A DNA stretch of 36,977 nt, taken from a virus. Shown piece by piece: positions 1 to 36,977 of the stretch. The notes under the pieces were generated by a model. That model ran no database searches and was not told the DNA's origin. It worked only from the letters and a program-made list of their open reading frames with translations. The DNA lies in IMG/VR virus record IMGVR_UViG_3300023240_000005, positions 1 to 36,977 of that record; one strand, written 5' to 3'. How positions within the stretch are numbered: the stretch's first letter is position 1; the number at the start of each line of letters is the position of its first letter. Made by a program: the position numbers and the translations under genes.

Positions 1-28
1 CCTCGAACGAAAAAGCCCCAAATCCGAG
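1..28. repeat. 28-bp direct terminal repeat, left copy; identical to 36950..36977, so the contig circularises and the genome is complete
   Basis: CCTCGAACGAAAAAGCCCCAAATCCGAG is read at both ends of the window. Confidence 0.9.
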
Positions 29-50
29 CCGAAATCTCGAATTGGGGCTT
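13..50 (-). terminator. Hairpin that looks like a rho-independent terminator on the minus strand
   Basis: AAGCCCCAA (13..21) pairs with TTGGGGCTT (42..50), with an inner CGAG/CTCG pairing. On the minus strand the stem is followed by TTTTTCGTT (complement of 4..12). On the + strand no T-tract follows. Confidence 0.4.
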
Positions 51-240
51 ACTGGCTTGCGCCATCCGCGAACGGGGGGAAGCTCTCAGAATCGCTGGGA
101 GTTGTCAAGGATTCCTCTACTGCTCATTTCCCGCCCTCCTTTTTGACTGCCTTCCTCGGCCTCCCGCCCTTCTTGCCGTTCTCCCGTAACTCATTGAGTG
201 TCAGACGCGAAAAAAGAAAATGATTTTTCGATGTAATTTA

Positions 241-269
241 TTGTTGCCATGTCCGACACCGCGTATTAC
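241..269 (+). promoter_or_regulatory. Candidate sigma70-like early promoter upstream of the RHH gene
   Basis: TTGTTG (241..246), 17-nt spacer, TATTAC (264..269), sitting 12 nt before the ATG at 281 in an AT-richer patch. Host promoter rules are unknown. Confidence 0.2.
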
Positions 270-280
270 AAGCGGCGGAC

Positions 281-445
281 ATGAGGCAGCAAATACAAAC
301 CGCCCGCATCACCATCAGGCTCCGGCCCGAAGAGTCGCGGAAGATCGAGCGCCTTGCCCGCAAGGCACGGGTAACGCGCACCGACTTTGTTCGGGAGGCG
401 CTTGAGCACTACATTCGGCTGGCGGAAAAGAGGGCGGCGAAATGA
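281..445 (+). CDS. Ribbon-helix-helix (CopG/Arc/MetJ-type) DNA-binding protein, 54 aa; below the ORF-track size cutoff
   Basis: Manual translation gives MRQQIQTARITIRLRPEESRKIERLARKARVTRTDFVREALEHYIRLAEKRAAK. The pattern is a beta-strand (ITIRL) followed by helix-helix (SxxDFVREAL). Its TGA overlaps the next ATG (ATGA at 442..445). Confidence 0.6.
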   Translation: MRQQIQTARITIRLRPEESRKIERLARKARVTRTDFVREALEHYIRLAEKRAAK

Positions 446-708
446 GCGCCCCCCAACTTCGCCAGCTACTCCGCGCCCAGCGATCCGAGGCGCTGCGAGT
501 CGCCATCGCCAACGGGATAGTTTTCGCCGCCTGCATGGGCGCACAATTCGCGTTCCTCTGGCACATCCCATCCTCTCTACTAGTTCTCATCCCCGCCGCC
601 ATATTGGGTGTGTGCGCGGCGGTCATGGGCAGCAGGGCGAGCAGCGCGGTTGACGCTGCTCGCCTTGCAACCCGCGACTTAAAAGCCACATCAGAAACCA
701 GGCTATGA
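442..708 (+). CDS. Small membrane protein with two hydrophobic segments; function unknown
   Basis: ORF of 88 aa. Hydrophobic stretches are IANGIVFAACMGAQFAFLW and LLVLIPAAILGVCAAVMG. ATGA coupling at both ends. Confidence 0.5.
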   Translation: MSAPQLRQLLRAQRSEALRVAIANGIVFAACMGAQFAFLWHIPSSLLVLIPAAILGVCAAVMGSRASSAVDAARLATRDLKATSETRL

Positions 709-914
709 AAAATCTCCTCGGCCCCGCGATGGGTCCATATCAGCAATATCTCCGCGCATCCGACGAGGAGCTTCGGCAGTCCATCAGAGACTTGGCTGGG
801 GCCACGAATGCAACCGCCCTAAATCGAATCGCTATGGCGGCGATTCTGCTCCGCGAGCGGCGGGAGTCGCGGGAGTTGAACGCGAGAATGACGGCAGCAC
901 AACCGCTGAACTAA
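705..914 (+). CDS. Hypothetical protein
   Basis: ORF of 69 aa with its start coupled (ATGA) to the upstream gene. Confidence 0.45.
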   Translation: MKNLLGPAMGPYQQYLRASDEELRQSIRDLAGATNATALNRIAMAAILLRERRESRELNARMTAAQPLN

Positions 915-943
915 AATAAACGCATACATAAAGCCCATAAGCC

Positions 944-1180
944 ATGATCCCCAGCCCCATCCTCAGAATCCTCTCCGCCGAATTGGTTGTCGGATGCACC
1001 GCCTCGTTTTGCTCGCTCCATGAGCGAGTCGCGGTCGAAGACACCGACATGGAGGAGATCGAGGACCGAGCCTTGGAGTCAGCAGGCTTCACCGAGGATG
1101 GCATATGCCCGACTTGCGCGGCAGAGCAGGCGCGGGAGGATGCGGGAGACAAGGCGATGCGGGAGGAAAAAGAATCTTAA
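944..1180 (+). CDS. Hypothetical acidic protein; an alternative start at ATG 1049 gives MEEIEDRAL...
   Basis: ORF of 78 aa. The N-terminal third looks non-coding-like. The C-terminal part is acidic and contains CPTC. Confidence 0.3.
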   Translation: MIPSPILRILSAELVVGCTASFCSLHERVAVEDTDMEEIEDRALESAGFTEDGICPTCAAEQAREDAGDKAMREEKES

Positions 1181-1184
1181 AACC

Positions 1185-1445
1185 ATGACCAGAGACGAAT
1201 TAATAAAAACGGCGAATCGAATGCAGGACCACGGAGGCACATTTGTTCGAAAGCTTGGCGAGTTAATCCCTTTAGCCGACAGCATCAACCTACAAGCGAT
1301 ACAGGCCGGATGGCCCGAGTATTTATACACTTACGGTCCTGGGTGCATGTTTGACCACGACGAGCCGACCCCCGAGGAGCAGGCGGAGAAGGCGGCTTGC
1401 GAGGCCGAGGACACGATGGACTTTCTGAAACACGAACAACCATGA
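1185..1445 (+). CDS. Hypothetical protein
   Basis: Internal ATG (MTRDELIKTANRMQDHGG...) of ORF 987..1445. The part of that ORF upstream of this ATG is Arg-rich and looks like junk. Confidence 0.5.
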   Translation: MTRDELIKTANRMQDHGGTFVRKLGELIPLADSINLQAIQAGWPEYLYTYGPGCMFDHDEPTPEEQAEKAACEAEDTMDFLKHEQP

Positions 1446-1642
1446 CCGGCTCAGAACTACGCGACCGCATCGCCCTAGCGCGGGAGGCCATCGAGAATAA
1501 CATCAGGGAGTTTGATGATCGCATCGCCGGTACCGGATGGGGCATCGGATTCGACAAAGGGGTCGTCTCCGGCCTCGCCCTCGCCGCCAAGCTGATCGAC
1601 GGCGCGACTCAGGCGAAGAAACAGGGGAATCTAACAGAATGA
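1442..1642 (+). CDS. Hypothetical protein
   Basis: ATGA overlap with the upstream stop; sequence MTGSELRDRIALAREAIENN... Confidence 0.5.
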   Translation: MTGSELRDRIALAREAIENNIREFDDRIAGTGWGIGFDKGVVSGLALAAKLIDGATQAKKQGNLTE

Positions 1643-2259
1643 AAACATCGCAAGAAATCGACAAGATAACGCCCGCCCTCATCGCGGCGCAAACCAACTT
1701 GGAGCCAGTCATCAAAGACACTGACAACGCGTTCCTCAAAACCAAATATGCGACGCTGATATCGGTCCACAAGGCCGTCATCCCCGCATTTAGGGCGCAA
1801 GATTTGATCTTTGTGCAAGGGGGCGACAGCCTCGCCGATAACAGCCTCGGACTGACCACTAGGCTCCTCCACAAGTCCGGCCAATGGATGGAGATGACTT
1901 GCCCTCTCCCTCTGTCCAAGCAAGGGGGGCAAGAGTTGGGGTCCATGATTACCTACGGACGCAAGTATGCCGTCCTCGCATTTGCTGGTGCCGCGCCTGA
2001 AGATGACGACGGCAACGCCGCGAGCGAGATTGCCGACAGCAAGAGGCGGGACAAGGACTCGTTAACGGCTTTGACCCCCACCCAATCCAAGGAGATCGAA
2101 AACCTGAGAGGAATCCTTGATGCCGACGAGAACAAGATGAAGGCCACCGCGTTGCGGCACTCTAACAACAGGACCGATTCGGTGGAGGCTTTGATGAAGA
2201 CAGAGGCGGTCAGTTTGATCGCGGCGATGAGAAAAGCAGCAGAAGGGAAATCAATATGA
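1639..2259 (+). CDS. erf: ERF-family single-strand annealing protein (recombinase)
   Basis: NAFLKTKYATLISVHKAVIPAF and GSMITYGRKYAVLAFAGAAPEDDDGNA match the P22 Erf signatures (N-F-x-K-Y, SYARKY, acidic DD tail). ATGA coupling on both sides. Confidence 0.75.
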   Translation: MKTSQEIDKITPALIAAQTNLEPVIKDTDNAFLKTKYATLISVHKAVIPAFRAQDLIFVQGGDSLADNSLGLTTRLLHKSGQWMEMTCPLPLSKQGGQELGSMITYGRKYAVLAFAGAAPEDDDGNAASEIADSKRRDKDSLTALTPTQSKEIENLRGILDADENKMKATALRHSNNRTDSVEALMKTEAVSLIAAMRKAAEGKSI

Positions 2260-2627
2260 GCGAGAAACCAAACAAGACGACAATAGAGGGAACCGTGATC
2301 GTGATCGGGGAGTTGCAGGAATTTGCCAGCGGGTTCGTTAAGCGCCTGCTCGTGGTGAAAACCGACGAGGAAAAGTATCCACAGACAATCCCCGTCGAGT
2401 TCGTGAAGGACCGCACCAAGACGCTTGACGCCTTGAGCGTTGGCGATTGGGTCCGCGTGGATGCCGACATTCGCGGCAACGAATACAACGGGAAATACTA
2501 CTGCAACATCACGGGATGGCGGATCGAGGACAAGGACGGGCGGGAGTTCTCATCGAGGACGCCGCGAGATCAAGCCCCGGCCGCAGCGCCTCCCGAGGAA
2601 GACGACAACGATTCACTGCCCTACTAA
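2256..2627 (+). CDS. DUF3127-like OB-fold protein, probable ssDNA-binding protein with an acidic SSB-like C-terminal tip
   Basis: EGTVIVIGELQEF..GFVKRLLVVKTDEEKYPQTIPVEFVKDR...LSVGDWVRVDADIRGNEYNGKYYCNITGWRI fits my recollection of the DUF3127 pattern. The tail ends ...EEDDNDSLPY. It sits directly after erf. Confidence 0.6.
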   Translation: MSEKPNKTTIEGTVIVIGELQEFASGFVKRLLVVKTDEEKYPQTIPVEFVKDRTKTLDALSVGDWVRVDADIRGNEYNGKYYCNITGWRIEDKDGREFSSRTPRDQAPAAAPPEEDDNDSLPY

Positions 2628-2628
2628 T

Positions 2629-2856
2629 ATGACCATGAAACACCTGGACAAAAAATCGGGCGCGATCATCCGCGCCATCAAGGCGAACGATCCGCAACAG
2701 ATCGGACTGAGCCAATCGGCCCAAGTGCTTTGCATGTCGGACAACTTATGGAATCGCCGCACTGTCGGGCGAGTCCTCGGCCGCATGATAAAGCGCGGGC
2801 TGATCCGCCGAATCAAAAACGGGGTGTTTGCGCTCCCCAAGGAGGTGGAGGCATGA
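2629..2856 (+). CDS. Small winged-helix/HTH-like DNA-binding protein
   Basis: MTMKHLDKKSGAIIRAIKAN..IGLSQSAQVLCMSDNLWNRRTVGRVLGRMIKRGLIRRIKNGVFALP. Confidence 0.45.
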   Translation: MTMKHLDKKSGAIIRAIKANDPQQIGLSQSAQVLCMSDNLWNRRTVGRVLGRMIKRGLIRRIKNGVFALPKEVEA

Positions 2857-3137
2857 GCGAGACCGAAGGCCTCCTCCGCGAAATCTCCACCTCCCCGGTT
2901 TTGTCAAACGGCGACGACGAGAGAGTTAGCGTGAGCGTGTCCCGCGAGACGTGGGATCAGTTGGTGGAGGCGCTGGAAAAATCCGAGGCCGCTCTTGCGG
3001 ACCTGGGGGCCTGCGCCGACCCCGATTGCGAGGCGCTTAATTGCAACCACGCTCTGTGCTCTGTTAGGGCATCCCTTGCCGCCTCAAAACATCGAGGAGG
3101 ACGTCAAATCAATTTCCCCGACCAGTCCCCCGCATGA
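2853..3137 (+). CDS. Hypothetical protein
   Basis: ATGA-coupled ORF, 94 aa from the internal ATG. Confidence 0.5.
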   Translation: MSETEGLLREISTSPVLSNGDDERVSVSVSRETWDQLVEALEKSEAALADLGACADPDCEALNCNHALCSVRASLAASKHRGGRQINFPDQSPA

Positions 3138-3595
3138 CCATCACCCTCCCCGTCCCCGTTAAAGCGCTCCGGGCCAACTTTGGGCATGGCCACTGGGCAG
3201 CAAAGCACAAAGCCGCTAAGACGGCCAAGGAATTGTCCCGCATCCTCACCCTCGCCGTCCCCGTTGCCGACCGTTGCCGACCCTGGCGTGGCTATTCGAT
3301 CCTCGCCCACACCGCCGCCCGATGGGACATCGACAACATCCACTCCGCCTGCAAAGCCTACCTCGACGGCATCGCCCTGGCCCTCGGGGTTGACGACAAG
3401 GAATGGGATCTCATCGGAGATCCCGCCATAGCCAACCCCATCGACCGCAAAGCCCCGCGATTTGAAATAACCCTCCACCCTCGACCCCCTGCCCCCTGCC
3501 CCCTGCCCCCTAGGGCCGGAAGCGTGACGCCGCACCGATACATGCAGGACGGGGCGCGGCGTGATCTGCGATCAACCAAGAAGCCCCGGCGATGA
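3134..3595 (+). CDS. rusA: RusA-like Holliday junction resolvase
   Basis: N-terminal ITLPVPVKALRANFGHGHWAAKHK and WDIDNIHSACKAYLDGIALALGVDDKEW resemble the RusA pattern DxDNxxKxxxD....DD. The Lys spacing differs from E. coli RusA. The C-terminal tail is Pro-rich. Confidence 0.55.
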   Translation: MTITLPVPVKALRANFGHGHWAAKHKAAKTAKELSRILTLAVPVADRCRPWRGYSILAHTAARWDIDNIHSACKAYLDGIALALGVDDKEWDLIGDPAIANPIDRKAPRFEITLHPRPPAPCPLPPRAGSVTPHRYMQDGARRDLRSTKKPRR

Positions 3596-3643
3596 TCCCC
3601 CCGAGTCTCATCCGGGGGCTTGTTATGCAAGGATCTGGGGTTC

Positions 3644-5899
3644 ATGAGCAAAAAGACCGATCAACAATCAACCAACCTAACTATGACAAAACAAGACACC
3701 AAATTGACGGAATACGATTCATTTATCAATGCAAAAACAAAGCGGGCGCAGTCCTACGGATTTGAGCCATACCCGATCACCGCTCCATTGTTCGGATGGC
3801 AGGCGCACGTCACAGAGTGGACAATCCGCAAGGGCCGCGCAGCTCTCTTTGAGGACTGCGGACTTGGAAAGACAATCCAGCAGCTTGAGTGGGCGCATCA
3901 GTGCGTGCAACATACGGGTAGGAGTTCATTGATCCTCACCCCGCTTTCCGTCGCGCATCAGACGGCGAACGAGTCAAAGAAGTTCGGGATAAATGCCCAA
4001 GTTGCAGAATCAAACGACGATATTACTGGCGTCGGGATATGGATCACCAACTACGAGAAGCTTGACAAATTCGACTGCTCGCAGTTCGCCGCAGTTGCGT
4101 TGGACGAGTCCAGCATCTTGAAAAACTTCACTGGCAAGATGCGAAAGACGCTCACCGACACCTTCGCGGAAACCCCCTACCGCCTATGCTGCACCGCGAC
4201 GCCATCACCCAACGATTATACCGAGTTCGGGCAGCATGCCGACTTCCTTGGTGTCTGCTCACCCGCGCAAATGCTGGCGACGTTCTTTATTAACGACACG
4301 TTCAACACTGGCGATTGGCGTGTGAAAAAGCATGCGGAAATGGAATTCTGGAAATGGGTGGCATCATGGGCAGCGTGTATCGGGAAACCATCAGACATCG
4401 GATTTGATGATGACGGATACATTCTCCCTCCGCTCAACATGGAGACCATCATCGTAAACGTCGATGAGGTTGCCGACGCTCAAGGCGGGGAGTTGTTCCG
4501 ACACTCCACGCTTTCCGCGACCACCATGCACAAGGAAATGCGGATGACTTCCCCGCGACGGGTTGAGGAGGTTGCAAAGCTCGTCAACGAATCGGATGAA
4601 TGCTGGATTGTCTGGTGCAATACCAACGACGAATCGGGGCAACTGGCAAAGGCTATCCCCGACGCCGTGGAGATTAAGGGCAGCAACACCAATAAGCAAA
4701 AGGAGTCCGCCGCAGATGGATTTGTGGACGGATCAATCCGAGTCCTTATCAGCAAGAGTGGGATCTTTGGCTATGGTATGAACTGGCAACACTGCCACAA
4801 CGTCGCATTCGTTGGGTTGTCCTATTCATTCGAAGACTTCTATCAGGCGCTCCGCCGCACATACCGATTCGGGCAAACCAAAACCGTCAACGCCTACATC
4901 GTCCAAGCGTCCACTGAGGGCGCGATTCTCAGGACCGTCAAACGCAAGATCAACCAACACAAAGAAATGCAAGAGAAGATGAAAATTGCCGCCGAGGCAT
5001 TCAAGGATTCAACCATGAAAGAACTGACTATGAAAAAAGACATCAACACAGCAGAGGGAGACGGATGGCAATTACACCACGGCGATTGCGTCCGAGTAGC
5101 GCAACAAATGCCCGACGAGTCCGCGGACTTTTGTGTGTTCTCGCCACCGTTCGCGGACCTGTTCACCTACTCGAATGACCTGCAGGACATGGGCAACTGC
5201 TCCGACTTGGACGAGTTCAAGGAACACTTCAGGATCCTCGTAGCCGAGATTGAGCGCGTGATGGTTCCCGGCCGCGAGGTGGCGGTCCATTGCGTTGACC
5301 TGCTATCGACGAAGTGGAAGCATGGGAAGATTGAGTTTCAGGATTTCAGCGGCGAGATCGTCCGCATGTTTTGGGATCACGGCTTTCTTTTCCATTCGAG
5401 GATCTGCATTTGGAAATCACCAGTCACCGAGATGCAGCGCACCAAGGCGCACGGTTTGCTTTACAAGACGCTAAAGGCCGACTCATGCGACAGCCGAGTG
5501 GGATGCGCGGACTATCTGCTCGTTTTCCGCAAGCCAGGGGTCAACCCCCGCCCCGTCGTCAAGGATCCGAATCAATACCCCGTCGATCTCTGGCAGGAAG
5601 TGGCCAGCCCCGTTTGGATGACTATCGACCAAGGCAACGTCCTTAACAAGCATGGTGCGAGGGACCACGCCGACGAGCGGCACATCTGCCCGTTGCAGCT
5701 CGACGTTATCGAGCGGGCGGTTGTCCTGTGGAGCAATCCCGGCGACCTTGTATGGAGCCCGTTCGCGGGAATCGGCAGCGAGGGATACAAGGCGCTGCAA
5801 CTGGATAGGCGATTCGTTGGTAGCGAGCTGAAAGAGTCCTATTTCAATCAGGCGAGCGCAAACCTCGCCAACGCCAAGGCGCAACTGACGCTGCTGTGA
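3644..5899 (+). CDS. Fusion of an SNF2/DEAD-like helicase with a beta-class N6-adenine/N4-cytosine DNA methyltransferase; an alternative TTG start lies at 3620
   Basis: Walker A GLGKT (about 3860..3874), DESS box (4103..4114) and a helicase-C region (VLISKSGIFGYGMNWQ...). These are followed by SPPF (5141..5152, motif IV) and then SPFAGIGSEG (about 5753..5780, motif I). Confidence 0.85.
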   Translation: MSKKTDQQSTNLTMTKQDTKLTEYDSFINAKTKRAQSYGFEPYPITAPLFGWQAHVTEWTIRKGRAALFEDCGLGKTIQQLEWAHQCVQHTGRSSLILTPLSVAHQTANESKKFGINAQVAESNDDITGVGIWITNYEKLDKFDCSQFAAVALDESSILKNFTGKMRKTLTDTFAETPYRLCCTATPSPNDYTEFGQHADFLGVCSPAQMLATFFINDTFNTGDWRVKKHAEMEFWKWVASWAACIGKPSDIGFDDDGYILPPLNMETIIVNVDEVADAQGGELFRHSTLSATTMHKEMRMTSPRRVEEVAKLVNESDECWIVWCNTNDESGQLAKAIPDAVEIKGSNTNKQKESAADGFVDGSIRVLISKSGIFGYGMNWQHCHNVAFVGLSYSFEDFYQALRRTYRFGQTKTVNAYIVQASTEGAILRTVKRKINQHKEMQEKMKIAAEAFKDSTMKELTMKKDINTAEGDGWQLHHGDCVRVAQQMPDESADFCVFSPPFADLFTYSNDLQDMGNCSDLDEFKEHFRILVAEIERVMVPGREVAVHCVDLLSTKWKHGKIEFQDFSGEIVRMFWDHGFLFHSRICIWKSPVTEMQRTKAHGLLYKTLKADSCDSRVGCADYLLVFRKPGVNPRPVVKDPNQYPVDLWQEVASPVWMTIDQGNVLNKHGARDHADERHICPLQLDVIERAVVLWSNPGDLVWSPFAGIGSEGYKALQLDRRFVGSELKESYFNQASANLANAKAQLTLL

Positions 5900-6132
5900 C
5901 CGAACCCATGAACAACATGAGCAAATCCCAACTGGAGGCATTCGACGACATGACCGCCGACCGCGACCGATGGCGCGACCGATTCGAGAAGCTCGACCGC
6001 GAACTCAAGTCCGAGCTGCGCGACCCCAACGGGACGATCTGGGAGCATGCGGAGAGGTTGCAGGCGGAGCTGGACAAGTTGCGGGCCGCGAACACCGAGT
6101 TGCTCAACATCCACACCGCGCCCCATGCCTAA
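5896..6132 (+). CDS. Coiled-coil hypothetical protein; GTG start overlaps the upstream TGA, with in-frame ATGs at 5908 and 5917
   Basis: ORF of 78 aa containing RDRWRDRFEKLDRELKSELRD...LQAELDKLRAANTELL. Confidence 0.5.
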   Translation: MTEPMNNMSKSQLEAFDDMTADRDRWRDRFEKLDRELKSELRDPNGTIWEHAERLQAELDKLRAANTELLNIHTAPHA

Positions 6133-6895
6133 CCGATACGTCAGAGAGTCAGCCATTGAGTCAGATGCCGTCAATTCGGTGTCTTGGCAGGCCGAAGTGT
6201 TTTGGCGGCGGCTCATCAATCGGGTGGACGATTTCGGCCGAATCGAGGCCCATCTCGGCCTACTTCGTGCCAAACTGTTCCCGCTCCAAATCTCAAAGGT
6301 CAGCACTGCGGACGTGACAAGGCTCCTCTCCGAATGTGAGATGGCCGGGTTGCTGTCAGTCTATGCTGTTGAGGGTAAGGAGTTTGTGGCTATGCACAAG
6401 TGGGAGCAGGGGCGGGCGAGACATAGCCGGTACCCTGATCCACCTCCCGAAATTTGTCAGCGTTTGCAAACATCGGTTTACATTTGCAAACAAGCCCCAA
6501 CAGATGCTCCCGACTCCGACTCCGACTCCGACTCCGACTCCGATTCCGACTCCGATTCCCCCCTACCCCCCAAGGGGGCATTTGAGGCGGAGTTTTCTGA
6601 ATCGTGGAACAAGGCCGTCGAGAAGACGCCCATCCCCGCGCTCCGGCGCGGCATCCCGAAAAGGTGCAAGCGCAACTTCAATGCCCGAACTCAGGACGAG
6701 GAATGGATGGAGTGCTGGGAGGCGGCGTTGAAGGTCGCAATCACCGACCCATTCTACTCGGGCAAGAACGAGCGGGGATGGATTGCGGACATTGAGTGGT
6801 TTCTGCGCCCGAACACCGTGGCCAAAACCCATGCCCGATCAACCCAGCCAGCAGCCCCCACGGGGCGCAAACTCAGCAACGAGGAGGGATTTTGA
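6125..6895 (+). CDS. Putative replication organizer/initiator or helicase-loader-like protein with an internal (DS)8 linker
   Basis: Internal ATG (MPNRYVRESAIESD...). The N-terminal domain looks winged-helix-like (FWRRLINRVDDFGR...LLSECEMAGLLSVY..GKEFVAMHKWEQ). It sits directly upstream of dnaB. The function is inferred from position. Confidence 0.4.
   Translation: MPNRYVRESAIESDAVNSVSWQAEVFWRRLINRVDDFGRIEAHLGLLRAKLFPLQISKVSTADVTRLLSECEMAGLLSVYAVEGKEFVAMHKWEQGRARHSRYPDPPPEICQRLQTSVYICKQAPTDAPDSDSDSDSDSDSDSDSPLPPKGAFEAEFSESWNKAVEKTPIPALRRGIPKRCKRNFNARTQDEEWMECWEAALKVAITDPFYSGKNERGWIADIEWFLRPNTVAKTHARSTQPAAPTGRKLSNEEGF
6512..6559 (+). repeat. Hexanucleotide tandem repeat (GAYTCC)x8 encoding (Asp-Ser)8
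   Basis: gactcc x5, gattcc, gactcc, gattcc read directly. Confidence 0.9.
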
Positions 6896-6898
6896 TTT

Positions 6899-8224
6899 AT
6901 GACCGAGCCACGCCAACTCCCAAACGCCCTAGAGCCCGAGAGGTCCATCCTGTCATCCATGATGCAGGGTGAGGCGGCGGAACACCTCGACAAAGCCGCC
7001 GCCGAGGGCATCACCAAGGCCCATTTCTACGTCCCCGCCCACGGCGTCCTCTACGGCATCCTCCAAGATTTGCGGCGGGACGGACTCCCCATCGAGATCG
7101 TTTCGCTTGGGGAGCGCCTGCGGGAGTTGGGGATGTTGGAGGGCATCGGGGGGCCTTCTGCGCTGATCGAGATATACCGATTCTCTCCGACCGCCGCCTA
7201 TTTCGGCCACCACCTCGGAATAGTCAAGTCGCGGCACTTGGCCAGGGTAGGCATTAAATGCGCATCAGTCGCCATAGGAGAGCTTTACGGGGCGGCGGGG
7301 CAAGAGGAGCAAATTCTTTCGCGCCTCGCTGCGGGCATAGCAGACGCCTTAAAGGGAATTTCCTCAGATTCGGAGGATTATGACGCAAAAGAGCTTATGC
7401 GGAGGTTTTTGGACAACGTGGAGCGGTCCATCGAGGGCAAAAACAATGAGACCATCCCGACCCCGTGGGCCAATCTCAACTCGCTGCTCGGCGGGGGCCT
7501 CGGAATCGGGGAAATAACGTTCCTGGCCGCGAGACCCAGCATGGGCAAAACCGCATTTGCGCTCCAACTCCTCACCAAAGCGGCCGAGGATGGGACTCAG
7601 GGGCAATTTATCAGCATTGAATCAGGCGCGGACAAGATCGCCAACCGACTGGCGGCATCCAAGGGCGCGGGCGACGTTTCCGACCTAAGCAAGGGCAACA
7701 TCACCCGCCGAGACATGGAGGCCATCCAAAAGGCGGTTGCGAGGGTTGAGCGCCTGCCGATCCGCGTCCGCAAAATGCACGGGCCGACCGCCCCCCAAGT
7801 AGCCTCCGCGATCCGAACGGCAGCCCGCGACCACGGGGCGAGGCTCATCGTCATCGATTACCTCCAACTCATCCGGTCCTCCTCCCGGTCCGAGCAGGAC
7901 AACGTCAGGCTCCGCATGGACAACGCCCTCGACACCCTATGCCCCCTCGCGTCCGAGTTGGGTATATGTCTCGTCATCCTCGCTCAACTCAACCGCGACG
8001 CCGAGGGCAAGCTGGGCAAGGACTTGGACCTGTCCATGCTCAAAGAGACGGGCCGCATCGAGCAGGACGCCGACTCAATCCTCATGATCGGGACGGCGCA
8101 CGATCACGAATCTGATGGGGAGGACACCGAACCCCGAGTCGTCAAGGTTCCGAAAAACCGCGACGGCCCGACCAGTTTTGCCCGACTCCAGTTTCACGGC
8201 CCGACAACAACTTTCCACCAATGA
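6899..8224 (+). CDS. dnaB: Replicative DNA helicase DnaB
   Basis: N-terminal PNALEPERSILSSMMQ, Walker A ARPSMGKTAFAL (about 7527..7550), IVIDYLQLI and a RecA-like C-terminal domain. GGAGGG sits 10 nt upstream of the ATG. Confidence 0.9.
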   Translation: MTEPRQLPNALEPERSILSSMMQGEAAEHLDKAAAEGITKAHFYVPAHGVLYGILQDLRRDGLPIEIVSLGERLRELGMLEGIGGPSALIEIYRFSPTAAYFGHHLGIVKSRHLARVGIKCASVAIGELYGAAGQEEQILSRLAAGIADALKGISSDSEDYDAKELMRRFLDNVERSIEGKNNETIPTPWANLNSLLGGGLGIGEITFLAARPSMGKTAFALQLLTKAAEDGTQGQFISIESGADKIANRLAASKGAGDVSDLSKGNITRRDMEAIQKAVARVERLPIRVRKMHGPTAPQVASAIRTAARDHGARLIVIDYLQLIRSSSRSEQDNVRLRMDNALDTLCPLASELGICLVILAQLNRDAEGKLGKDLDLSMLKETGRIEQDADSILMIGTAHDHESDGEDTEPRVVKVPKNRDGPTSFARLQFHGPTTTFHQ

Positions 8225-8280
8225 CCGAACCAATGACCGAACCAATGACCGAACCAATGACCACACCAATGACCGACGAC
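8221..8280 (+). repeat. 12-bp tandem repeat ATGACCGAACCA (3 exact units plus 2 decayed), giving five in-frame ATGs
   Basis: atgaccgaacca x3, then atgaccacacca, then atgaccgacgac. Confidence 0.9.
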
Positions 8281-8937
8281 GAAATCAGACAAAACCCGAT
8301 ATACAAGGACTGGCAAGCCAGGCTCGACGCAGCCCTGACAGTCTGGTCCAGATCGGATAGCCACGACGACGAAATCCGCGCTATCGTTGCGGAGAAGCCC
8401 GCACTCCTGGCCGCAATCAGGGGGGGGAGAAAAGAAATCATGAATACAGAAACAAACGATGGCGCTGGCAGCAGTTGCTCCATCCACGACTTGTTCGCGG
8501 ATATTGTCGCCGCCCACGGGGAGGAATCTAGAGGAATTGAGGACTTCTACGTCGTCGATGACAAAACCATTGGATGCCGCTATGGGGACTGCTCGATTCA
8601 CCTCCTCGGCGACGGATGGCATTACGGGTCGAATACCCCAGCGCACCGCTCGCCGCTCGCTGCTTTTAACCATCGGGACCTGGACTATCATATTTCAGCG
8701 AACGTCAAATGTGGAGGCGCGCCGGATCGAAGCCACTTCATCAGGAATGGCCAGTCAGGATCTTCCCTAGTCGCGGTGATGGAACCATGCGGAGGGCATT
8801 CATCAACCATCCTGAGCAGCCTGATCTGTTGTTTAACTTTGTTCTCCATAAGGCTACCTTACGATCCGGAGCGCCCGTGTCTGAGCGGGATGATTACCGG
8901 TGGTGTTGTTTTTTGGATCTTCATTTTCTTTGGATAA
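8221..8937 (+). CDS. Hypothetical protein starting with tandem MTEP repeats; it may be two fused genes, given the in-frame restart at 8440
   Basis: ORF of 238 aa, ATGA-coupled to dnaB. The last ~55 codons have odd composition, so the 3' end is uncertain. Confidence 0.35.
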   Translation: MTEPMTEPMTEPMTTPMTDDEIRQNPIYKDWQARLDAALTVWSRSDSHDDEIRAIVAEKPALLAAIRGGRKEIMNTETNDGAGSSCSIHDLFADIVAAHGEESRGIEDFYVVDDKTIGCRYGDCSIHLLGDGWHYGSNTPAHRSPLAAFNHRDLDYHISANVKCGGAPDRSHFIRNGQSGSSLVAVMEPCGGHSSTILSSLICCLTLFSIRLPYDPERPCLSGMITGGVVFWIFIFFG

Positions 8938-8973
8938 CGCTGAGGTATGCCAGCCCGAGGGCGGAAAAAGATC

Positions 8974-9228
8974 ATGAATACACAAACAACATCGCCGCCC
9001 TTGGGATTGGCATCACCGACTGGTTCGCTTTCTTCTTGTGGGTGTGGCGGGAAGGTCGGTTCACGCGCCGCCGTCAAGTTTCACCCACGGCTAAACATCA
9101 TGGACGGAATCATCCGCTACGACGTGCGGTGCGCCCGGTGCAAAAAGACAGCCACCACGAAAGACGGCAAGGGATTCCAATCTTGGAAGACTGCGCTGAG
9201 AGCGTGGAATAATAAAGCGAACGCCTAG
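8974..9228 (+). CDS. Lar-family-like zinc-ribbon protein (restriction alleviation-like)
   Basis: SSCGCGGK....RCARCKKTA....KTALRAWNNKANA resembles the Lar pattern CPFCGG...C..C....A..AWNRR. The start is chosen at ATG 8974 (MNTQTT). Confidence 0.45.
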   Translation: MNTQTTSPPLGLASPTGSLSSCGCGGKVGSRAAVKFHPRLNIMDGIIRYDVRCARCKKTATTKDGKGFQSWKTALRAWNNKANA

Positions 9229-9266
9229 ATTCAGCCGCATCTCCCGACTTTAACCAACTGAAAATT

Positions 9267-9563
9267 ATGGACGAAACGAACCAAAAACCTAGCTCCGAAA
9301 CAGCAAGCGGGGGAGATGTCGGTCTGCAATCTCTTGTTAGGTGCCCTGCTTGCGGGTCGCGCCGCACCGAATCAGGCCAGCCATCTCGGCGCGTATTTTT
9401 CACCTGCGACAGCTATGCCTATGAAAATAGGCATAAATTGATCGACCAAACGGATTTGTGCGCCGCGTGGGAGACGATCAAACGAATCGGCGAAGTGGTC
9501 ACGACGGACTACGAAACGAAAGAAGATTTTATATCGCGGGTTCGGCTCATACTTTCCACCTAA
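9267..9563 (+). CDS. Zinc-ribbon-like hypothetical protein
   Basis: ORF of 98 aa with RCPACGSRR...FFTCDSY...LCAAWE. Confidence 0.45.
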   Translation: MDETNQKPSSETASGGDVGLQSLVRCPACGSRRTESGQPSRRVFFTCDSYAYENRHKLIDQTDLCAAWETIKRIGEVVTTDYETKEDFISRVRLILST

Positions 9564-9617
9564 CGCAATAGCGATGGCATCCGCCGACCCAGAACCAACC
9601 CCAAGCCAAACGACCTC

Positions 9618-10244
<627 letters not shown>

Positions 10245-10253
10245 AAAAGGATG

Positions 10254-10282
10254 TTGACGGGAATCAAAATAGGGCCTATTCT
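10254..10282 (+). promoter_or_regulatory. Candidate sigma70-like promoter for the 80-aa gene, copy 1
   Basis: TTGACG (10254..10259), 17-nt spacer, TATTCT (10277..10282), lying 22 nt upstream of the ATG at 10305. Confidence 0.35.
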
Positions 10283-10304
10283 TCGCACGTAACCAGCCAA
10301 TAAA

Positions 10305-10547
10305 ATGAAAACGAACACACTCCAATCCGGCACCAAAATCCTGATGAAATACCTCACCCAAAAAGCAACGCTCATCGACGGCAACGGATACATCCAAGGA
10401 TCCGGCCTCGCCGTAATCGACCATGACGACACGATCAGCATTGGTCGCTCCGAGTATCCGAAACACGAACTCACCATTGGCCGCGGTGAGATCGTCAGTA
10501 AGATGTCGGACCCGGCGTGGAGCGTGACATGGGATAAAGCACAGTAG
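10305..10547 (+). CDS. Hypothetical 80-aa protein, copy 1 of 2; moron-like with its own promoter
   Basis: MKTNTLQSGTKILMKYLTQKATLIDGNGYIQGSGLAVIDHDD... GC looks lower than the flanks by eye. Confidence 0.55.
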   Translation: MKTNTLQSGTKILMKYLTQKATLIDGNGYIQGSGLAVIDHDDTISIGRSEYPKHELTIGRGEIVSKMSDPAWSVTWDKAQ

Positions 10548-10640
10548 GCGACGCATTGGCCACCTAAAGCCACCCCCCCGCACCCGCCCGCCCCTCGAAA
10601 GGGGGCCGGGAAAATAAACGAGAAACATTGAAAAAGGATG

Positions 10641-10669
10641 TTGACGGGAATCAAAATAGGGCCTATTCT
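10641..10669 (+). promoter_or_regulatory. Candidate sigma70-like promoter, copy 2
   Basis: Identical to 10254..10282, shifted by 387 bp. Confidence 0.35.
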
Positions 10670-10691
10670 TCGCACGTAACCAGCCAATAAA

Positions 10692-10934
10692 ATGAAAACG
10701 AACACACTCCAATCCGGCACCAAAATCCTGATGAAATACCTCACCCAAAAAGCAACGCTCATCGACGGCAACGGATACATCCAAGGATCCGGCCTCGCCG
10801 TAATCGACCATGACGACACGATCAGCATTGGTCGCTCCGAGTATCCGAAACACGAACTCACCATTGGCCGCGGTGAGATCGTCAGTAAGATGTCGGACCC
10901 GGCGTGGAGCGTGACATGGGATAAAGCACAGTAG
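10692..10934 (+). CDS. Hypothetical 80-aa protein, copy 2 of 2
   Basis: Identical to 10305..10547. Confidence 0.55.
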   Translation: MKTNTLQSGTKILMKYLTQKATLIDGNGYIQGSGLAVIDHDDTISIGRSEYPKHELTIGRGEIVSKMSDPAWSVTWDKAQ

Positions 10935-10973
10935 GCGACGCATTGGCCACCTAAAGCCACCCCCCCGCACCCG

Positions 10974-11001
10974 CCCGCCCCTCGAAAGGGGGCGGGTTTC
11001 T
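10974..11001 (+). terminator. Rho-independent terminator-like hairpin closing the duplicated cassette
   Basis: CCCGCCCC (10974..10981) pairs with GGGGCGGG (10989..10996), loop TCGAAAG, followed by TTTCT. The equivalent sites in copies 1 and 2 have an imperfect stem and AAAATAAA instead of Ts. Confidence 0.55.
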
Positions 11002-11018
11002 GGGTGCCAACCAAGAAA

Positions 11019-11327
11019 ATGACAACCATCAAAATCCTCGCCATCCTCAGCCCCGCCCAAACCCTCCGAATTCCGAGGATCACCCTCCGCTCCGACGGAA
11101 CCCTCTGGGCCCGAGACAACACTACCCCGCTAGTCAACAGCAGCGGAACTCTTAACGCGGATCAACTCCGCGTCCTCGTGTCCGAGAAACAGTGGGACAA
11201 GATCCCTGCCGACAACTACATGAGGCTCGGGATCAACCCAGGGGCCAAAGAGTGCATCGACGATGCGCTCCTCGCCATCATCCGCAACAGCGACGGCTAC
11301 AAGGCCGCGCTAGAAGTCCGCGACTAA
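11019..11327 (+). CDS. Hypothetical protein; an alternative GTG start lies at 11004
   Basis: MTTIKILAILSPAQTLRIPRITLRSDGTLWARD...; the ATG follows the terminator hairpin. Confidence 0.5.
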   Translation: MTTIKILAILSPAQTLRIPRITLRSDGTLWARDNTTPLVNSSGTLNADQLRVLVSEKQWDKIPADNYMRLGINPGAKECIDDALLAIIRNSDGYKAALEVRD

Positions 11328-11360
11328 TCTCCAAAACCAACCAACCAACCAACCAAACAA

Positions 11361-11789
11361 ATGACAACCACCGAACAACTCGCCGCCGCCCGTGCCGAAC
11401 AACTCGCCGAACTCCGCGCCGAAATCCGCGCCGAACAACTCGCCGCCGAACTCCTCGACGACCTCCTCGCCGCCGACCTCCGTGCCGCCGCACAACTCGC
11501 CGACACCCGCGCCGACACCCGCGCAGCACAACTCGACGACCTCCTCGCCGACCTCCTCGCCGACCTCCGCGACGACATCCTCGCCGCCGACCTCCGCGCC
11601 GCCACCCGCGCCGACCTCCGTGCCGAACTCCGCGACGAACTCCGCGCCGAACTCCGCGACGAACTCCGCGCCGCCCTCCACGCCGCCGAACAACTCGCCG
11701 CCGCACAACTCGCCGACCTCCGCGCCAGCCACATCACCGAGGAAACAGCAGCCACCTACACCGCCGCCAGCGACCCCGTCCAGCCCTAA
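11361..11789 (+). CDS. Low-complexity (xxLR)n tetrapeptide-repeat protein, paralog A
   Basis: MTTTEQLAAARAEQLAELRAEIRAEQL...ADLRAELRDELRAELRDELRAAL. It shares its leader (CCAA-rich ...caaacaaATGACAACCACCGAACAACTCGCCGCC) with paralog B. All six frames are open here, so the frame was chosen from the conserved start and from coupling. Confidence 0.45.
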   Translation: MTTTEQLAAARAEQLAELRAEIRAEQLAAELLDDLLAADLRAAAQLADTRADTRAAQLDDLLADLLADLRDDILAADLRAATRADLRAELRDELRAELRDELRAALHAAEQLAAAQLADLRASHITEETAATYTAASDPVQP

Positions 11790-11816
11790 CCCCTCCCAAA
11801 CCAACCAAACAAACAA

Positions 11817-12155
11817 ATGACAACCACCGAACAACTCGCCGCCGACCGCGACGAAGAACTCGCCGACCTCCGAGCCGACCTACGCGCCGACCTCCACGCC
11901 GCCGAACAACTCGCCAACCTCCGCGCCAAACAACTCGCCAGCATCCGCGACGAACTCCTCGCCGACCTACGCGCCGACCTCCGCGACGACCTCATCGCCA
12001 AACTCCGCGACGAACTCCTCGACGACATCCTCGCCGACCTCCTCGCCGACACCCGCGCCGAACAACTCGCCAAACTCCGCTCCAACCTCCGCGCCGCCGA
12101 ACAACTCGCCGACCTCCGCGCCAGCCAACTCGCCGCCGGAAACTTCCAGTCATGA
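11817..12155 (+). CDS. Low-complexity (xxLR)n repeat protein, paralog B
   Basis: Same N-terminus MTTTEQLAA. It ends AAEQLADLRASQLAAGNFQS, with its stop overlapping the next ATG (ATGA at 12152..12155). Confidence 0.45.
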   Translation: MTTTEQLAADRDEELADLRADLRADLHAAEQLANLRAKQLASIRDELLADLRADLRDDLIAKLRDELLDDILADLLADTRAEQLAKLRSNLRAAEQLADLRASQLAAGNFQS

Positions 12156-12340
12156 AACCGACACGAGGCGGAAAACGAGCAGGAGCCGGAAGGCCCCCCG
12201 GCTCCGGCCATGGGCGGACAGTCGACTCGTCCAGCATTTCGCTGACGCCGGATCTGTGGGGCAAGCTGGACAAGCTACGCCGCGACCAATCCAGGAGCGC
12301 ATTCCTCGCCGCTAAGCTCCGAAAAATGAGACCCAAGCCC
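12087..12340. repeat. 254-bp direct repeat, left copy; partner at 13356..13609, offset 1269 bp, no indels, a handful of mismatches
   Basis: Aligned by eye. Differences: gactcgtcc vs gcatcgtcc, gacaagctacgccgcgac vs gacctcctgcgccgagac, ccgaaaaatg vs ccggaagatg. Confidence 0.85.
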
Positions 12341-12358
12341 GAGGAAACGAAATCATGA
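12152..12358 (+). CDS. Small RHH-like DNA-binding protein with an N-terminal GGKRAGAGRP motif, copy 1
   Basis: MKPTRGGKRAGAGRPPGSGHGRTVDSSSISLTPDLWGKLDKLRRDQSRSAFLAAKLRKM...; beta-strand then helix-helix pattern. ATGA coupling to both neighbours. Confidence 0.5.
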   Translation: MKPTRGGKRAGAGRPPGSGHGRTVDSSSISLTPDLWGKLDKLRRDQSRSAFLAAKLRKMRPKPEETKS

Positions 12359-13302
12359 CCGCCGATTTGGCCGGTGAGGTAATGGGAGCGATGTCTTGTT
12401 CTGTGCTGGGGGCGGATCGCCACATCATTCCAATCTCGGGCAAGGACTCGCTCGCTACGGCTATCGTCCAGACGGCACGCGAACCGGATCTAAACTACGA
12501 ATACATCTATAATGATACTAAGATGGAGCTTCCAGAAACCTATGAGTGGATGGACAAGGTGGAAAAGGTGATGGGAATCAAGATCATCCGATCAGGAAAG
12601 AGCCTACGGACGATCATCGAAGAGCAAAAAATACTCCCATCGCCGATGACCAGATTTTGCACGAAGTATGCAAAAATCTTCCCGATGCGCGACTACATCG
12701 GAAAAGATAAGGCCACTCTCTACATCGGTATTCGCGCCGACGAAGATCGACCAGGCGCACAGGAAACCAAGAATATCCATGTGAAATACCCGCTAAAAGA
12801 AATGGGGGTGAATCTCGCACTCGTCTATCGGCTGGTCGAAGAGAGAGACCTGATGCCGCCCGGATTCTTCTGGCAGCGGATCTATGATATGGTCGTCGCT
12901 CAACTAGGCGATCAAGCAGGGATCATCCAAGAAATTCCGAAATGGATATTCGACCGCACCTTCGCGTGGCGCTCGCGTCCGAACTGCTACATGTGCTTCT
13001 ACCAGCGGATGTATGAATGGTGCGGGATGCTGGAACATCACCCGCTTCTCTTCGCGGATGCGGAGGACATCGAGGCCCGACACGGCTTCTCAGAACACAC
13101 GAAAAGCCATGCCTTCCTGTGGCTCGGAAAGGACAAACCACTCTCGCACATCCGCGACAACGCCGAGCGGATTATTCAGGCACGGGTAGATAAAATCTGC
13201 AAGATCCTACGGAAACGCCTGCAAATGGAACTCTTCACTGACGCGCTCTGCGACGAACTTGAAGCCGCGCAAACATCCTGCGGCATGTATTGTGGCAAAT
13301 GA
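12355..13302 (+). CDS. PAPS reductase / PP-loop ATP pyrophosphatase family protein (DndC-like fold class)
   Basis: PP-loop-like ISGKDS (12436..12450), RFCTKYAKIFP and GIRADEDRPG motifs. Cys clusters NCYMCFYQ and C-terminal SCGMYCGK. GC is visibly lower than the flanks. Confidence 0.75.
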   Translation: MTADLAGEVMGAMSCSVLGADRHIIPISGKDSLATAIVQTAREPDLNYEYIYNDTKMELPETYEWMDKVEKVMGIKIIRSGKSLRTIIEEQKILPSPMTRFCTKYAKIFPMRDYIGKDKATLYIGIRADEDRPGAQETKNIHVKYPLKEMGVNLALVYRLVEERDLMPPGFFWQRIYDMVVAQLGDQAGIIQEIPKWIFDRTFAWRSRPNCYMCFYQRMYEWCGMLEHHPLLFADAEDIEARHGFSEHTKSHAFLWLGKDKPLSHIRDNAERIIQARVDKICKILRKRLQMELFTDALCDELEAAQTSCGMYCGK

Positions 13303-13424
13303 AAACCGCAACCGAACCCTCCCGCGAAGCCATCCCAGCCGAACTCCGCGACGCACTCCGCGCCGCCGAACAACTCGCCGACCTCCGCGCCAGCCAACTC
13401 GCCGCCGGAAACTTCCAGTCATGA
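13299..13424 (+). CDS. Truncated third paralog of the xxLR-repeat protein, 41 aa; possibly a remnant
   Basis: MKTATEPSREAIPAELRDALRAAEQLADLRASQLAAGNFQS. ATGA-coupled at both ends. The C-terminal 20 aa are identical to paralog B. Confidence 0.3.
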   Translation: MKTATEPSREAIPAELRDALRAAEQLADLRASQLAAGNFQS

Positions 13425-13609
13425 AACCGACACGAGGCGGAAAACGAGCAGGAGCCGGAAGGCCCCCCGGCTCCGGCCATGGGCGGACAGTCGCATCGTC
13501 CAGCATTTCGCTGACGCCGGATCTGTGGGGCAAGCTGGACCTCCTGCGCCGAGACCAATCCAGGAGCGCATTCCTCGCCGCTAAGCTCCGGAAGATGAGA
13601 CCCAAGCCC
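13356..13609. repeat. 254-bp direct repeat, right copy
   Basis: See 12087..12340. Confidence 0.85.
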
Positions 13610-13612
13610 TAG
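13421..13612 (+). CDS. Small RHH-like DNA-binding protein, copy 2
   Basis: MKPTRGGKRAGAGRPPGSGHGRTVASSSISLTPDLWGKLDLLRRDQSRSAFLAAKLRKMRPKP; about 95% identical to copy 1. Confidence 0.5.
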   Translation: MKPTRGGKRAGAGRPPGSGHGRTVASSSISLTPDLWGKLDLLRRDQSRSAFLAAKLRKMRPKP

Positions 13613-13621
13613 TAGCGCCCA

Positions 13622-13972
13622 ATGAAATCTATGAAACAAAATACAAACACCGAGGCGGAAACCGCCCAAATCACGGACAGCCAAGCGGATGTCCAGCAGC
13701 GTCTTCGGCTGCTTCTTGACCAATTCAGGCATGTTGTCGCCACCCGCCGAGAGGTGGCGGGATACTGGAGTGTAACAGGCTTTTCCGTTCTCGCATCCAG
13801 CAGTGCGCGAGTAGCGAACCTATTTGAAATATGCGCGGACGAACTCGAACGGACCATATCAAACGAGCCGGATAGCCCAACTCGCGCAGAAATCCTGTTC
13901 GGAGCTATCGAAGAGCTGCAACGGTTGATAGCTTATTTCCGGTCAATACAAGACAACCAACCATGCAGCTAA
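13622..13972 (+). CDS. Hypothetical protein
   Basis: ORF of 116 aa with helical-looking composition. Confidence 0.5.
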   Translation: MKSMKQNTNTEAETAQITDSQADVQQRLRLLLDQFRHVVATRREVAGYWSVTGFSVLASSSARVANLFEICADELERTISNEPDSPTRAEILFGAIEELQRLIAYFRSIQDNQPCS

Positions 13973-14320
13973 TGAGATACGGGACGCCCATGCCCGACCA
14001 GCATCAGCCGCAAGACCATGCCAGAGCCGAGCATGCGCAAACCACCGGCTCTGAAAAAGTCTACCGAAACCCGTCAAGCATGAAAGCAAAAAGATCACAT
14101 CGACAGACCGTCAACCACTCACGACATTTCGGATGTCCTTACATTGTAAATCCCTTGACCTTCAGGGGGGCAAAATGCGACCATGCGGCACCCCCCCCCG
14201 GCAAAGGAATCTTTTTACCTCCAAAACGTAAGGTAAGTTTGGTTCCGTTGCTTACAATTCCTGCGGGACACCTCCCCCACGATCCCAAATATCCCGAGCG
14301 ATGAAAGAAAACCCCAAGCG
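13973..14320. promoter_or_regulatory. Non-coding region upstream of terS; candidate late regulatory region or packaging (cos/pac) region
   Basis: The only ORF here (13963..14304) has non-coding-like composition. G6 (14165..14170) and C9 (14191..14199) form an inverted pair. A 20-bp direct repeat AGCGATGAAAGAAAAyCCCm (14297..14336) spans the terS start. Confidence 0.3.
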
Positions 14321-14824
14321 ATGAAAGAAAATCCCACAAAAAGGAAGAGCCCGATTCCTCCGCCTCCTCGTCCGAGGAAGAAAATCGGGGATGAGCTGCC
14401 GCATGTTGCGACCTCGATGAAAGCTGGGGCGTTGGCGTGGGGCTTGCCGATCAGCGAGATTAGGCGGGCGCGGACGGGGGGGTGCAAGGCGTTCGTGGGG
14501 CAGAAAGTTTATCTCGACGGGCTGACGGCTTGGCTTACGGCGAATCCCCCGGAGCCCGCGAGTGGGGGAGGGGAGTCCCTTGATGACGCGGACAAGGAGG
14601 AGTTGGAGAGGAGGAAGCTGATCCGGGTGGTCAATCGGTTGGACATCGGGATTCAATCCGACCGGCACAAGCTGGCGGTGACGAAGGACGAGTTCGTGTC
14701 GAAGGAGCTGGTCAAGGAGGAATGGGCGCGCCTTTGGGCGATCATTGAGGCGGAGGCGAAAGACCTGATGGACAAGTCGATATTCCCCGTTTTTGTGGCG
14801 AGGGTGAAGGCGAAAATCAAATGA
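14321..14824 (+). CDS. terS: Putative terminase small subunit
   Basis: It sits immediately upstream of terL and is ATGA-coupled to it. N-terminal HTH-like segment (AGALAWGLPISEIRRARTGGCKAFVGQKVYLDGLTAWL) followed by a charged helical region. Confidence 0.55.
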   Translation: MKENPTKRKSPIPPPPRPRKKIGDELPHVATSMKAGALAWGLPISEIRRARTGGCKAFVGQKVYLDGLTAWLTANPPEPASGGGESLDDADKEELERRKLIRVVNRLDIGIQSDRHKLAVTKDEFVSKELVKEEWARLWAIIEAEAKDLMDKSIFPVFVARVKAKIK

Positions 14825-16668
14825 CCGATACCGAATACCTCCGCGAGACGTTCGACGGGATTGTGCAGACACCGTTCCAGGGCGATATTATGGAGTGGTC
14901 GGATGGGAAATTGAAAATCCCGTATTCAGTTCGGTATCCGATTTACATTGCAAGCGAATCGCCTTGGCTGATTGAGACGCTTAGAGCGTTATCAGATCCA
15001 AAGATTCGGCGCGTCGATGTGAGGATGCCAGCGGGAGCAGCGAAGTCGCTTATCGGGGAGATCCAGATTGCCCATTGCCTAGCGGAAGATCCGGGATTGT
15101 ATTACTACGTATGGCAAACGGATGATGACGCAAAAGACGCGATGGAGGATCGCATTTACCCGATGATCGAGGCGAACGAATTCCTCGCGAAACGGATGCC
15201 TGTTGATCGGAACAAGAAGCGTGGGATGAAGATCGCGGCCCCGCACATGAGCCTTTACGCGGTGGGGGCAAATCTTTCGGCGGCCCAGTCGAAGCGGGTG
15301 AAGTGGTTGACGATGGAGGAGCCGCACCTTTACGGACCTGGGATGATGACGGCTTTCGAGAAGCGAGTTGAAGGGGTGAAAGATTACAAGATCCTGACCC
15401 TATCGACTGGCAGCGTTCTAGGCGATGAGTCGGACGATTCTTTTAATGCAGGTTCATGCGACGTATGGCAAGTGCCGTGCCCTTATTGTAATCAGTTTCA
15501 AACGATGAGCGATCACAAGGATAGGCTTAGATCAAAAATTGATAAGGATACCTGCGACGAGAACGGGGATTACAACTGGTCTAAAATCCTGCCCACCGTC
15601 CGATATAATTGCGAGCATTGCGGAATGGACTGGCCGACCGATGAGGCTTCAAGAAAAGATCAATCGCAACTAGGCAGATACATCTCTACGAATCCGAACG
15701 CGCCAGAAGATCACAGATCGTTCCACATGGAGGCGGTATCAGTGCATTATTTCCCATTGCCAAAGCTATTGATGGAGAAGATCCGCGCAAGTTACGCGGC
15801 AAAGCGTGGAGCAATGGAGCCCCTGAAGGACTACATTCAGAAACGGAGGGCGATGGCTTGGGATGAATCTCCTATCGACTCCGACCAAGACGCGGCCTTT
15901 GATCGGTCGAAAGGCAACTATCACAAGCGGGAGGATTTTGAGGGAGAGAAAACGCGGTTTATCTGTATCGACAACCAAGCGGGGAAGGCGTCTCGGGGAG
16001 AGGGAGCGCATCGTTGGTATGTGTGTCGCGCGTTCGGCGCGGACGAGTGCCGCCTGATCGATGAGGGCAAGATCACGTCGTGGGAGGAGATGGAGGAGAA
16101 GCGGATTGAGTTGGGGGTTGAGACGGGTCGGACGCTGGTGGACATCGCGTTTGACACGGCGGCGGTGCAGGCTGTGTGCGTTCGCTACGGGTGGATGGGC
16201 CTTTGGGGCGACATGACGAACAAGCGTTCGTTCCCGCATCATGAGCCGGTGACGGTGAACGGGAAGCCCGATAGGCTCACGCGGAACTATCCGTTCTCTC
16301 CGTCGAACATCGGGCATGTGGGGATCGGGAAAGAAGGGATTCGGCGGCAGGCTCGTTACTTTTTTTGGTGTCAGAATCCTATCAAGGACATGTATCATCG
16401 GCTCCGGCTGGGGATGAGTACTTACCGATGGACGGTTCCGCAGGACGTCTCGGAGGATTACCGAAAGCAGACGCAAGCGGAATACAAGACGATCACCATC
16501 GAGAAGAAGACGGGGCGGAAGGTGCGGGCGTATAAATCCAAGGGGGACAACCACCTTGGGGACTGCGACCAGATGTGTCTGGTGTCAGCGATCATGGACC
16601 CGAATCTGAGGGCGTTGCTGTGGGGTGCGGAGGACGAGAAAGAGGATGAGGAGGAAAAAAAGGGTTGA
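14821..16668 (+). CDS. terL: Terminase large subunit, lambda GpA-like
   Basis: 615 aa. P-loop-like MPAGAAKS, acidic LTMEEPH, and the GpA-style zinc module CPYCNQFQ...NCEHCG. Confidence 0.85.
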   Translation: MTDTEYLRETFDGIVQTPFQGDIMEWSDGKLKIPYSVRYPIYIASESPWLIETLRALSDPKIRRVDVRMPAGAAKSLIGEIQIAHCLAEDPGLYYYVWQTDDDAKDAMEDRIYPMIEANEFLAKRMPVDRNKKRGMKIAAPHMSLYAVGANLSAAQSKRVKWLTMEEPHLYGPGMMTAFEKRVEGVKDYKILTLSTGSVLGDESDDSFNAGSCDVWQVPCPYCNQFQTMSDHKDRLRSKIDKDTCDENGDYNWSKILPTVRYNCEHCGMDWPTDEASRKDQSQLGRYISTNPNAPEDHRSFHMEAVSVHYFPLPKLLMEKIRASYAAKRGAMEPLKDYIQKRRAMAWDESPIDSDQDAAFDRSKGNYHKREDFEGEKTRFICIDNQAGKASRGEGAHRWYVCRAFGADECRLIDEGKITSWEEMEEKRIELGVETGRTLVDIAFDTAAVQAVCVRYGWMGLWGDMTNKRSFPHHEPVTVNGKPDRLTRNYPFSPSNIGHVGIGKEGIRRQARYFFWCQNPIKDMYHRLRLGMSTYRWTVPQDVSEDYRKQTQAEYKTITIEKKTGRKVRAYKSKGDNHLGDCDQMCLVSAIMDPNLRALLWGAEDEKEDEEEKKG

Positions 16669-16701
16669 CTGGCGTAGGCGGTTAGGGTATCAACGGGACA
16701 G

Positions 16702-16857
16702 ATGATTTGTCCGCACTGCAATAAGTCCCTGCCCGATTCGACGATTGCCAAGCATTTGGCAGCGAAGGGGGGGAGGAAGAGCAGGCGGAAGATCACGCCG
16801 GAGCAGCAAGCAATGATGCAGGCGGCGAAGGCAAAGAAGAAAAACAACACTAAATAA
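16702..16857 (+). CDS. Small basic CxxC protein, 51 aa; below the ORF-track cutoff
   Basis: Manual translation gives MICPHCNKSLPDSTIAKHLAAKGGRKSRRKITPEQQAMMQAAKAKKKNNTK. Confidence 0.3.
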   Translation: MICPHCNKSLPDSTIAKHLAAKGGRKSRRKITPEQQAMMQAAKAKKKNNTK

Positions 16858-16862
16858 AAAAT

Positions 16863-17423
16863 ATGAAAATTGCAACATGTAACCTGACATCACACGCGCC
16901 ACTCCTGCAAAGCCGGATGCACGCGACGGACAAGCTCGACCGGGAGACCGCTCAGGATTATGAGGAGCGCGTTTGGAAAAACAAGGCGCACATCGACAAT
17001 GACGGGAATGTTTTCATCCCCGGCGTGGCGTTCAAAAAGGCGATGCAAGACGCGGCGAAGTTCCTCAACATCCAGATTCCCGGAAAGGGGAAATCGACCT
17101 ACACCAAGCATTTCAAGTCTGGGGTGATGGTGTTTTCCAACGTGGAGACCGGGAACAAGGAGAGCGACATCCTCAAGCGTCCGATCAACTGCAACTCGGA
17201 TGGGGTTGCGGGTTCTGGCAAGCGGGTTCTGCGGTTTTTCCCGGAACTCACCTCATGGGAGGGGACGCTGATCGTGCATGTCCTGGACGACACGGTGACA
17301 AAAGACATCTTGGAGCAGGTTCTCGTGGCCGCTGGACAGTTCATGGGGGTTGGGGCGTTCCGTCCGCAGAACGGGAATGGCTCCGGGATCTTCGCGGTTG
17401 AGGACATCGAGTGGGATAGCTGA
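16863..17423 (+). CDS. Hypothetical protein with a C-terminal Gly-rich motif
   Basis: ORF of 186 aa ending GQFMGVGAFRPQNGNGSGIFAVEDIEWDS. The repeat array begins immediately after its stop codon. Confidence 0.55.
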   Translation: MKIATCNLTSHAPLLQSRMHATDKLDRETAQDYEERVWKNKAHIDNDGNVFIPGVAFKKAMQDAAKFLNIQIPGKGKSTYTKHFKSGVMVFSNVETGNKESDILKRPINCNSDGVAGSGKRVLRFFPELTSWEGTLIVHVLDDTVTKDILEQVLVAAGQFMGVGAFRPQNGNGSGIFAVEDIEWDS

Positions 17424-17630
17424 TTTTCCACCACAACACTGCACAGCACGGCACCCCACAACACAACACGACACGACAACCGCTTTTCCGGCACCACACC
17501 GCACTGCACTGCACGTCACCCCACAACACAACACGACACGACAACCGCTTTTCCGCCACGCCACGCCACTTCACCCCACAACACGCCACGCCACGCCACG
17601 CCACAACCCGACCCGACACGACAACCCTTC
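17424..17630. repeat. Upstream arm of the C/A-only repeat array: 2 exact 22-mer cores plus 1 degenerate
   Basis: CGACACGACAACCGCTTTTCCG at 17469..17490 and 17534..17555. A degenerate copy lies at 17608..17630. TTTTCC sits at 17424, right after the stop. Confidence 0.9.
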
Positions 17631-17643
17631 TACCAAAAAAAAT

Positions 17644-18132
17644 ATGAACACAGATACCAAGCCAATCGCAACAATCGGCCTCGACGCCCAACTCATCCGC
17701 AAGCGGATCGAGTCAATGGAGGTAGGCGAAATCGTCTCCTATTCCGATCTTGAGGAAATCACCAAGCGTCCCCTGAACGAACTCCGGGGAAGTTTCTACA
17801 CCGCCGCCCGGCAGGTCTTCCGGGAGTTCGGCTGGACGTTCGGACCAGTCAAGGGAGTCGGATACAAGCGCCTCGACGCCGCCGAAAAGCTCGATACCGT
17901 CGAAGGCAAGCGAAAGCACATCCACAAGACGGCGCGTCGGGCGGGAGCCGTGTTGGCTTCGATCAAGGTCTCGGAACTGCCGCAAGAGCAGCAGGTGAGG
18001 CACAATCTTGAGGTGTCATTCGCGGGAGCGATTGCGCTGGCCACCGGGAAGAAAGCCACGCGGTTGATTGCCGAAAAGGCGGCATCGGCTCCACTCCCCG
18101 GCATCGAAGTTCTCTCGCTTTTCGCCAAGTAG
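17644..18132 (+). CDS. Winged-helix-like DNA-binding protein embedded in the repeat array
   Basis: Internal ATG after an A8 leader. IVSYSDLEEITKRPLNELRGSFYTAARQVFREFGWTFGPVKGVGYKRL resembles a wHTH with a GYxRL wing. Confidence 0.55.
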   Translation: MNTDTKPIATIGLDAQLIRKRIESMEVGEIVSYSDLEEITKRPLNELRGSFYTAARQVFREFGWTFGPVKGVGYKRLDAAEKLDTVEGKRKHIHKTARRAGAVLASIKVSELPQEQQVRHNLEVSFAGAIALATGKKATRLIAEKAASAPLPGIEVLSLFAK

Positions 18133-18730
18133 CTTTTCCGCCACTGCACTGCACCCCACTTCACTTCACTTCACAACCCGACACGACCCGACACGACAAC
18201 CGCTTTTCCGTCACAACACATCACAGCACACCACACAACACCACACCACAACCCGACCCGACACGACAACCGCTTTTCCGGCACCGCACGGCACAGCACA
18301 TCACCCCACATCACAACCCGACACGACAACCGCTTTTCCGACACATCACGGCACTCCACCACACTGCACTACACCTCACGCCACGACCCGACCCGACACG
18401 ACAACCGCTTTTCCGTCACAACACATCACAGCACTTCACATCACCTCACTACCCGACCCGACACGACAACCGCTTTTCCGCCACGCCACAGCACTTCACA
18501 TCACCTCACTACCCGACCCGACACGACAACCGCTTTTCCGACACCCCACTGCACTTCACACCACTTCACCCCACAACACAACCCGACACGACAACCGCTT
18601 TTCCGGCACCTCACCGCACTGCACCGCACGTCACCCCACAACACAACCCGACACGACAACCGCTTTTCCGCCACGTCACTGCACTGCACCCCACTTCACT
18701 TCACTTCACAACCCGACCCGACACGACACG
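18132..18730. repeat. Downstream arm of the C/A-only repeat array: 8 exact 22-mer cores plus truncated and degenerate ends
   Basis: Cores start at 18189, 18259, 18319, 18394, 18459, 18519, 18584 and 18649, spaced 70/60/75/65/60/65/65 bp. The variable segments are phased NCACN pentamers. Confidence 0.9.
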
Positions 18731-18743
18731 CCCCCCCGAGCCG

Positions 18744-19763
18744 TTAATAAATCACCCTTGCGTCAACCACCGAATCCGCCGAGTTCGTGTTCTCGGTGAC
18801 GATGAAGCGCAGGAACTCGGTCGGCAGGGTGAACAGCGCGAACGTGGTTGTCCCCGCCCCTAGCGTCAACTCCCCCTCCTCCGTGTCGAGCCAGTTGACT
18901 TGATCCGTCGCGGTCTGGAACTTGACCTTGATCGCCAGCTCGTTGTAGATGCGGTAGGCGGCGATCCTCCCGCCGACTGCGACCGTTACCGACGTTGCCA
19001 GAAGCTTTCCTGGGAGCGTGTCGGTTAGGTGATCCTCGCTGGCAAACGTGATCGAGTTTTCCGTCGTGGCCACGGTGGGGGAAAGCGAAAAGAGCAACGT
19101 CCCGTCCACCCCGCCCATCGCAATCCGCTTTGCGAAGTTGGCAGCCGACTCGGTCATGACGGCCGCGAGTTGGCGCAGGCACGGGACGCGGTCGGTTAGG
19201 GTGACGACGGTGGTGTCCACGGTGGCGGAATAGATCGGATGCGCGAGAGTTCTGGCGAAATAGTCTGGCCCTGAAGTCCCGTCGGCATTGATGGCCCGCT
19301 TGAGTGCCAGCATGGTGTCGGTGGCCGAGGCCCCGATTTGGACATCGTAGGCGGCGGCCATCGTGGTTTTGAATCGGTAGGTCCGCTTAAAGTTTGCGTC
19401 ATCGATGCCCACTACCAGCGTGTCTCCGTCTGAGGGATTGGAAATCGCCGCAACGTCACCAATGGCGGCGGTCCCCTCCGAATAGCATCGGATGTTCCCG
19501 CTGGGCGTTCCGCTGGCCGCGCCACGGGTGATGGCGGTAAATTCTCTGGTGGAAATCTTCTCGGCCAGCCCGTATCCTGTCAAATTGGCGGAAATCGTCT
19601 CAACCTCAGGAGCGTCGCTGATGGTCCCGTAAACCTTGAGCGAGGTCACTTCGGTGGCCAAATCCTGCCGAACAACGATTAGGGTGGCGGCTGCGGGCTG
19701 GGTGGTGATGGGGTTGGCCCCTGACGTTCGGAAGGCGGAGGAGGACATTTCGAGACAATCCAC
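18744..19763 (-). CDS. Hypothetical beta-rich protein, the only convincing minus-strand gene; possible jelly-roll/carbohydrate-binding-like C-terminus; alternative start at 19748
   Basis: ORF of 339 aa containing DGDTLVVGIDDANFKRTYRFKT...IGASATDTMLALKRAINADG. It ends FLRFIVTENTNSADSVVDARVIY. Confidence 0.6.
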   Translation of the reverse strand: MDCLEMSSSAFRTSGANPITTQPAAATLIVVRQDLATEVTSLKVYGTISDAPEVETISANLTGYGLAEKISTREFTAITRGAASGTPSGNIRCYSEGTAAIGDVAAISNPSDGDTLVVGIDDANFKRTYRFKTTMAAAYDVQIGASATDTMLALKRAINADGTSGPDYFARTLAHPIYSATVDTTVVTLTDRVPCLRQLAAVMTESAANFAKRIAMGGVDGTLLFSLSPTVATTENSITFASEDHLTDTLPGKLLATSVTVAVGGRIAAYRIYNELAIKVKFQTATDQVNWLDTEEGELTLGAGTTTFALFTLPTEFLRFIVTENTNSADSVVDARVIY

Positions 19764-19836
19764 TACCCCAAATAATTCGCAAATGCAACAATTTTGCGGT
19801 TGCTAATCCTTAGTAAGTTGATAAGGGTAGTCAACA

Positions 19837-20100
19837 ATGGCAGTCAAGCAGACCTTGGTTGGGCTGGATGCAGCTGATTTAGAGGCGATTAGAGACGCCT
19901 GCAAGGGTTGCATCATCGCCCAGACAGTCCGAGGGGTGTCATACACCATCGCGGGGAGAAGCTTCTCTTTCCCCTCCTTGGAGTCTGCGGCCAACATGCT
20001 CCAAGAGGCAAATTACGCCCTTGGACTGCTTTCTGGGACCTTCGCCCAGGTGGTCAGGGCCAACTTCAATCCCGGCATGGGTAGGGGGAGGCGCGGATGA
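19837..20100 (+). CDS. gpW-like head-tail joining (head completion) protein
   Basis: Small protein immediately upstream of a lambda-type portal and ATGA-coupled to it. LEAIRDACKGCIIAQTVRGVSYTIAGRSFSFPSLESAANMLQEANYAL resembles the lambda W pattern. Confidence 0.5.
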   Translation: MAVKQTLVGLDAADLEAIRDACKGCIIAQTVRGVSYTIAGRSFSFPSLESAANMLQEANYALGLLSGTFAQVVRANFNPGMGRGRRG

Positions 20101-23100
20101 AAGAGTTCCGCCCAAACCTCCTAGACCGCGCCGTCTCGGCCATCGCCCCCGCAGCAGGGATGCGTCGGATGGCGGCGCGGCAAGCTCTCCACCTGCTCAG
20201 TTACGACGGGGCGCGGCAATCCACAAAGCGATCCTCCGCCCCCCAAAACATCTCCCCGAACAGCTTCGATGTCCAGCGGGACCGATTGCAGCTCATGCGG
20301 GAGGCCGAAGACCTAGAGCGGAACTTTGCCCCAGCAAAGCACCTCAACCGGAAATATGCGCTCTATACCTCCCCGATCAGCTACCATGCGGCAACGGGTG
20401 ACAGCGGGCTAGACAAGGAAGTTGAGGCGTATCTGAACGATGAGGTTTTTCCGAATTGCGATGTCACCGGCCGCTTCGATTTCTTCAAAATGATGGAGTT
20501 CGGGGTGATGGGGTGCAATCGGGGAGGAGATTACGGATGGGCGTTTCTCCGCCCCGAGTTGGAAGAGGGGATGAGCGAGGAGGAGGCGTTGCAGCTCGAC
20601 CTAAAGATTCAGGCGGTTGAGCCGGATCGTATCGGCGGGATCTATCAGAACGTAGTTTCCAACGACTATGTTTCTGGATGTATCATCGGGGCCTATGGAG
20701 GGATTGACGCCTTCCGCGTGTTCCATCGGAGCATGACGACGAGCGTTTACGACAATCCCGTGGACATCCCGGCTGACCAGTTCGTGCATTTGGTTGACCC
20801 GATGCGGATCGACATGTATCGGGGTGTTTCTGTCCTCTCGACCGCCGTCCAGAATCTGCGGGACATCTACGAGATGGTGGACTCTGTTAAGGGCAAGGCG
20901 AAGTTGGCAAGTGCTCTAACAGTATTTACAAACTCCAACGGGGCCACGGTGGGAAGCGGGGCATTCGACCCCTACGGGACGACGGTTGACCAGTCTGGTG
21001 GATCGTCAGCATTGCAGCAGGACATCGCATTTGGGCAAATCAACCACCTTGCGGCGGGTGCGGACATCAAGTTTCCAACCAGCAATTCCCCTTCTTCCGA
21101 GGAGCAGGCGCTGATTACCCTGCTCCTGAAGTTTGTGGCGATGAGCTACGGGCTCCCCTACTCTTTCGCGCTGGACGCATCAACCCTTGGCGGCGTCAGC
21201 AGTCGCCTAGAGTCCGAGATGGCCAAGGCTGAATTTGAGCGCGGCCAGCGCGTCCTTTCGCCGCACGCCCATCGGATTAAGAACACGTTCCTGATTGACG
21301 CCATCGCCAAGGGGGTTTTCCCCATCGAGGTGTTGGGACAGATCACGAAGGGGCGTTGGGGATACAGACCGCATCCTCAACCCGACATCGGCAAGGAAGC
21401 GTCAGCGGCCGTCAATCTCTACCAGAGCGGCCTTCTCGACCCGATGAAGCATTGGGTGGACAACGCGCAAGACCCCGAGGCGGTGGCGGATGCGATGGCG
21501 CGTTGGGCGATCATCAAGCGCGACACGGCCAAGCGGCATGGCCTTGACGAGCAGGCTGTATTCGGGGCAGGTCCAGCGAAGCCTCTATCCCAGACGGAGA
21601 GCGCCACCGAGAGCACGACCATTGACGCTGCCAAAAAGGAGCTTTCCCGCCACGAATTCGCCAAGGAATCAACCGAATCGATGCGGCAGCGCGTGGCCGA
21701 CAAAGAGAAGGCGGGCAAAGACGTTGCATCCGAGAAGGAGGCATTGATTGCGGACTTGCGATCAAAGGAATCCAGCGGGGCCGATGCAAAGGAAATCCAA
21801 GCGGGGAGGGTGGCAATTGACCGCATTAAAAGCGATTTAGAAGACGCCTATGGGGAGCTTCGCAGGGCCAGGGCGATTCTGACGAAGCGGGAGACAGATG
21901 AAGGAGCAACCGACAAAGCAAAGACGCCGAATAAGGCGAATGCGAAGAATCGGGACGAGATCCACGCCTTTGTCGAGGCGCTGAAAGGGCAAGGATACCC
22001 AGAGCAGGAAGCCTACGCCATCGCCTACGACATCGTGGACAGCGGCAAATTTTCATGGAGCAAGCTACCTGCCAACATTCAGGCGAAATACAATCTGGAG
22101 CGGAAGGAATTCAAATCCAACCCGATCTTCAACGAAGAAGATCATTCTCGGGATGATGACGGCAAGTTCGGTCCAGGCGGAGGAGGCGGAGGAGGATCTA
22201 GCAGCAAGGACGATACTAAATCCAGAGCAGACTACAGAAGCTCCAGAGCATCCGTAGGAAATATGAAGCAAGCTAAAGTTACAGGTGAAGGAGAGAACGC
22301 AACTCTAACGATGAGCGATGGGAGACCTCTGCCTGCTCATATAAAACCTTCGATGATACCCCCAGCGTATCGTCATGATATGCAAATCGCGACAGACAAG
22401 GATTCTGATGTTTGGGCAATCAGCCGAGACGAAAAAGGAAGCTCCAAGAGGGTATATAACCCTGCTTACTCGGAAAGGCAGAAAGAGACCAAATGGGCAA
22501 GAGTGAATAATGGAGTTGCTGAGTCACAAGCAATCCGCTCTAAGATACATAACGACATCAATCAGGGAGAGAACAAGGAAGAGGCGGCTGCGACATGGCT
22601 CATGTCAATGCAGGCGACTCGGCCCGGAAGTGAGAGTGACACCAAGGGGAGCAAGGCACTATGGGAAGTGCCGATCACAGCGGAGAACGTAACCATCATC
22701 CCCTCGAAAAACTCCAAGGATCTACCGAAAGTAGTTCTTCAGGTTGGAGACGATCAGATTCCGATCAGGGACGAAGCAGCAAGGAGGGAAATTCTATCCC
22801 GTGTCGAGTCTGGCAAAGAATTTAGGGACGCGGGATATTGGATTAAATCCTACGGAGCAACAACGCTAGAGGGCAGGCACGTTATTCCAGACGGCGACGG
22901 GGTGAGGTTGCAGTTCATGGGCAAGGAGGGGGTTTGGCATGATCACAAGATTTCTGACCAGAACCTTGCGAAGAATCTGCTGGATCGGAAGCAGCAATCA
23001 GGAGACGGGGGTAAGCTGTTTAATACGGATTACGCCAAGGTTTCAAAATACACCAACTCGCTAGGGAGCGGAATCTACAGTGCTAAAGACCTCCGCACGA

Positions 23101-23303
23101 TTCGCGCAAACGAGCTGGCATCGGACATCATCGGGTCATCGGCGCGAGAGTTTGACTCGGACGCTGACAGGAAAAGCTTCATCAAGGACGTGGCAATCAA
23201 GGTTTCGGGAGTCCTCGGAAATAAACCTCAACAAGCACTTGAATCGTATATCAATCCCGCCGTCTTCGACGCGCTGAAAGTATCTAACAAAAAAGCAGCA
23301 TGA
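20097..23303 (+). CDS. Portal protein (lambda gpB-like) with a long C-terminal extension ending in a topoisomerase-IB-like domain
   Basis: The portal call rests on position and the N-terminal pattern (SYDGARQSTKRS...RDRLQLMREAEDLERNFAPAK). For the C-terminal motifs see the findings. Confidence 0.8.
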   Translation: MKEFRPNLLDRAVSAIAPAAGMRRMAARQALHLLSYDGARQSTKRSSAPQNISPNSFDVQRDRLQLMREAEDLERNFAPAKHLNRKYALYTSPISYHAATGDSGLDKEVEAYLNDEVFPNCDVTGRFDFFKMMEFGVMGCNRGGDYGWAFLRPELEEGMSEEEALQLDLKIQAVEPDRIGGIYQNVVSNDYVSGCIIGAYGGIDAFRVFHRSMTTSVYDNPVDIPADQFVHLVDPMRIDMYRGVSVLSTAVQNLRDIYEMVDSVKGKAKLASALTVFTNSNGATVGSGAFDPYGTTVDQSGGSSALQQDIAFGQINHLAAGADIKFPTSNSPSSEEQALITLLLKFVAMSYGLPYSFALDASTLGGVSSRLESEMAKAEFERGQRVLSPHAHRIKNTFLIDAIAKGVFPIEVLGQITKGRWGYRPHPQPDIGKEASAAVNLYQSGLLDPMKHWVDNAQDPEAVADAMARWAIIKRDTAKRHGLDEQAVFGAGPAKPLSQTESATESTTIDAAKKELSRHEFAKESTESMRQRVADKEKAGKDVASEKEALIADLRSKESSGADAKEIQAGRVAIDRIKSDLEDAYGELRRARAILTKRETDEGATDKAKTPNKANAKNRDEIHAFVEALKGQGYPEQEAYAIAYDIVDSGKFSWSKLPANIQAKYNLERKEFKSNPIFNEEDHSRDDDGKFGPGGGGGGGSSSKDDTKSRADYRSSRASVGNMKQAKVTGEGENATLTMSDGRPLPAHIKPSMIPPAYRHDMQIATDKDSDVWAISRDEKGSSKRVYNPAYSERQKETKWARVNNGVAESQAIRSKIHNDINQGENKEEAAATWLMSMQATRPGSESDTKGSKALWEVPITAENVTIIPSKNSKDLPKVVLQVGDDQIPIRDEAARREILSRVESGKEFRDAGYWIKSYGATTLEGRHVIPDGDGVRLQFMGKEGVWHDHKISDQNLAKNLLDRKQQSGDGGKLFNTDYAKVSKYTNSLGSGIYSAKDLRTIRANELASDIIGSSAREFDSDADRKSFIKDVAIKVSGVLGNKPQQALESYINPAVFDALKVSNKKAA

Positions 23304-23479
23304 AATTAGTAAACCTACCAGTTGAAATCTCATGGGGAGATAAAGAACCAGAAGCAAAAGCGGAGCCACACACGGAGGATGACGAGTTACACGATTCGGA
23401 GGATGCCACTCAGGAAGAAAAAGACCACGTCAAATCAGTTCTAGGATTCGACCTAAACGAACTTTTCAAAGATGAATAA
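23300..23479 (+). CDS. Small acidic protein, 59 aa; below the ORF-track cutoff
   Basis: ATGA-coupled to the portal stop. MKLVNLPVEISWGDKEPEAKAEPHTEDDELHDSEDATQEEKDHVKSVLGFDLNELFKDE. Confidence 0.35.
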   Translation: MKLVNLPVEISWGDKEPEAKAEPHTEDDELHDSEDATQEEKDHVKSVLGFDLNELFKDE

Positions 23480-24488
23480 CATGACAAGCACCCACCACTT
23501 CGCATCAATGGAACGCTCGATTGTCATGGTCGCCGAGGGGGTGATTCGCGCAGCGTCGCTCATCACAAAAGGCGAGGCCACGGGACATTTCGACGACAAA
23601 GGAAGGCAAGTCGTCATTGACGACGTGACCCTTGAGCAGCTTTTCAACGTCTGCAAAAAGCTCGGAAAAATCAAGGTGAAGGCCGACCACGGAAGCGGGG
23701 TCATGGCAACGGTCGGATGGGCTGACAGCTTCTGCCTCACATCCGACAAGGTTCTTGCTGACCTACACCTCTACGACTCCGAACCCTCCCGCCCCCGACT
23801 GCTTGAGATCGCAGACAAGAACCCGAATCACATCGGGATCAGCATGGAGTTCAACGGCAAGGACAAGCCGAGCGGCAAAATCTGCTTGGCGCGATGCTCC
23901 GAAGTGTTTTGCGCGGCCATCGTGAGCGACCCCGCAGCCAACAAATCTTTGTTTCAAATCCCAGAAAAGGAGGAGGAGCAAGAACCTGAAACCAAACCAA
24001 ACCAAACCAACATGGAAAACGAAGAAACCACCGAAGAGCCCACCTTGCAAGACTGCATGGCGAGGCTTGAAGAAATCGGCACGCGGTTGACGGCTCTTGA
24101 GACGCCTGCCGATGCTGACAACGAAGAAGACAAGGGACTTGAAGAAGATCCTGAAGTCGTCGCTACCGACCCCGAATCCCAGCCCGCCGAGCCTGAGAAG
24201 GTTGAGGTGGACGAGGAGAAGAAGATCGAGCTTGCCGCCAGGCGCGGGGCAGAGATGGCCATTAAGGCTTTCTCCGCAAAGCTCGGCATCACCAAGCTCG
24301 GGAAGCCTGGGGCAGCCAGCCAATCCAAGCCGACCACGAAGCACTTCGCTGAGTTCGTCGCGGATGAAGCACTTGCCAATCACGACGGCGACCAAGTCAA
24401 AGCCACGGCTCACATTCTCTCCAACAAAGCCAAGTTTGGCGATGCGTGGAAGGCATACGAGTCCCAGCGCACTGTTAAAACCGCCTAA
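23472..24488 (+). CDS. Prohead protease (HK97/S78-like) fused to an acidic scaffold-like C-terminal region
   Basis: KVKADHGSGVMATVGW (His motif) and NHIGISMEFNG (Ser motif), then a long E/D/P-rich helical tail. It lies between the portal and the capsid genes. Confidence 0.6.
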   Translation: MNNMTSTHHFASMERSIVMVAEGVIRAASLITKGEATGHFDDKGRQVVIDDVTLEQLFNVCKKLGKIKVKADHGSGVMATVGWADSFCLTSDKVLADLHLYDSEPSRPRLLEIADKNPNHIGISMEFNGKDKPSGKICLARCSEVFCAAIVSDPAANKSLFQIPEKEEEQEPETKPNQTNMENEETTEEPTLQDCMARLEEIGTRLTALETPADADNEEDKGLEEDPEVVATDPESQPAEPEKVEVDEEKKIELAARRGAEMAIKAFSAKLGITKLGKPGAASQSKPTTKHFAEFVADEALANHDGDQVKATAHILSNKAKFGDAWKAYESQRTVKTA

Positions 24489-24515
24489 CTCAAACCAACA
24501 AAAACAAATCAAATC

Positions 24516-24866
24516 ATGAGCAGCCAAAACGATAATGGCTTCAAGTCATTCCTAGCATCTGGGGCAATCTCGGCGTATCTCGTCGTGACGATCCAGTCCG
24601 ACGGAACGATTAAAGCCGCAGCCAATAACACAAAGGGCAACGGTGTCCTTCAGGAAGACGCCGCAGATGCAAATTATGCGAGCGTGAAACTCTGGTCCGC
24701 ACCAGGAACGCACATGGCCCAGATTAGCGGGTCAGCAGTCACCGCAGGGACCGCATACGGGGTCATCACTGGTGGATTCGTGGGCGTTGTCACAAACACC
24801 TACGTTACCGCGATGGAAAGCCAAGGCGACAACGACGGCGCGGTGAAAGAATTCGTGGTCAACTAA
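24516..24866 (+). CDS. Head decoration / capsid cement-like protein (DUF2190-like)
   Basis: 116 aa, Gly/Ala/Val-rich beta protein directly upstream of the major capsid gene. Confidence 0.5.
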   Translation: MSSQNDNGFKSFLASGAISAYLVVTIQSDGTIKAAANNTKGNGVLQEDAADANYASVKLWSAPGTHMAQISGSAVTAGTAYGVITGGFVGVVTNTYVTAMESQGDNDGAVKEFVVN

Positions 24867-24897
24867 GCAACCCGACAAACGATAACACACTAAAAAA

Positions 24898-25863
24898 ATG
24901 GCCTATACCAATGCACAAGCCACGCCGCGAAGCGATATTTACGCTCTCGCGATGCAGGCAAACGCCGACTTCAATCAACTCTGCATCGCTGACAAGATTT
25001 TTCCTGTCAAGGGAGAGGACGTGAAGCGCGGCATCTACATGCGGGCGAAGCTCGCTAACGCGGAACTGCTTAACGGAGACGCTAAGCCACGCGCAGCAGG
25101 AGACGGTTACAACCGAATCAACCGCAAATACGATACCGACACATACGATGCCGAGGAATACGGCCTGGAGGGAGTCATCGATGATTCCTACGAGGCCGAG
25201 ACGGAGCGGTTCATGAACCTTGAGGCCACGGAGGCCGCTCTTCTTGAGCGTTCCCTCCGCATCTCCTACGAGGTCCGAGTCGCCGCAAAGTTGATGAGTT
25301 CATCCACGTTCACCGCCACATCTGCGGCCGTAAACTACACGGAAGCCAACTTGGCTACCATCAACGTCCCCGCCGACGTGGCCGCCGCTAAACTGCGGAT
25401 GCTGAAAAACGGCCTGATTCCGAACGCAATCGTGATGAGCGCGAACGTTTACGAGCGGATCTCTCGTTCGACGTTGCTTCAAAACCAAGTGTTTGGAGTC
25501 GTCCCGAAGAGCGCGGGGCAATACCTCATTCCATCGGATGCGGACATTGCGAACGCGCTCACGGTTTCCAACATCTATGTTGGACGCGCCCCGAAGAACT
25601 CGGCCGCGAAAAACCTATCCTACTCGGGAGCGTTCATCTGGGGCGACACATACATTGCCGTTTGCCAGATCAACGGCGGCGAATACACGGCGGGCGGAGT
25701 CGGGCGGACTATCCAGTGGACCAAAGACACCACAGGACTGTTCACCCCCGAGACCTATCGCAGCGATGAGCGTCGGTCCAACATCCTCCGCGTGCGTCAG
25801 CATGTGGCGGAAAAGGTGATCGATGAAACCGCGTGCGAACTCATCACCACCAGCTACTCCTAA
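24898..25863 (+). CDS. Major capsid protein (lambda gpE-like)
   Basis: 321 aa. Supported by position in the head module, the A/C-rich leader, and the strong hairpin that follows. Confidence 0.75.
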   Translation: MAYTNAQATPRSDIYALAMQANADFNQLCIADKIFPVKGEDVKRGIYMRAKLANAELLNGDAKPRAAGDGYNRINRKYDTDTYDAEEYGLEGVIDDSYEAETERFMNLEATEAALLERSLRISYEVRVAAKLMSSSTFTATSAAVNYTEANLATINVPADVAAAKLRMLKNGLIPNAIVMSANVYERISRSTLLQNQVFGVVPKSAGQYLIPSDADIANALTVSNIYVGRAPKNSAAKNLSYSGAFIWGDTYIAVCQINGGEYTAGGVGRTIQWTKDTTGLFTPETYRSDERRSNILRVRQHVAEKVIDETACELITTSYS

Positions 25864-25878
25864 CCGATAGCGCAACCA

Positions 25879-25908
25879 TTCCCGCCCCCATCTTTCAGGG
25901 GGCGGGAA
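25879..25908 (+). terminator. Strong hairpin after the major capsid gene (terminator or attenuator)
   Basis: TTCCCGCCCCC (25879..25889) pairs perfectly with GGGGGCGGGAA (25898..25908), loop ATCTTTCA. The downstream CCTTTC is only a weak U-tract. Confidence 0.55.
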
Positions 25909-25916
25909 CCTTTCAT

Positions 25917-27410
25917 ATGAAAATCATTCTATCAGCAATTGCAGGGAACGAGGAGGCGGTCATTGAACGATTCGTCAGATCGTTTGCGCCAGCCGTGGAC
26001 GAGTTCGTTTTTGTCCGAGCCATTGGGATCCAAGAACCAGACGAGACCGTCGAGATCATCCGCCGAACGTGTTCGGAGTTGGGCAAGGTGGCCGATTTCC
26101 TGACCTACGAAAACAAGACCGAGTTTTGCCATGTGGACAATTTCGGGACGGCGCGGCAGTTGTCGCTAACAGCGGCCGCAGACGGAGCGGAAGAGGGGGA
26201 TTACATCATTTGGGCAGATGCCGACGATGTTCTCATTGACGGCGGGGCCGAGGAGATTCGGGCGGCGGCAGAATCAGGGAGCCATGAAGTTTTTCTCATG
26301 CCCTACCATGTCCGAGGGGACAAACAAGTCGTATGGCGGGAGCGGATGGTCAAGGCCGATCTAGGGGCGCAATGGGAACATGCCATCCATGAACAGATGA
26401 TTTTCCCGCGAGAAGTCTCCTACCGAATGATCCGGGGAGCGGTCATTGAGCACTCCCCACTCGACGCCAAGGCGGGGGGGCATGAGCGGAACCTTGCCAT
26501 TCTTCAATCGGAATTGCGGGACACGCCAAGGAATATGTTCTACCTCGCGCAAGAGCTTTTCCAGAACGGGAAGCTGCGGGAGTTCCGCCCGATTGCCGAG
26601 GCCGCGCTTGTCATTCCCAGCATGGACACGCTGGAGCGTTACGAGATCCTGATGCAGCTCGCCCAGACGCCAGGGACCAAGTCGAAGGATTTGGCGGCGT
26701 CAGCATTCGCCCTCATGCCAGATCGACGGGAGGCGCTGGCGCTGCTCACCAACTACGCCATCATTGACGGAGACCACGCCAAGGCGCTGAGCCTTGCCGA
26801 CGTGATGATGTCCATCCCCAAGCCGAGGAAGACATACTGGAGCTTGAACAACGAGTGGTATGGCTGGAAGGGAGATGAGCTTTTCCGCCAATGCCTCCGC
26901 CTGAATGGGAGGGAGGACGCAGCCGATGACCATTGGCAAGAATCCAACCACCCCGATCACCCGACATTTTCCATCATCCACGCCACGCTTGATCGCCCAG
27001 ATCAGGCGCTAGCAGTCCGCGAGATGTGGCTGTCCCGCGCATCCCGCCCCGAGAACGTCGATTACGTGTTCGGGATCCACAATCATGACAAGCGCAGCCT
27101 GAACGTCCTGAGTGGGATCAAGCACACCGAGACGGAACTGCTCGGATCGTCTCCGAATTGGGACGTGGCGGCGGGTGCGGCAGTTGGGGGAATCATCGTC
27201 CAGGCGTCCGATGACGGCTGGCCTCCGCAGGGATGGGATGACTCGATTCTCTCCCTAATCCCAGACGTGACGCGGCCCGTGTTTCTGGCAGGAGACGGGC
27301 ATGAGAGGACGGAGCTTCCAAACCACGCGATCATGACGAGGGCCTACATGGAGATCAATGCAGCCGTAACCCTACGAAACTCTACGCATCCAGTCGTTAA
27401 ATCCGCATGA
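25917..27410 (+). CDS. Family-2 (GT-A) glycosyltransferase with a helical repeat region and a second Rossmann-like domain
   Basis: MKIILSAIAGNEEAVIERFVRS..., DxD-type IIWADADDVL (26214..26228), a TPR-like helical middle, and a second module FSIIHATLDRPDQALAV... Confidence 0.7.
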   Translation: MKIILSAIAGNEEAVIERFVRSFAPAVDEFVFVRAIGIQEPDETVEIIRRTCSELGKVADFLTYENKTEFCHVDNFGTARQLSLTAAADGAEEGDYIIWADADDVLIDGGAEEIRAAAESGSHEVFLMPYHVRGDKQVVWRERMVKADLGAQWEHAIHEQMIFPREVSYRMIRGAVIEHSPLDAKAGGHERNLAILQSELRDTPRNMFYLAQELFQNGKLREFRPIAEAALVIPSMDTLERYEILMQLAQTPGTKSKDLAASAFALMPDRREALALLTNYAIIDGDHAKALSLADVMMSIPKPRKTYWSLNNEWYGWKGDELFRQCLRLNGREDAADDHWQESNHPDHPTFSIIHATLDRPDQALAVREMWLSRASRPENVDYVFGIHNHDKRSLNVLSGIKHTETELLGSSPNWDVAAGAAVGGIIVQASDDGWPPQGWDDSILSLIPDVTRPVFLAGDGHERTELPNHAIMTRAYMEINAAVTLRNSTHPVVKSA

Positions 27411-27742
27411 GCATGAAATCCTACATGAAAGCGGACCTGTCCGAGTTGTTCGACCGAGACATGCCTGCCGAATGCCGAATCGGAGCGCAGACCATCACCG
27501 TCTTGATCGATGACATGATGAATGACGAGATTGAGGGATTCGGAGGCCCCGAGTCAATCGAGACGCAGCGGGTCCATTTCAAGATTTCCGACAAGTCATC
27601 CATTGAGATCGGCTCGCCCCTTTCGATTCGTCAGAAGCCAGAATCGGGTGAGCCCGCCCCAAAGTGGAAAATCATGATAGTTCTTTCGTCCATCACTTCG
27701 GCAGATGGGAATGAGCTAATCGCAACCGTGAGGGCAACCTAA
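27407..27742 (+). CDS. Head-tail connector/adaptor-like protein; call based on position
   Basis: ORF of 111 aa, ATGA-coupled, in the head-to-tail gene block. Confidence 0.4.
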   Translation: MSMKSYMKADLSELFDRDMPAECRIGAQTITVLIDDMMNDEIEGFGGPESIETQRVHFKISDKSSIEIGSPLSIRQKPESGEPAPKWKIMIVLSSITSADGNELIATVRAT

Positions 27743-27744
27743 CC

Positions 27745-28203
27745 ATGATCCTCCAAGCCGCCGCCAAGTCGATTCAAACGCTCCTACAAAAGAGCGTGGA
27801 TGCGGCCGTTGGCAAAAAGAACACGGTCCATGTCTATCTGACCGACGCCGACCTGACCAAGTCCCCTATGCCGTATATCGTCATCGATTGCTCATCCTCG
27901 GAGGAGATCATCGATCCTGGGTGCGGCATCTTCAAGGTGGCTGGAAACTTGGAATTCCGCAGTTACACCAAGGCGACAAGCCCCGAGATCCGGGAAAAGA
28001 TCCTGACGGCGATCAACAGTTTTGCGTATGACGACACCGCCGAAAGGCTATCCACGATGAAGAACTTTCATTGCCACGGATGGCATCCGACAACGGGGGA
28101 GATGACCCATGACAACGACTACAAGGCGACCGTATACACGATGTCCTATTGGGTTTACTGCATGGAACTGGACGAGGCAGGAGACAACACGATTCCGCTA
28201 TGA
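27745..28203 (+). CDS. Tail completion / head-tail connector-like protein; call based on position
   Basis: ORF of 152 aa between the connector and the tail tube candidates. Confidence 0.4.
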   Translation: MILQAAAKSIQTLLQKSVDAAVGKKNTVHVYLTDADLTKSPMPYIVIDCSSSEEIIDPGCGIFKVAGNLEFRSYTKATSPEIREKILTAINSFAYDDTAERLSTMKNFHCHGWHPTTGEMTHDNDYKATVYTMSYWVYCMELDEAGDNTIPL

Positions 28204-28240
28204 AAACCGAACAAAACCAAACCACTAACTACAAAAAATC

Positions 28241-28603
28241 ATGGCCGTAATCACCATTGGAGCAACTGGGGCAGTATGGGGCCTCACCGCAGAAATCGGA
28301 CTGCTTGTGCAGACCACCACATCGAAGGACACCCGCGAGAAGAACCAAGTTCGTGACGAGCAAGGCGACTTTGCGCTGGTGAGCTTCTACAACCCGACGC
28401 AATCGCTTTCTATCTCTGGCGTCATCGCCGGGTCAACTGGGATCGCCGCCGCCGCCCCTGGGGTCGCGCTGACAGTCGCCAACGTCAACTCTACTAACGG
28501 AGTGACCACTGGCGGCATCTACACTGACGACGTGGACATCTCGAAAGGAAACACCGAGTTCAAGAAGATCACGGCAAACGCGACCCGCTACAAGTTCGCG
28601 TAA
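28241..28603 (+). CDS. Putative major tail (tube) protein
   Basis: 120-aa beta-rich protein with an A/C-rich leader, located upstream of the chaperone frameshift pair. Confidence 0.45.
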   Translation: MAVITIGATGAVWGLTAEIGLLVQTTTSKDTREKNQVRDEQGDFALVSFYNPTQSLSISGVIAGSTGIAAAAPGVALTVANVNSTNGVTTGGIYTDDVDISKGNTEFKKITANATRYKFA

Positions 28604-28613
28604 AACAAACAAT

Positions 28614-29021
28614 ATGAAATCAATCTACGTTACCGAAATAAAGCTGGCGGCAATCCTGATTGCCTTTGGAGTTCCAAGGCGGGATTCAGATCCCACCACC
28701 TGCGAAATCAGGAAGGACTCCAGGGGCAATGATTGCAAGAAATACATGTTTTGGTTTGATGTCGGGAACGGCGTTCATTCCGAGATTGCCGAGAAGACGA
28801 TTGCCGACTTTTCGGCGGCGAAGGATTGGGAGACTCTGAATCGGGACATCGAAGACCCGCTGTATTGGATGAAGGGGGTTCTTGAAAACAGGGACTCCAT
28901 TGTCCACGAAATGCACAACAACGTCGAGGCCATGCGGGTGATCGAGGTGGGAGACAAGACCATCGTCATCGGACACCGAGCAAGCCAAGGACTCAAAGAC
29001 AAAATGAAATCACTATTATGA
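28614..29021 (+). CDS. Hypothetical protein, DUF5659-like N-terminus
   Basis: MKSIYVTEIKLAAILIAFGVP....KKYMFWFD recalls the DUF5659 pattern. It is inserted between the tube and chaperone genes. Confidence 0.35.
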   Translation: MKSIYVTEIKLAAILIAFGVPRRDSDPTTCEIRKDSRGNDCKKYMFWFDVGNGVHSEIAEKTIADFSAAKDWETLNRDIEDPLYWMKGVLENRDSIVHEMHNNVEAMRVIEVGDKTIVIGHRASQGLKDKMKSLL

Positions 29022-29395
29022 AAACAGACGAACTAGACGACGGCATGTTCACGACATGGGAATTCAAGGGCGTGGAGATCAAGCCGCTTTCCTATGCGCG
29101 GAAGTGGCAGATTTCCAAGCTCGTCAATCTTGGGGACGGGACTCCCTACGACATGGCAATGGCGATCTTCCTGTTCGTTTGCAAGCAAAGCGACATCTCG
29201 AAAGGGATTCGCAACCCCGCTTACATTGACGCGAAGTTTGAAGAATGGATGAACAAGATCGAGTTGGAGTTTGACGACTTCAACGAGGGCGCTGGGAAGA
29301 TGATTGGTGAGGTAATGGCTCACTCCAACAAGAACCGAGCGTCCCCCGTTGATTCAGACGACCCGAGCCTGATGGCCGATCCGTTGGGAAACTAA
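29018..29395 (+). CDS. Tail assembly chaperone (lambda gpG analogue)
   Basis: 125 aa with an acidic C-terminus. It ends with the slippery heptamer G_GGA_AAC immediately before TAA. Confidence 0.6.
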   Translation: MKTDELDDGMFTTWEFKGVEIKPLSYARKWQISKLVNLGDGTPYDMAMAIFLFVCKQSDISKGIRNPAYIDAKFEEWMNKIELEFDDFNEGAGKMIGEVMAHSNKNRASPVDSDDPSLMADPLGN

Positions 29396-29589
29396 TAGAG
29401 CCGCCCGATGCGGCGGCATACGTTGCGTTAATTTCAAGATACACAGGATGGACCGAGCAATTCATACTTTGGGAACTCCCCCTAGCGAGGGGGAACGCCT
29501 ATTGCCACGCGTTCATGAGGATGCAAAACGTCAACACCGAGCCGCCGCAGGACAAAACCGAACTCTACAACCAGATTGATGAGATTTGA
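29018..29589 (+). CDS. Tail assembly chaperone frameshift product (gpGT analogue), join(29018..29392,29392..29589)
   Basis: The -1 frame extension reads LIEPPDAAAYVALISRYTGWTEQFILWELPLARGNAYCHAFMRMQNVNTEPPQDKTELYNQIDEI, which looks protein-like. Confidence 0.5.
29386..29392 (+). promoter_or_regulatory. -1 programmed ribosomal frameshift slippery site GGGAAAC
   Basis: Zero-frame reading is TTG GGA AAC TAA. The -1 frame is open from 29353 to the TGA at 29587..29589. The lambda G/GT site is GGGAAAG. Confidence 0.6.
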
Positions 29590-30025
29590 CCCGTCAGGAC
29601 TTGAGAGAGCGTTTGACCGCATGGAAGACGCGGCGAAGAAGCACGGCAAGACGATGGCGACCGATCAAGGGAACATGTTTCTTAAGGCCATGAAATCGGA
29701 GTCTTGGAAGATTGCGCCGACTCGCGAAACGCTAAGTGCGGTAGCGGAAAGGTTGAAGGGTCGGCTCAAGCGCAAGAAAGGCGTTACCCCAGCGAAGGAA
29801 CTCGCAAGGCGCATGAGAGCAAGGGGGACGTTTGCGCGGGGGTGGGAGATCACCAAAGTGGAGAGCGCAGGCTTTCGCATCAGGATTTGGATGGAGGACA
29901 AGGCCAAGGAATCGGGCAAAGTGGACGATGAAAAGGGCGTGTCTAACCGAGCGGAGAAGATCACTGGCAAGTCATTCAAGTCGAAGTTGGACAAGTTGGC
30001 CAGCAAAGTAACAGGACTCTTTTAA
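29579..30025 (+). CDS. Hypothetical basic protein in the tail module
   Basis: ATG at 29579; the track start at 29576 is TTG. 148 aa. Confidence 0.5.
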   Translation: MRFDPSGLERAFDRMEDAAKKHGKTMATDQGNMFLKAMKSESWKIAPTRETLSAVAERLKGRLKRKKGVTPAKELARRMRARGTFARGWEITKVESAGFRIRIWMEDKAKESGKVDDEKGVSNRAEKITGKSFKSKLDKLASKVTGLF

Positions 30026-30027
30026 CC

Positions 30028-31419
30028 ATGTCATCAGCAAAAGCCACAGGATACCTAGAGTTGAATCTAACTGGATTCGACCAAGCAATCGGCACCGCGA
30101 AAAAGGCGCTGGTCGGATTGGCGGCGGCATTCGTCACATTCAAGACGGCGAAGTATTTCACGGACGGGATTGCTGACGCGATCAAGTTTGGGAAAGAGAT
30201 GCAGGTGGCGTCTAACAAGATGGGCAAATTCGACCCGGGCACGATGTTGATCGTCCAGAAGGCATTGCAGAATGCTGGACTTGGGGCGGAGGAAGCGCGG
30301 GGAGCAATGTCTGATTTCGTGGACAGCGGGCGGGACATTTCGACCATCTTTGGTGGGGTTGCCAACTATGCGGAGGCGTTGAAAAACGCGGCAGCAGACA
30401 GCGGAGAGCAAGCGGGGGTGTTGACTCGATCCGCGAAGGCGCTGCAAACAGTCTGGAACACGGTGGAATCCATCGGATCGAAGACGAGGACATTCTTCCT
30501 GACGATGACGGAGCAGTTTGTGAAGCCGTTGCAAGTCGTTCTGGAATACATCAACACCATAGACCTATCGGGCATTGGAACGTCCTTCGGATCAGGAATC
30601 GCCCAGGGGGCTAACATCTTGATTGGACTGCTGAAAAACGGAGACTTGTGGAAAGTGATGGGGACGGGGATTCAGTGGGCATTCTGGTCGGGGATTAGCG
30701 TTTTGCAGAGTGGATTGAAGCAGGCGATTGCGTTCTTATCAGGGGCATTCAATAGCATCATCAAGAGCTTCCAAACGAACCTTTTCAGTAATGACGTCAT
30801 TGCTGTTATTAAGAGGGTGTTCCGAGGAGTCGGGGACATGATCGCTTCGGCTCTACTTAAAGCGACTTCGATGGCTCTAGGCGCAATGGGATTTGGATTT
30901 CAAGGGAAGTCCGAGAGGGTAGGACGGCAGGCCGACGTATACGGCAAAAATGCCAGTGACGCTTTCGAATCAGCGGGGAGGGTGATGGAAGGCATCGATT
31001 TTGGCAAGGTGGCAGGCGATATTGGCGACGCACTCAAGGCTGGCATGGAGGCAATGAAAAAGGCGGCAGAGGATGGAGAGTCTCCCAGCGAAAAGAAGGC
31101 GCGAGAGTCATGGGAGAAGATGGCCGACACAATCAAGGCCGCGATAGTCACCGGCGAAGATATGGGCAATAATTCTGGCAAAATCAATAAGCCTCCCGAC
31201 ATCCTGAATCAACTATCGGGAGGAGGAGGGGCGCATGTCATCGCGGACTCGCTCGCCAAGGTGGGAGGAGGCGGCAACTACCTACAAGTGGGGATGAGCC
31301 TTGCAGAGCGTGCGGCGCTTAGGACGGCGCGGGCGAGCGAGCAGACGGCAAAAGCATGCGAGGCGCTTGAGCAGCAGGGCAAAAAAGATCCGAAAACAAA
31401 ACCTGTCTTGGGGAGATAA
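30028..31419 (+). CDS. Tape measure protein (short, 463 aa)
   Basis: Helical Gly/Ala-rich protein with hydrophobic segments (LVGLAAAFVTF, GANILIGLL, WAFWSGISVL), downstream of the G/GT pair. Confidence 0.6.
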   Translation: MSSAKATGYLELNLTGFDQAIGTAKKALVGLAAAFVTFKTAKYFTDGIADAIKFGKEMQVASNKMGKFDPGTMLIVQKALQNAGLGAEEARGAMSDFVDSGRDISTIFGGVANYAEALKNAAADSGEQAGVLTRSAKALQTVWNTVESIGSKTRTFFLTMTEQFVKPLQVVLEYINTIDLSGIGTSFGSGIAQGANILIGLLKNGDLWKVMGTGIQWAFWSGISVLQSGLKQAIAFLSGAFNSIIKSFQTNLFSNDVIAVIKRVFRGVGDMIASALLKATSMALGAMGFGFQGKSERVGRQADVYGKNASDAFESAGRVMEGIDFGKVAGDIGDALKAGMEAMKKAAEDGESPSEKKARESWEKMADTIKAAIVTGEDMGNNSGKINKPPDILNQLSGGGGAHVIADSLAKVGGGGNYLQVGMSLAERAALRTARASEQTAKACEALEQQGKKDPKTKPVLGR

Positions 31420-31421
31420 TC

Positions 31422-32141
31422 ATGGCCACAATCAAAATCGGGAACGTCACAGGCGCAATCTATCAGGCGGAGCAGCCGATCCACCTGAACCCAGACGGGA
31501 GCGCCACGGCATCGATCACCTACAAGTGCGCGGAGGAAAGCAGCTTTGCGGTGATTCCCGCGTATCTGACGAATCACCCTTACCTTCCGAACCTCAAGGC
31601 GTTTGAGTCGGACCTTGATCGGGAGCCGGGGGGCATCATCCGAATCACCACGATATACAAGGGAGTTTTGGCGTCGAATCCCGAGGCGCTTGCCCAGCAT
31701 GATTTCGCGCGGACATCTTCGCAGGAGCCCATCGAATCACACCCGCTCTTTTCGTTGCCGAGGGATAATCCTCCCGTGTCAGTGTCCGAGATCAATACCA
31801 TTGAGCTTGCCTTGCAAAATAACGAAGACCCCGTGAGCTCGCTGGGAGACAAGGCAACGGTGCTCTATGAAAAGAAGCGCCGAGGGATTGAATCCTACAT
31901 GCGGCCAGGTAGCATTTATCGGAAAACCTATGCCTCTGCGAGCATCCCTCCCGCGTCACTCCTAAATGATGTAGGCAAAAGGAAATCGCCGGGGAGTCCC
32001 GCCCCCGCCGCGCCAACGGGGCAGTCGTATCTTTTCGTGGGCCTAACTTGGAGCAAAGCGGCAGGGGTGGTCAGCATCTCCGAAGAATATCAACTCTCAG
32101 GATTGGGGGATTGGGATCAAGACCTTTACGAATCAGCCTAA
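31422..32141 (+). CDS. Tail tip / distal tail protein candidate
   Basis: ORF of 239 aa directly after the tape measure gene. Confidence 0.4.
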   Translation: MATIKIGNVTGAIYQAEQPIHLNPDGSATASITYKCAEESSFAVIPAYLTNHPYLPNLKAFESDLDREPGGIIRITTIYKGVLASNPEALAQHDFARTSSQEPIESHPLFSLPRDNPPVSVSEINTIELALQNNEDPVSSLGDKATVLYEKKRRGIESYMRPGSIYRKTYASASIPPASLLNDVGKRKSPGSPAPAAPTGQSYLFVGLTWSKAAGVVSISEEYQLSGLGDWDQDLYESA

Positions 32142-32629
32142 TGTCTATCTTCGACACTCCAAAGTTTGACCCGCTGGGGCCAGCCACCCAGGTCGGGGCG
32201 ACAAACCTGAATCAGATGTCCAAGGCGATTGAGTCTCGGACCATCCGAGCGGGCTTTGGGACGCTCTCGGAGCAATCATCCTCGGGAACAACTGTGTCGA
32301 TCAAAAAGACGCGGCAGCCTCCTTCGGGGAGCGTTTACACCGACAACCTTGACCACTTCTTTATTCAGTTTTACGAGGGGAGCGGGGGCATCTGGGACCC
32401 CGGCTCGGCCTACGTCATCTGCTATCGTCGAGGGCTCTACAAGGCGTTGCTGACCGCAGTCATCAGCGGGGATAGGCTGTCGGTTGGGATTGACGACACA
32501 AATGACGATTGGCCTCCCGTGGGAGATTTGACCGCCTCAACCGTCCTGATCGGCGGAACTTCTACTTTGTACGCCGGAGCCGGGAAATTCTTGAAATGCG
32601 CGACCGCAACTTGGCATCTGTCCGTTTAG
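32141..32629 (+). CDS. Tail-associated hypothetical protein
   Basis: Internal ATG with a TAATG overlap to the upstream stop; 162 aa. Confidence 0.4.
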   Translation: MSIFDTPKFDPLGPATQVGATNLNQMSKAIESRTIRAGFGTLSEQSSSGTTVSIKKTRQPPSGSVYTDNLDHFFIQFYEGSGGIWDPGSAYVICYRRGLYKALLTAVISGDRLSVGIDDTNDDWPPVGDLTASTVLIGGTSTLYAGAGKFLKCATATWHLSV

Positions 32630-32678
32630 CCTCCCCGAATCGAATTGACTATCACACCAACCTAACAATAATACAGCA

Positions 32679-33092
32679 ATGCTTTTCTACGACATCGGGC
32701 AATCCGCTTGGGTCCGTCAGACTGGAAGCTCGGAGCCTCCTTGGATGGTTCCGGTCCTGACAGTTGGGGCAACTCATGCAATCTCAGTTACGTTCGCGGA
32801 CGGCGAGGATGTCCTGAATTACGGAGGGTCAACTTGGTTCTTGGGGATCAAGTCTAATCTGGACTTTGCGGGGGATTACGTGGCTTCCAATTCCGCCCCG
32901 ACCGAGGACGGGGAAAGCGCCATCACGTTCGTTCTCGATTTGGACACGGCGGCGGCGAAAGCATATTTTACCGCGAACCCCACTGAGCCAACCTTGTCTT
33001 GCGAGATGCAAATTGTTTGGACAGACGACGTTAAGCGGGTGACTGCCCCGCTCAAGATCGTGCTGCAAAATACCTACCTGAAGGACCAATGA
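32679..33092 (+). CDS. Tail-associated hypothetical protein
   Basis: ORF of 137 aa. Confidence 0.4.
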   Translation: MLFYDIGQSAWVRQTGSSEPPWMVPVLTVGATHAISVTFADGEDVLNYGGSTWFLGIKSNLDFAGDYVASNSAPTEDGESAITFVLDLDTAAAKAYFTANPTEPTLSCEMQIVWTDDVKRVTAPLKIVLQNTYLKDQ

Positions 33093-33424
33093 CCCCAGGC
33101 GAATACAAATACGGCGATCAGGTCAACTACTCGGATTTGGATAGTGTGCGATTCCAGATCTACGTAAACGATCTCGCGCCCGCGTCTTCTTTGTCGAGCG
33201 TGGCCGCATCATTTTCTCGGAATGGGGGCGTCACCTTGGCGCTTCCCTGCACCGTCATAGATGCGGGAGATGCGATCTTCGACGTTGACGCGGTAGCCGC
33301 TGCTGACTTCACGCTAGACCACGGGGCGCACGACTTCACGGCGACATGCACCTTTGCGGATGGGTCGGTTGAAACCTACGTCCACATGAAAAACTCTGTC
33401 AACATCATCCAGAATCCACAATGA
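33089..33424 (+). CDS. Tail-associated hypothetical protein
   Basis: ORF of 111 aa, ATGA-coupled at both ends. Confidence 0.4.
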   Translation: MTPGEYKYGDQVNYSDLDSVRFQIYVNDLAPASSLSSVAASFSRNGGVTLALPCTVIDAGDAIFDVDAVAAADFTLDHGAHDFTATCTFADGSVETYVHMKNSVNIIQNPQ

Positions 33425-34356
33425 GCGTTAAAGTAAAAGTCGAGGTGACGCCAACGGTCAACAAGATCAAGGTGGAGACCAGCCCAATCGGCGCGACAGG
33501 CGCGGCAGGTCCGAACACGGTCAGCGCGTCAACGACCACGGCGTTCACGAAGTTCCTGAAAGGCGACGGGGCGAACGTGGGAGAGGCAGACATTTTGCCA
33601 GCGTGGGAAGCGGAGTTGCTGACGGCGGGGACGGCTGATGTCGGGGGGCATTTGGTGCCGTCCACTGACAACGCGTTTGATCTGGGTTCGGTGACGAAGG
33701 GTTTCGCGGGAGGATTCGTTCATAATTTTAACATCGGGAGGTTGTCGGTGGGGATTTCCGAAGCGGGGGCGTATGGGGGGACGGTCACGATTTATTCGGA
33801 CTTCCCGAATGGTTCGACCATCAGCAGCGCTGCGTCGGGAGCGCGGGGTGTAGTGCTGCCGGATGCATCCACCAAGCTCCCGATATTTGGCTTTCATTGC
33901 ACGTTCGCGGGTCCGACGACGGAGCGCACCTACACGCTGCCGGACGCGGACGCGACCTTGGTGGGGACGGTGGCGACTCAGACGCTGACAAACAAAACTC
34001 TGACGACCCCGACCATAAACGGGCTACTGCACAGCGGCGTGGTGCAGGGGACGCCGGGGGCGTTGACGAGCGGGGCGACGATCACTTGGGCCGTGGGGAC
34101 GGCGGGAAATATGGCGGCGCTGACAATCGGGCACGATGCGTCCTTGTCCGCGCCGACGGGGATCACAGCCGGGAAGGCGGCGACGCTGATTTTGCAGGTC
34201 ACGCAGGACGCGGCGGCGGCAAAGACTCTGGCGCTCGGGGCAGGGATCACGCTGCTCGGCGGCGGGTCGATCAACGCGACCCTGTCCTCGGTGTCGCTGG
34301 TGACGCTGGTGACGATGGACGGAGGTACAACCTATAACGCGACGATTACGAAATGA
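33421..34356 (+). CDS. Tail fibre protein
   Basis: GATGAAGPN collagen-like start, LVPSTDNAFDLGS motif, TQTLTNKTLTTPTINGL, and Gly/Thr/Ala-rich beta repeats. Confidence 0.6.
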   Translation: MSVKVKVEVTPTVNKIKVETSPIGATGAAGPNTVSASTTTAFTKFLKGDGANVGEADILPAWEAELLTAGTADVGGHLVPSTDNAFDLGSVTKGFAGGFVHNFNIGRLSVGISEAGAYGGTVTIYSDFPNGSTISSAASGARGVVLPDASTKLPIFGFHCTFAGPTTERTYTLPDADATLVGTVATQTLTNKTLTTPTINGLLHSGVVQGTPGALTSGATITWAVGTAGNMAALTIGHDASLSAPTGITAGKAATLILQVTQDAAAAKTLALGAGITLLGGGSINATLSSVSLVTLVTMDGGTTYNATITK

Positions 34357-35021
34357 GCCTGATTGTGCCAGTCGGGTTTATGGCGGGGCCGCTTTACGGG
34401 ATGTGGTTTGACGGCACGAATAATACCGTGCTCATGGACGGAACCCCATTTGACTCAAAAACGAAAGGACGAATTACGGCGACGTTCCAGACGGCCAGCT
34501 CGGCGTATCAAAACTTCGTCTCCCTTACGGACAACTCAGACATCAACTCTGACGTATCTGTTGCGCTCGTATTTAGCAGGTTGTTTTTCAACATCCGGGA
34601 GGCAGGCACGCAAATCATCAGGGGGTCCACTGCCGCGACGTTCGCAGACGGGTTAGCTCATGATTTTGACATTGAGGTCACGGCGTCAGGGAACACTATC
34701 AAAGTCGATGGTGTGTTGCAGTCGGTCACTTATACGGACGGAAACGCTTCAACCGTGGCTTGGGCTGCTAACGTAAACAACGTGGACGTTTTATCCGTCG
34801 GGGTACGGCAAGAATCAATCCCCGACGCTTTTGTTACTGGCGTGGTCCGAGACTTAGTAATCTACGACGAGGATGGAACATCAGCTTTAGCCTCATGGGT
34901 CGGTGACGGCCCCGATGACGCAAACTGGACTGACCAGATCGGCAGCAATGACGGCACGGTGGCAGGCAGCCCCTCCCGAGCAGTCAGCTACGATGGCGGC
35001 GCAACGTGGGCCGAGGAATAA
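34353..35021 (+). CDS. LamG/concanavalin-like jelly-roll domain protein (fibre-associated, possible receptor-binding)
   Basis: WFDGTNNTVLMDG...; the C-terminal WTDQIGSNDGTVAGSP resembles the LamG-domain D.SG.GN.GT..G pattern. Confidence 0.45.
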   Translation: MSLIVPVGFMAGPLYGMWFDGTNNTVLMDGTPFDSKTKGRITATFQTASSAYQNFVSLTDNSDINSDVSVALVFSRLFFNIREAGTQIIRGSTAATFADGLAHDFDIEVTASGNTIKVDGVLQSVTYTDGNASTVAWAANVNNVDVLSVGVRQESIPDAFVTGVVRDLVIYDEDGTSALASWVGDGPDDANWTDQIGSNDGTVAGSPSRAVSYDGGATWAEE

Positions 35022-35052
35022 CACCCTAACAAATTACAACCGAAACAAAAAC

Positions 35053-35247
35053 ATGAAAAGCATATTCGCAAGCAAGACAGCCGCCCTCGGATTCCTGACC
35101 ACTCTGGCCGGGGCCATCGGCGCATTCTTCCCATCGGTTAACGAGTGGGTTTCGGCTAACTCCTCTGCTGTCCTGATTGGCATTGGGGTCGCTTCCGTTG
35201 CACTTCGCCTCATCACCAAGGACAAAATCAGCATCTTCCCCGAGTGA
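35053..35247 (+). CDS. Holin-like small membrane protein with two TM segments
   Basis: MKSIFASKTAALGFLTTLAGAIGAFFPSVNEWVSANSSAVLIGIGVASVALRLITKDK, located upstream of the endolysin. Confidence 0.5.
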   Translation: MKSIFASKTAALGFLTTLAGAIGAFFPSVNEWVSANSSAVLIGIGVASVALRLITKDKISIFPE

Positions 35248-35248
35248 G

Positions 35249-35539
35249 ATGTTCTCCGCCCTCGTCTCCCTGCTGTCGGCCCTCGCTGGCTATCTGCGGG
35301 AGCGAGAGCGGAACTATCGACTCCGAACGCTCAATGAACTCTACTCAAACCTTGGGGCCGCTCAAGCTGGCCTTGTCGCTCTGGTGCGCGGGAACACTGA
35401 TCCTGATCGGGCAAGCATCCTGCTCGCCACGGGGAGAGTCCGCAACATCAAGCGCCTACTCGACGAGTATTCCGACGCGGTTCCGAGTGCCAGCGGGGAC
35501 GGTGGTGGAGGCCCCGAAGGGCCAAGTGACCCTCCCTGA
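35249..35539 (+). CDS. Hypothetical lysis-cassette protein with an N-terminal hydrophobic segment
   Basis: MFSALVSLLSALAGYLRERE.... This frame is preferred over the Cys/Ser/Pro/Arg-rich ORF 35244..35603. Confidence 0.35.
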   Translation: MFSALVSLLSALAGYLRERERNYRLRTLNELYSNLGAAQAGLVALVRGNTDPDRASILLATGRVRNIKRLLDEYSDAVPSASGDGGGGPEGPSDPP

Positions 35540-35632
35540 AGACATTGACGCCATGACCATCGAACAACACGCGGCCGAGGTCGCGGCGACAATACTGAAA
35601 TGAGCCCAACAGCCAACCCAACCCCATAGACC

Positions 35633-36256
35633 ATGTCCATCTCCTCCCACCCCGCCTACTCCCACCCGATCTACCTACAGCAAGTCGGGCTTCAAAAGCT
35701 CGGCTTCGATCCGGGCATCCTCGACGGCCAGGACGGCCCCGACACTCGCGGCGCCTTTGCGCAGTCTCTCCCCGGCGCGACAGTGGGCAATCACCTCCCT
35801 TCAACGCTGGTCCGCCTCGCATTACGGGAGATCGGGGTCCGGGAGACGCCTACGAACTCCAACAGCGGGCCGCGAGTTCGGCAATACCAGGCCGCCACCT
35901 GGCTCGACGGCTCCGGCTGGCCCTGGTGCGCCGCCTTCATTTGCTGGCTGTGTCGGGAGGCCGGTATGCCGGAGAGCATCCGCCCCAAGACTGCCGGAGC
36001 CTGGGACTTTGAGAACTGGGCCCGCCAGCACGACGACGTCGCGCAGCTCCTCAAGCCCGGCACCGACAAGATCCTCGCCGGGGACATCCTCGTCCTCAAA
36101 ATCTCCCACATCGGCCTTGCCGCCGCAGGAGAGGACGGATGGTCGGTGAGGACCATCGAGGGCAACACCGACGCCTCCGGCTCCCGCGAGGGCGGGGGAG
36201 TCTATGCCCGCACCCGACGCGTGGCCGGAATCCGCAGCATCATCCGCCTCCACTGA
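35633..36256 (+). CDS. Endolysin: peptidoglycan-binding domain plus CHAP amidase/peptidase domain
   Basis: LQQVGLQKLGFDPGILDGQDGPDTRGAF (PG_binding_1-like). NSGPRVRQYQ...GWPWCAAFICW (catalytic Cys) and ISHIGLAA....TIEGNT (His) fit CHAP. Confidence 0.85.
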   Translation: MSISSHPAYSHPIYLQQVGLQKLGFDPGILDGQDGPDTRGAFAQSLPGATVGNHLPSTLVRLALREIGVRETPTNSNSGPRVRQYQAATWLDGSGWPWCAAFICWLCREAGMPESIRPKTAGAWDFENWARQHDDVAQLLKPGTDKILAGDILVLKISHIGLAAAGEDGWSVRTIEGNTDASGSREGGGVYARTRRVAGIRSIIRLH

Positions 36257-36328
36257 TTACATGCTTTTAATCCTCGCCGCCGCCCACGCGTTGAGACTCA
36301 ACGCCGAAACATTCCACTACGCATAAAA

Positions 36329-36556
36329 ATGGGAGACGAAATCACCACCAGCTTAATCCAAGTATTCGGCTTCGGCGGCGTCCTGATGCTATCAGTCCGC
36401 TACCTCGCGCTCAAATTGTCCGACCAATACGAGAAGCGTATCAACGCCTTGGAGGAGGCTAGCAAGCGGTGCGAGGATGACAGGCTGGTCCTCCGCGATC
36501 AGATGACAACGCTTCTGTTAGACCTGCTTGAGCTAAAAAAAAAGCTGACTAGCTGA
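36329..36556 (+). CDS. N-terminal TM plus coiled-coil protein (spanin- or holin-like)
   Basis: LIQVFGFGGVLMLSVRYLAL followed by a heptad-like charged helix. It is the last gene before the non-coding junction. Confidence 0.4.
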   Translation: MGDEITTSLIQVFGFGGVLMLSVRYLALKLSDQYEKRINALEEASKRCEDDRLVLRDQMTTLLLDLLELKKKLTS

Positions 36557-36949
36557 TGCGGGGATTGTGATTTCTCGGTAGTCCCATTTGCGTAATCCCC
36601 GCCTTTAGGTCCAGCCCCTCGGGGCAGGCTGCGGCTAGGCCGCTTTGCTGATGGTCGGTGGCTTGGGCTATGTCGGCAAAGGTAGGTTCAATGGTGCGAA
36701 GCTATCGACGGCTACACTCCTCGCAGACCGGCTGAGAGGAGTGATCTGTTCAACGTATGCTTCCGCACCGAGGCCATCACACTCACCGACTACGCCAAGG
36801 CTGTGGGTAGGGACGATTGGCATTGCTGCCGCGTCGGTGAATCTCGCACTGATTTCTTCCAGCCTTCATGTGTTCGGGGCTGGACCTTCATCCAAGTGGC
36901 GTCGGGAACCAGTATTAGGGTTGGACGCTTGGGATCTGTTGAGGGCTTC

Positions 36950-36977
36950 CCTCGAACGAAAAAGCCCCAAATCCGAG
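36950..36977. repeat. 28-bp direct terminal repeat, right copy
   Basis: Identical to 1..28. Confidence 0.9.

Follow-up and report, generated by a model that had tools for sequence, protein, structure and literature searches.

The question raised by this locus is what role a single gene resembling a PAPS reductase would play for a virus, and why it is bracketed by two long direct repeats. The window analysed here is a stretch of 36,977 nt (IMG/VR record IMGVR_UViG_3300023240_000005), representing a tailed phage of about 37 kb from a salt lake, in whose early region the gene would occupy an accessory-gene slot. An earlier note on this DNA, prepared from the letters alone, had described a low-GC gene captured between repeats and perhaps involved in counter-defence; its observation as a whole was confirmed in part, and its interpretation was supported in part. 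The explanation that we propose, and that taken as a whole we consider reasonably probable, is that of an accessory slot with a solitary SspD-family cargo, gene-converted flanks, a counter-defence role and regulatory small proteins.

Structure of the locus and of the direct repeats

The genes and repeats around the cargo are the following:

11361..11789, + strand: xxLR-A, an acidic protein of 142 aa made of 4-aa (12-nt) repeats, first of two tandem paralogues (ORF, 12-nt period)
11817..12155, + strand: xxLR-B, 112 aa, ending ...LAAGNFQS, whose last ~66 nt start the left repeat (ORF, ATGA-coupled to the next gene)
12087..12340, no strand: left copy of the 254-nt direct repeat (sequence comparison)
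12152..12358, + strand: small basic 'RHH-like' gene 1, 68 aa, long form ending ...PKPEETKS, 5' of the cargo (ORF)
12355..13302, + strand: solitary SspD-like PP-loop/Cys-rich enzyme, 315 aa, family core residues 22-315 (Pfam, PADLOC, BLASTP, alignment, AF2)
13299..13424, + strand: mini-xxLR ORF, 41 aa, ending ...LAAGNFQS (ATGA overlaps at both ends)
13356..13609, no strand: right copy of the 254-nt direct repeat (sequence comparison)
13421..13612, + strand: small basic 'RHH-like' gene 2, 63 aa, short form ending ...PKP (stop from GAG>TAG)

The two repeat copies lie in direct orientation and differ by 9 substitutions and no indels (96.5% identity), their first 138 nt being identical, which is far above chance expectation; the window contains only one other long two-copy repeat. 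Fainter homology reaches left to 12069/13338 (275 nt, 94%) and rightward for about 25 nt, with one 6-nt indel, ending at the start codon of the next gene. Each copy comprises the 3' end (~66 nt) of an xxLR-repeat ORF and an entire small ORF. In these respects the earlier description was accurate: the repeats had been reported as indel-free, 254 bp long and with few substitutions, each made of an xxLR tail and a complete gene of 63-68 aa. A single bracketed gene had also been reported, and this stood, with the addition that the right xxLR tail is an ORF of its own, of 41 codons, which overlaps the stop codon of the bracketed gene and was called as a gene in independent contigs too. The ATGA coupling of the junctions was found at four out of four. 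Concerning xxLR-A, its acidic residues (D+E) number 30 against 15 basic ones (K+R), its length is 134 aa in some assemblies, and its family was found neither in Pfam nor in PHROG.

That the repeats might be an assembly duplication had been considered in the earlier note; the second copy would then be a mis-join or a collapsed variant. Logan contigs do break or collapse at the repeat, and several MEGAHIT contigs begin or end inside it. However, both copies, with the same 9-site haplotypes, are present in 10 or more independent assemblies (ENA and JGI) produced by two pipelines; the copies differ at 9 fixed sites and each has its own unique flanks; the longest identical run is shorter than the k-mer (k=141); and the contig in which the repeat is collapsed has a depth about 1.5-1.8 times that of its flanks, as expected for two copies. 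Because at least 10 independent assemblies hold both copies with the same alleles, we regard the repeats as real. An artefact, effectively refuted by the independent assemblies together with the fixed differences and the unique flanks, has a practically negligible probability.

The bracketed gene encodes a putative SspD-type enzyme

Bacteria place sulfur in the DNA backbone, as single-strand phosphorothioation, by means of the SspABCD(-SspE/SspFGH) system, within which SspD provides the PP-loop ATP-pyrophosphatase and the cysteine cluster. The 315-aa protein encoded by the bracketed gene matched PAPS_reduct (PF01507) in Pfam with 37.5 bits against a cut-off of 22.5, and its motifs SGKDS, RFCT, GIRADE, NCxxCF and SCGxxCGK are invariant in 25 family members, so that the PP-loop/PAPS-reductase motifs and the Cys clusters previously pointed out are indeed there. 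On the SspD profile of PADLOC (PDLC02782) the protein scored 173 bits (E=2.2e-51), residues 22-291 aligning with positions 1-246 of 277, while canonical SspD members score 379-381 bits, about double. Its identity to canonical SspD is 36% (BLASTP 3e-49), and bacterial homologues at ~35% identity adjoin confirmed SspB, SspC and SspF. From the alignment, phage and canonical SspD sequences have in common the PP-loop K/D/S, RxCT, GIRADE, CxxCFxQRxYEW and a C-terminal Cys pair, with C102, C211, C214, C309 and C313 invariant across both groups. The product of 12355-13302 is a full-length SspD homologue with a PP-loop/PAPS-reductase fold, the similarity extending over nearly the full length and including the C-terminal half. 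The phage clade nevertheless differs from canonical SspD in several respects: its PP-loop, SGKDS, is one Gly shorter than the canonical SGGKDS, it carries an extra insert of ~31 aa, and its C-terminus reads SCGxxCGK instead of C-LxCHL; moreover the window gene is phage-borne and lacks SspA, SspB, SspC and restriction partners.

The AF2 model of the protein has a pLDDT of 82. Among solved structures the best matches of the protein are APS/PAPS reductases, covering only the N-terminal ~170 residues; TtuA, LarE, GMP synthetase and QueC were found among the lower-scoring fold matches. In viromics, phage 'PAPS reductase' genes are commonly still read as cysH genes of sulfur metabolism (PMC13369170; bioRxiv 10.64898/2026.02.18.706556), and following this literature the gene could be considered a cysH-type auxiliary metabolic gene boosting assimilatory sulfate reduction in the host. 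With CysH and viral 'cysH' products it does share the Pfam domain and the N-terminal alpha/beta fold, and the top structural matches agree with such a function. The curated cysH models were, however, missed by more than 140 bits (NCBIfam NF002537, 12.9 bits against a cut-off of 154; TIGR00434, 13.1 against 165.1), and membership of CysH was rejected. The PP-loop has the canonical Lys/Asp/Ser of the ATP type, the SspD-specific CxxCFxQRxYEW and C-terminal Cys pair are present, and the reductase fold match is confined to the N-terminal part; an SspD-type C-terminal half distinguishes the protein from CysH. Sulfate-assimilation neighbours were not found among the window proteins scanned; the context is one of DNA metabolism, with replication, recombination, methylase and terminase genes nearby. 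A function in sulfate assimilation is, on this evidence, very improbable. For the clade as a whole the sequence evidence points to SspD, the DNA phosphorothioation enzyme, and would alter how such genes are read in viromes.

The earlier note had proposed kinship with DndC and BrxP, which are Cys-bearing enzymes of the PAPS-reductase fold, as the SspD-type protein is, and act in DNA phosphorothioation. The fold was corroborated but the kinship was not. Of the profiles to be compared, PF01507 matched; no DndC model was listed for the window protein at E<=0.1 (canonical SspD proteins do give weak DndC matches); and BrxP matched partially, residues 28-131 alone, about 100 in number, aligning with positions 141-254 of a 779-position profile (E=3.3e-7, against 2e-51 for SspD). 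BrxP, from BREX type 4, is a fusion of SspD and SspB in which the PAPS-reductase domain is joined to an SspB-like DUF4007 (PMC12914056), and its profile far exceeds the 315 aa of the window protein. Membership of either family was rejected. BREX genes, including brxC/Z/L, were not found in the window, and dndD/E genes are not present.

A clade of SspD homologues standing alone

Using confirmed SspB and SspC as tblastn queries, no match was obtained in the whole window or in 19 phage-type loci; the same kind of search found both genes at nearly all canonical SspD loci with adequate flanks. The phage-type gene stands without SspB or SspC on 25 IMG/VR contigs, and an exhaustive search returned ~45 representative clusters matching over nearly the full length. 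The window gene belongs to a phage-associated clade in which SspB and SspC are always missing, and the clade itself is a coherent, metagenome-only group of stand-alone SspD homologues. Its other members lie among replication and DNA-methylase genes. Among cellular genomes, the nearest homologue was found in a Verrucomicrobiales MAG. No close relative was found in cultured phages: positions 9500-17000 matched none of 50,697 deposited phages in blastn, and tblastn of the protein gave partial matches at 27-32% identity alone. No RHH-like neighbour was found beside other SspD-like genes, and the small gene was therefore discarded as an obligate SspD partner. It should be noted that the minimal functional phosphorothioation set is sspBCD, with the nickase SspB and the ATPase SspC (or BrxC) required (PMC12914056).

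The slot in another phage

The slot pattern is known from two phage lineages. Three further features lie at the start of the cargo and to its right:

12355..12375, + strand: 7-codon leader MTADLAG, in frame with the cargo and apparently owned by the slot (near-identical DNA in L113)
13631..13972, + strand: slot-associated gene of 113 aa (MKQNTNTEAE...), which follows the cargo in the other phage
14191..14191, no strand: mosaic breakpoint, leftward of which the genes of a 99.4%-identical variant phage differ (contig ERZ27315896:k141_169614; L010/L101/L109)

In the second lineage, an unrelated phage (L112/L113), the gene order is RHH-a (a small gene), C5 methylase, 113-aa gene, mini-xxLR gene, RHH-b; a further small gene there, RHH-c, opens a second slot and precedes a phrog_12600 gene, for which no match was found in Pfam, PADLOC or PDB. 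The mini-xxLR counterpart encodes 44 aa in L112 and lies directly before RHH-b. Small-gene copies number 2-3 per genome, and in three slots such a gene directly precedes the SspD-like gene, the C5 methylase or the phrog_12600 gene. Concerning the 113-aa gene, it shows 92% nt identity to L112 8437-8798 and matched no family, and its first 23 codons recur on other bodies in L112 and L113.

A similar exchange of bodies was observed for the cargo. Near-identical leader DNA (ATGACCGNCGATTTNGCCGG) opens the unrelated cargo gene after RHH-c in L113, and homology to other SspD-like genes starts only at ~12385-12417, past the leader; being common to two cargos, the leader seems to belong to the slot. 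A boundary core of ~33 nt recurs on either side of cargos. Homology to other phages is limited to the SspD-like ORF, the backbones being unlike, which suggests that the SspD-like gene sits in an exchangeable position. A DNA methylase occupies the like slot of the second phage, so the SspD-like gene seems to be an interchangeable gene for DNA modification or counter-defence and not one for sulfur metabolism.

Concerted evolution of the flanking pairs

Identity is 93-100% between paralogues and 84-86% between orthologues (the homologue of small gene 1 in another phage, P0121, is 86% identical), and the informative sites group by genome in 16 cases and by position in none. Between the two small-gene copies of the window, 4 codons differ synonymously in the third position and 2 (D25A, K41L) by multi-nucleotide changes; since all 4 single-nucleotide differences between the small ORFs are synonymous and in third positions, purifying selection on this ORF is indicated. 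From these patterns the repeats are best described as two paralogous, apparently functional pairs of xxLR and small genes that evolve in concert via gene conversion.

This differs from the earlier account, in which the repeats were a by-product of capture through low-complexity sequence. In its full form that account would have the xxLR-RHH unit doubled by a recent insertion of the PAPS-reductase gene in low-complexity repeats, leaving an unstable cassette, readily lost. The high identity and direct orientation of the copies are compatible with it, contigs often end at the repeat, the left copy in contig L102 holds a 2-nt patch of right-copy alleles, and the phage encodes an ERF-type recombinase. 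On the other hand, the order of long and short copies and the mini-xxLR gene are conserved in the unrelated phage, and because of this conservation the duplication must be old; the pattern of synonymous and multi-nucleotide codon changes is unlike random decay; at least 10 assemblies show the same fixed haplotypes, and all contigs spanning the locus retain the gene; and the base composition is ordinary. Altogether we judge a recent scar unlikely.

As for composition, the gene had been said to have a clearly lower GC than its surroundings, and this was not sustained. Its GC of 0.524 compares with a mean of 0.568 for the other genes (sd 0.032, range 0.522-0.647) and lies at the 7.5th percentile among 948-nt windows; GC3 is 0.642 versus 0.683±0.067, and the codon-usage distance, 0.119, is typical for its length. 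With GC, GC3 and codon usage all ordinary, a compositional island was rejected. The impression of low GC arises because the adjacent xxLR genes, at GC 0.67-0.72, give contrast.

Excision by homologous recombination, also predicted before, is mechanically possible, but it was unseen in any assembly spanning the locus, and no variant without the bracketed gene was found among them. Logan contigs from four runs contained no excision joints, although these contigs collapse the repeat and are blind to rare variants. The predicted excision product, in which one repeat joins the left to the right flank, gave 0 matches in metagenome_contigs/viral_contigs, where the intact right junction, used as a control, also gave 0, as this phage is absent from those collections. 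One mixed-allele contig was observed in X22 and may be an assembly chimera.

The small basic proteins

For the 63-68-aa ORFs, compared with ribbon-helix-helix (CopG/Arc/MetJ) proteins, no Pfam family was found at E<=0.01, the PHROG search returned only a weak match of unknown function, and no RHH protein appeared in the PDB profile search. In the AF2 monomer (pLDDT 67) a single helix spans residues 33-59 and the basic arm is unstructured; the strands of an RHH fold arise in dimers alone and would not be expected in a monomer model. A sigma-70-like promoter was not found in 10900-14900, nor were RNA runs found with the locus. The proteins are probably regulators of the slot, comparable to Aca or C-proteins. 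Aca-regulated PAPS reductases resembling DndC or SspD, and an RHH regulator of anti-defence genes, Aca14, have been described (PMC13551039); as in those loci, a small gene putatively binding DNA marks a variable locus whose cargo includes methylases and PAPS reductases. Here, however, the small gene lies upstream of the cargo and is translationally coupled to it, and it occurs in 2-3 copies that evolve concertedly, each paired with an xxLR-repeat gene.

It is also conceivable that small protein and enzyme form an addiction or controller pair (antitoxin with toxin, or C-protein with a modification enzyme), the repeats then supplying every potentially toxic cargo with an antidote or regulator of its own. 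Such pairs usually consist of a small gene of DNA-binding type that overlaps the enzyme start by ATGA, as seen here, and three different cargos each follow a gene of this kind. Yet RHH2 and RHH-b precede small MKQNTNT... proteins instead of enzymes, SspD-like genes elsewhere have no such partner, and no family match points to an antitoxin, all of which makes this pairing improbable.

Proposed role of the slot and its cargo

Considering these data, we propose that the slot is bounded by two translationally coupled gene pairs, in which the gene of an acidic xxLR-repeat protein comes first and that of a small basic 'RHH-like' protein second. Gene conversion would keep the pairs near-identical, and the 254-nt repeats would be their conserved parts, not a recent insertion scar. 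The enzyme would bind ATP at SGKDS and carry sulfur on a cluster bound to its conserved cysteines, possibly loaded by a host cysteine desulfurase. It may then thiolate the phage DNA, or plug into or interfere with a phosphorothioate system of the host, and the phage would thereby escape phosphorothioate-based restriction. The small-protein genes might double as homology arms for cargo swaps between co-infecting phages. Counter-defence through a phosphorothioate-type modification is, by analogy, the best reading; the earlier suggestion of a DNA-modifying, counter-defence gene holds to this extent, now via SspD and not via DndC or BrxP.

The analogy comes from podophages of Vibrio crassostreae, in which a PAPS-domain gene was shown experimentally to give resistance to Dnd and replaces, at one locus, the methylases of sister phages (Piel et al., bioRxiv 10.1101/2021.05.05.442762). 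Both cases involve a phage gene of the PAPS-reductase fold without the remaining phosphorothioation machinery, in a locus where methylases alternate. Set beside each other by description, the proteins differ: the Vibrio one is a 479-aa PAPS-Dam fusion, likened by its authors to DndC (bioRxiv 10.1101/2021.05.05.442762), while the window protein, of 315 aa, is stand-alone, of SspD type and has no methylase domain. How a lone PAPS-fold protein defeats phosphorothioate-based defence, left open by the Vibrio work, becomes directly testable with the clade described here.

A different substrate was also weighed, namely that the enzyme thiolates or adenylates a tRNA, a nucleotide or a cofactor, as TtuA, TtcA, LarE and QueC do, and is SspD-like by descent only. 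The absence of the DNA-handling partners SspB and SspC would fit, as would the clade-specific insert and C-terminus and the presence of TtuA, LarE, GMP synthetase and QueC among the weaker fold matches. Against this, no other characterised proteins come nearly as close to the enzyme as SspD proteins do, the same type of slot holds a DNA methyltransferase, other members lie among replication and DNA-methylase genes, and a phage PAPS-domain gene works against Dnd (bioRxiv 10.1101/2021.05.05.442762). A non-DNA substrate is in our opinion rather unlikely, and a role in DNA modification or counter-defence is retained as the preferred one.

A bolder proposal would be that solitary SspD-type enzymes install phosphorothioate or another form of sulfur in viral DNA without SspB and SspC, and that the xxLR/small-gene pairs are portable exchange adaptors. 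The two together are quite unlikely to hold. If true, phosphorothioation free of SspB and SspC would be the first virus-autonomous backbone modification, and the adaptor pairs would let unrelated phages swap counter-defence genes in frame and with ORF precision.

Independently of this proposal, the slot shows at nucleotide resolution how unrelated phages exchange accessory genes, with flanking genes in concerted evolution, boundary cores round each cargo and an in-frame leader passed on to cargos. In morons and in the PeSL cassettes of T4-type phages, variable accessory genes are flanked by short repeated sequences, which act as recombination substrates for modular shuffling. The present slot differs from them in that the repeated unit is a protein-coding gene pair, not a promoter or a stem-loop, and in that the cargo ORFs are joined to it at start/stop overlaps and can take over the leader in frame.

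Identity of the enzyme

The earlier note had described the 315-aa product of the gene at 12355-13302 (+), the cargo between two 254-nt direct repeats, as a PP-loop/PAPS-reductase protein and had named DndC and BrxP as families with that fold. The fold was confirmed, the Pfam match being PAPS_reduct, while the type proved to be that of SspD instead: PADLOC matched SspD over nearly the full length (E=2.2e-51) and BrxP marginally, with no match to DndC. CysH was rejected, the curated cysH models being missed by >140 bits. Among 185,579 species genomes scanned, Cyanobacteria and Chloroflexota yielded many homologues (~33-40% identity), and the gene order in the cellular loci examined is sspB-sspC-homologue-sspF (PADLOC: SspB 408 bits, SspC 1419, SspD 379, SspF 792). 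The phage protein can be aligned along its entire length with those canonical SspD proteins (36% identity, 3e-49), keeping the PP-loop K/D/S, RxCT, GIRADE, CxxCFxQRxYEW and the C-terminal Cys pair; unlike them, it has an insert of ~31 aa, one PP-loop Gly fewer and a C-terminal motif of its own, SCGxxCGK. AF2 modelled the protein with confidence (pLDDT 82); the N-terminal half of the model resembles APS and PAPS reductases, and its structure matches included neither SspD nor DndC. The identity, of SspD and not of DndC, BrxP or CysH type, and the architecture are both well supported.

The description of the locus given in the earlier note largely stood, except for GC content, said to be clearly lower in this gene. 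That claim was refuted on the note's own terms: the gene has a GC of 0.524, against a mean of 0.568±0.032 for the other genes, several of which are equally low (0.522, 0.526, 0.538, 0.540, 0.544), and its GC3 and codon usage are ordinary. Its AT-rich look is only a contrast with the xxLR genes (GC 0.67-0.72), which encode acidic 4-residue repeats upstream of the small genes.

The repeats are paralogous genes

The direct repeats lie where they had been reported, with no indels and 9 substitutions. As claimed, each consists of the last ~66 nt of an xxLR ORF and an entire small ORF, and ATGA overlaps are present at all four gene junctions of the locus:

11361-12155, two tandem xxLR genes (11361-11789 and 11817-12155)
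12087-12340, left repeat
12152-12358, small gene (RHH-like, fold putative), long form, 68 aa
12355-13302 (+), SspD-like gene
13299-13424, mini-xxLR gene
13356-13609, right repeat
13421-13612, small gene, short form, 63 aa
13631-13972, 113-aa gene

Past the small ORFs, weaker repeat homology runs on for ~25 nt up to the next start codon, and the long and short C-termini are separated only by stop-creating point changes and one 6-nt indel. Concerning an assembly artefact as the origin of the repeats, at least 10 contigs, independently assembled from different samples with two pipelines (ENA MEGAHIT and JGI), show both copies, each between unique flanks of its own, and agree in the 9-site haplotypes; Logan contigs collapse the repeat, whose depth there is ~1.5-1.8x that of the flanks, which fits the two-copy expectation. 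These independent assemblies and the Logan depth rule the artefact out.

Both small ORFs are genuine genes. The four single-nucleotide differences between copies 1 and 2 are all synonymous and fall on third positions, and the remaining two are multi-nucleotide codon replacements (D25A, K41L). Only three database homologues were found, one of which, at 86% identity, lies in a podovirus-like phage of 36 kb on a single IMG/VR contig (loci L112, L113 and L114; here the L112 phage). Identity is 93-100% within a genome and 84-86% between genomes, and the parsimony-informative sites group the copies by genome in 16 cases out of 16, never by position. Because the long/short arrangement is common to both phages, yet the sites group by genome, the copies evolve in concert through gene conversion. 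One assembly (L102) has a 2-nt conversion-like patch.

Both small genes contain, in the stretch coding for their Gly/Arg-rich N-terminus (12182-12205 and 13451-13474), a G+C-rich palindrome (GGAGCCGG...CCGGCTCC, 10-pair stem), terminator-like on the minus strand in our scan. It is probably incidental, because the L112 phage has a weaker palindrome there.

The xxLR proteins are acidic (D+E 24-30 vs K+R 15) and share the termini MTTTEQLAA and LAAGNFQS; their length differs by sample (142 vs 134 aa), and their genes are always translationally coupled to a small basic gene. The sole match was weak and coiled-coil-like, to type I HsdS. A role as DNA mimic or anti-restriction protein is conceivable.

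An exchangeable slot

In the L112 phage the small gene occurs three times (RHH-a, RHH-b and RHH-c), arranged as follows:

RHH-a (long form, ...TKS), 10-codon mini-ORF, C5 DNA methyltransferase, 113-aa gene, 44-aa mini-xxLR gene (...LAAGNFQS), RHH-b (short form)
RHH-c, 230-aa phrog_12600 protein, hybrid ORF whose 23-residue N-terminus is that of the 113-aa protein

Its 113-aa gene is 92% identical in nucleotides to window 13602-13963. Two phages whose virion modules are unrelated thus have the same order of long-form small gene, cargo, mini-xxLR gene and short-form small gene, with a different cargo in each. Over its first ~21 nt (ATGACCGCCGATTTGGCCGGT, MTADLAG), the SspD-like ORF is near-identical to the beginning of the phrog_12600 gene at L113 (MTDDLAG), an unrelated cargo; this leader therefore belongs to the slot, which also explains the 21-residue N-terminal extension of the window protein, absent from most family members. 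The C5 methylase gene ends in a copy of the small-gene 3' end together with the first part of the 113-aa gene (GCCAAGCCCTAGTAGCGCCAAAATAAATCTATGAAACAAAAT), the phrog_12600 gene ends in the same core, and the right-hand joint in the window shows CAAATGA microhomology at the xxLR gene start. Cargo is thus exchanged at short conserved boundaries around start/stop overlaps. The proposal of a cassette acquired by capture survives as this conserved, exchangeable slot, and not as an insertion scar, the repeats being conserved paralogous genes. Overall, the earlier interpretation was upheld in part and sharpened to an SspD-type enzyme, paralogous repeats and an exchangeable slot.

In the L112 phage, the 23-residue N-terminus MKQNTNTEAETAQITDSQADVQQ begins both the 113-aa protein and the 108-aa hybrid ORF, the latter continuing with an xxLR-type N-terminus; the DNA of at least its first seven codons also begins a 145-aa ORF after RHH-b (the three lie at L113 1697-2023, L112 8466-8807 and L112 9145-9582). 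This stretch is a second leader, recombining in frame.

Among contigs spanning the locus, none lacks the SspD-like gene. A 37.7-kb variant contig (ERZ27315896:k141_169614) is 99.4% identical from 14191 on and ends inside the left repeat at 12271; its first 2.8 kb, upstream of the terminase module, carry different genes, namely a 296-aa ORF and a 425-aa DUF5906/primase-like ORF. Therefore the region from the small gene to 14191 is a mosaic hotspot. Similar contigs occur in other samples, and the variant co-occurs with the window phage.

A solitary phage-associated clade

Used as local tblastn queries, confirmed SspB and SspC gave no match in the window and none at the 19 loci with a protein nearer the phage type than canonical SspD, whereas nearly all canonical SspD loci with sufficient flank have both. 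In IMG/VR, the phage type occurs without partners in 25 viral contigs and canonical sspBCD in three. At E<=1e-3 an exhaustive search gave 953 representative clusters, and at E<=1e-30 it gave 76, ~45 among the matches listed being near full-length; among deposited phage genomes there was no near relative. Near relatives (71-78% nucleotide identity) sit in quite different phage backbones, and in each the nucleotide homology covers only the ORF, from ~12385-12417 to 13302:

lambda-like phage with RecT, Mom and ParB
phage with ParB, methylase and primase
podovirus-like phage

The lake samples also contain a second SspD-like allele (P0001; 88% amino-acid identity), which has a different N-terminal extension (...DGGLGLDAP...) and lies in a different genomic context, with a loose end at window 12396 in run X1. 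Leptospiraceae/Spirochaetota MAGs (L024, L031, L038) carry homologues ~50% identical to canonical SspD with no SspB or SspC nearby, which may be a second solitary lineage. The top cellular-genome homologue (78% amino-acid identity), in Verrucomicrobiales MAG LH_M34 (contig JAGXGH010000140.1), adjoins a DUF4031 protein, the only neighbour with a family match; it hints at the host phylum or a prophage.

Possible function

There is a precedent in Vibrio podophages, where a PAPS-domain gene replacing the methylase genes of sister phages at the same locus gives resistance to host Dnd (bioRxiv 10.1101/2021.05.05.442762). A 2026 survey described DndC/SspD-like PAPS reductases under Aca control in variable regions of phages, as well as an anti-defence regulator of the RHH type (PMC13551039). 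Known phosphorothioation requires the partners SspB and SspC, or BrxC (PMC12914056). On these grounds we take the enzyme to be of a sulfur-transfer type serving the phage. As an active PP-loop/cysteine-cluster enzyme, it would modify phage DNA or subvert a host phosphorothioate system; such a counter-defence mechanism is tentatively inferred, and we regard it as possible rather than probable.

The phage genome and its other repeats

The window is a tailed phage genome from salt-lake metagenomes, with the locus present in 24 runs and nearly all genes on the + strand. Its products include ERF, an SSB-like protein, an SNF2-N6/N4 methyltransferase fusion, a replication initiator, DnaB, a portal and a gpA-type large terminase (14821-16668). 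A 93-aa ORF at 8947-9228 has a weak, sub-threshold match to Lar (restriction alleviation; PF14354, E=0.007, 17 bits vs a cut-off of 28.6); if true, it would be a further anti-restriction gene within the same early region.

A perfect 387-nt tandem duplication at 10172-10993 (2.1 copies, 100% identical) doubles an 80-aa ORF (10305-10547, 10692-10934). It is polymorphic, with one copy in most independent assemblies and two in the window and JGI 3300022885. Non-coding 65-nt C/A-rich tandem arrays lie either side of a 162-aa gene, at 17437-17607 (1.9 copies) and 18184-18728 (8.2 copies); the period is not divisible by 3, and the flanking genes are 221 nt apart in one contig (L009) but 156 nt in the variant contig, a difference of 65 nt. 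They might be iterons, or an array for packaging or regulation. An Ala/Trp-rich ORF (9618-10244; 208, 205 or 191 aa across samples) contains a 9/27-nt repeat at 9941-10090 with a local GC of 0.73, which is common to many unrelated contigs and so gives very high depth there.

What the first reader, a model, noticed from the sequence alone, without database searches (positions are those of the whole stretch)
17424..18730. Ten exact 22-mers in a C/A-only, pentamer-phased repeat array that brackets a small winged-helix gene
Copies of the core:
- The core CGACACGACAACCGCTTTTCCG occurs exactly at 17469 and 17534, upstream of CDS 17644..18132.
- It occurs exactly again at 18189, 18259, 18319, 18394, 18459, 18519, 18584 and 18649, downstream of that CDS.
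- Degenerate copies lie at 17608..17630 and 18711..18730.
- Truncated cores (TTTTCC at 17424, GCTTTTCCG at 18132) abut the stop codons of the two flanking genes.

Spacing and composition:
- Core-to-core spacing is 65 | 70, 60, 75, 65, 60, 65, 65 bp, always a multiple of 5.
- The variable segments are built of phased NCACN pentamers. For example, 18281..18340 reads gcacc gcacg gcaca gcaca tcacc ccaca tcaca acccg acacg acaac cgctt ttccg.
- Outside the core the + strand is almost purely C/A and the - strand G/T.

Why it is neither CRISPR nor coding:
- The variable segments are related to one another. 18141.. matches 18671.. except for one extra pentamer, and 18211..18229 equals 18416..18434. They are therefore not CRISPR spacers.
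- The long + ORF reads the core in all three frames (DTTTAFP / TRQPLFR / HDNRFSG), so the array is not coding.

Possible functions:
- A few copies upstream and many downstream of a small DNA-binding gene recalls iteron-controlled replicons (P1 repA with incC/incA) and centromere arrays (F sopC).
- I see no integrase in this genome, so plasmid-like maintenance or another array-binding function is conceivable.
- Alternatives are a packaging or hijack recognition array, a transcribed CA-rich (or antisense GU-rich) RNA, or structure-forming strand-asymmetric DNA.

I do not recognise this architecture as a described element.
Basis: partly seen in the sequence, partly recalled or inferred. Interest (0 to 1): 0.85.

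Follow-up and report, generated by a model that had tools for sequence, protein, structure and literature searches.

The report
Phage VIPR guide-RNA array, CAC variant
The repeat array is most likely a bank of about twelve guide RNAs of a VIPR system, a phage RNA-guided DNA-silencing system first described in 2026 and related to CRISPR, but here the constant part of each five-base repeat is CAC rather than the published GGY.

Summary
The 22-mer occurs 10 times exactly (0 expected), and all spacings are multiples of 5. It recurs in independent assemblies.

It is not an iteron or centromere array. The gene just upstream (16863..17423, 186 aa) is a Vipr protein, a small Cas7-like RAMP:
- its family profile hits the solved SUSP1 Vipr (E 2.6e-7; hhalign 96%);
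- its AlphaFold model (pLDDT 95) matches Cas7, Csm3 and Cmr6.

The bracketed 162-aa gene is a winged-helix protein of the Vap1 accessory family. It sits next to vipr in 81 of 87 related loci.

The arrays have the anatomy of VIPR guide RNAs (vrRNAs):
- units are 12-16 pentamers;
- each pentamer has three constant bases and two hypervariable bases (NN);
- a sister phage about 96% identical keeps the genes and the 22-mer but has entirely different NN.

The constant triplet is CAC, not GGY. Relatives carry GGC, CGC, GAC, GTC or CTC on the vipr strand. The triplet co-varies with Vipr G-loop and thumb residues.

The tail is unstructured and the whole array keeps one 5-nt register.

No natural target was found, and expression is untested.

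Verdict: a new variant of a very recently described kind.

The parts
16863..17423 (+). vipr: 186-aa Vipr protein, a small Cas7-like RAMP and the predicted vrRNA-binding filament subunit
   Evidence: Homology: the family profile hits PDB 36pp_D 'SUSP1 Vipr protein' at E 2.6e-7. hhalign against SUSP1 Vipr gives 96.4% probability, E 1.3e-9, over 140 columns.

Structure: the AF2 model has pLDDT 95.2. Top Foldseek PDB hits are all Cas7-type RAMPs: type VII Cas7, Csm3, Cmr6 and Cas7-11, with E 7e-8 to 1e-5.

The family has 461+ homologues.
17424..17643 (+). vrRNA array A, between vipr and vap. It has three units in one 5-nt register: 17427..17486, 17487..17551 and 17552..17631. The last unit has a degenerate tail that runs into the A-rich leader of vap.
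   Evidence: The pentamer parse is tccGN (cacNN)n (cccGA/cacGA)2-4 caaCC gctTT. Exact 22-mers lie at 17469 and 17534. The array starts directly at the vipr stop codon.
17644..18132 (+). vap: 162-aa accessory protein of the Vap1 family, with an N-terminal winged helix and a C-terminal helical bundle
   Evidence: Structure: the AF2 model has pLDDT 95.8. Foldseek gives only weak hits, all of them wHTH DNA binders.

Homology: the family has 2524 relatives. hhalign against SUSP1 Vap1 gives E 5.8e-5 and a shared GVGY(K/R) motif. The family HMM hits SUSP1 Vap1 at E 5e-6.

Synteny: a homologue sits next to vipr on the same strand in 81 of 87 loci.
18133..18731 (+). vrRNA array B, with nine units of 12-15 pentamers: d0 18137..18206, d1 18207..18276, d2 18277..18336, d3 18337..18411, d4 18412..18476, d5 18477..18536, d6 18537..18601, d7 18602..18666 and d8 18667..18731. 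The last unit has a truncated tail.
   Evidence: Exact 22-mers lie at 18189, 18259, 18319, 18394, 18459, 18519, 18584 and 18649. The whole array is in a single register, and 78 of 119 pentamers start with CAC. One sample (L234) has it collapsed to a single d0/d8 hybrid unit.
18189..18210 (+). One example of the invariant 22-mer (10 copies). It comprises the last constant pentamers and 3' tail of one unit (..GA cacGA caaCC gcTTTT) plus the first bases (tccG) of the next unit.
   Evidence: It is identical in all 10 copies. It is also identical in the sister phage contigs L001 and L230-L232, whose guides differ. The + strand RNA is unstructured, with MFE 0 to -2.2 kcal/mol.

Best explanation
The region 16863..18731 is a VIPR (Viral Interference Programmable Repeat) locus: vipr, then 3 vrRNA units, then vap, then 9 vrRNA units, all on the + strand.

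Proposed mechanism, by homology with the SUSP1 system of the 2026 preprints:
1. The locus is transcribed rightward.
2. Vipr protomers polymerise on the RNA, one per pentamer.
3. Each protomer buries the constant triplet (here CAC) and exposes the two variable bases.
4. The string of NN dinucleotides in a unit (about 6-10 variable ones) pairs with double-stranded DNA of a competing phage, satellite or prophage, skipping every third target base.
5. The filament blocks transcription of that target. The winged-helix Vap enhances the effect.

The invariant 22-mer is the constant 3' end of one unit joined to the start of the next.

Shown here:
- homology and fold of both proteins;
- the pentamer anatomy;
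- hypervariability of NN between near-identical phages;
- the strand;
- lineage-specific constant triplets that co-vary with Vipr residues.

Inferred only:
- transcription and processing;
- RNP formation on CAC repeats;
- the 1-nt-skip rule for this clade;
- silencing, and the identity of the targets.
For: **(1) Vipr identity**

**(2) Published definition**
- A VIPR system is Vipr, a vap gene, and vrRNAs of 9-16 pentamers.
- Each pentamer has 3 constant and 2 hypervariable bases, and the vrRNA ends in an invariant 3' tail.
- vrRNAs lie upstream and downstream of the genes (bioRxiv 10.64898/2026.04.26.720920).
- The SUSP1 reference locus that I fetched shows GGTnn repeats on the vipr strand on both sides of vipr-vap1.

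**(3) Unit size**
- Window units are 12-16 pentamers.

**(4) Hypervariability**
- L001 and L230-L232 are about 96% identical in the flanks and have a 100% identical Vap.
- Their 22-mers are exact, but every NN string and the unit number differ.
- L072, L073 and L075 differ by whole units.

**(5) Relatives**
- Eighty IMG/VR loci carry this Vipr clade.
- Nearly all have pentamer arrays abutting vipr on its strand.
- The triplets are GGC, CGC, GAC, CAC, GTC or CTC, and position 3 is always C.
- This fixes the + strand and places CAC in a series that includes the canonical GGY.

**(6) Covariation in 62 distinct proteins**
- Base 2 = G goes with Arg at the G-loop position aligned to SUSP1 D177: 44/44 versus 4/18, p 1e-10.
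- Base 1 = C goes with Arg124 (24/28 versus 2/34) and with His20 (27/28 versus 5/34).
- The window has Ala165 in place of the G-contacting Asp.

**(7) Synteny**
- Vap sits next to vipr in 81 of 87 loci.

**(8) Self-targeting**
- There is none above shuffled controls, as reported for VIPR.
Against: - No natural target was found for any guide. I searched local loci and ran five exact IMG/VR pattern scans.
- There are no expression data.
- The constant triplet has no G. The SUSP1 contacts are G-specific, and the text of the preprint lists only YNNGG, NNNGG, YNNNG and NNNNG.
- There is no structured or pseudoknot tail and no ribozyme. How units are separated is therefore unknown.
- The covariation is confounded by phylogeny.
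- The reference mechanism rests on two unreviewed preprints.
Confidence: 0.88

Rival explanations
1. Iteron or centromere array. The winged-helix protein binds the 22-mers as duplex DNA to control replication, partition or packaging.
For: - A winged-helix protein is bracketed by direct repeats.
- The locus lies between the terminase and portal genes.
- No integrase was seen among the ORFs scanned.
Against: - The phage has a separate O-like initiator with its own internal repeats, plus DnaB.
- In relatives the arrays follow vipr. They exist where vap lies on the other side of vipr (L072, L073) or has no array after it (L004, L077).
- The 22-mer differs between close relatives while the CACNN frame is kept.
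- Strict strand polarity and hypervariable dinucleotides have no role in an iteron model.
Confidence: 0.03
2. The array is a VIPR-type array but is read from the other strand, as (GUGNN)n RNA with a 5' handle.
For: The published motifs are G-rich, and the minus strand is G/T-rich. Target searches cannot tell the two strands apart, because the predicted protospacers are reverse complements of each other.
Against: - In SUSP1 and in about 80 relatives the canonical GGY/GGC repeats are on the vipr strand.
- Position 3 is always C on that strand, matching the pyrimidine pocket described for Y3.
- On the + strand the invariant part lies 3' of the repeats, as published.
Confidence: 0.03
3. Decoy or sponge. 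The array does not guide anything. It titrates a Vipr protein, its own or a competitor's, or another C-rich-RNA binder such as Rho.
For: - Copy number is unusually high, at 12 units.
- The RNA is unstructured, C-rich and G-poor.
- No target was found.
Against: A sponge needs no hypervariable NN or strain-specific guide sets. The locus encodes its own co-varying Vipr.
Confidence: 0.03
4. A functionless, fast-evolving minisatellite, or simply an unstructured leader without a Shine-Dalgarno sequence that helps translation of vap.
For: - Pentamer runs such as TT TT TT and GC GC GC GC look like replication slippage.
- A deletion variant exists (L234).
- Both genes start after A-rich leaders without a Shine-Dalgarno sequence.
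Against: - The triplet frame is conserved across Vipr proteins only 45-75% identical, while NN is not.
- The larger array lies downstream of vap and faces a convergent gene, so it leads nothing.
- The triplet co-varies with Vipr residues.
Confidence: 0.02

Closest known systems
VIPR systems, in particular the type II locus of Escherichia phage SUSP1 (vipr, vap1, vrRNA1-4). Sources: bioRxiv 10.64898/2026.04.26.720920 and 10.64898/2026.04.26.720927.
   Same: - A homologous small RAMP (Vipr) and a homologous winged-helix accessory protein (Vap1-like).
- Phage-encoded.
- Guide arrays on the vipr strand flanking the genes.
- Units of 9-16 pentamers with three constant and two hypervariable bases.
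- An invariant 3' part.
- A pyrimidine at triplet position 3.
- No self-targets.
   Different: - The constant triplet is CAC, not GGY, so there is no G at positions 1 and 2.
- The G-loop Asp177 that reads G1 in SUSP1 is Ala here. The Arg138 that contacts G2 aligns with Phe in this clade.
- The tail is unstructured, with no pseudoknot.
- Units are packed head to tail in one continuous 5-nt register, with no room for separate promoters.
- An array sits between vipr and vap.
- There are 12 units against 4 in SUSP1.
- Function, processing and targets are untested.
Class 1 CRISPR-Cas effector backbones (Cas7, Csm3 or Cmr4/6 filaments on crRNA)
   Same: The RAMP fold is shared (top Foldseek hits). 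One protomer binds per fixed number of guide nucleotides, with a periodically flipped base.
   Different: - There is no CRISPR repeat-spacer array, no cas1/cas2, and no other cas genes.
- The guide information is non-contiguous: 2 of every 5 nucleotides.
- 'Spacers' share a constant frame.
TRAP-type periodic RNA recognition (Bacillus trp attenuation protein binding 11 (G/U)AG triplets separated by 2-3 nt). This comparison is from my own knowledge.
   Same: A protein oligomer reads a constant triplet every 5 nt on unstructured RNA.
   Different: The fold is unrelated, and the oligomer is a closed ring rather than a filament. The spacer nucleotides carry no information. This is an analogy only.
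   Same: Direct repeats lie on both sides of a small DNA-binding gene.
   Different: The repeats here are strand-specific pentamer-coded units tied to a RAMP gene. The replication module lies elsewhere. The repeats are hypervariable between strains.

Membership tests
VIPR system | Encodes a Vipr protein: a small single-RRM RAMP with a G-loop and a thumb | tested here: met
   Profile against PDB 36pp SUSP1 Vipr: E 2.6e-7. hhalign: 96.4%, E 1.3e-9. AF2 pLDDT 95, with Cas7-type RAMPs as top structural matches. A G-loop GVGAFRP aligns with SUSP1 GVGDWRP.
VIPR system | vrRNA genes next to vipr on the same strand: tandem pentanucleotide repeats (9-16 per guide) with three constant and two hypervariable positions | tested here: met
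   There are 12 units of 12-16 pentamers, and 108 of 160 in-register pentamers start with CAC. The NN differ completely between phages about 96% identical. The strand is fixed by relatives and by SUSP1.
VIPR system | The constant motif is GGY, or one of the listed alternatives NNNGG, YNNNG or NNNNG, which all keep G at position 2 | tested here: not met
   The triplet is CAC (in the preprint's notation, CNNCA). Only the pyrimidine at position 3 is kept. The preprint does allow 'a related consensus' in a figure I could not see. Relatives of the same Vipr clade do carry GGC.
VIPR system | An invariant 3' tail after the repeat tract (a pseudoknot in the SUSP1 clade) | tested here: inconclusive
   An invariant 3' segment exists: the 22-mer..GA cacGA caaCC gcTTTTCC. 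It is unstructured (MFE 0 to -2.2 kcal/mol, no better than shuffles) and stays in the pentamer register. Relatives end in (xxxAA)3 followed by a G(G/C)(A/T)TTTT tail.
VIPR system | A vap accessory gene next to vipr (a DNA-binding winged-helix or HTH protein in types II, VI and VII) | tested here: met
   The fold is a winged helix plus a helical bundle. hhalign against SUSP1 Vap1 gives E 5.8e-5 at 66% probability. The family HMM finds SUSP1 Vap1 at E 5e-6 and a homologue beside vipr in 81 of 87 loci.
VIPR system | vrRNAs are expressed, processed to about 100 nt or less, and co-purify with Vipr | not testable with these tools
   No RNA data are available. There is no sigma-70-like promoter and no + strand terminator in 16400..20200, which fits co-transcription but proves nothing.
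VIPR system | Guides match natural targets in other mobile elements under the 1-nt-skip (NNx) rule, with no self-targets | tested here: inconclusive
   There are no self-matches above shuffled guides. There are no convincing targets in the local loci or in five exact IMG/VR scans. Mismatch-tolerant searches of whole collections were not possible.
CRISPR array | Identical repeats separated by unique, unrelated spacers, usually with cas genes or a leader | tested here: not met
   The 'spacers' all share the CACNN frame and share sub-blocks. There are no cas genes other than the solo RAMP. There is no Rfam hit.
Iteron or centromere array | Repeats serve the replicon's own initiator or partition protein and are conserved as its binding sites | tested here: not met
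   A separate O-like initiator with internal repeats and a DnaB gene are present. The arrays track vipr rather than the winged-helix gene. Binding itself is not testable here.

The most novel reading that the evidence does not exclude
The CAC-type locus represents a retuned, orthogonal Vipr-vrRNA recognition mode. A few G-loop and thumb substitutions switch the buried triplet from GGY to CAC, with GAC, GTC, CGC and CTC in sister lineages.

Its guides are stored as one continuous, unstructured, in-register pentamer tract. Unit boundaries would then be set by the protein filament or by constant 'punctuation' pentamers, not by a folded tail, a ribozyme or separate promoters.

This would give a natural series of mutually orthogonal Vipr/vrRNA pairs and a second way of making guides.
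Probability: 0.4. Interest if true: 0.75.

Novelty: new variant of a known kind. Interest (0 to 1): 0.6.

Why it matters
VIPR was proposed in 2026 as an RNA-guided DNA-recognition system older than CRISPR. So far it is characterised only for GGY/NN guides.

This locus, and the series of relatives found with it, show that the 'constant' triplet is evolvable and tracks specific Vipr residues. That gives three things:
- a direct, testable map of which residues read which base;
- candidate orthogonal protein-guide pairs for multiplexed use;
- a warning that searches for YNNGG repeats will miss whole lineages.

The locus also shows a compact way of packing 12 guides with no folded tail. That raises the question of how such guides are cut apart.

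Tried and rejected
- Near and protein-level searches of cultured phage genomes with the locus and the 162-aa protein found nothing.
- Scans of metagenome and genome collections with 18 bases of the core gave only single, chance-level matches. One 20-base match lies in a repeated element of a Gemmatales MAG. About one such match is expected by chance.
- Rfam: no family matched, and no hammerhead was found.
- Pfam, PHROGs and PDB sequence searches of the 162-aa protein were uninformative until a profile was built.
- Replication origin, cos/pac site, telomere-like repeats, Chi-like sites, Rho or Hfq sponge, DGR and phase-variation repeats were all considered. I dropped them once the Vipr homology appeared. 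There is no reverse transcriptase, and the origin lies elsewhere.
- The target searches under the NNx rule found nothing convincing:
  - The local loci gave no enrichment for skip 1 over skips 0, 2 or 3.
  - Long guides did no better than shuffled guides.
  - The IMG/VR scan of guide d3 gave 0 hits.
  - The up2/d7 scan gave 26 hits with no flank extension.
  - The L001 13-NN guide seed gave 45 hits, mostly one conserved in-frame PENTLE peptide motif with chance-level flanks.
  - The d8 and d4 scans gave 103 hits in contigs of median 37% GC, which is chance.
- The preprint's supplementary text was searched for a CAC-type consensus. None is mentioned, and the figures are not held.
Full report
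**Observation**

The 22-mer CGACACGACAACCGCTTTTCCG occurs 10 times exactly, all on the + strand at the stated positions. There are no near-matches, and none is expected by chance. Spacings are 65 | 70, 60, 75, 65, 60, 65, 65.

Read in a single 5-nt register, the downstream array is 119 pentamers, of which 78 begin with CAC. The upstream array is 41 pentamers, of which 30 begin with CAC. The maximum in 1000 shuffles was 17.

In that register the 22-mer is not a foreign block. It is a run of constant pentamers: cccGA cacGA caaCC gctTT tccGN. Each unit therefore reads tccGN (cacNN)6-10 (cccGA/cacGA)2-4 caaCC gctTT, which is 12-16 pentamers.

'C/A-only' holds for the constant positions only. The two variable positions use all 16 dinucleotides, and the arrays are about 80% C+A outside the cores.

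The window is a circular assembly of a phage genome of about 36.95 kb (28-bp terminal overlap). An independent ENA assembly reproduces the array with one base difference, so the array is not an artefact.

**Genomic context**

The genome encodes Erf, SSB, RusA, an SNF2 helicase-methylase, an O-like initiator with CCGACT x8 inside the gene, DnaB, a gpA-type large terminase, a lambda-type portal, a major head protein and an endolysin.

The array region lies between the terminase and portal genes. The order is:
- TerL;
- a 51-aa ORF;
- the 186-aa gene (16863..17423);
- array A;
- the 162-aa gene (17644..18132);
- array B;
- a convergent 339-aa ORF.

**The key comparison**

Contig L001 (IMG/VR), and L230-L232 from three other samples, are about 96% identical to the window in the flanking genes. 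They encode an identical 162-aa protein and carry the exact 22-mer. Every NN string is different, and the upstream array has four units instead of three. The dinucleotides are therefore hypervariable on a conserved scaffold.

Phages whose 186-aa protein is 71-74% identical also have (NNCAC)n arrays starting at that gene's stop codon, but with a different constant tail. One tail is ..CGACGAAAGATTTCCG and another is ..CGCCATCCATCGGATTTCCCG. These phages differ from each other by whole units. The arrays therefore follow the 186-aa gene.

**Identity of the proteins**

The 186-aa protein:
- It belongs to a large family, with 461+ hits.
- A profile of the family hits one solved structure, PDB 36pp 'SUSP1 Vipr protein', at E 2.6e-7.
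- hhalign against the SUSP1 protein gives 96.4% probability and E 1.3e-9.
- The AlphaFold model (pLDDT 95.2) matches Cas7-type RAMPs: type VII Cas7, Csm3, Cmr6 and Cas7-11.

Two 2026 preprints describe Vipr:
- VIPR systems consist of Vipr, an accessory vap gene and vrRNAs.
- vrRNAs are made of 9-16 pentamers in which GGY is constant and NN is hypervariable, followed by an invariant 3' tail.
- Vipr forms a filament, one protomer per pentamer. It buries GGY and presents NN.
- NN pairs with dsDNA while skipping every third target base, and this silences competing phages.

The SUSP1 locus that I fetched has GGTnn repeats on the vipr strand, before vipr and after vap1.

The 162-aa protein:
- It has 2524 relatives.
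- Its high-confidence model is a winged helix followed by a helical bundle. Structural matches are weak but all are wHTH DNA binders.
- It is distantly related to SUSP1 Vap1 (hhalign E 5.8e-5; hmmsearch E 5e-6).
- A homologue lies beside vipr on the same strand in 81 of 87 loci of this clade.

**Strand and variant motif**

I examined 80 IMG/VR loci encoding this Vipr clade, all oriented with vipr on the + strand. Nearly all have pentamer arrays abutting vipr on that strand. The constant triplet depends on lineage:

| Triplet | Approximate number of loci |
|---|---|
| GGC | 37 |
| CGC | 27 |
| GAC | 9 |
| CAC | 8, counting the window (the others fetched in earlier calls) |
| GTC | 2 |
| CTC | 2 |

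Position 3 is always C. Two things follow:
- This fixes the transcribed strand.
- CAC belongs to a series that contains the canonical GGY.

The preprint's text lists only YNNGG, NNNGG, YNNNG and NNNNG. All of these keep G at position 2, so CAC, GAC and GTC are not described there. I could not see its figures.

The triplet co-varies with Vipr residues in 62 distinct proteins:

| RNA base | Vipr residue | With that base | Without that base | p |
|---|---|---|---|---|
| Base 2 = G | Arg at the G-loop position aligned to SUSP1 Asp177, which reads G1 in SUSP1 | 44/44 | 4/18 | 1e-10 |
| Base 1 = C | Arg124 | 24/28 | 2/34 | 6e-11 |
| Base 1 = C | His20 | 27/28 | 5/34 | 2e-11 |

The window has Ala165 at the G-loop position. 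These associations are confounded by phylogeny, but they fall in the elements that contact the triplet in SUSP1.

**Differences from the described systems**

- The + strand RNA is essentially unstructured (MFE 0 to -2.2 kcal/mol, no better than shuffles).
- There is no pseudoknot tail and no ribozyme.
- Units are packed head to tail with all lengths multiples of 5, so there is no room for separate promoters.
- No sigma-70-like promoter and no + strand terminator are predicted in 16400..20200. This fits one long precursor but proves nothing.
- How units are separated is unknown. I infer cleavage in the exposed AACCGCUUUUCCG linker, or boundaries set by the non-CAC pentamers.
- An array lies between vipr and vap. 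This is common in this clade.
- Twelve units is a large set.
- One sample has array B reduced to a single hybrid of its first and last units, which are near-identical. This indicates recombination within the array, or assembly collapse.

**Targets**

- No guide matches the phage's own genome better than shuffled guides do, as reported for VIPR.
- I found no natural target:
  - Local loci gave nothing.
  - Five exact pattern scans of IMG/VR gave only chance-like hits.
  - Mismatch-tolerant searches of the big collections were not possible.
- This point stays open.

**Verdict**

The iteron or centromere reading is not supported.

The region is a VIPR locus, with confidence about 0.88. It has a non-canonical CAC constant triplet, an unstructured in-register tail and an expanded guide set.

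It belongs to a kind of system first described in April-June 2026. It differs from what those papers describe in the feature they treat as the signature, so I rate it a new variant of a known kind, with interest 0.6.

Noticed in passing
window 20097..23303: The 1068-aa portal protein is a lambda-type portal (aa 49-356) fused at its C-terminus to a domain resembling the catalytic core of eukaryotic-type topoisomerase IB (PF01028, aa 917-1044, E 1e-10). The same fusion is called in independent contigs.
   Followed up: no
window 10172..10993: A 387-bp unit is repeated 2.1 times at 100% identity. Each copy carries an 80-aa ORF with no Pfam hit. It could be a very recent duplication or an assembly artefact.
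   Followed up: no
window about 11300..12140: Two blocks of about 20 degenerate 12-nt repeats (CGCCGACCTCCG) lie in a strongly C-rich stretch (GC skew -0.38). The stretch is open in several + frames. The 388-aa frame reads RRPPRR low-complexity sequence, so the true coding frame is unclear.
   Followed up: partly
window 6047..6895 (repeats at 6510..6559): The O-like replication initiator gene contains CCGACT x8.3 tandem repeats, probably the origin iterons, as in lambda O. A second 12-mer x5 repeat lies at 8217..8276.
   Followed up: partly
window 16702..16857: A 51-aa basic ORF with a CPHC motif lies between TerL and vipr. It is conserved in the same place in sister contigs L230-L234 and has no Pfam hit. 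It may be a further small component of the locus.
   Followed up: no
L044 2540..2700, L051 6360..6520, L059 4310..4470 (Gemmatales MAG JBBRLG01): Three contigs of one Gemmatales (Planctomycetota) MAG share a repeated element of about 160 bp that contains 20 of the 22 core bases (GACACGACAACCGCTTTTCC) outside any CACNN context. About one such 20-mer is expected by chance in that collection, so this is at most a weak host clue.
   Followed up: partly
L234 3765..3860 (ENA ERZ27315625, contig of 34,412 bp): In this otherwise identical phage, the nine-unit downstream array is replaced by a single unit that is a hybrid of the first and last window units. This is either a recombinational deletion or an assembly collapse.
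   Followed up: partly
window 18744..19763 (minus strand): A 339-aa ORF converges on the end of array B and has no Pfam or PHROG hit. With the VIPR locus it forms an insertion between the terminase and the head-tail connector and portal genes.
   Followed up: no
L088 2266..3857 (IMG/VR 3300036798_000368): A relative has CACNN tracts of about 60 or more consecutive pentamers on both sides of vipr, with no recognisable tail between guides. The tracts are punctuated only by occasional tac, gac, ccc or cat triplets. This is an even more continuous form of the array.
   Followed up: partly

Follow-up and report, generated by a model that had tools for sequence, protein, structure and literature searches.

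A portal protein fused to a type IB topoisomerase

An ORF of 1068 aa (20097..23303, + strand), confirmed in the ORF list of the IMG/VR record IMGVR_UViG_3300023240_000005, encodes, in this order, a complete lambda-family phage portal, a helical linker, a Gly/Ser hinge and a bacterial-type type IB topoisomerase (TopIB). The portal is the ring by which phage DNA passes into and out of the head. "The window" below denotes the whole stretch of DNA analysed (36,977 nt). This layout, already proposed in an initial annotation, found concordant support in fold searches, sequence profiles and two AF2 models. Two positions were corrected: the feature start at 22171 was one base off frame (true codon start, 22170), and the hinge, placed at 22171..22199, is longer, as listed here.

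20097..23303, +: whole portal-TopIB fusion gene, 1068 aa and stop codon (ORF list)
20097..21566, +: portal core of the lambda gpB family, aa 1-490 (PF05136, phrog_21, fold matches to lambda portals)
21672..22103, +: C-terminal helical extension of the portal, a hairpin (aa 526-602) and a small helical end-domain (aa 611-669) (AF2)
22134..22169, +: junction motif EEDHSRDDDGKF, aa 680-691 (sequence; stretch with pLDDT <50)
22164..22205, +: Gly7-Ser3 hinge, KFGPGGGGGGGSSS, aa 690-703, Gly7-Ser3 itself from 22170, aa 692 (direct sequence reading)
22230..22460, +: pre-module beta strands and TopIB N-terminal DNA-binding domain including IPPAY, aa 712-788 (AF2, alignment to Deinococcus TopIB)
22461..23282, +: TopIB catalytic domain, aa 789-1062 (PF01028, 2f4q profile, Foldseek)
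22635..22850, +: clade-specific insert of ~72 aa, aa 847-918 (DSSP of the model, spacing histogram)
23300..23479, +: small acidic partner ORF, 59 aa (gene calls on 28 contigs)

Residues 49-356 matched the Pfam family PF05136 (Phage_portal_2; E 4.5e-29, 102.2 bits against a cutoff of 32.9). A portal match to phrog_21 was also obtained (E 1.6e-39), and the best PDB matches of the full-length AF2 model were the lambda portals 8xot, 8xow and 8k39 (E 7e-9). The score against TIGR01539, the lambda gpB equivalog, was 63.4 bits (cutoff 172.7); by these profiles the portal is classed as a PF05136 family member and not as a gpB equivalog. Its gene is located between those of a gpA terminase (14821-16668) and the major head protein (24898-25863), and no second portal match was detected among the large ORFs of the genome. 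The portal thus resembles lambda gpB in family, in fold (best match for aa 1-~500) and in gene order (gpA-type terminase, small gene, portal, head genes), but identity is ~17%, and a C-terminal helical extension of ~170 aa and a cargo cassette are added. The extension helices (526-559, 564-602, 611-631, 636-648 and 659-669) were modelled with pLDDT >90. This extension was also present in cargo-less sister portals, where it ended with ...AYAIAYDIIESGKFxxSKLPxxIQKKYYP.

The TopIB module has an apparently intact active site

The profile PF01028 (Topoisom_I) matched residues 917-1044 of the full protein (E 1e-10) and, with the C-terminal part alone, gave E 6e-12 and 45.8 bits (cutoff 23.7), in agreement with the family proposed for the module. 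Deinococcus TopIB (2f4q) was retrieved by a single-sequence search (E 5e-16) and by a family profile (E 3e-43, chain residues 40-302), and the module's N-terminal domain aligned to residues 40-98 of that enzyme. At the level of sequence, the similarity to TopIB is far above chance. An AF2 model of the module (md5550940ddc6) had a pLDDT of 96 and a pTM of 0.90, with pLDDT 93-98 in the N-terminal domain. When it was compared with the PDB by Foldseek, the best 22 matches were all TopIBs (22/22) and covered both domains; the best overall superposition was with DNA-bound variola TopIB (TM 0.58/0.65, rmsd 4.6 Å).

The catalytic residues R842 (22620), K943 (22923), R1000 (23094), N1042 (23220) and Y1051 (23247-23249) aligned to R137, K174, R239, N280 and Y289 of Deinococcus TopIB. 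This Arg-Lys-Arg-Asn-Tyr pentad was kept in 265 of 270 relatives, and in 97 of 97 relatives with carriers of at least 400 aa, which argues for selection on catalysis. From its sequence, the module looks catalytically intact. The motifs read by eye in the initial annotation were all present, nearly all at the coordinates given: IPPAY (22356-22370), TRPGSE (22617-22634), GATTLEGRHV (22854-22883), FMGKEG (22914-22931), SAKDLRT (23079-23099, its start previously given as 23082), LGNKP (23214-23228) and ESYINP (23241-23258). The first catalytic Arg had been picked correctly despite the insert following it, as the profile paired RPGSE with FR137VGSD of Deinococcus TopIB. The insert of ~70 aa between this Arg and GATTLEG is real (spacing 78 aa, against 10-19 aa in canonical members) and folds in the model into a small beta-sheet and helices (DSSP). 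The long spacing is a clade feature, common to 95 of the 270 relatives.

TopIBs and tyrosine recombinases have a common catalytic fold, and weak Foldseek matches of the module to XerH and integrases were seen (E 0.03 or worse). An identity as site-specific tyrosine recombinase or protelomerase, in place of topoisomerase, is nevertheless very improbable: all of the best 22 structural matches were TopIBs, Pfam assigned the module to Topoisom_I and to no integrase family, its Lys and Asn positions are typical of bacterial TopIB, and it has an N-terminal domain of TopIB type (IPPAY here; PF21338, Top1B_N_bact, seen in relatives).

The fusion is genuine and the cassette mobile

An identical 1068-aa product (P0251) was predicted from no fewer than 23 contigs, assembled independently and from different samples, and in-frame fusions 59-72% identical to it were found (P0121, P0253, P0260 and P0282). 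A missed stop or frameshift between portal and module, raised as a concern in the initial annotation, was therefore excluded at the DNA level. In one relative (L001), a break at an A8 tract leaves one ORF for the portal and another for TopIB, which might point to an artefact or pseudo-fusion (missed stop or frameshift, chimeric assembly, or a functionless decaying passenger). Both ORFs are, however, colinear with the in-frame gene of L007, indicating that the fused state is ancestral. In-frame fusions also occurred in unrelated phages, and the pentad conservation speaks against decay, so that an artefact is hardly credible; at the DNA level it was ruled out by the identical ORF on at least 23 contigs and the in-frame fusions elsewhere.

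The GC/GC3 values were 0.590/0.722 for the portal (aa 1-500), 0.546/0.665 for the linker and 0.506/0.533 for aa 692-1068; the lower GC of the module, first judged by eye, was confirmed in windowed analysis (0.506 vs 0.590). Just 1.4% of equal-sized windows across the 36,977 nt were as GC-poor as the cassette. Among 120 sister portals, 103 were without cargo and stopped at about residue 666 of the window protein, 7 had TopIB, and 10 had the junction motif and other cargo (DUF5824, GNAT). P0122 was similar to window residues 4-696 and then diverged. The atypical GC/GC3 and the presence or absence among sister portals indicate that the cargo cassette is horizontally mobile, and the cargo domain is swapped among homologous carriers, as in polyvalent effectors. 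The earlier suggestion of a relatively recent fusion holds, given the GC drop, the cargo-less sisters and the other cargo after the same junction motif.

The junction motif had the consensus F-x-E-S-(E/D)-H-P-R-(A/D)-x-D-G-K-F-G-x-G-G-G, and EEDHSRDDDGKF occurred once in the six frames of the window. By a strict pattern, the motif preceded TopIB in 40 of 220 distinct contexts (~18%), ~32-fold above background; this share is too small for a universal signal of processing or address. It was also found ahead of the non-TopIB cargo in sister portals. In the AF2 model the motif lay in a stretch with pLDDT <50, and aa 691-716 were also of low pLDDT; this predicted flexible tether region is a possible site of processing.

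TopIB recurs on head-internal carriers

Relatives of the TopIB module were found on at least 182 IMG/VR contigs. Their 45 distinct carriers included Phage_portal_3 (18), Phage_portal_2 (10), Phage_portal (2), Portal_Mu (1), MuF (4) and InPase (2), and further ART-PolyVal and 2H. Fifty representatives from 1.84 billion proteins included Portal_Mu (16), Phage_portal_2 (7), Phage_portal (5), Phage_portal_3 (1), 2H/LigT (9) and Acb1 (2), as well as C39/Mx peptidases and ART-PolyVal. Portals thus made up 31/45 and 29/50 of the carriers, respectively. Giant polyvalent proteins joined TopIB with ARTs or an SNF2 helicase, and with 2H/Acb1 and peptidase domains; TopIB was also found with NUDIX and stand-alone, and unfused TopIB was encoded directly after the portal gene in two loci (L001 and L004). 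By domain assignment, then, TopIB recurs on MuF, on portals of four Pfam families and within giant polyvalent proteins, and the portal-TopIB fusion is a widespread, recurrent architecture and not a one-off.

The co-domains of TopIB (ART, 2H/Acb1 etc.) use cytoplasmic substrates. They belong to the repertoire, portal and MuF fusions included, for which Iyer et al. 2017 (PMC5512222) infer packaging and injection. MuF (SPP1 gp7) binds the portal and resides in the head (PMC5576092). The fusions described here resemble these polyvalent/MuF effectors (Iyer et al. 2017, PMC5512222; Jamet et al. 2017, PMC5576092) in having a head-internal carrier with a variable C-terminal enzyme, in cargo common to several carriers, and in the co-occurrence of ART-PolyVal, 2H, InPase and peptidases. 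The small gene downstream of portal-TopIB likewise recalls MuF toxin-immunity pairs, toxicity being putative. TopIB is, however, not among the domains listed in either paper, "topoisomerase" occurs in the reference list of one and nowhere in the other, and neither mentions the junction motif or the LGFD partner. In the searchable literature, no paper on portal-TopIB, on MuF-TopIB, or on a cassette of the enzyme and an acidic partner was found, in line with the initial annotation, which knew of no described portal-TopIB fusion.

A small acidic partner ORF follows TopIB

The partner ORF (59 aa, pI 4.3) ends with ...KSVLGFDLNELFKDE, contains an "LGFD" motif, and has gene calls on 28 contigs. Its ATG start codon shares bases with the TopIB stop (ATGA), and it is predicted to be translationally coupled to the TopIB gene. 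It had no Pfam family and no name. In most loci, whichever the carrier, partner homologues began no more than a few bases from the TopIB stop; in 87 loci, 58 of the 71 occurrences of the LGF[DS] motif adjoined the TopIB stop (at least 58 of the 87 loci). The partner was not found in any of the six frames of four TopIB-less control loci. These comparisons indicate that it is specific to TopIB loci and tightly linked to them. As a small cognate gene apparently co-varying with the C-terminal domain, it matches toxin-immunity gene grammar, and from its position and charge we infer a possible inhibitor or immunity role. We know of no protein inhibitor of TopIB. The partner ORF and the junction motif were both absent from the initial annotation.

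Possible function

The reading that we favour, with modest confidence, is that TopIB is a head-packaged effector with a partner or inhibitor, delivered along with the DNA; its candidate site of action is the host cell or the capsid. The fusion would put TopIB at the capsid-interior C-terminus of the portal and so load the enzyme into every head, nominally in up to 12 copies, beside the DNA end that is packaged last and ejected first. Twelve domains of 40 kDa within a head for a ~37-kb genome are plausible. TopIB might be freed at the flexible junction and exit with the DNA. TopIB requires neither ATP nor Mg2+, and could thus act as a cofactor-free swivel at the start of infection, removing supercoils from the entering genome, the host chromosome or both. 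Its acidic partner may keep TopIB in check, by mimicking DNA or in the manner of an immunity protein, or chaperone it in the producing cell. The intact pentad, the mobile cassette, the head-internal carriers, the post-portal gene position and the partner ORF support such delivery. Against it, a 40-kDa domain that is still tethered cannot reach the cytoplasm. No prohead protease or peptidase was recognised beside the gene, where a 338-aa downstream ORF was without family or PDB match, so that release from the portal is hypothetical.

The same lack of a recognised protease would suit an enzyme that stays in place, a TopIB covalently tethered to the portal crown, clamping DNA near the channel and, inside the capsid, relieving the torsional stress that arises as the terminase fills the head or as the spool unwinds at ejection. 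A constitutive, in-frame fusion was seen in at least 23 contigs, most carriers (31/45 and 29/50) are portals and not ejected proteins, with the flexible tether of ~50 aa and the helical extension, DNA above the crown would be within the clamp's reach, and independence of ATP and Mg2+ suits the capsid interior. But stand-alone copies of the module exist, as do copies on MuF and in giant proteins whose ART, Acb1/2H and SNF2 domains must act in the cytoplasm; 103 of the 120 sister phages package DNA without TopIB, which is therefore not required for packaging; and a dedicated acidic partner or inhibitor is hard to explain for a purely structural swivel. We regard such a resident role as fairly unlikely. 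TopIBs form suicide adducts at sites near duplex ends, and the enzyme might also cleave near the packaged DNA end and stay bound, by a 3'-phosphotyrosyl link or tightly, to cap or anchor the genome, holding the leading end at the portal and/or shielding it on entry from host exonucleases such as RecBCD. This is quite unlikely. In its favour, the module retains its Tyr nucleophile and the whole pentad, a gpA-type terminase points to linear DNA whose ends are defined, and the portal position, judged from portal topology, would be that of the first-ejected end. On the other hand, no specific site evidence was found at the genome ends, CCCTT was only mildly depleted genome-wide (61 vs 81 ± 8) and TCCTT not depleted, one enzyme per end would be enough where the fusion gives up to 12 copies, and the link to multi-effector polyvalent proteins is left unexplained.

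Relation to known topoisomerases and significance

Among known enzymes, that of Deinococcus radiodurans (2f4q/3m4a) gave the best Foldseek E-values and has the same two-domain fold and R-K-R-N-Y site, including Asn at the His/Asn position. It is, however, a free cellular enzyme, whereas the module is a C-terminal portal cargo and adds N-terminal beta strands, the ~72-aa post-Arg insert and a dedicated acidic partner ORF. The poxvirus TopIBs (vaccinia/variola; 2h7f, 1a41) are likewise viral, but share 16% identity and have His where Asn is found here; they are free packaged core proteins of a eukaryotic virus with no structural-protein fusion. Vaccinia TopIB is packaged in virions and loss of the enzyme lowers early transcription, so that there is a precedent for help from a virion topoisomerase early in infection. 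The "phage-specific topoisomerase I" of the jumbo phages Motura, PaBG, phiRSL1 and Lu11 is also of TopIB fold (Foldseek E 7e-9 to 2.5e-8), but these are free proteins of 540-560 aa with 13-16% identity, encoded outside the head module and with no portal fusion; they have been treated alongside replication and recombination genes (Iyer et al. 2021, PMC7824862). A tblastn search of the module against 50,697 deposited phages gave a single weak match.

Phage heads carry enzymes that act at the earliest moments of infection. To our knowledge, a DNA topoisomerase is not among the known cargo of phage heads, and type IB has hardly been considered in phage biology. TopIB now appears as a recurrent portal cargo (at least 182 IMG/VR contigs, four portal families) with a conserved active site, which suggests that, in many uncultured phages, selection acts on DNA topology as the genome enters or leaves. 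A bolder and unlikely proposal is that TopIB and the acidic LGFD protein form a self-contained, portable two-gene "topology module", joining any head-internal carrier via a conserved ExxHPRxxDGKF-Gly junction and serving, on portals, as a channel-tethered cofactor-free swivel gated by a DNA-mimic partner. If true, such a swivel would be an unrecognised mechanical part of tailed-phage DNA translocation. In the same proposal, the clade might be the "missing viral TopIB group" from which, according to Forterre and Gadelle (PMC2647321), bacterial TopIB was derived. In any case the clade adds data to the long-standing debate on a viral origin of bacterial TopIB. The junction motif is a candidate for a boundary or address signal with which foreign proteins could be brought into capsids. 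The sister phages provide a natural set with and without the cassette, together with a defined catalytic Tyr and a candidate TopIB inhibitor.

The portal-TopIB gene and its neighbourhood

The fusion was encoded by one long ORF, and the following features of the window were located around it.

20097..23303, + strand: portal-TopIB gene (ORF list), 1068 aa, a single long ORF
aa 49-356 of its product: Phage_portal_2 (PF05136), Pfam E 4.5e-29
22134-22205: junction motif and Gly-rich hinge, carrier/cargo boundary
aa 917-1044 of its product: Topoisom_I (PF01028), Pfam E 1e-10
23300..23479, + strand: acidic partner ORF, 59 aa, pI 4.3, MKLVNLPVEISWGD...KSVLGFDLNELFKDE, C-terminal ...VLGFDLNELF
14821-16668: gpA-type large terminase
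24898-25863: major head protein (phrog_1005)

The exact 1068-aa protein (P0251) had entries in JGI, Logan, ENA and Metaclust. At least 23 contigs (28-37.7 kb), drawn from different ENA samples, encoded it beside identical neighbours. A relative fused in frame, P0121 (865 aa, 59% identical), was found on a syntenic 30-kb contig, and P0253, P0260, P0282, P0297, P0309 and P0315 were further in-frame relatives. No slippery site and no convincing or well-placed internal start were detected in the junction DNA of the window. The initial annotation had raised the concern of a frameshift or missed stop; given the identical ORF on so many contigs and junction DNA without a slippery site, an assembly or frameshift artefact was rejected, and the fusion is real.

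The N-terminal half was assigned as portal in PHROGs (phrog_21, E 1.6e-39). In an AF2 model of the full-length protein (pLDDT 72.9), the best PDB matches of the portal core were lambda portal structures (8xot, 8xow and 8k39, E 7e-9). Behind the core, residues 526-602 formed a long hairpin of helices and residues 611-669 a small helical end-domain; the junction motif and Gly hinge lay in a flexible stretch (668-716, pLDDT <50), after which came a well-folded TopIB. The start coordinate of the initial annotation, 22171, is one base off frame, the codon beginning at 22170.

The neighbourhood is that of a tailed-phage genome. Terminase and a small gene preceded portal-TopIB; a 338-aa head gene, one of 116 aa and the gene for the major head protein followed, and no second portal was found in the window. 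Replication genes encoded an O-like initiator, a DnaB helicase and an Erf recombinase; a glycosyltransferase and, close to the window end, an endolysin were also encoded.

The C-terminal module is a type IB topoisomerase

By sequence, profile and predicted structure the C-terminal module is a TopIB. As a single sequence it aligned with TopIB of Deinococcus radiodurans (2f4q) over two segments (E 5e-16), the IPPAY domain at the N-terminus and the catalytic domain, and with vaccinia/variola TopIB at E 0.02. A profile built from an alignment of 107 homologues (A1) matched residues 40-302 of the 2f4q chain at E 3e-43 and variola TopIB at 4e-15. Searched alone, the C-terminal part hit PF01028 at E 6e-12 (45.8 bits vs a cutoff of 23.7). 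The AF2 model of residues 712-1068 (pLDDT 96, pTM 0.90) superposed best on DNA-bound variola TopIB (TM 0.58/0.65), and every one of its top 22 PDB fold matches was a TopIB. Matches in a viral structure library were poxvirus and giant-virus TopIBs and, from jumbo phages, the stand-alone topoisomerases of Motura and PaBG. Tyrosine recombinases appeared among the fold matches only at E 0.03 or worse; on this ranking and the N-terminal domain, a recombinase or protelomerase reading was rejected.

The motifs listed in the initial annotation were all found, nearly all at the coordinates it gave. Its reading of all catalytic positions as apparently intact held: the pentad was located at R842, K943, R1000, N1042 and Y1051, and R-K-R-N-Y was kept in 265 of 270 distinct relatives, including all 97 with an N-terminal carrier of at least 400 aa. 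The insert of about 70 aa that it had noted is real (spacing 78 aa vs 10-19 aa in canonical members), marks a sub-clade (95/270 relatives) and was modelled by AF2 as a small beta-sheet and helices. In spite of this insert, TRPGSE of the window fell on FR137VGSD of Deinococcus TopIB in the profile alignment, and therefore the first catalytic Arg had been assigned correctly.

Carriers of the same TopIB

At least 182 viral contigs in IMG/VR coded for relatives of the module. In 53 of the 80 best loci the module stood at the end of an ORF with an N-terminal extension of at least 200 aa. Carriers were compared in two sets, 45 distinct carriers from IMG/VR and 50 long carriers found by searching 1.84 billion representative proteins exhaustively.

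Carriers and co-domains of the TopIB module in the two sets
Phage_portal_3 carriers: IMG/VR 18; representatives 1
Phage_portal_2 carriers: IMG/VR 10; representatives 7
Phage_portal carriers: IMG/VR 2; representatives 5
Portal_Mu carriers: IMG/VR 1; representatives 16
Phage_Mu_F carriers: IMG/VR 4; representatives 1
InPase: IMG/VR 2; representatives not listed
2H / LigT phosphoesterase: IMG/VR 1; representatives 6 and 3
ART-PolyVal: IMG/VR 1; representatives 1
Acb1 (anti-CBASS): IMG/VR not listed; representatives 2
C39 / Mx peptidases: IMG/VR not listed; representatives present
GNAT: IMG/VR not listed; representatives present

Giant metagenomic polyvalent proteins of 2.4-3.1 kaa (P0158, P0134 and P0191) contained the same module; in them it was combined with ART domains (ART-PolyVal or exotoxin-type), or with an SNF2 helicase and a LAGLIDADG insertion. 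An unfused TopIB lay directly 3' of the portal gene in two loci (L001 and L004), and in a third (L002) a TopIB fused to MuF occupied this position. The carrier pattern is that of "polyvalent" proteins delivered by virions. Fusions of PBECR, 2H and InPase domains to portal and MuF proteins have been noted explicitly, and their packaging and injection inferred (Iyer et al. 2017, PMC5512222).

The mobile cassette and its junction motif

Among 120 close relatives of the portal, 103 bore no cargo and ended in ...AYAIAYDIIESGKFxxSKLPxxIQKKYYP (window residues to ~666), 7 bore TopIB, and in 10 the junction motif was followed by DUF5824, a GNAT acetyltransferase or domains without assignment. One related protein (P0122) matched window residues 4-696 at ~60% identity and diverged directly after FDESKHPRGDNGEFGSG. 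The lower GC of the module relative to the portal half, first remarked by eye, was borne out by measurement: GC/GC3 was 0.590/0.722 for the portal but 0.506/0.533 for the cassette, a level below that of 98.6% of equal-sized windows. This drop in composition agrees with the comparison of relatives, and TopIB is a mobile cassette added onto a portal already complete.

The junction motif had the consensus F-x-E-S-(E/D)-H-P-R-(A/D)-x-D-G-K-F-G-x-G-G-G, followed by the Gly-rich hinge. It occurred once in the window, and likewise marked the carrier/cargo boundary in L003, L006, L021, L025, L028, L051, L072 and P0122-P0125. Under a strict pattern it was found 5' of TopIB in 40 of 220 distinct contexts, ~32-fold over background; it also stood at the head of many stand-alone TopIB ORFs. 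The motif is thus frequent, not universal, and a universal tag was rejected on the same count. The motif may serve as a processing site or address tag, or may be a recombination joint. In P0294 and P0295 the motif was internal to the portal tail.

The acidic partner ORF

The partner ORF did not feature in the initial annotation. Its ATG overlapped the TopIB stop codon (ATGA), and gene calls for it were present on 28 contigs. The ORF matched no Pfam family and had no name, and a word search gave one homologous cluster only. An iterative search recovered homologous acidic segments ending in ...DV(I/V)xxLGFDPxE, which in most loci began a few bases from the TopIB stop codon. These were present whatever the carrier (lambda-type portal, Phage_portal_3, another carrier or a stand-alone TopIB), and in some loci were joined to TopIB or to the protein encoded next. 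As a composition-independent check, the pentapeptide [LIVMA]LGF[DS] was counted in 825,023 aa of ORFs from 87 loci; 58 of its 71 occurrences lay within -150 to +400 nt of a TopIB stop, and several apparent misses were TLGFD variants. The LGFD motif was absent in all six frames from four control loci whose portals are close relatives but which have no TopIB; two of them were cargo-less, two bore other cargo, and in all four the portal gene directly adjoined a 330-aa head gene. Given its place near the TopIB stop in most loci and its absence from these controls, TopIB and the acidic LGFD ORF form a two-gene cassette, in an arrangement mirroring that of toxin-immunity pairs.

In the ORF after TopIB, the LGFD segment was fused in one locus (L012, 7053-7709) to an ...AYAIAY...KLPxxIxxKYY helical domain, the natural C-terminus of the window's portal lineage, and in another (L010, 7050-7688) to a DUF5824-like tail; small domains are therefore shuffled as modules.

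A split fusion in L001

The TopIB of L001 was the closest relative of the window module (67% identical). Its portal ORF ended in ...GAT GAT AAA AAA AAG ATG AAA GCA TAG, and portal and TopIB ORFs were split (5966-5986) at an A8 tract (5966-5973) that forms the heptamer A_AAA_AAG, a dnaX-type -1 slippery heptamer. The -1 frame was open from the heptamer into TopIB. The hypothetical product was colinear with the in-frame fusion of L007, the two portals matching at 380 bits. No significant stimulatory RNA structure was predicted downstream of the heptamer (z = 0.43). The split is ambiguous between programmed slippage, a real indel and a homopolymer error; if slippage were programmed, a minority of portal subunits would bear cargo. 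L001 was the only locus examined with an in-frame heptamer at the portal/TopIB overlap, and with only this one case, programmed -1 frameshifting as a general fusion route was rejected.

A possible role in infection

A complete portal ends, on a flexible tether, in a TopIB with an intact-looking active site. By established portal topology, the crown formed by the C-terminus points into the capsid. We lean modestly towards a role in which the fusion would be a loading device placing TopIB in every head; the enzyme would be freed at the junction, exit with the DNA and, early in infection, relax supercoils of the incoming genome and/or host chromosome independently of ATP and Mg2+. The partner would restrain or chaperone it in the producing cell. 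A prohead protease that would explain release was not found, ORF 23472-24488 having no Pfam, PHROG, NCBIfam or PDB sequence match.

This negative search, and the majority of portals among the carriers, would also suit a TopIB that stays tethered as a swivel for packaging or ejection. We consider this rather unlikely, since the cassette is missing from 103 of the 120 sister phages, and the module also occurs beside domains acting in the cytoplasm. An end-capping role is more improbable still: specific support was not found, and CCCTT, the cleavage pentamer of pox and bacterial TopIBs, was only mildly under-represented in the whole window (61 observed vs 81 +/- 8 in shuffles). TCCTT was not depleted (83 vs 77 +/- 10). 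The cleavage-site bias is too weak to interpret, and the pox/bacterial site may not be that of this clade.

Occurrence and novelty

Virion cargo fused to portal or MuF is a known kind, as is viral TopIB packaged in virions, and stand-alone phage TopI is known, in the context of replication, from a few jumbo phages (PMC7824862). A full-text literature search for topoisomerase IB with portal protein or MuF gave no match; "topoisomerase" occurred only in the reference list of the polyvalent-protein paper (PMC5512222) and was absent from the MuF-toxin paper (PMC5576092). Among 50,697 deposited phage records no carrier of this TopIB clade was found, the module giving one weak match only, and no close portal relative was found among deposited phages. 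In 185,579 species-representative bacterial genomes (GTDB) there was no close copy; 31 loci reached at most 33% identity and were mostly MAG contigs or chromosomal TopIBs. Because no deposited phage carries it and bacterial genomes hold no close copy, the cargo clade is metagenomic only so far.

The fusion first noticed in the window is real and its interpretation supported, and it is not unique to the window. The window represents a large, apparently undescribed set of head-carried phage TopIB cassettes, which pose several directly testable questions.

Other features of the window

In the early region, a 759-aa helicase/DNA-methyltransferase-like fusion protein (3620-5899, + strand) and a PAPS-reductase-domain protein (12355-13302, + strand) were encoded, which may have DNA-modification or anti-restriction functions. 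A 65-bp unit (core ...CGACACGACAACCGCTTTTCCG...) formed tandem arrays of 8.2 copies with 77% match at 17437-17607 and 18184-18728, on both sides of an ORF at ~17650-18132 in the terminase-portal interval. The strand is strongly C-rich here (GC skew about -0.6), and the arrays may act as iterons, as a packaging site or in regulation. A 339-aa ORF (18744-19763, - strand) ran opposite to the otherwise + strand packaging/head module; it had no match in Pfam, PHROG or NCBIfam, and was kept on the minus strand in sister phages L118-L125 (325-334 aa). Directly 3' of the major head protein gene lay a family-2 glycosyltransferase (25833-27410, + strand), whose position was kept in related phages (L006, 13815-15533; also L124 and L125) and which might serve in capsid glycosylation.
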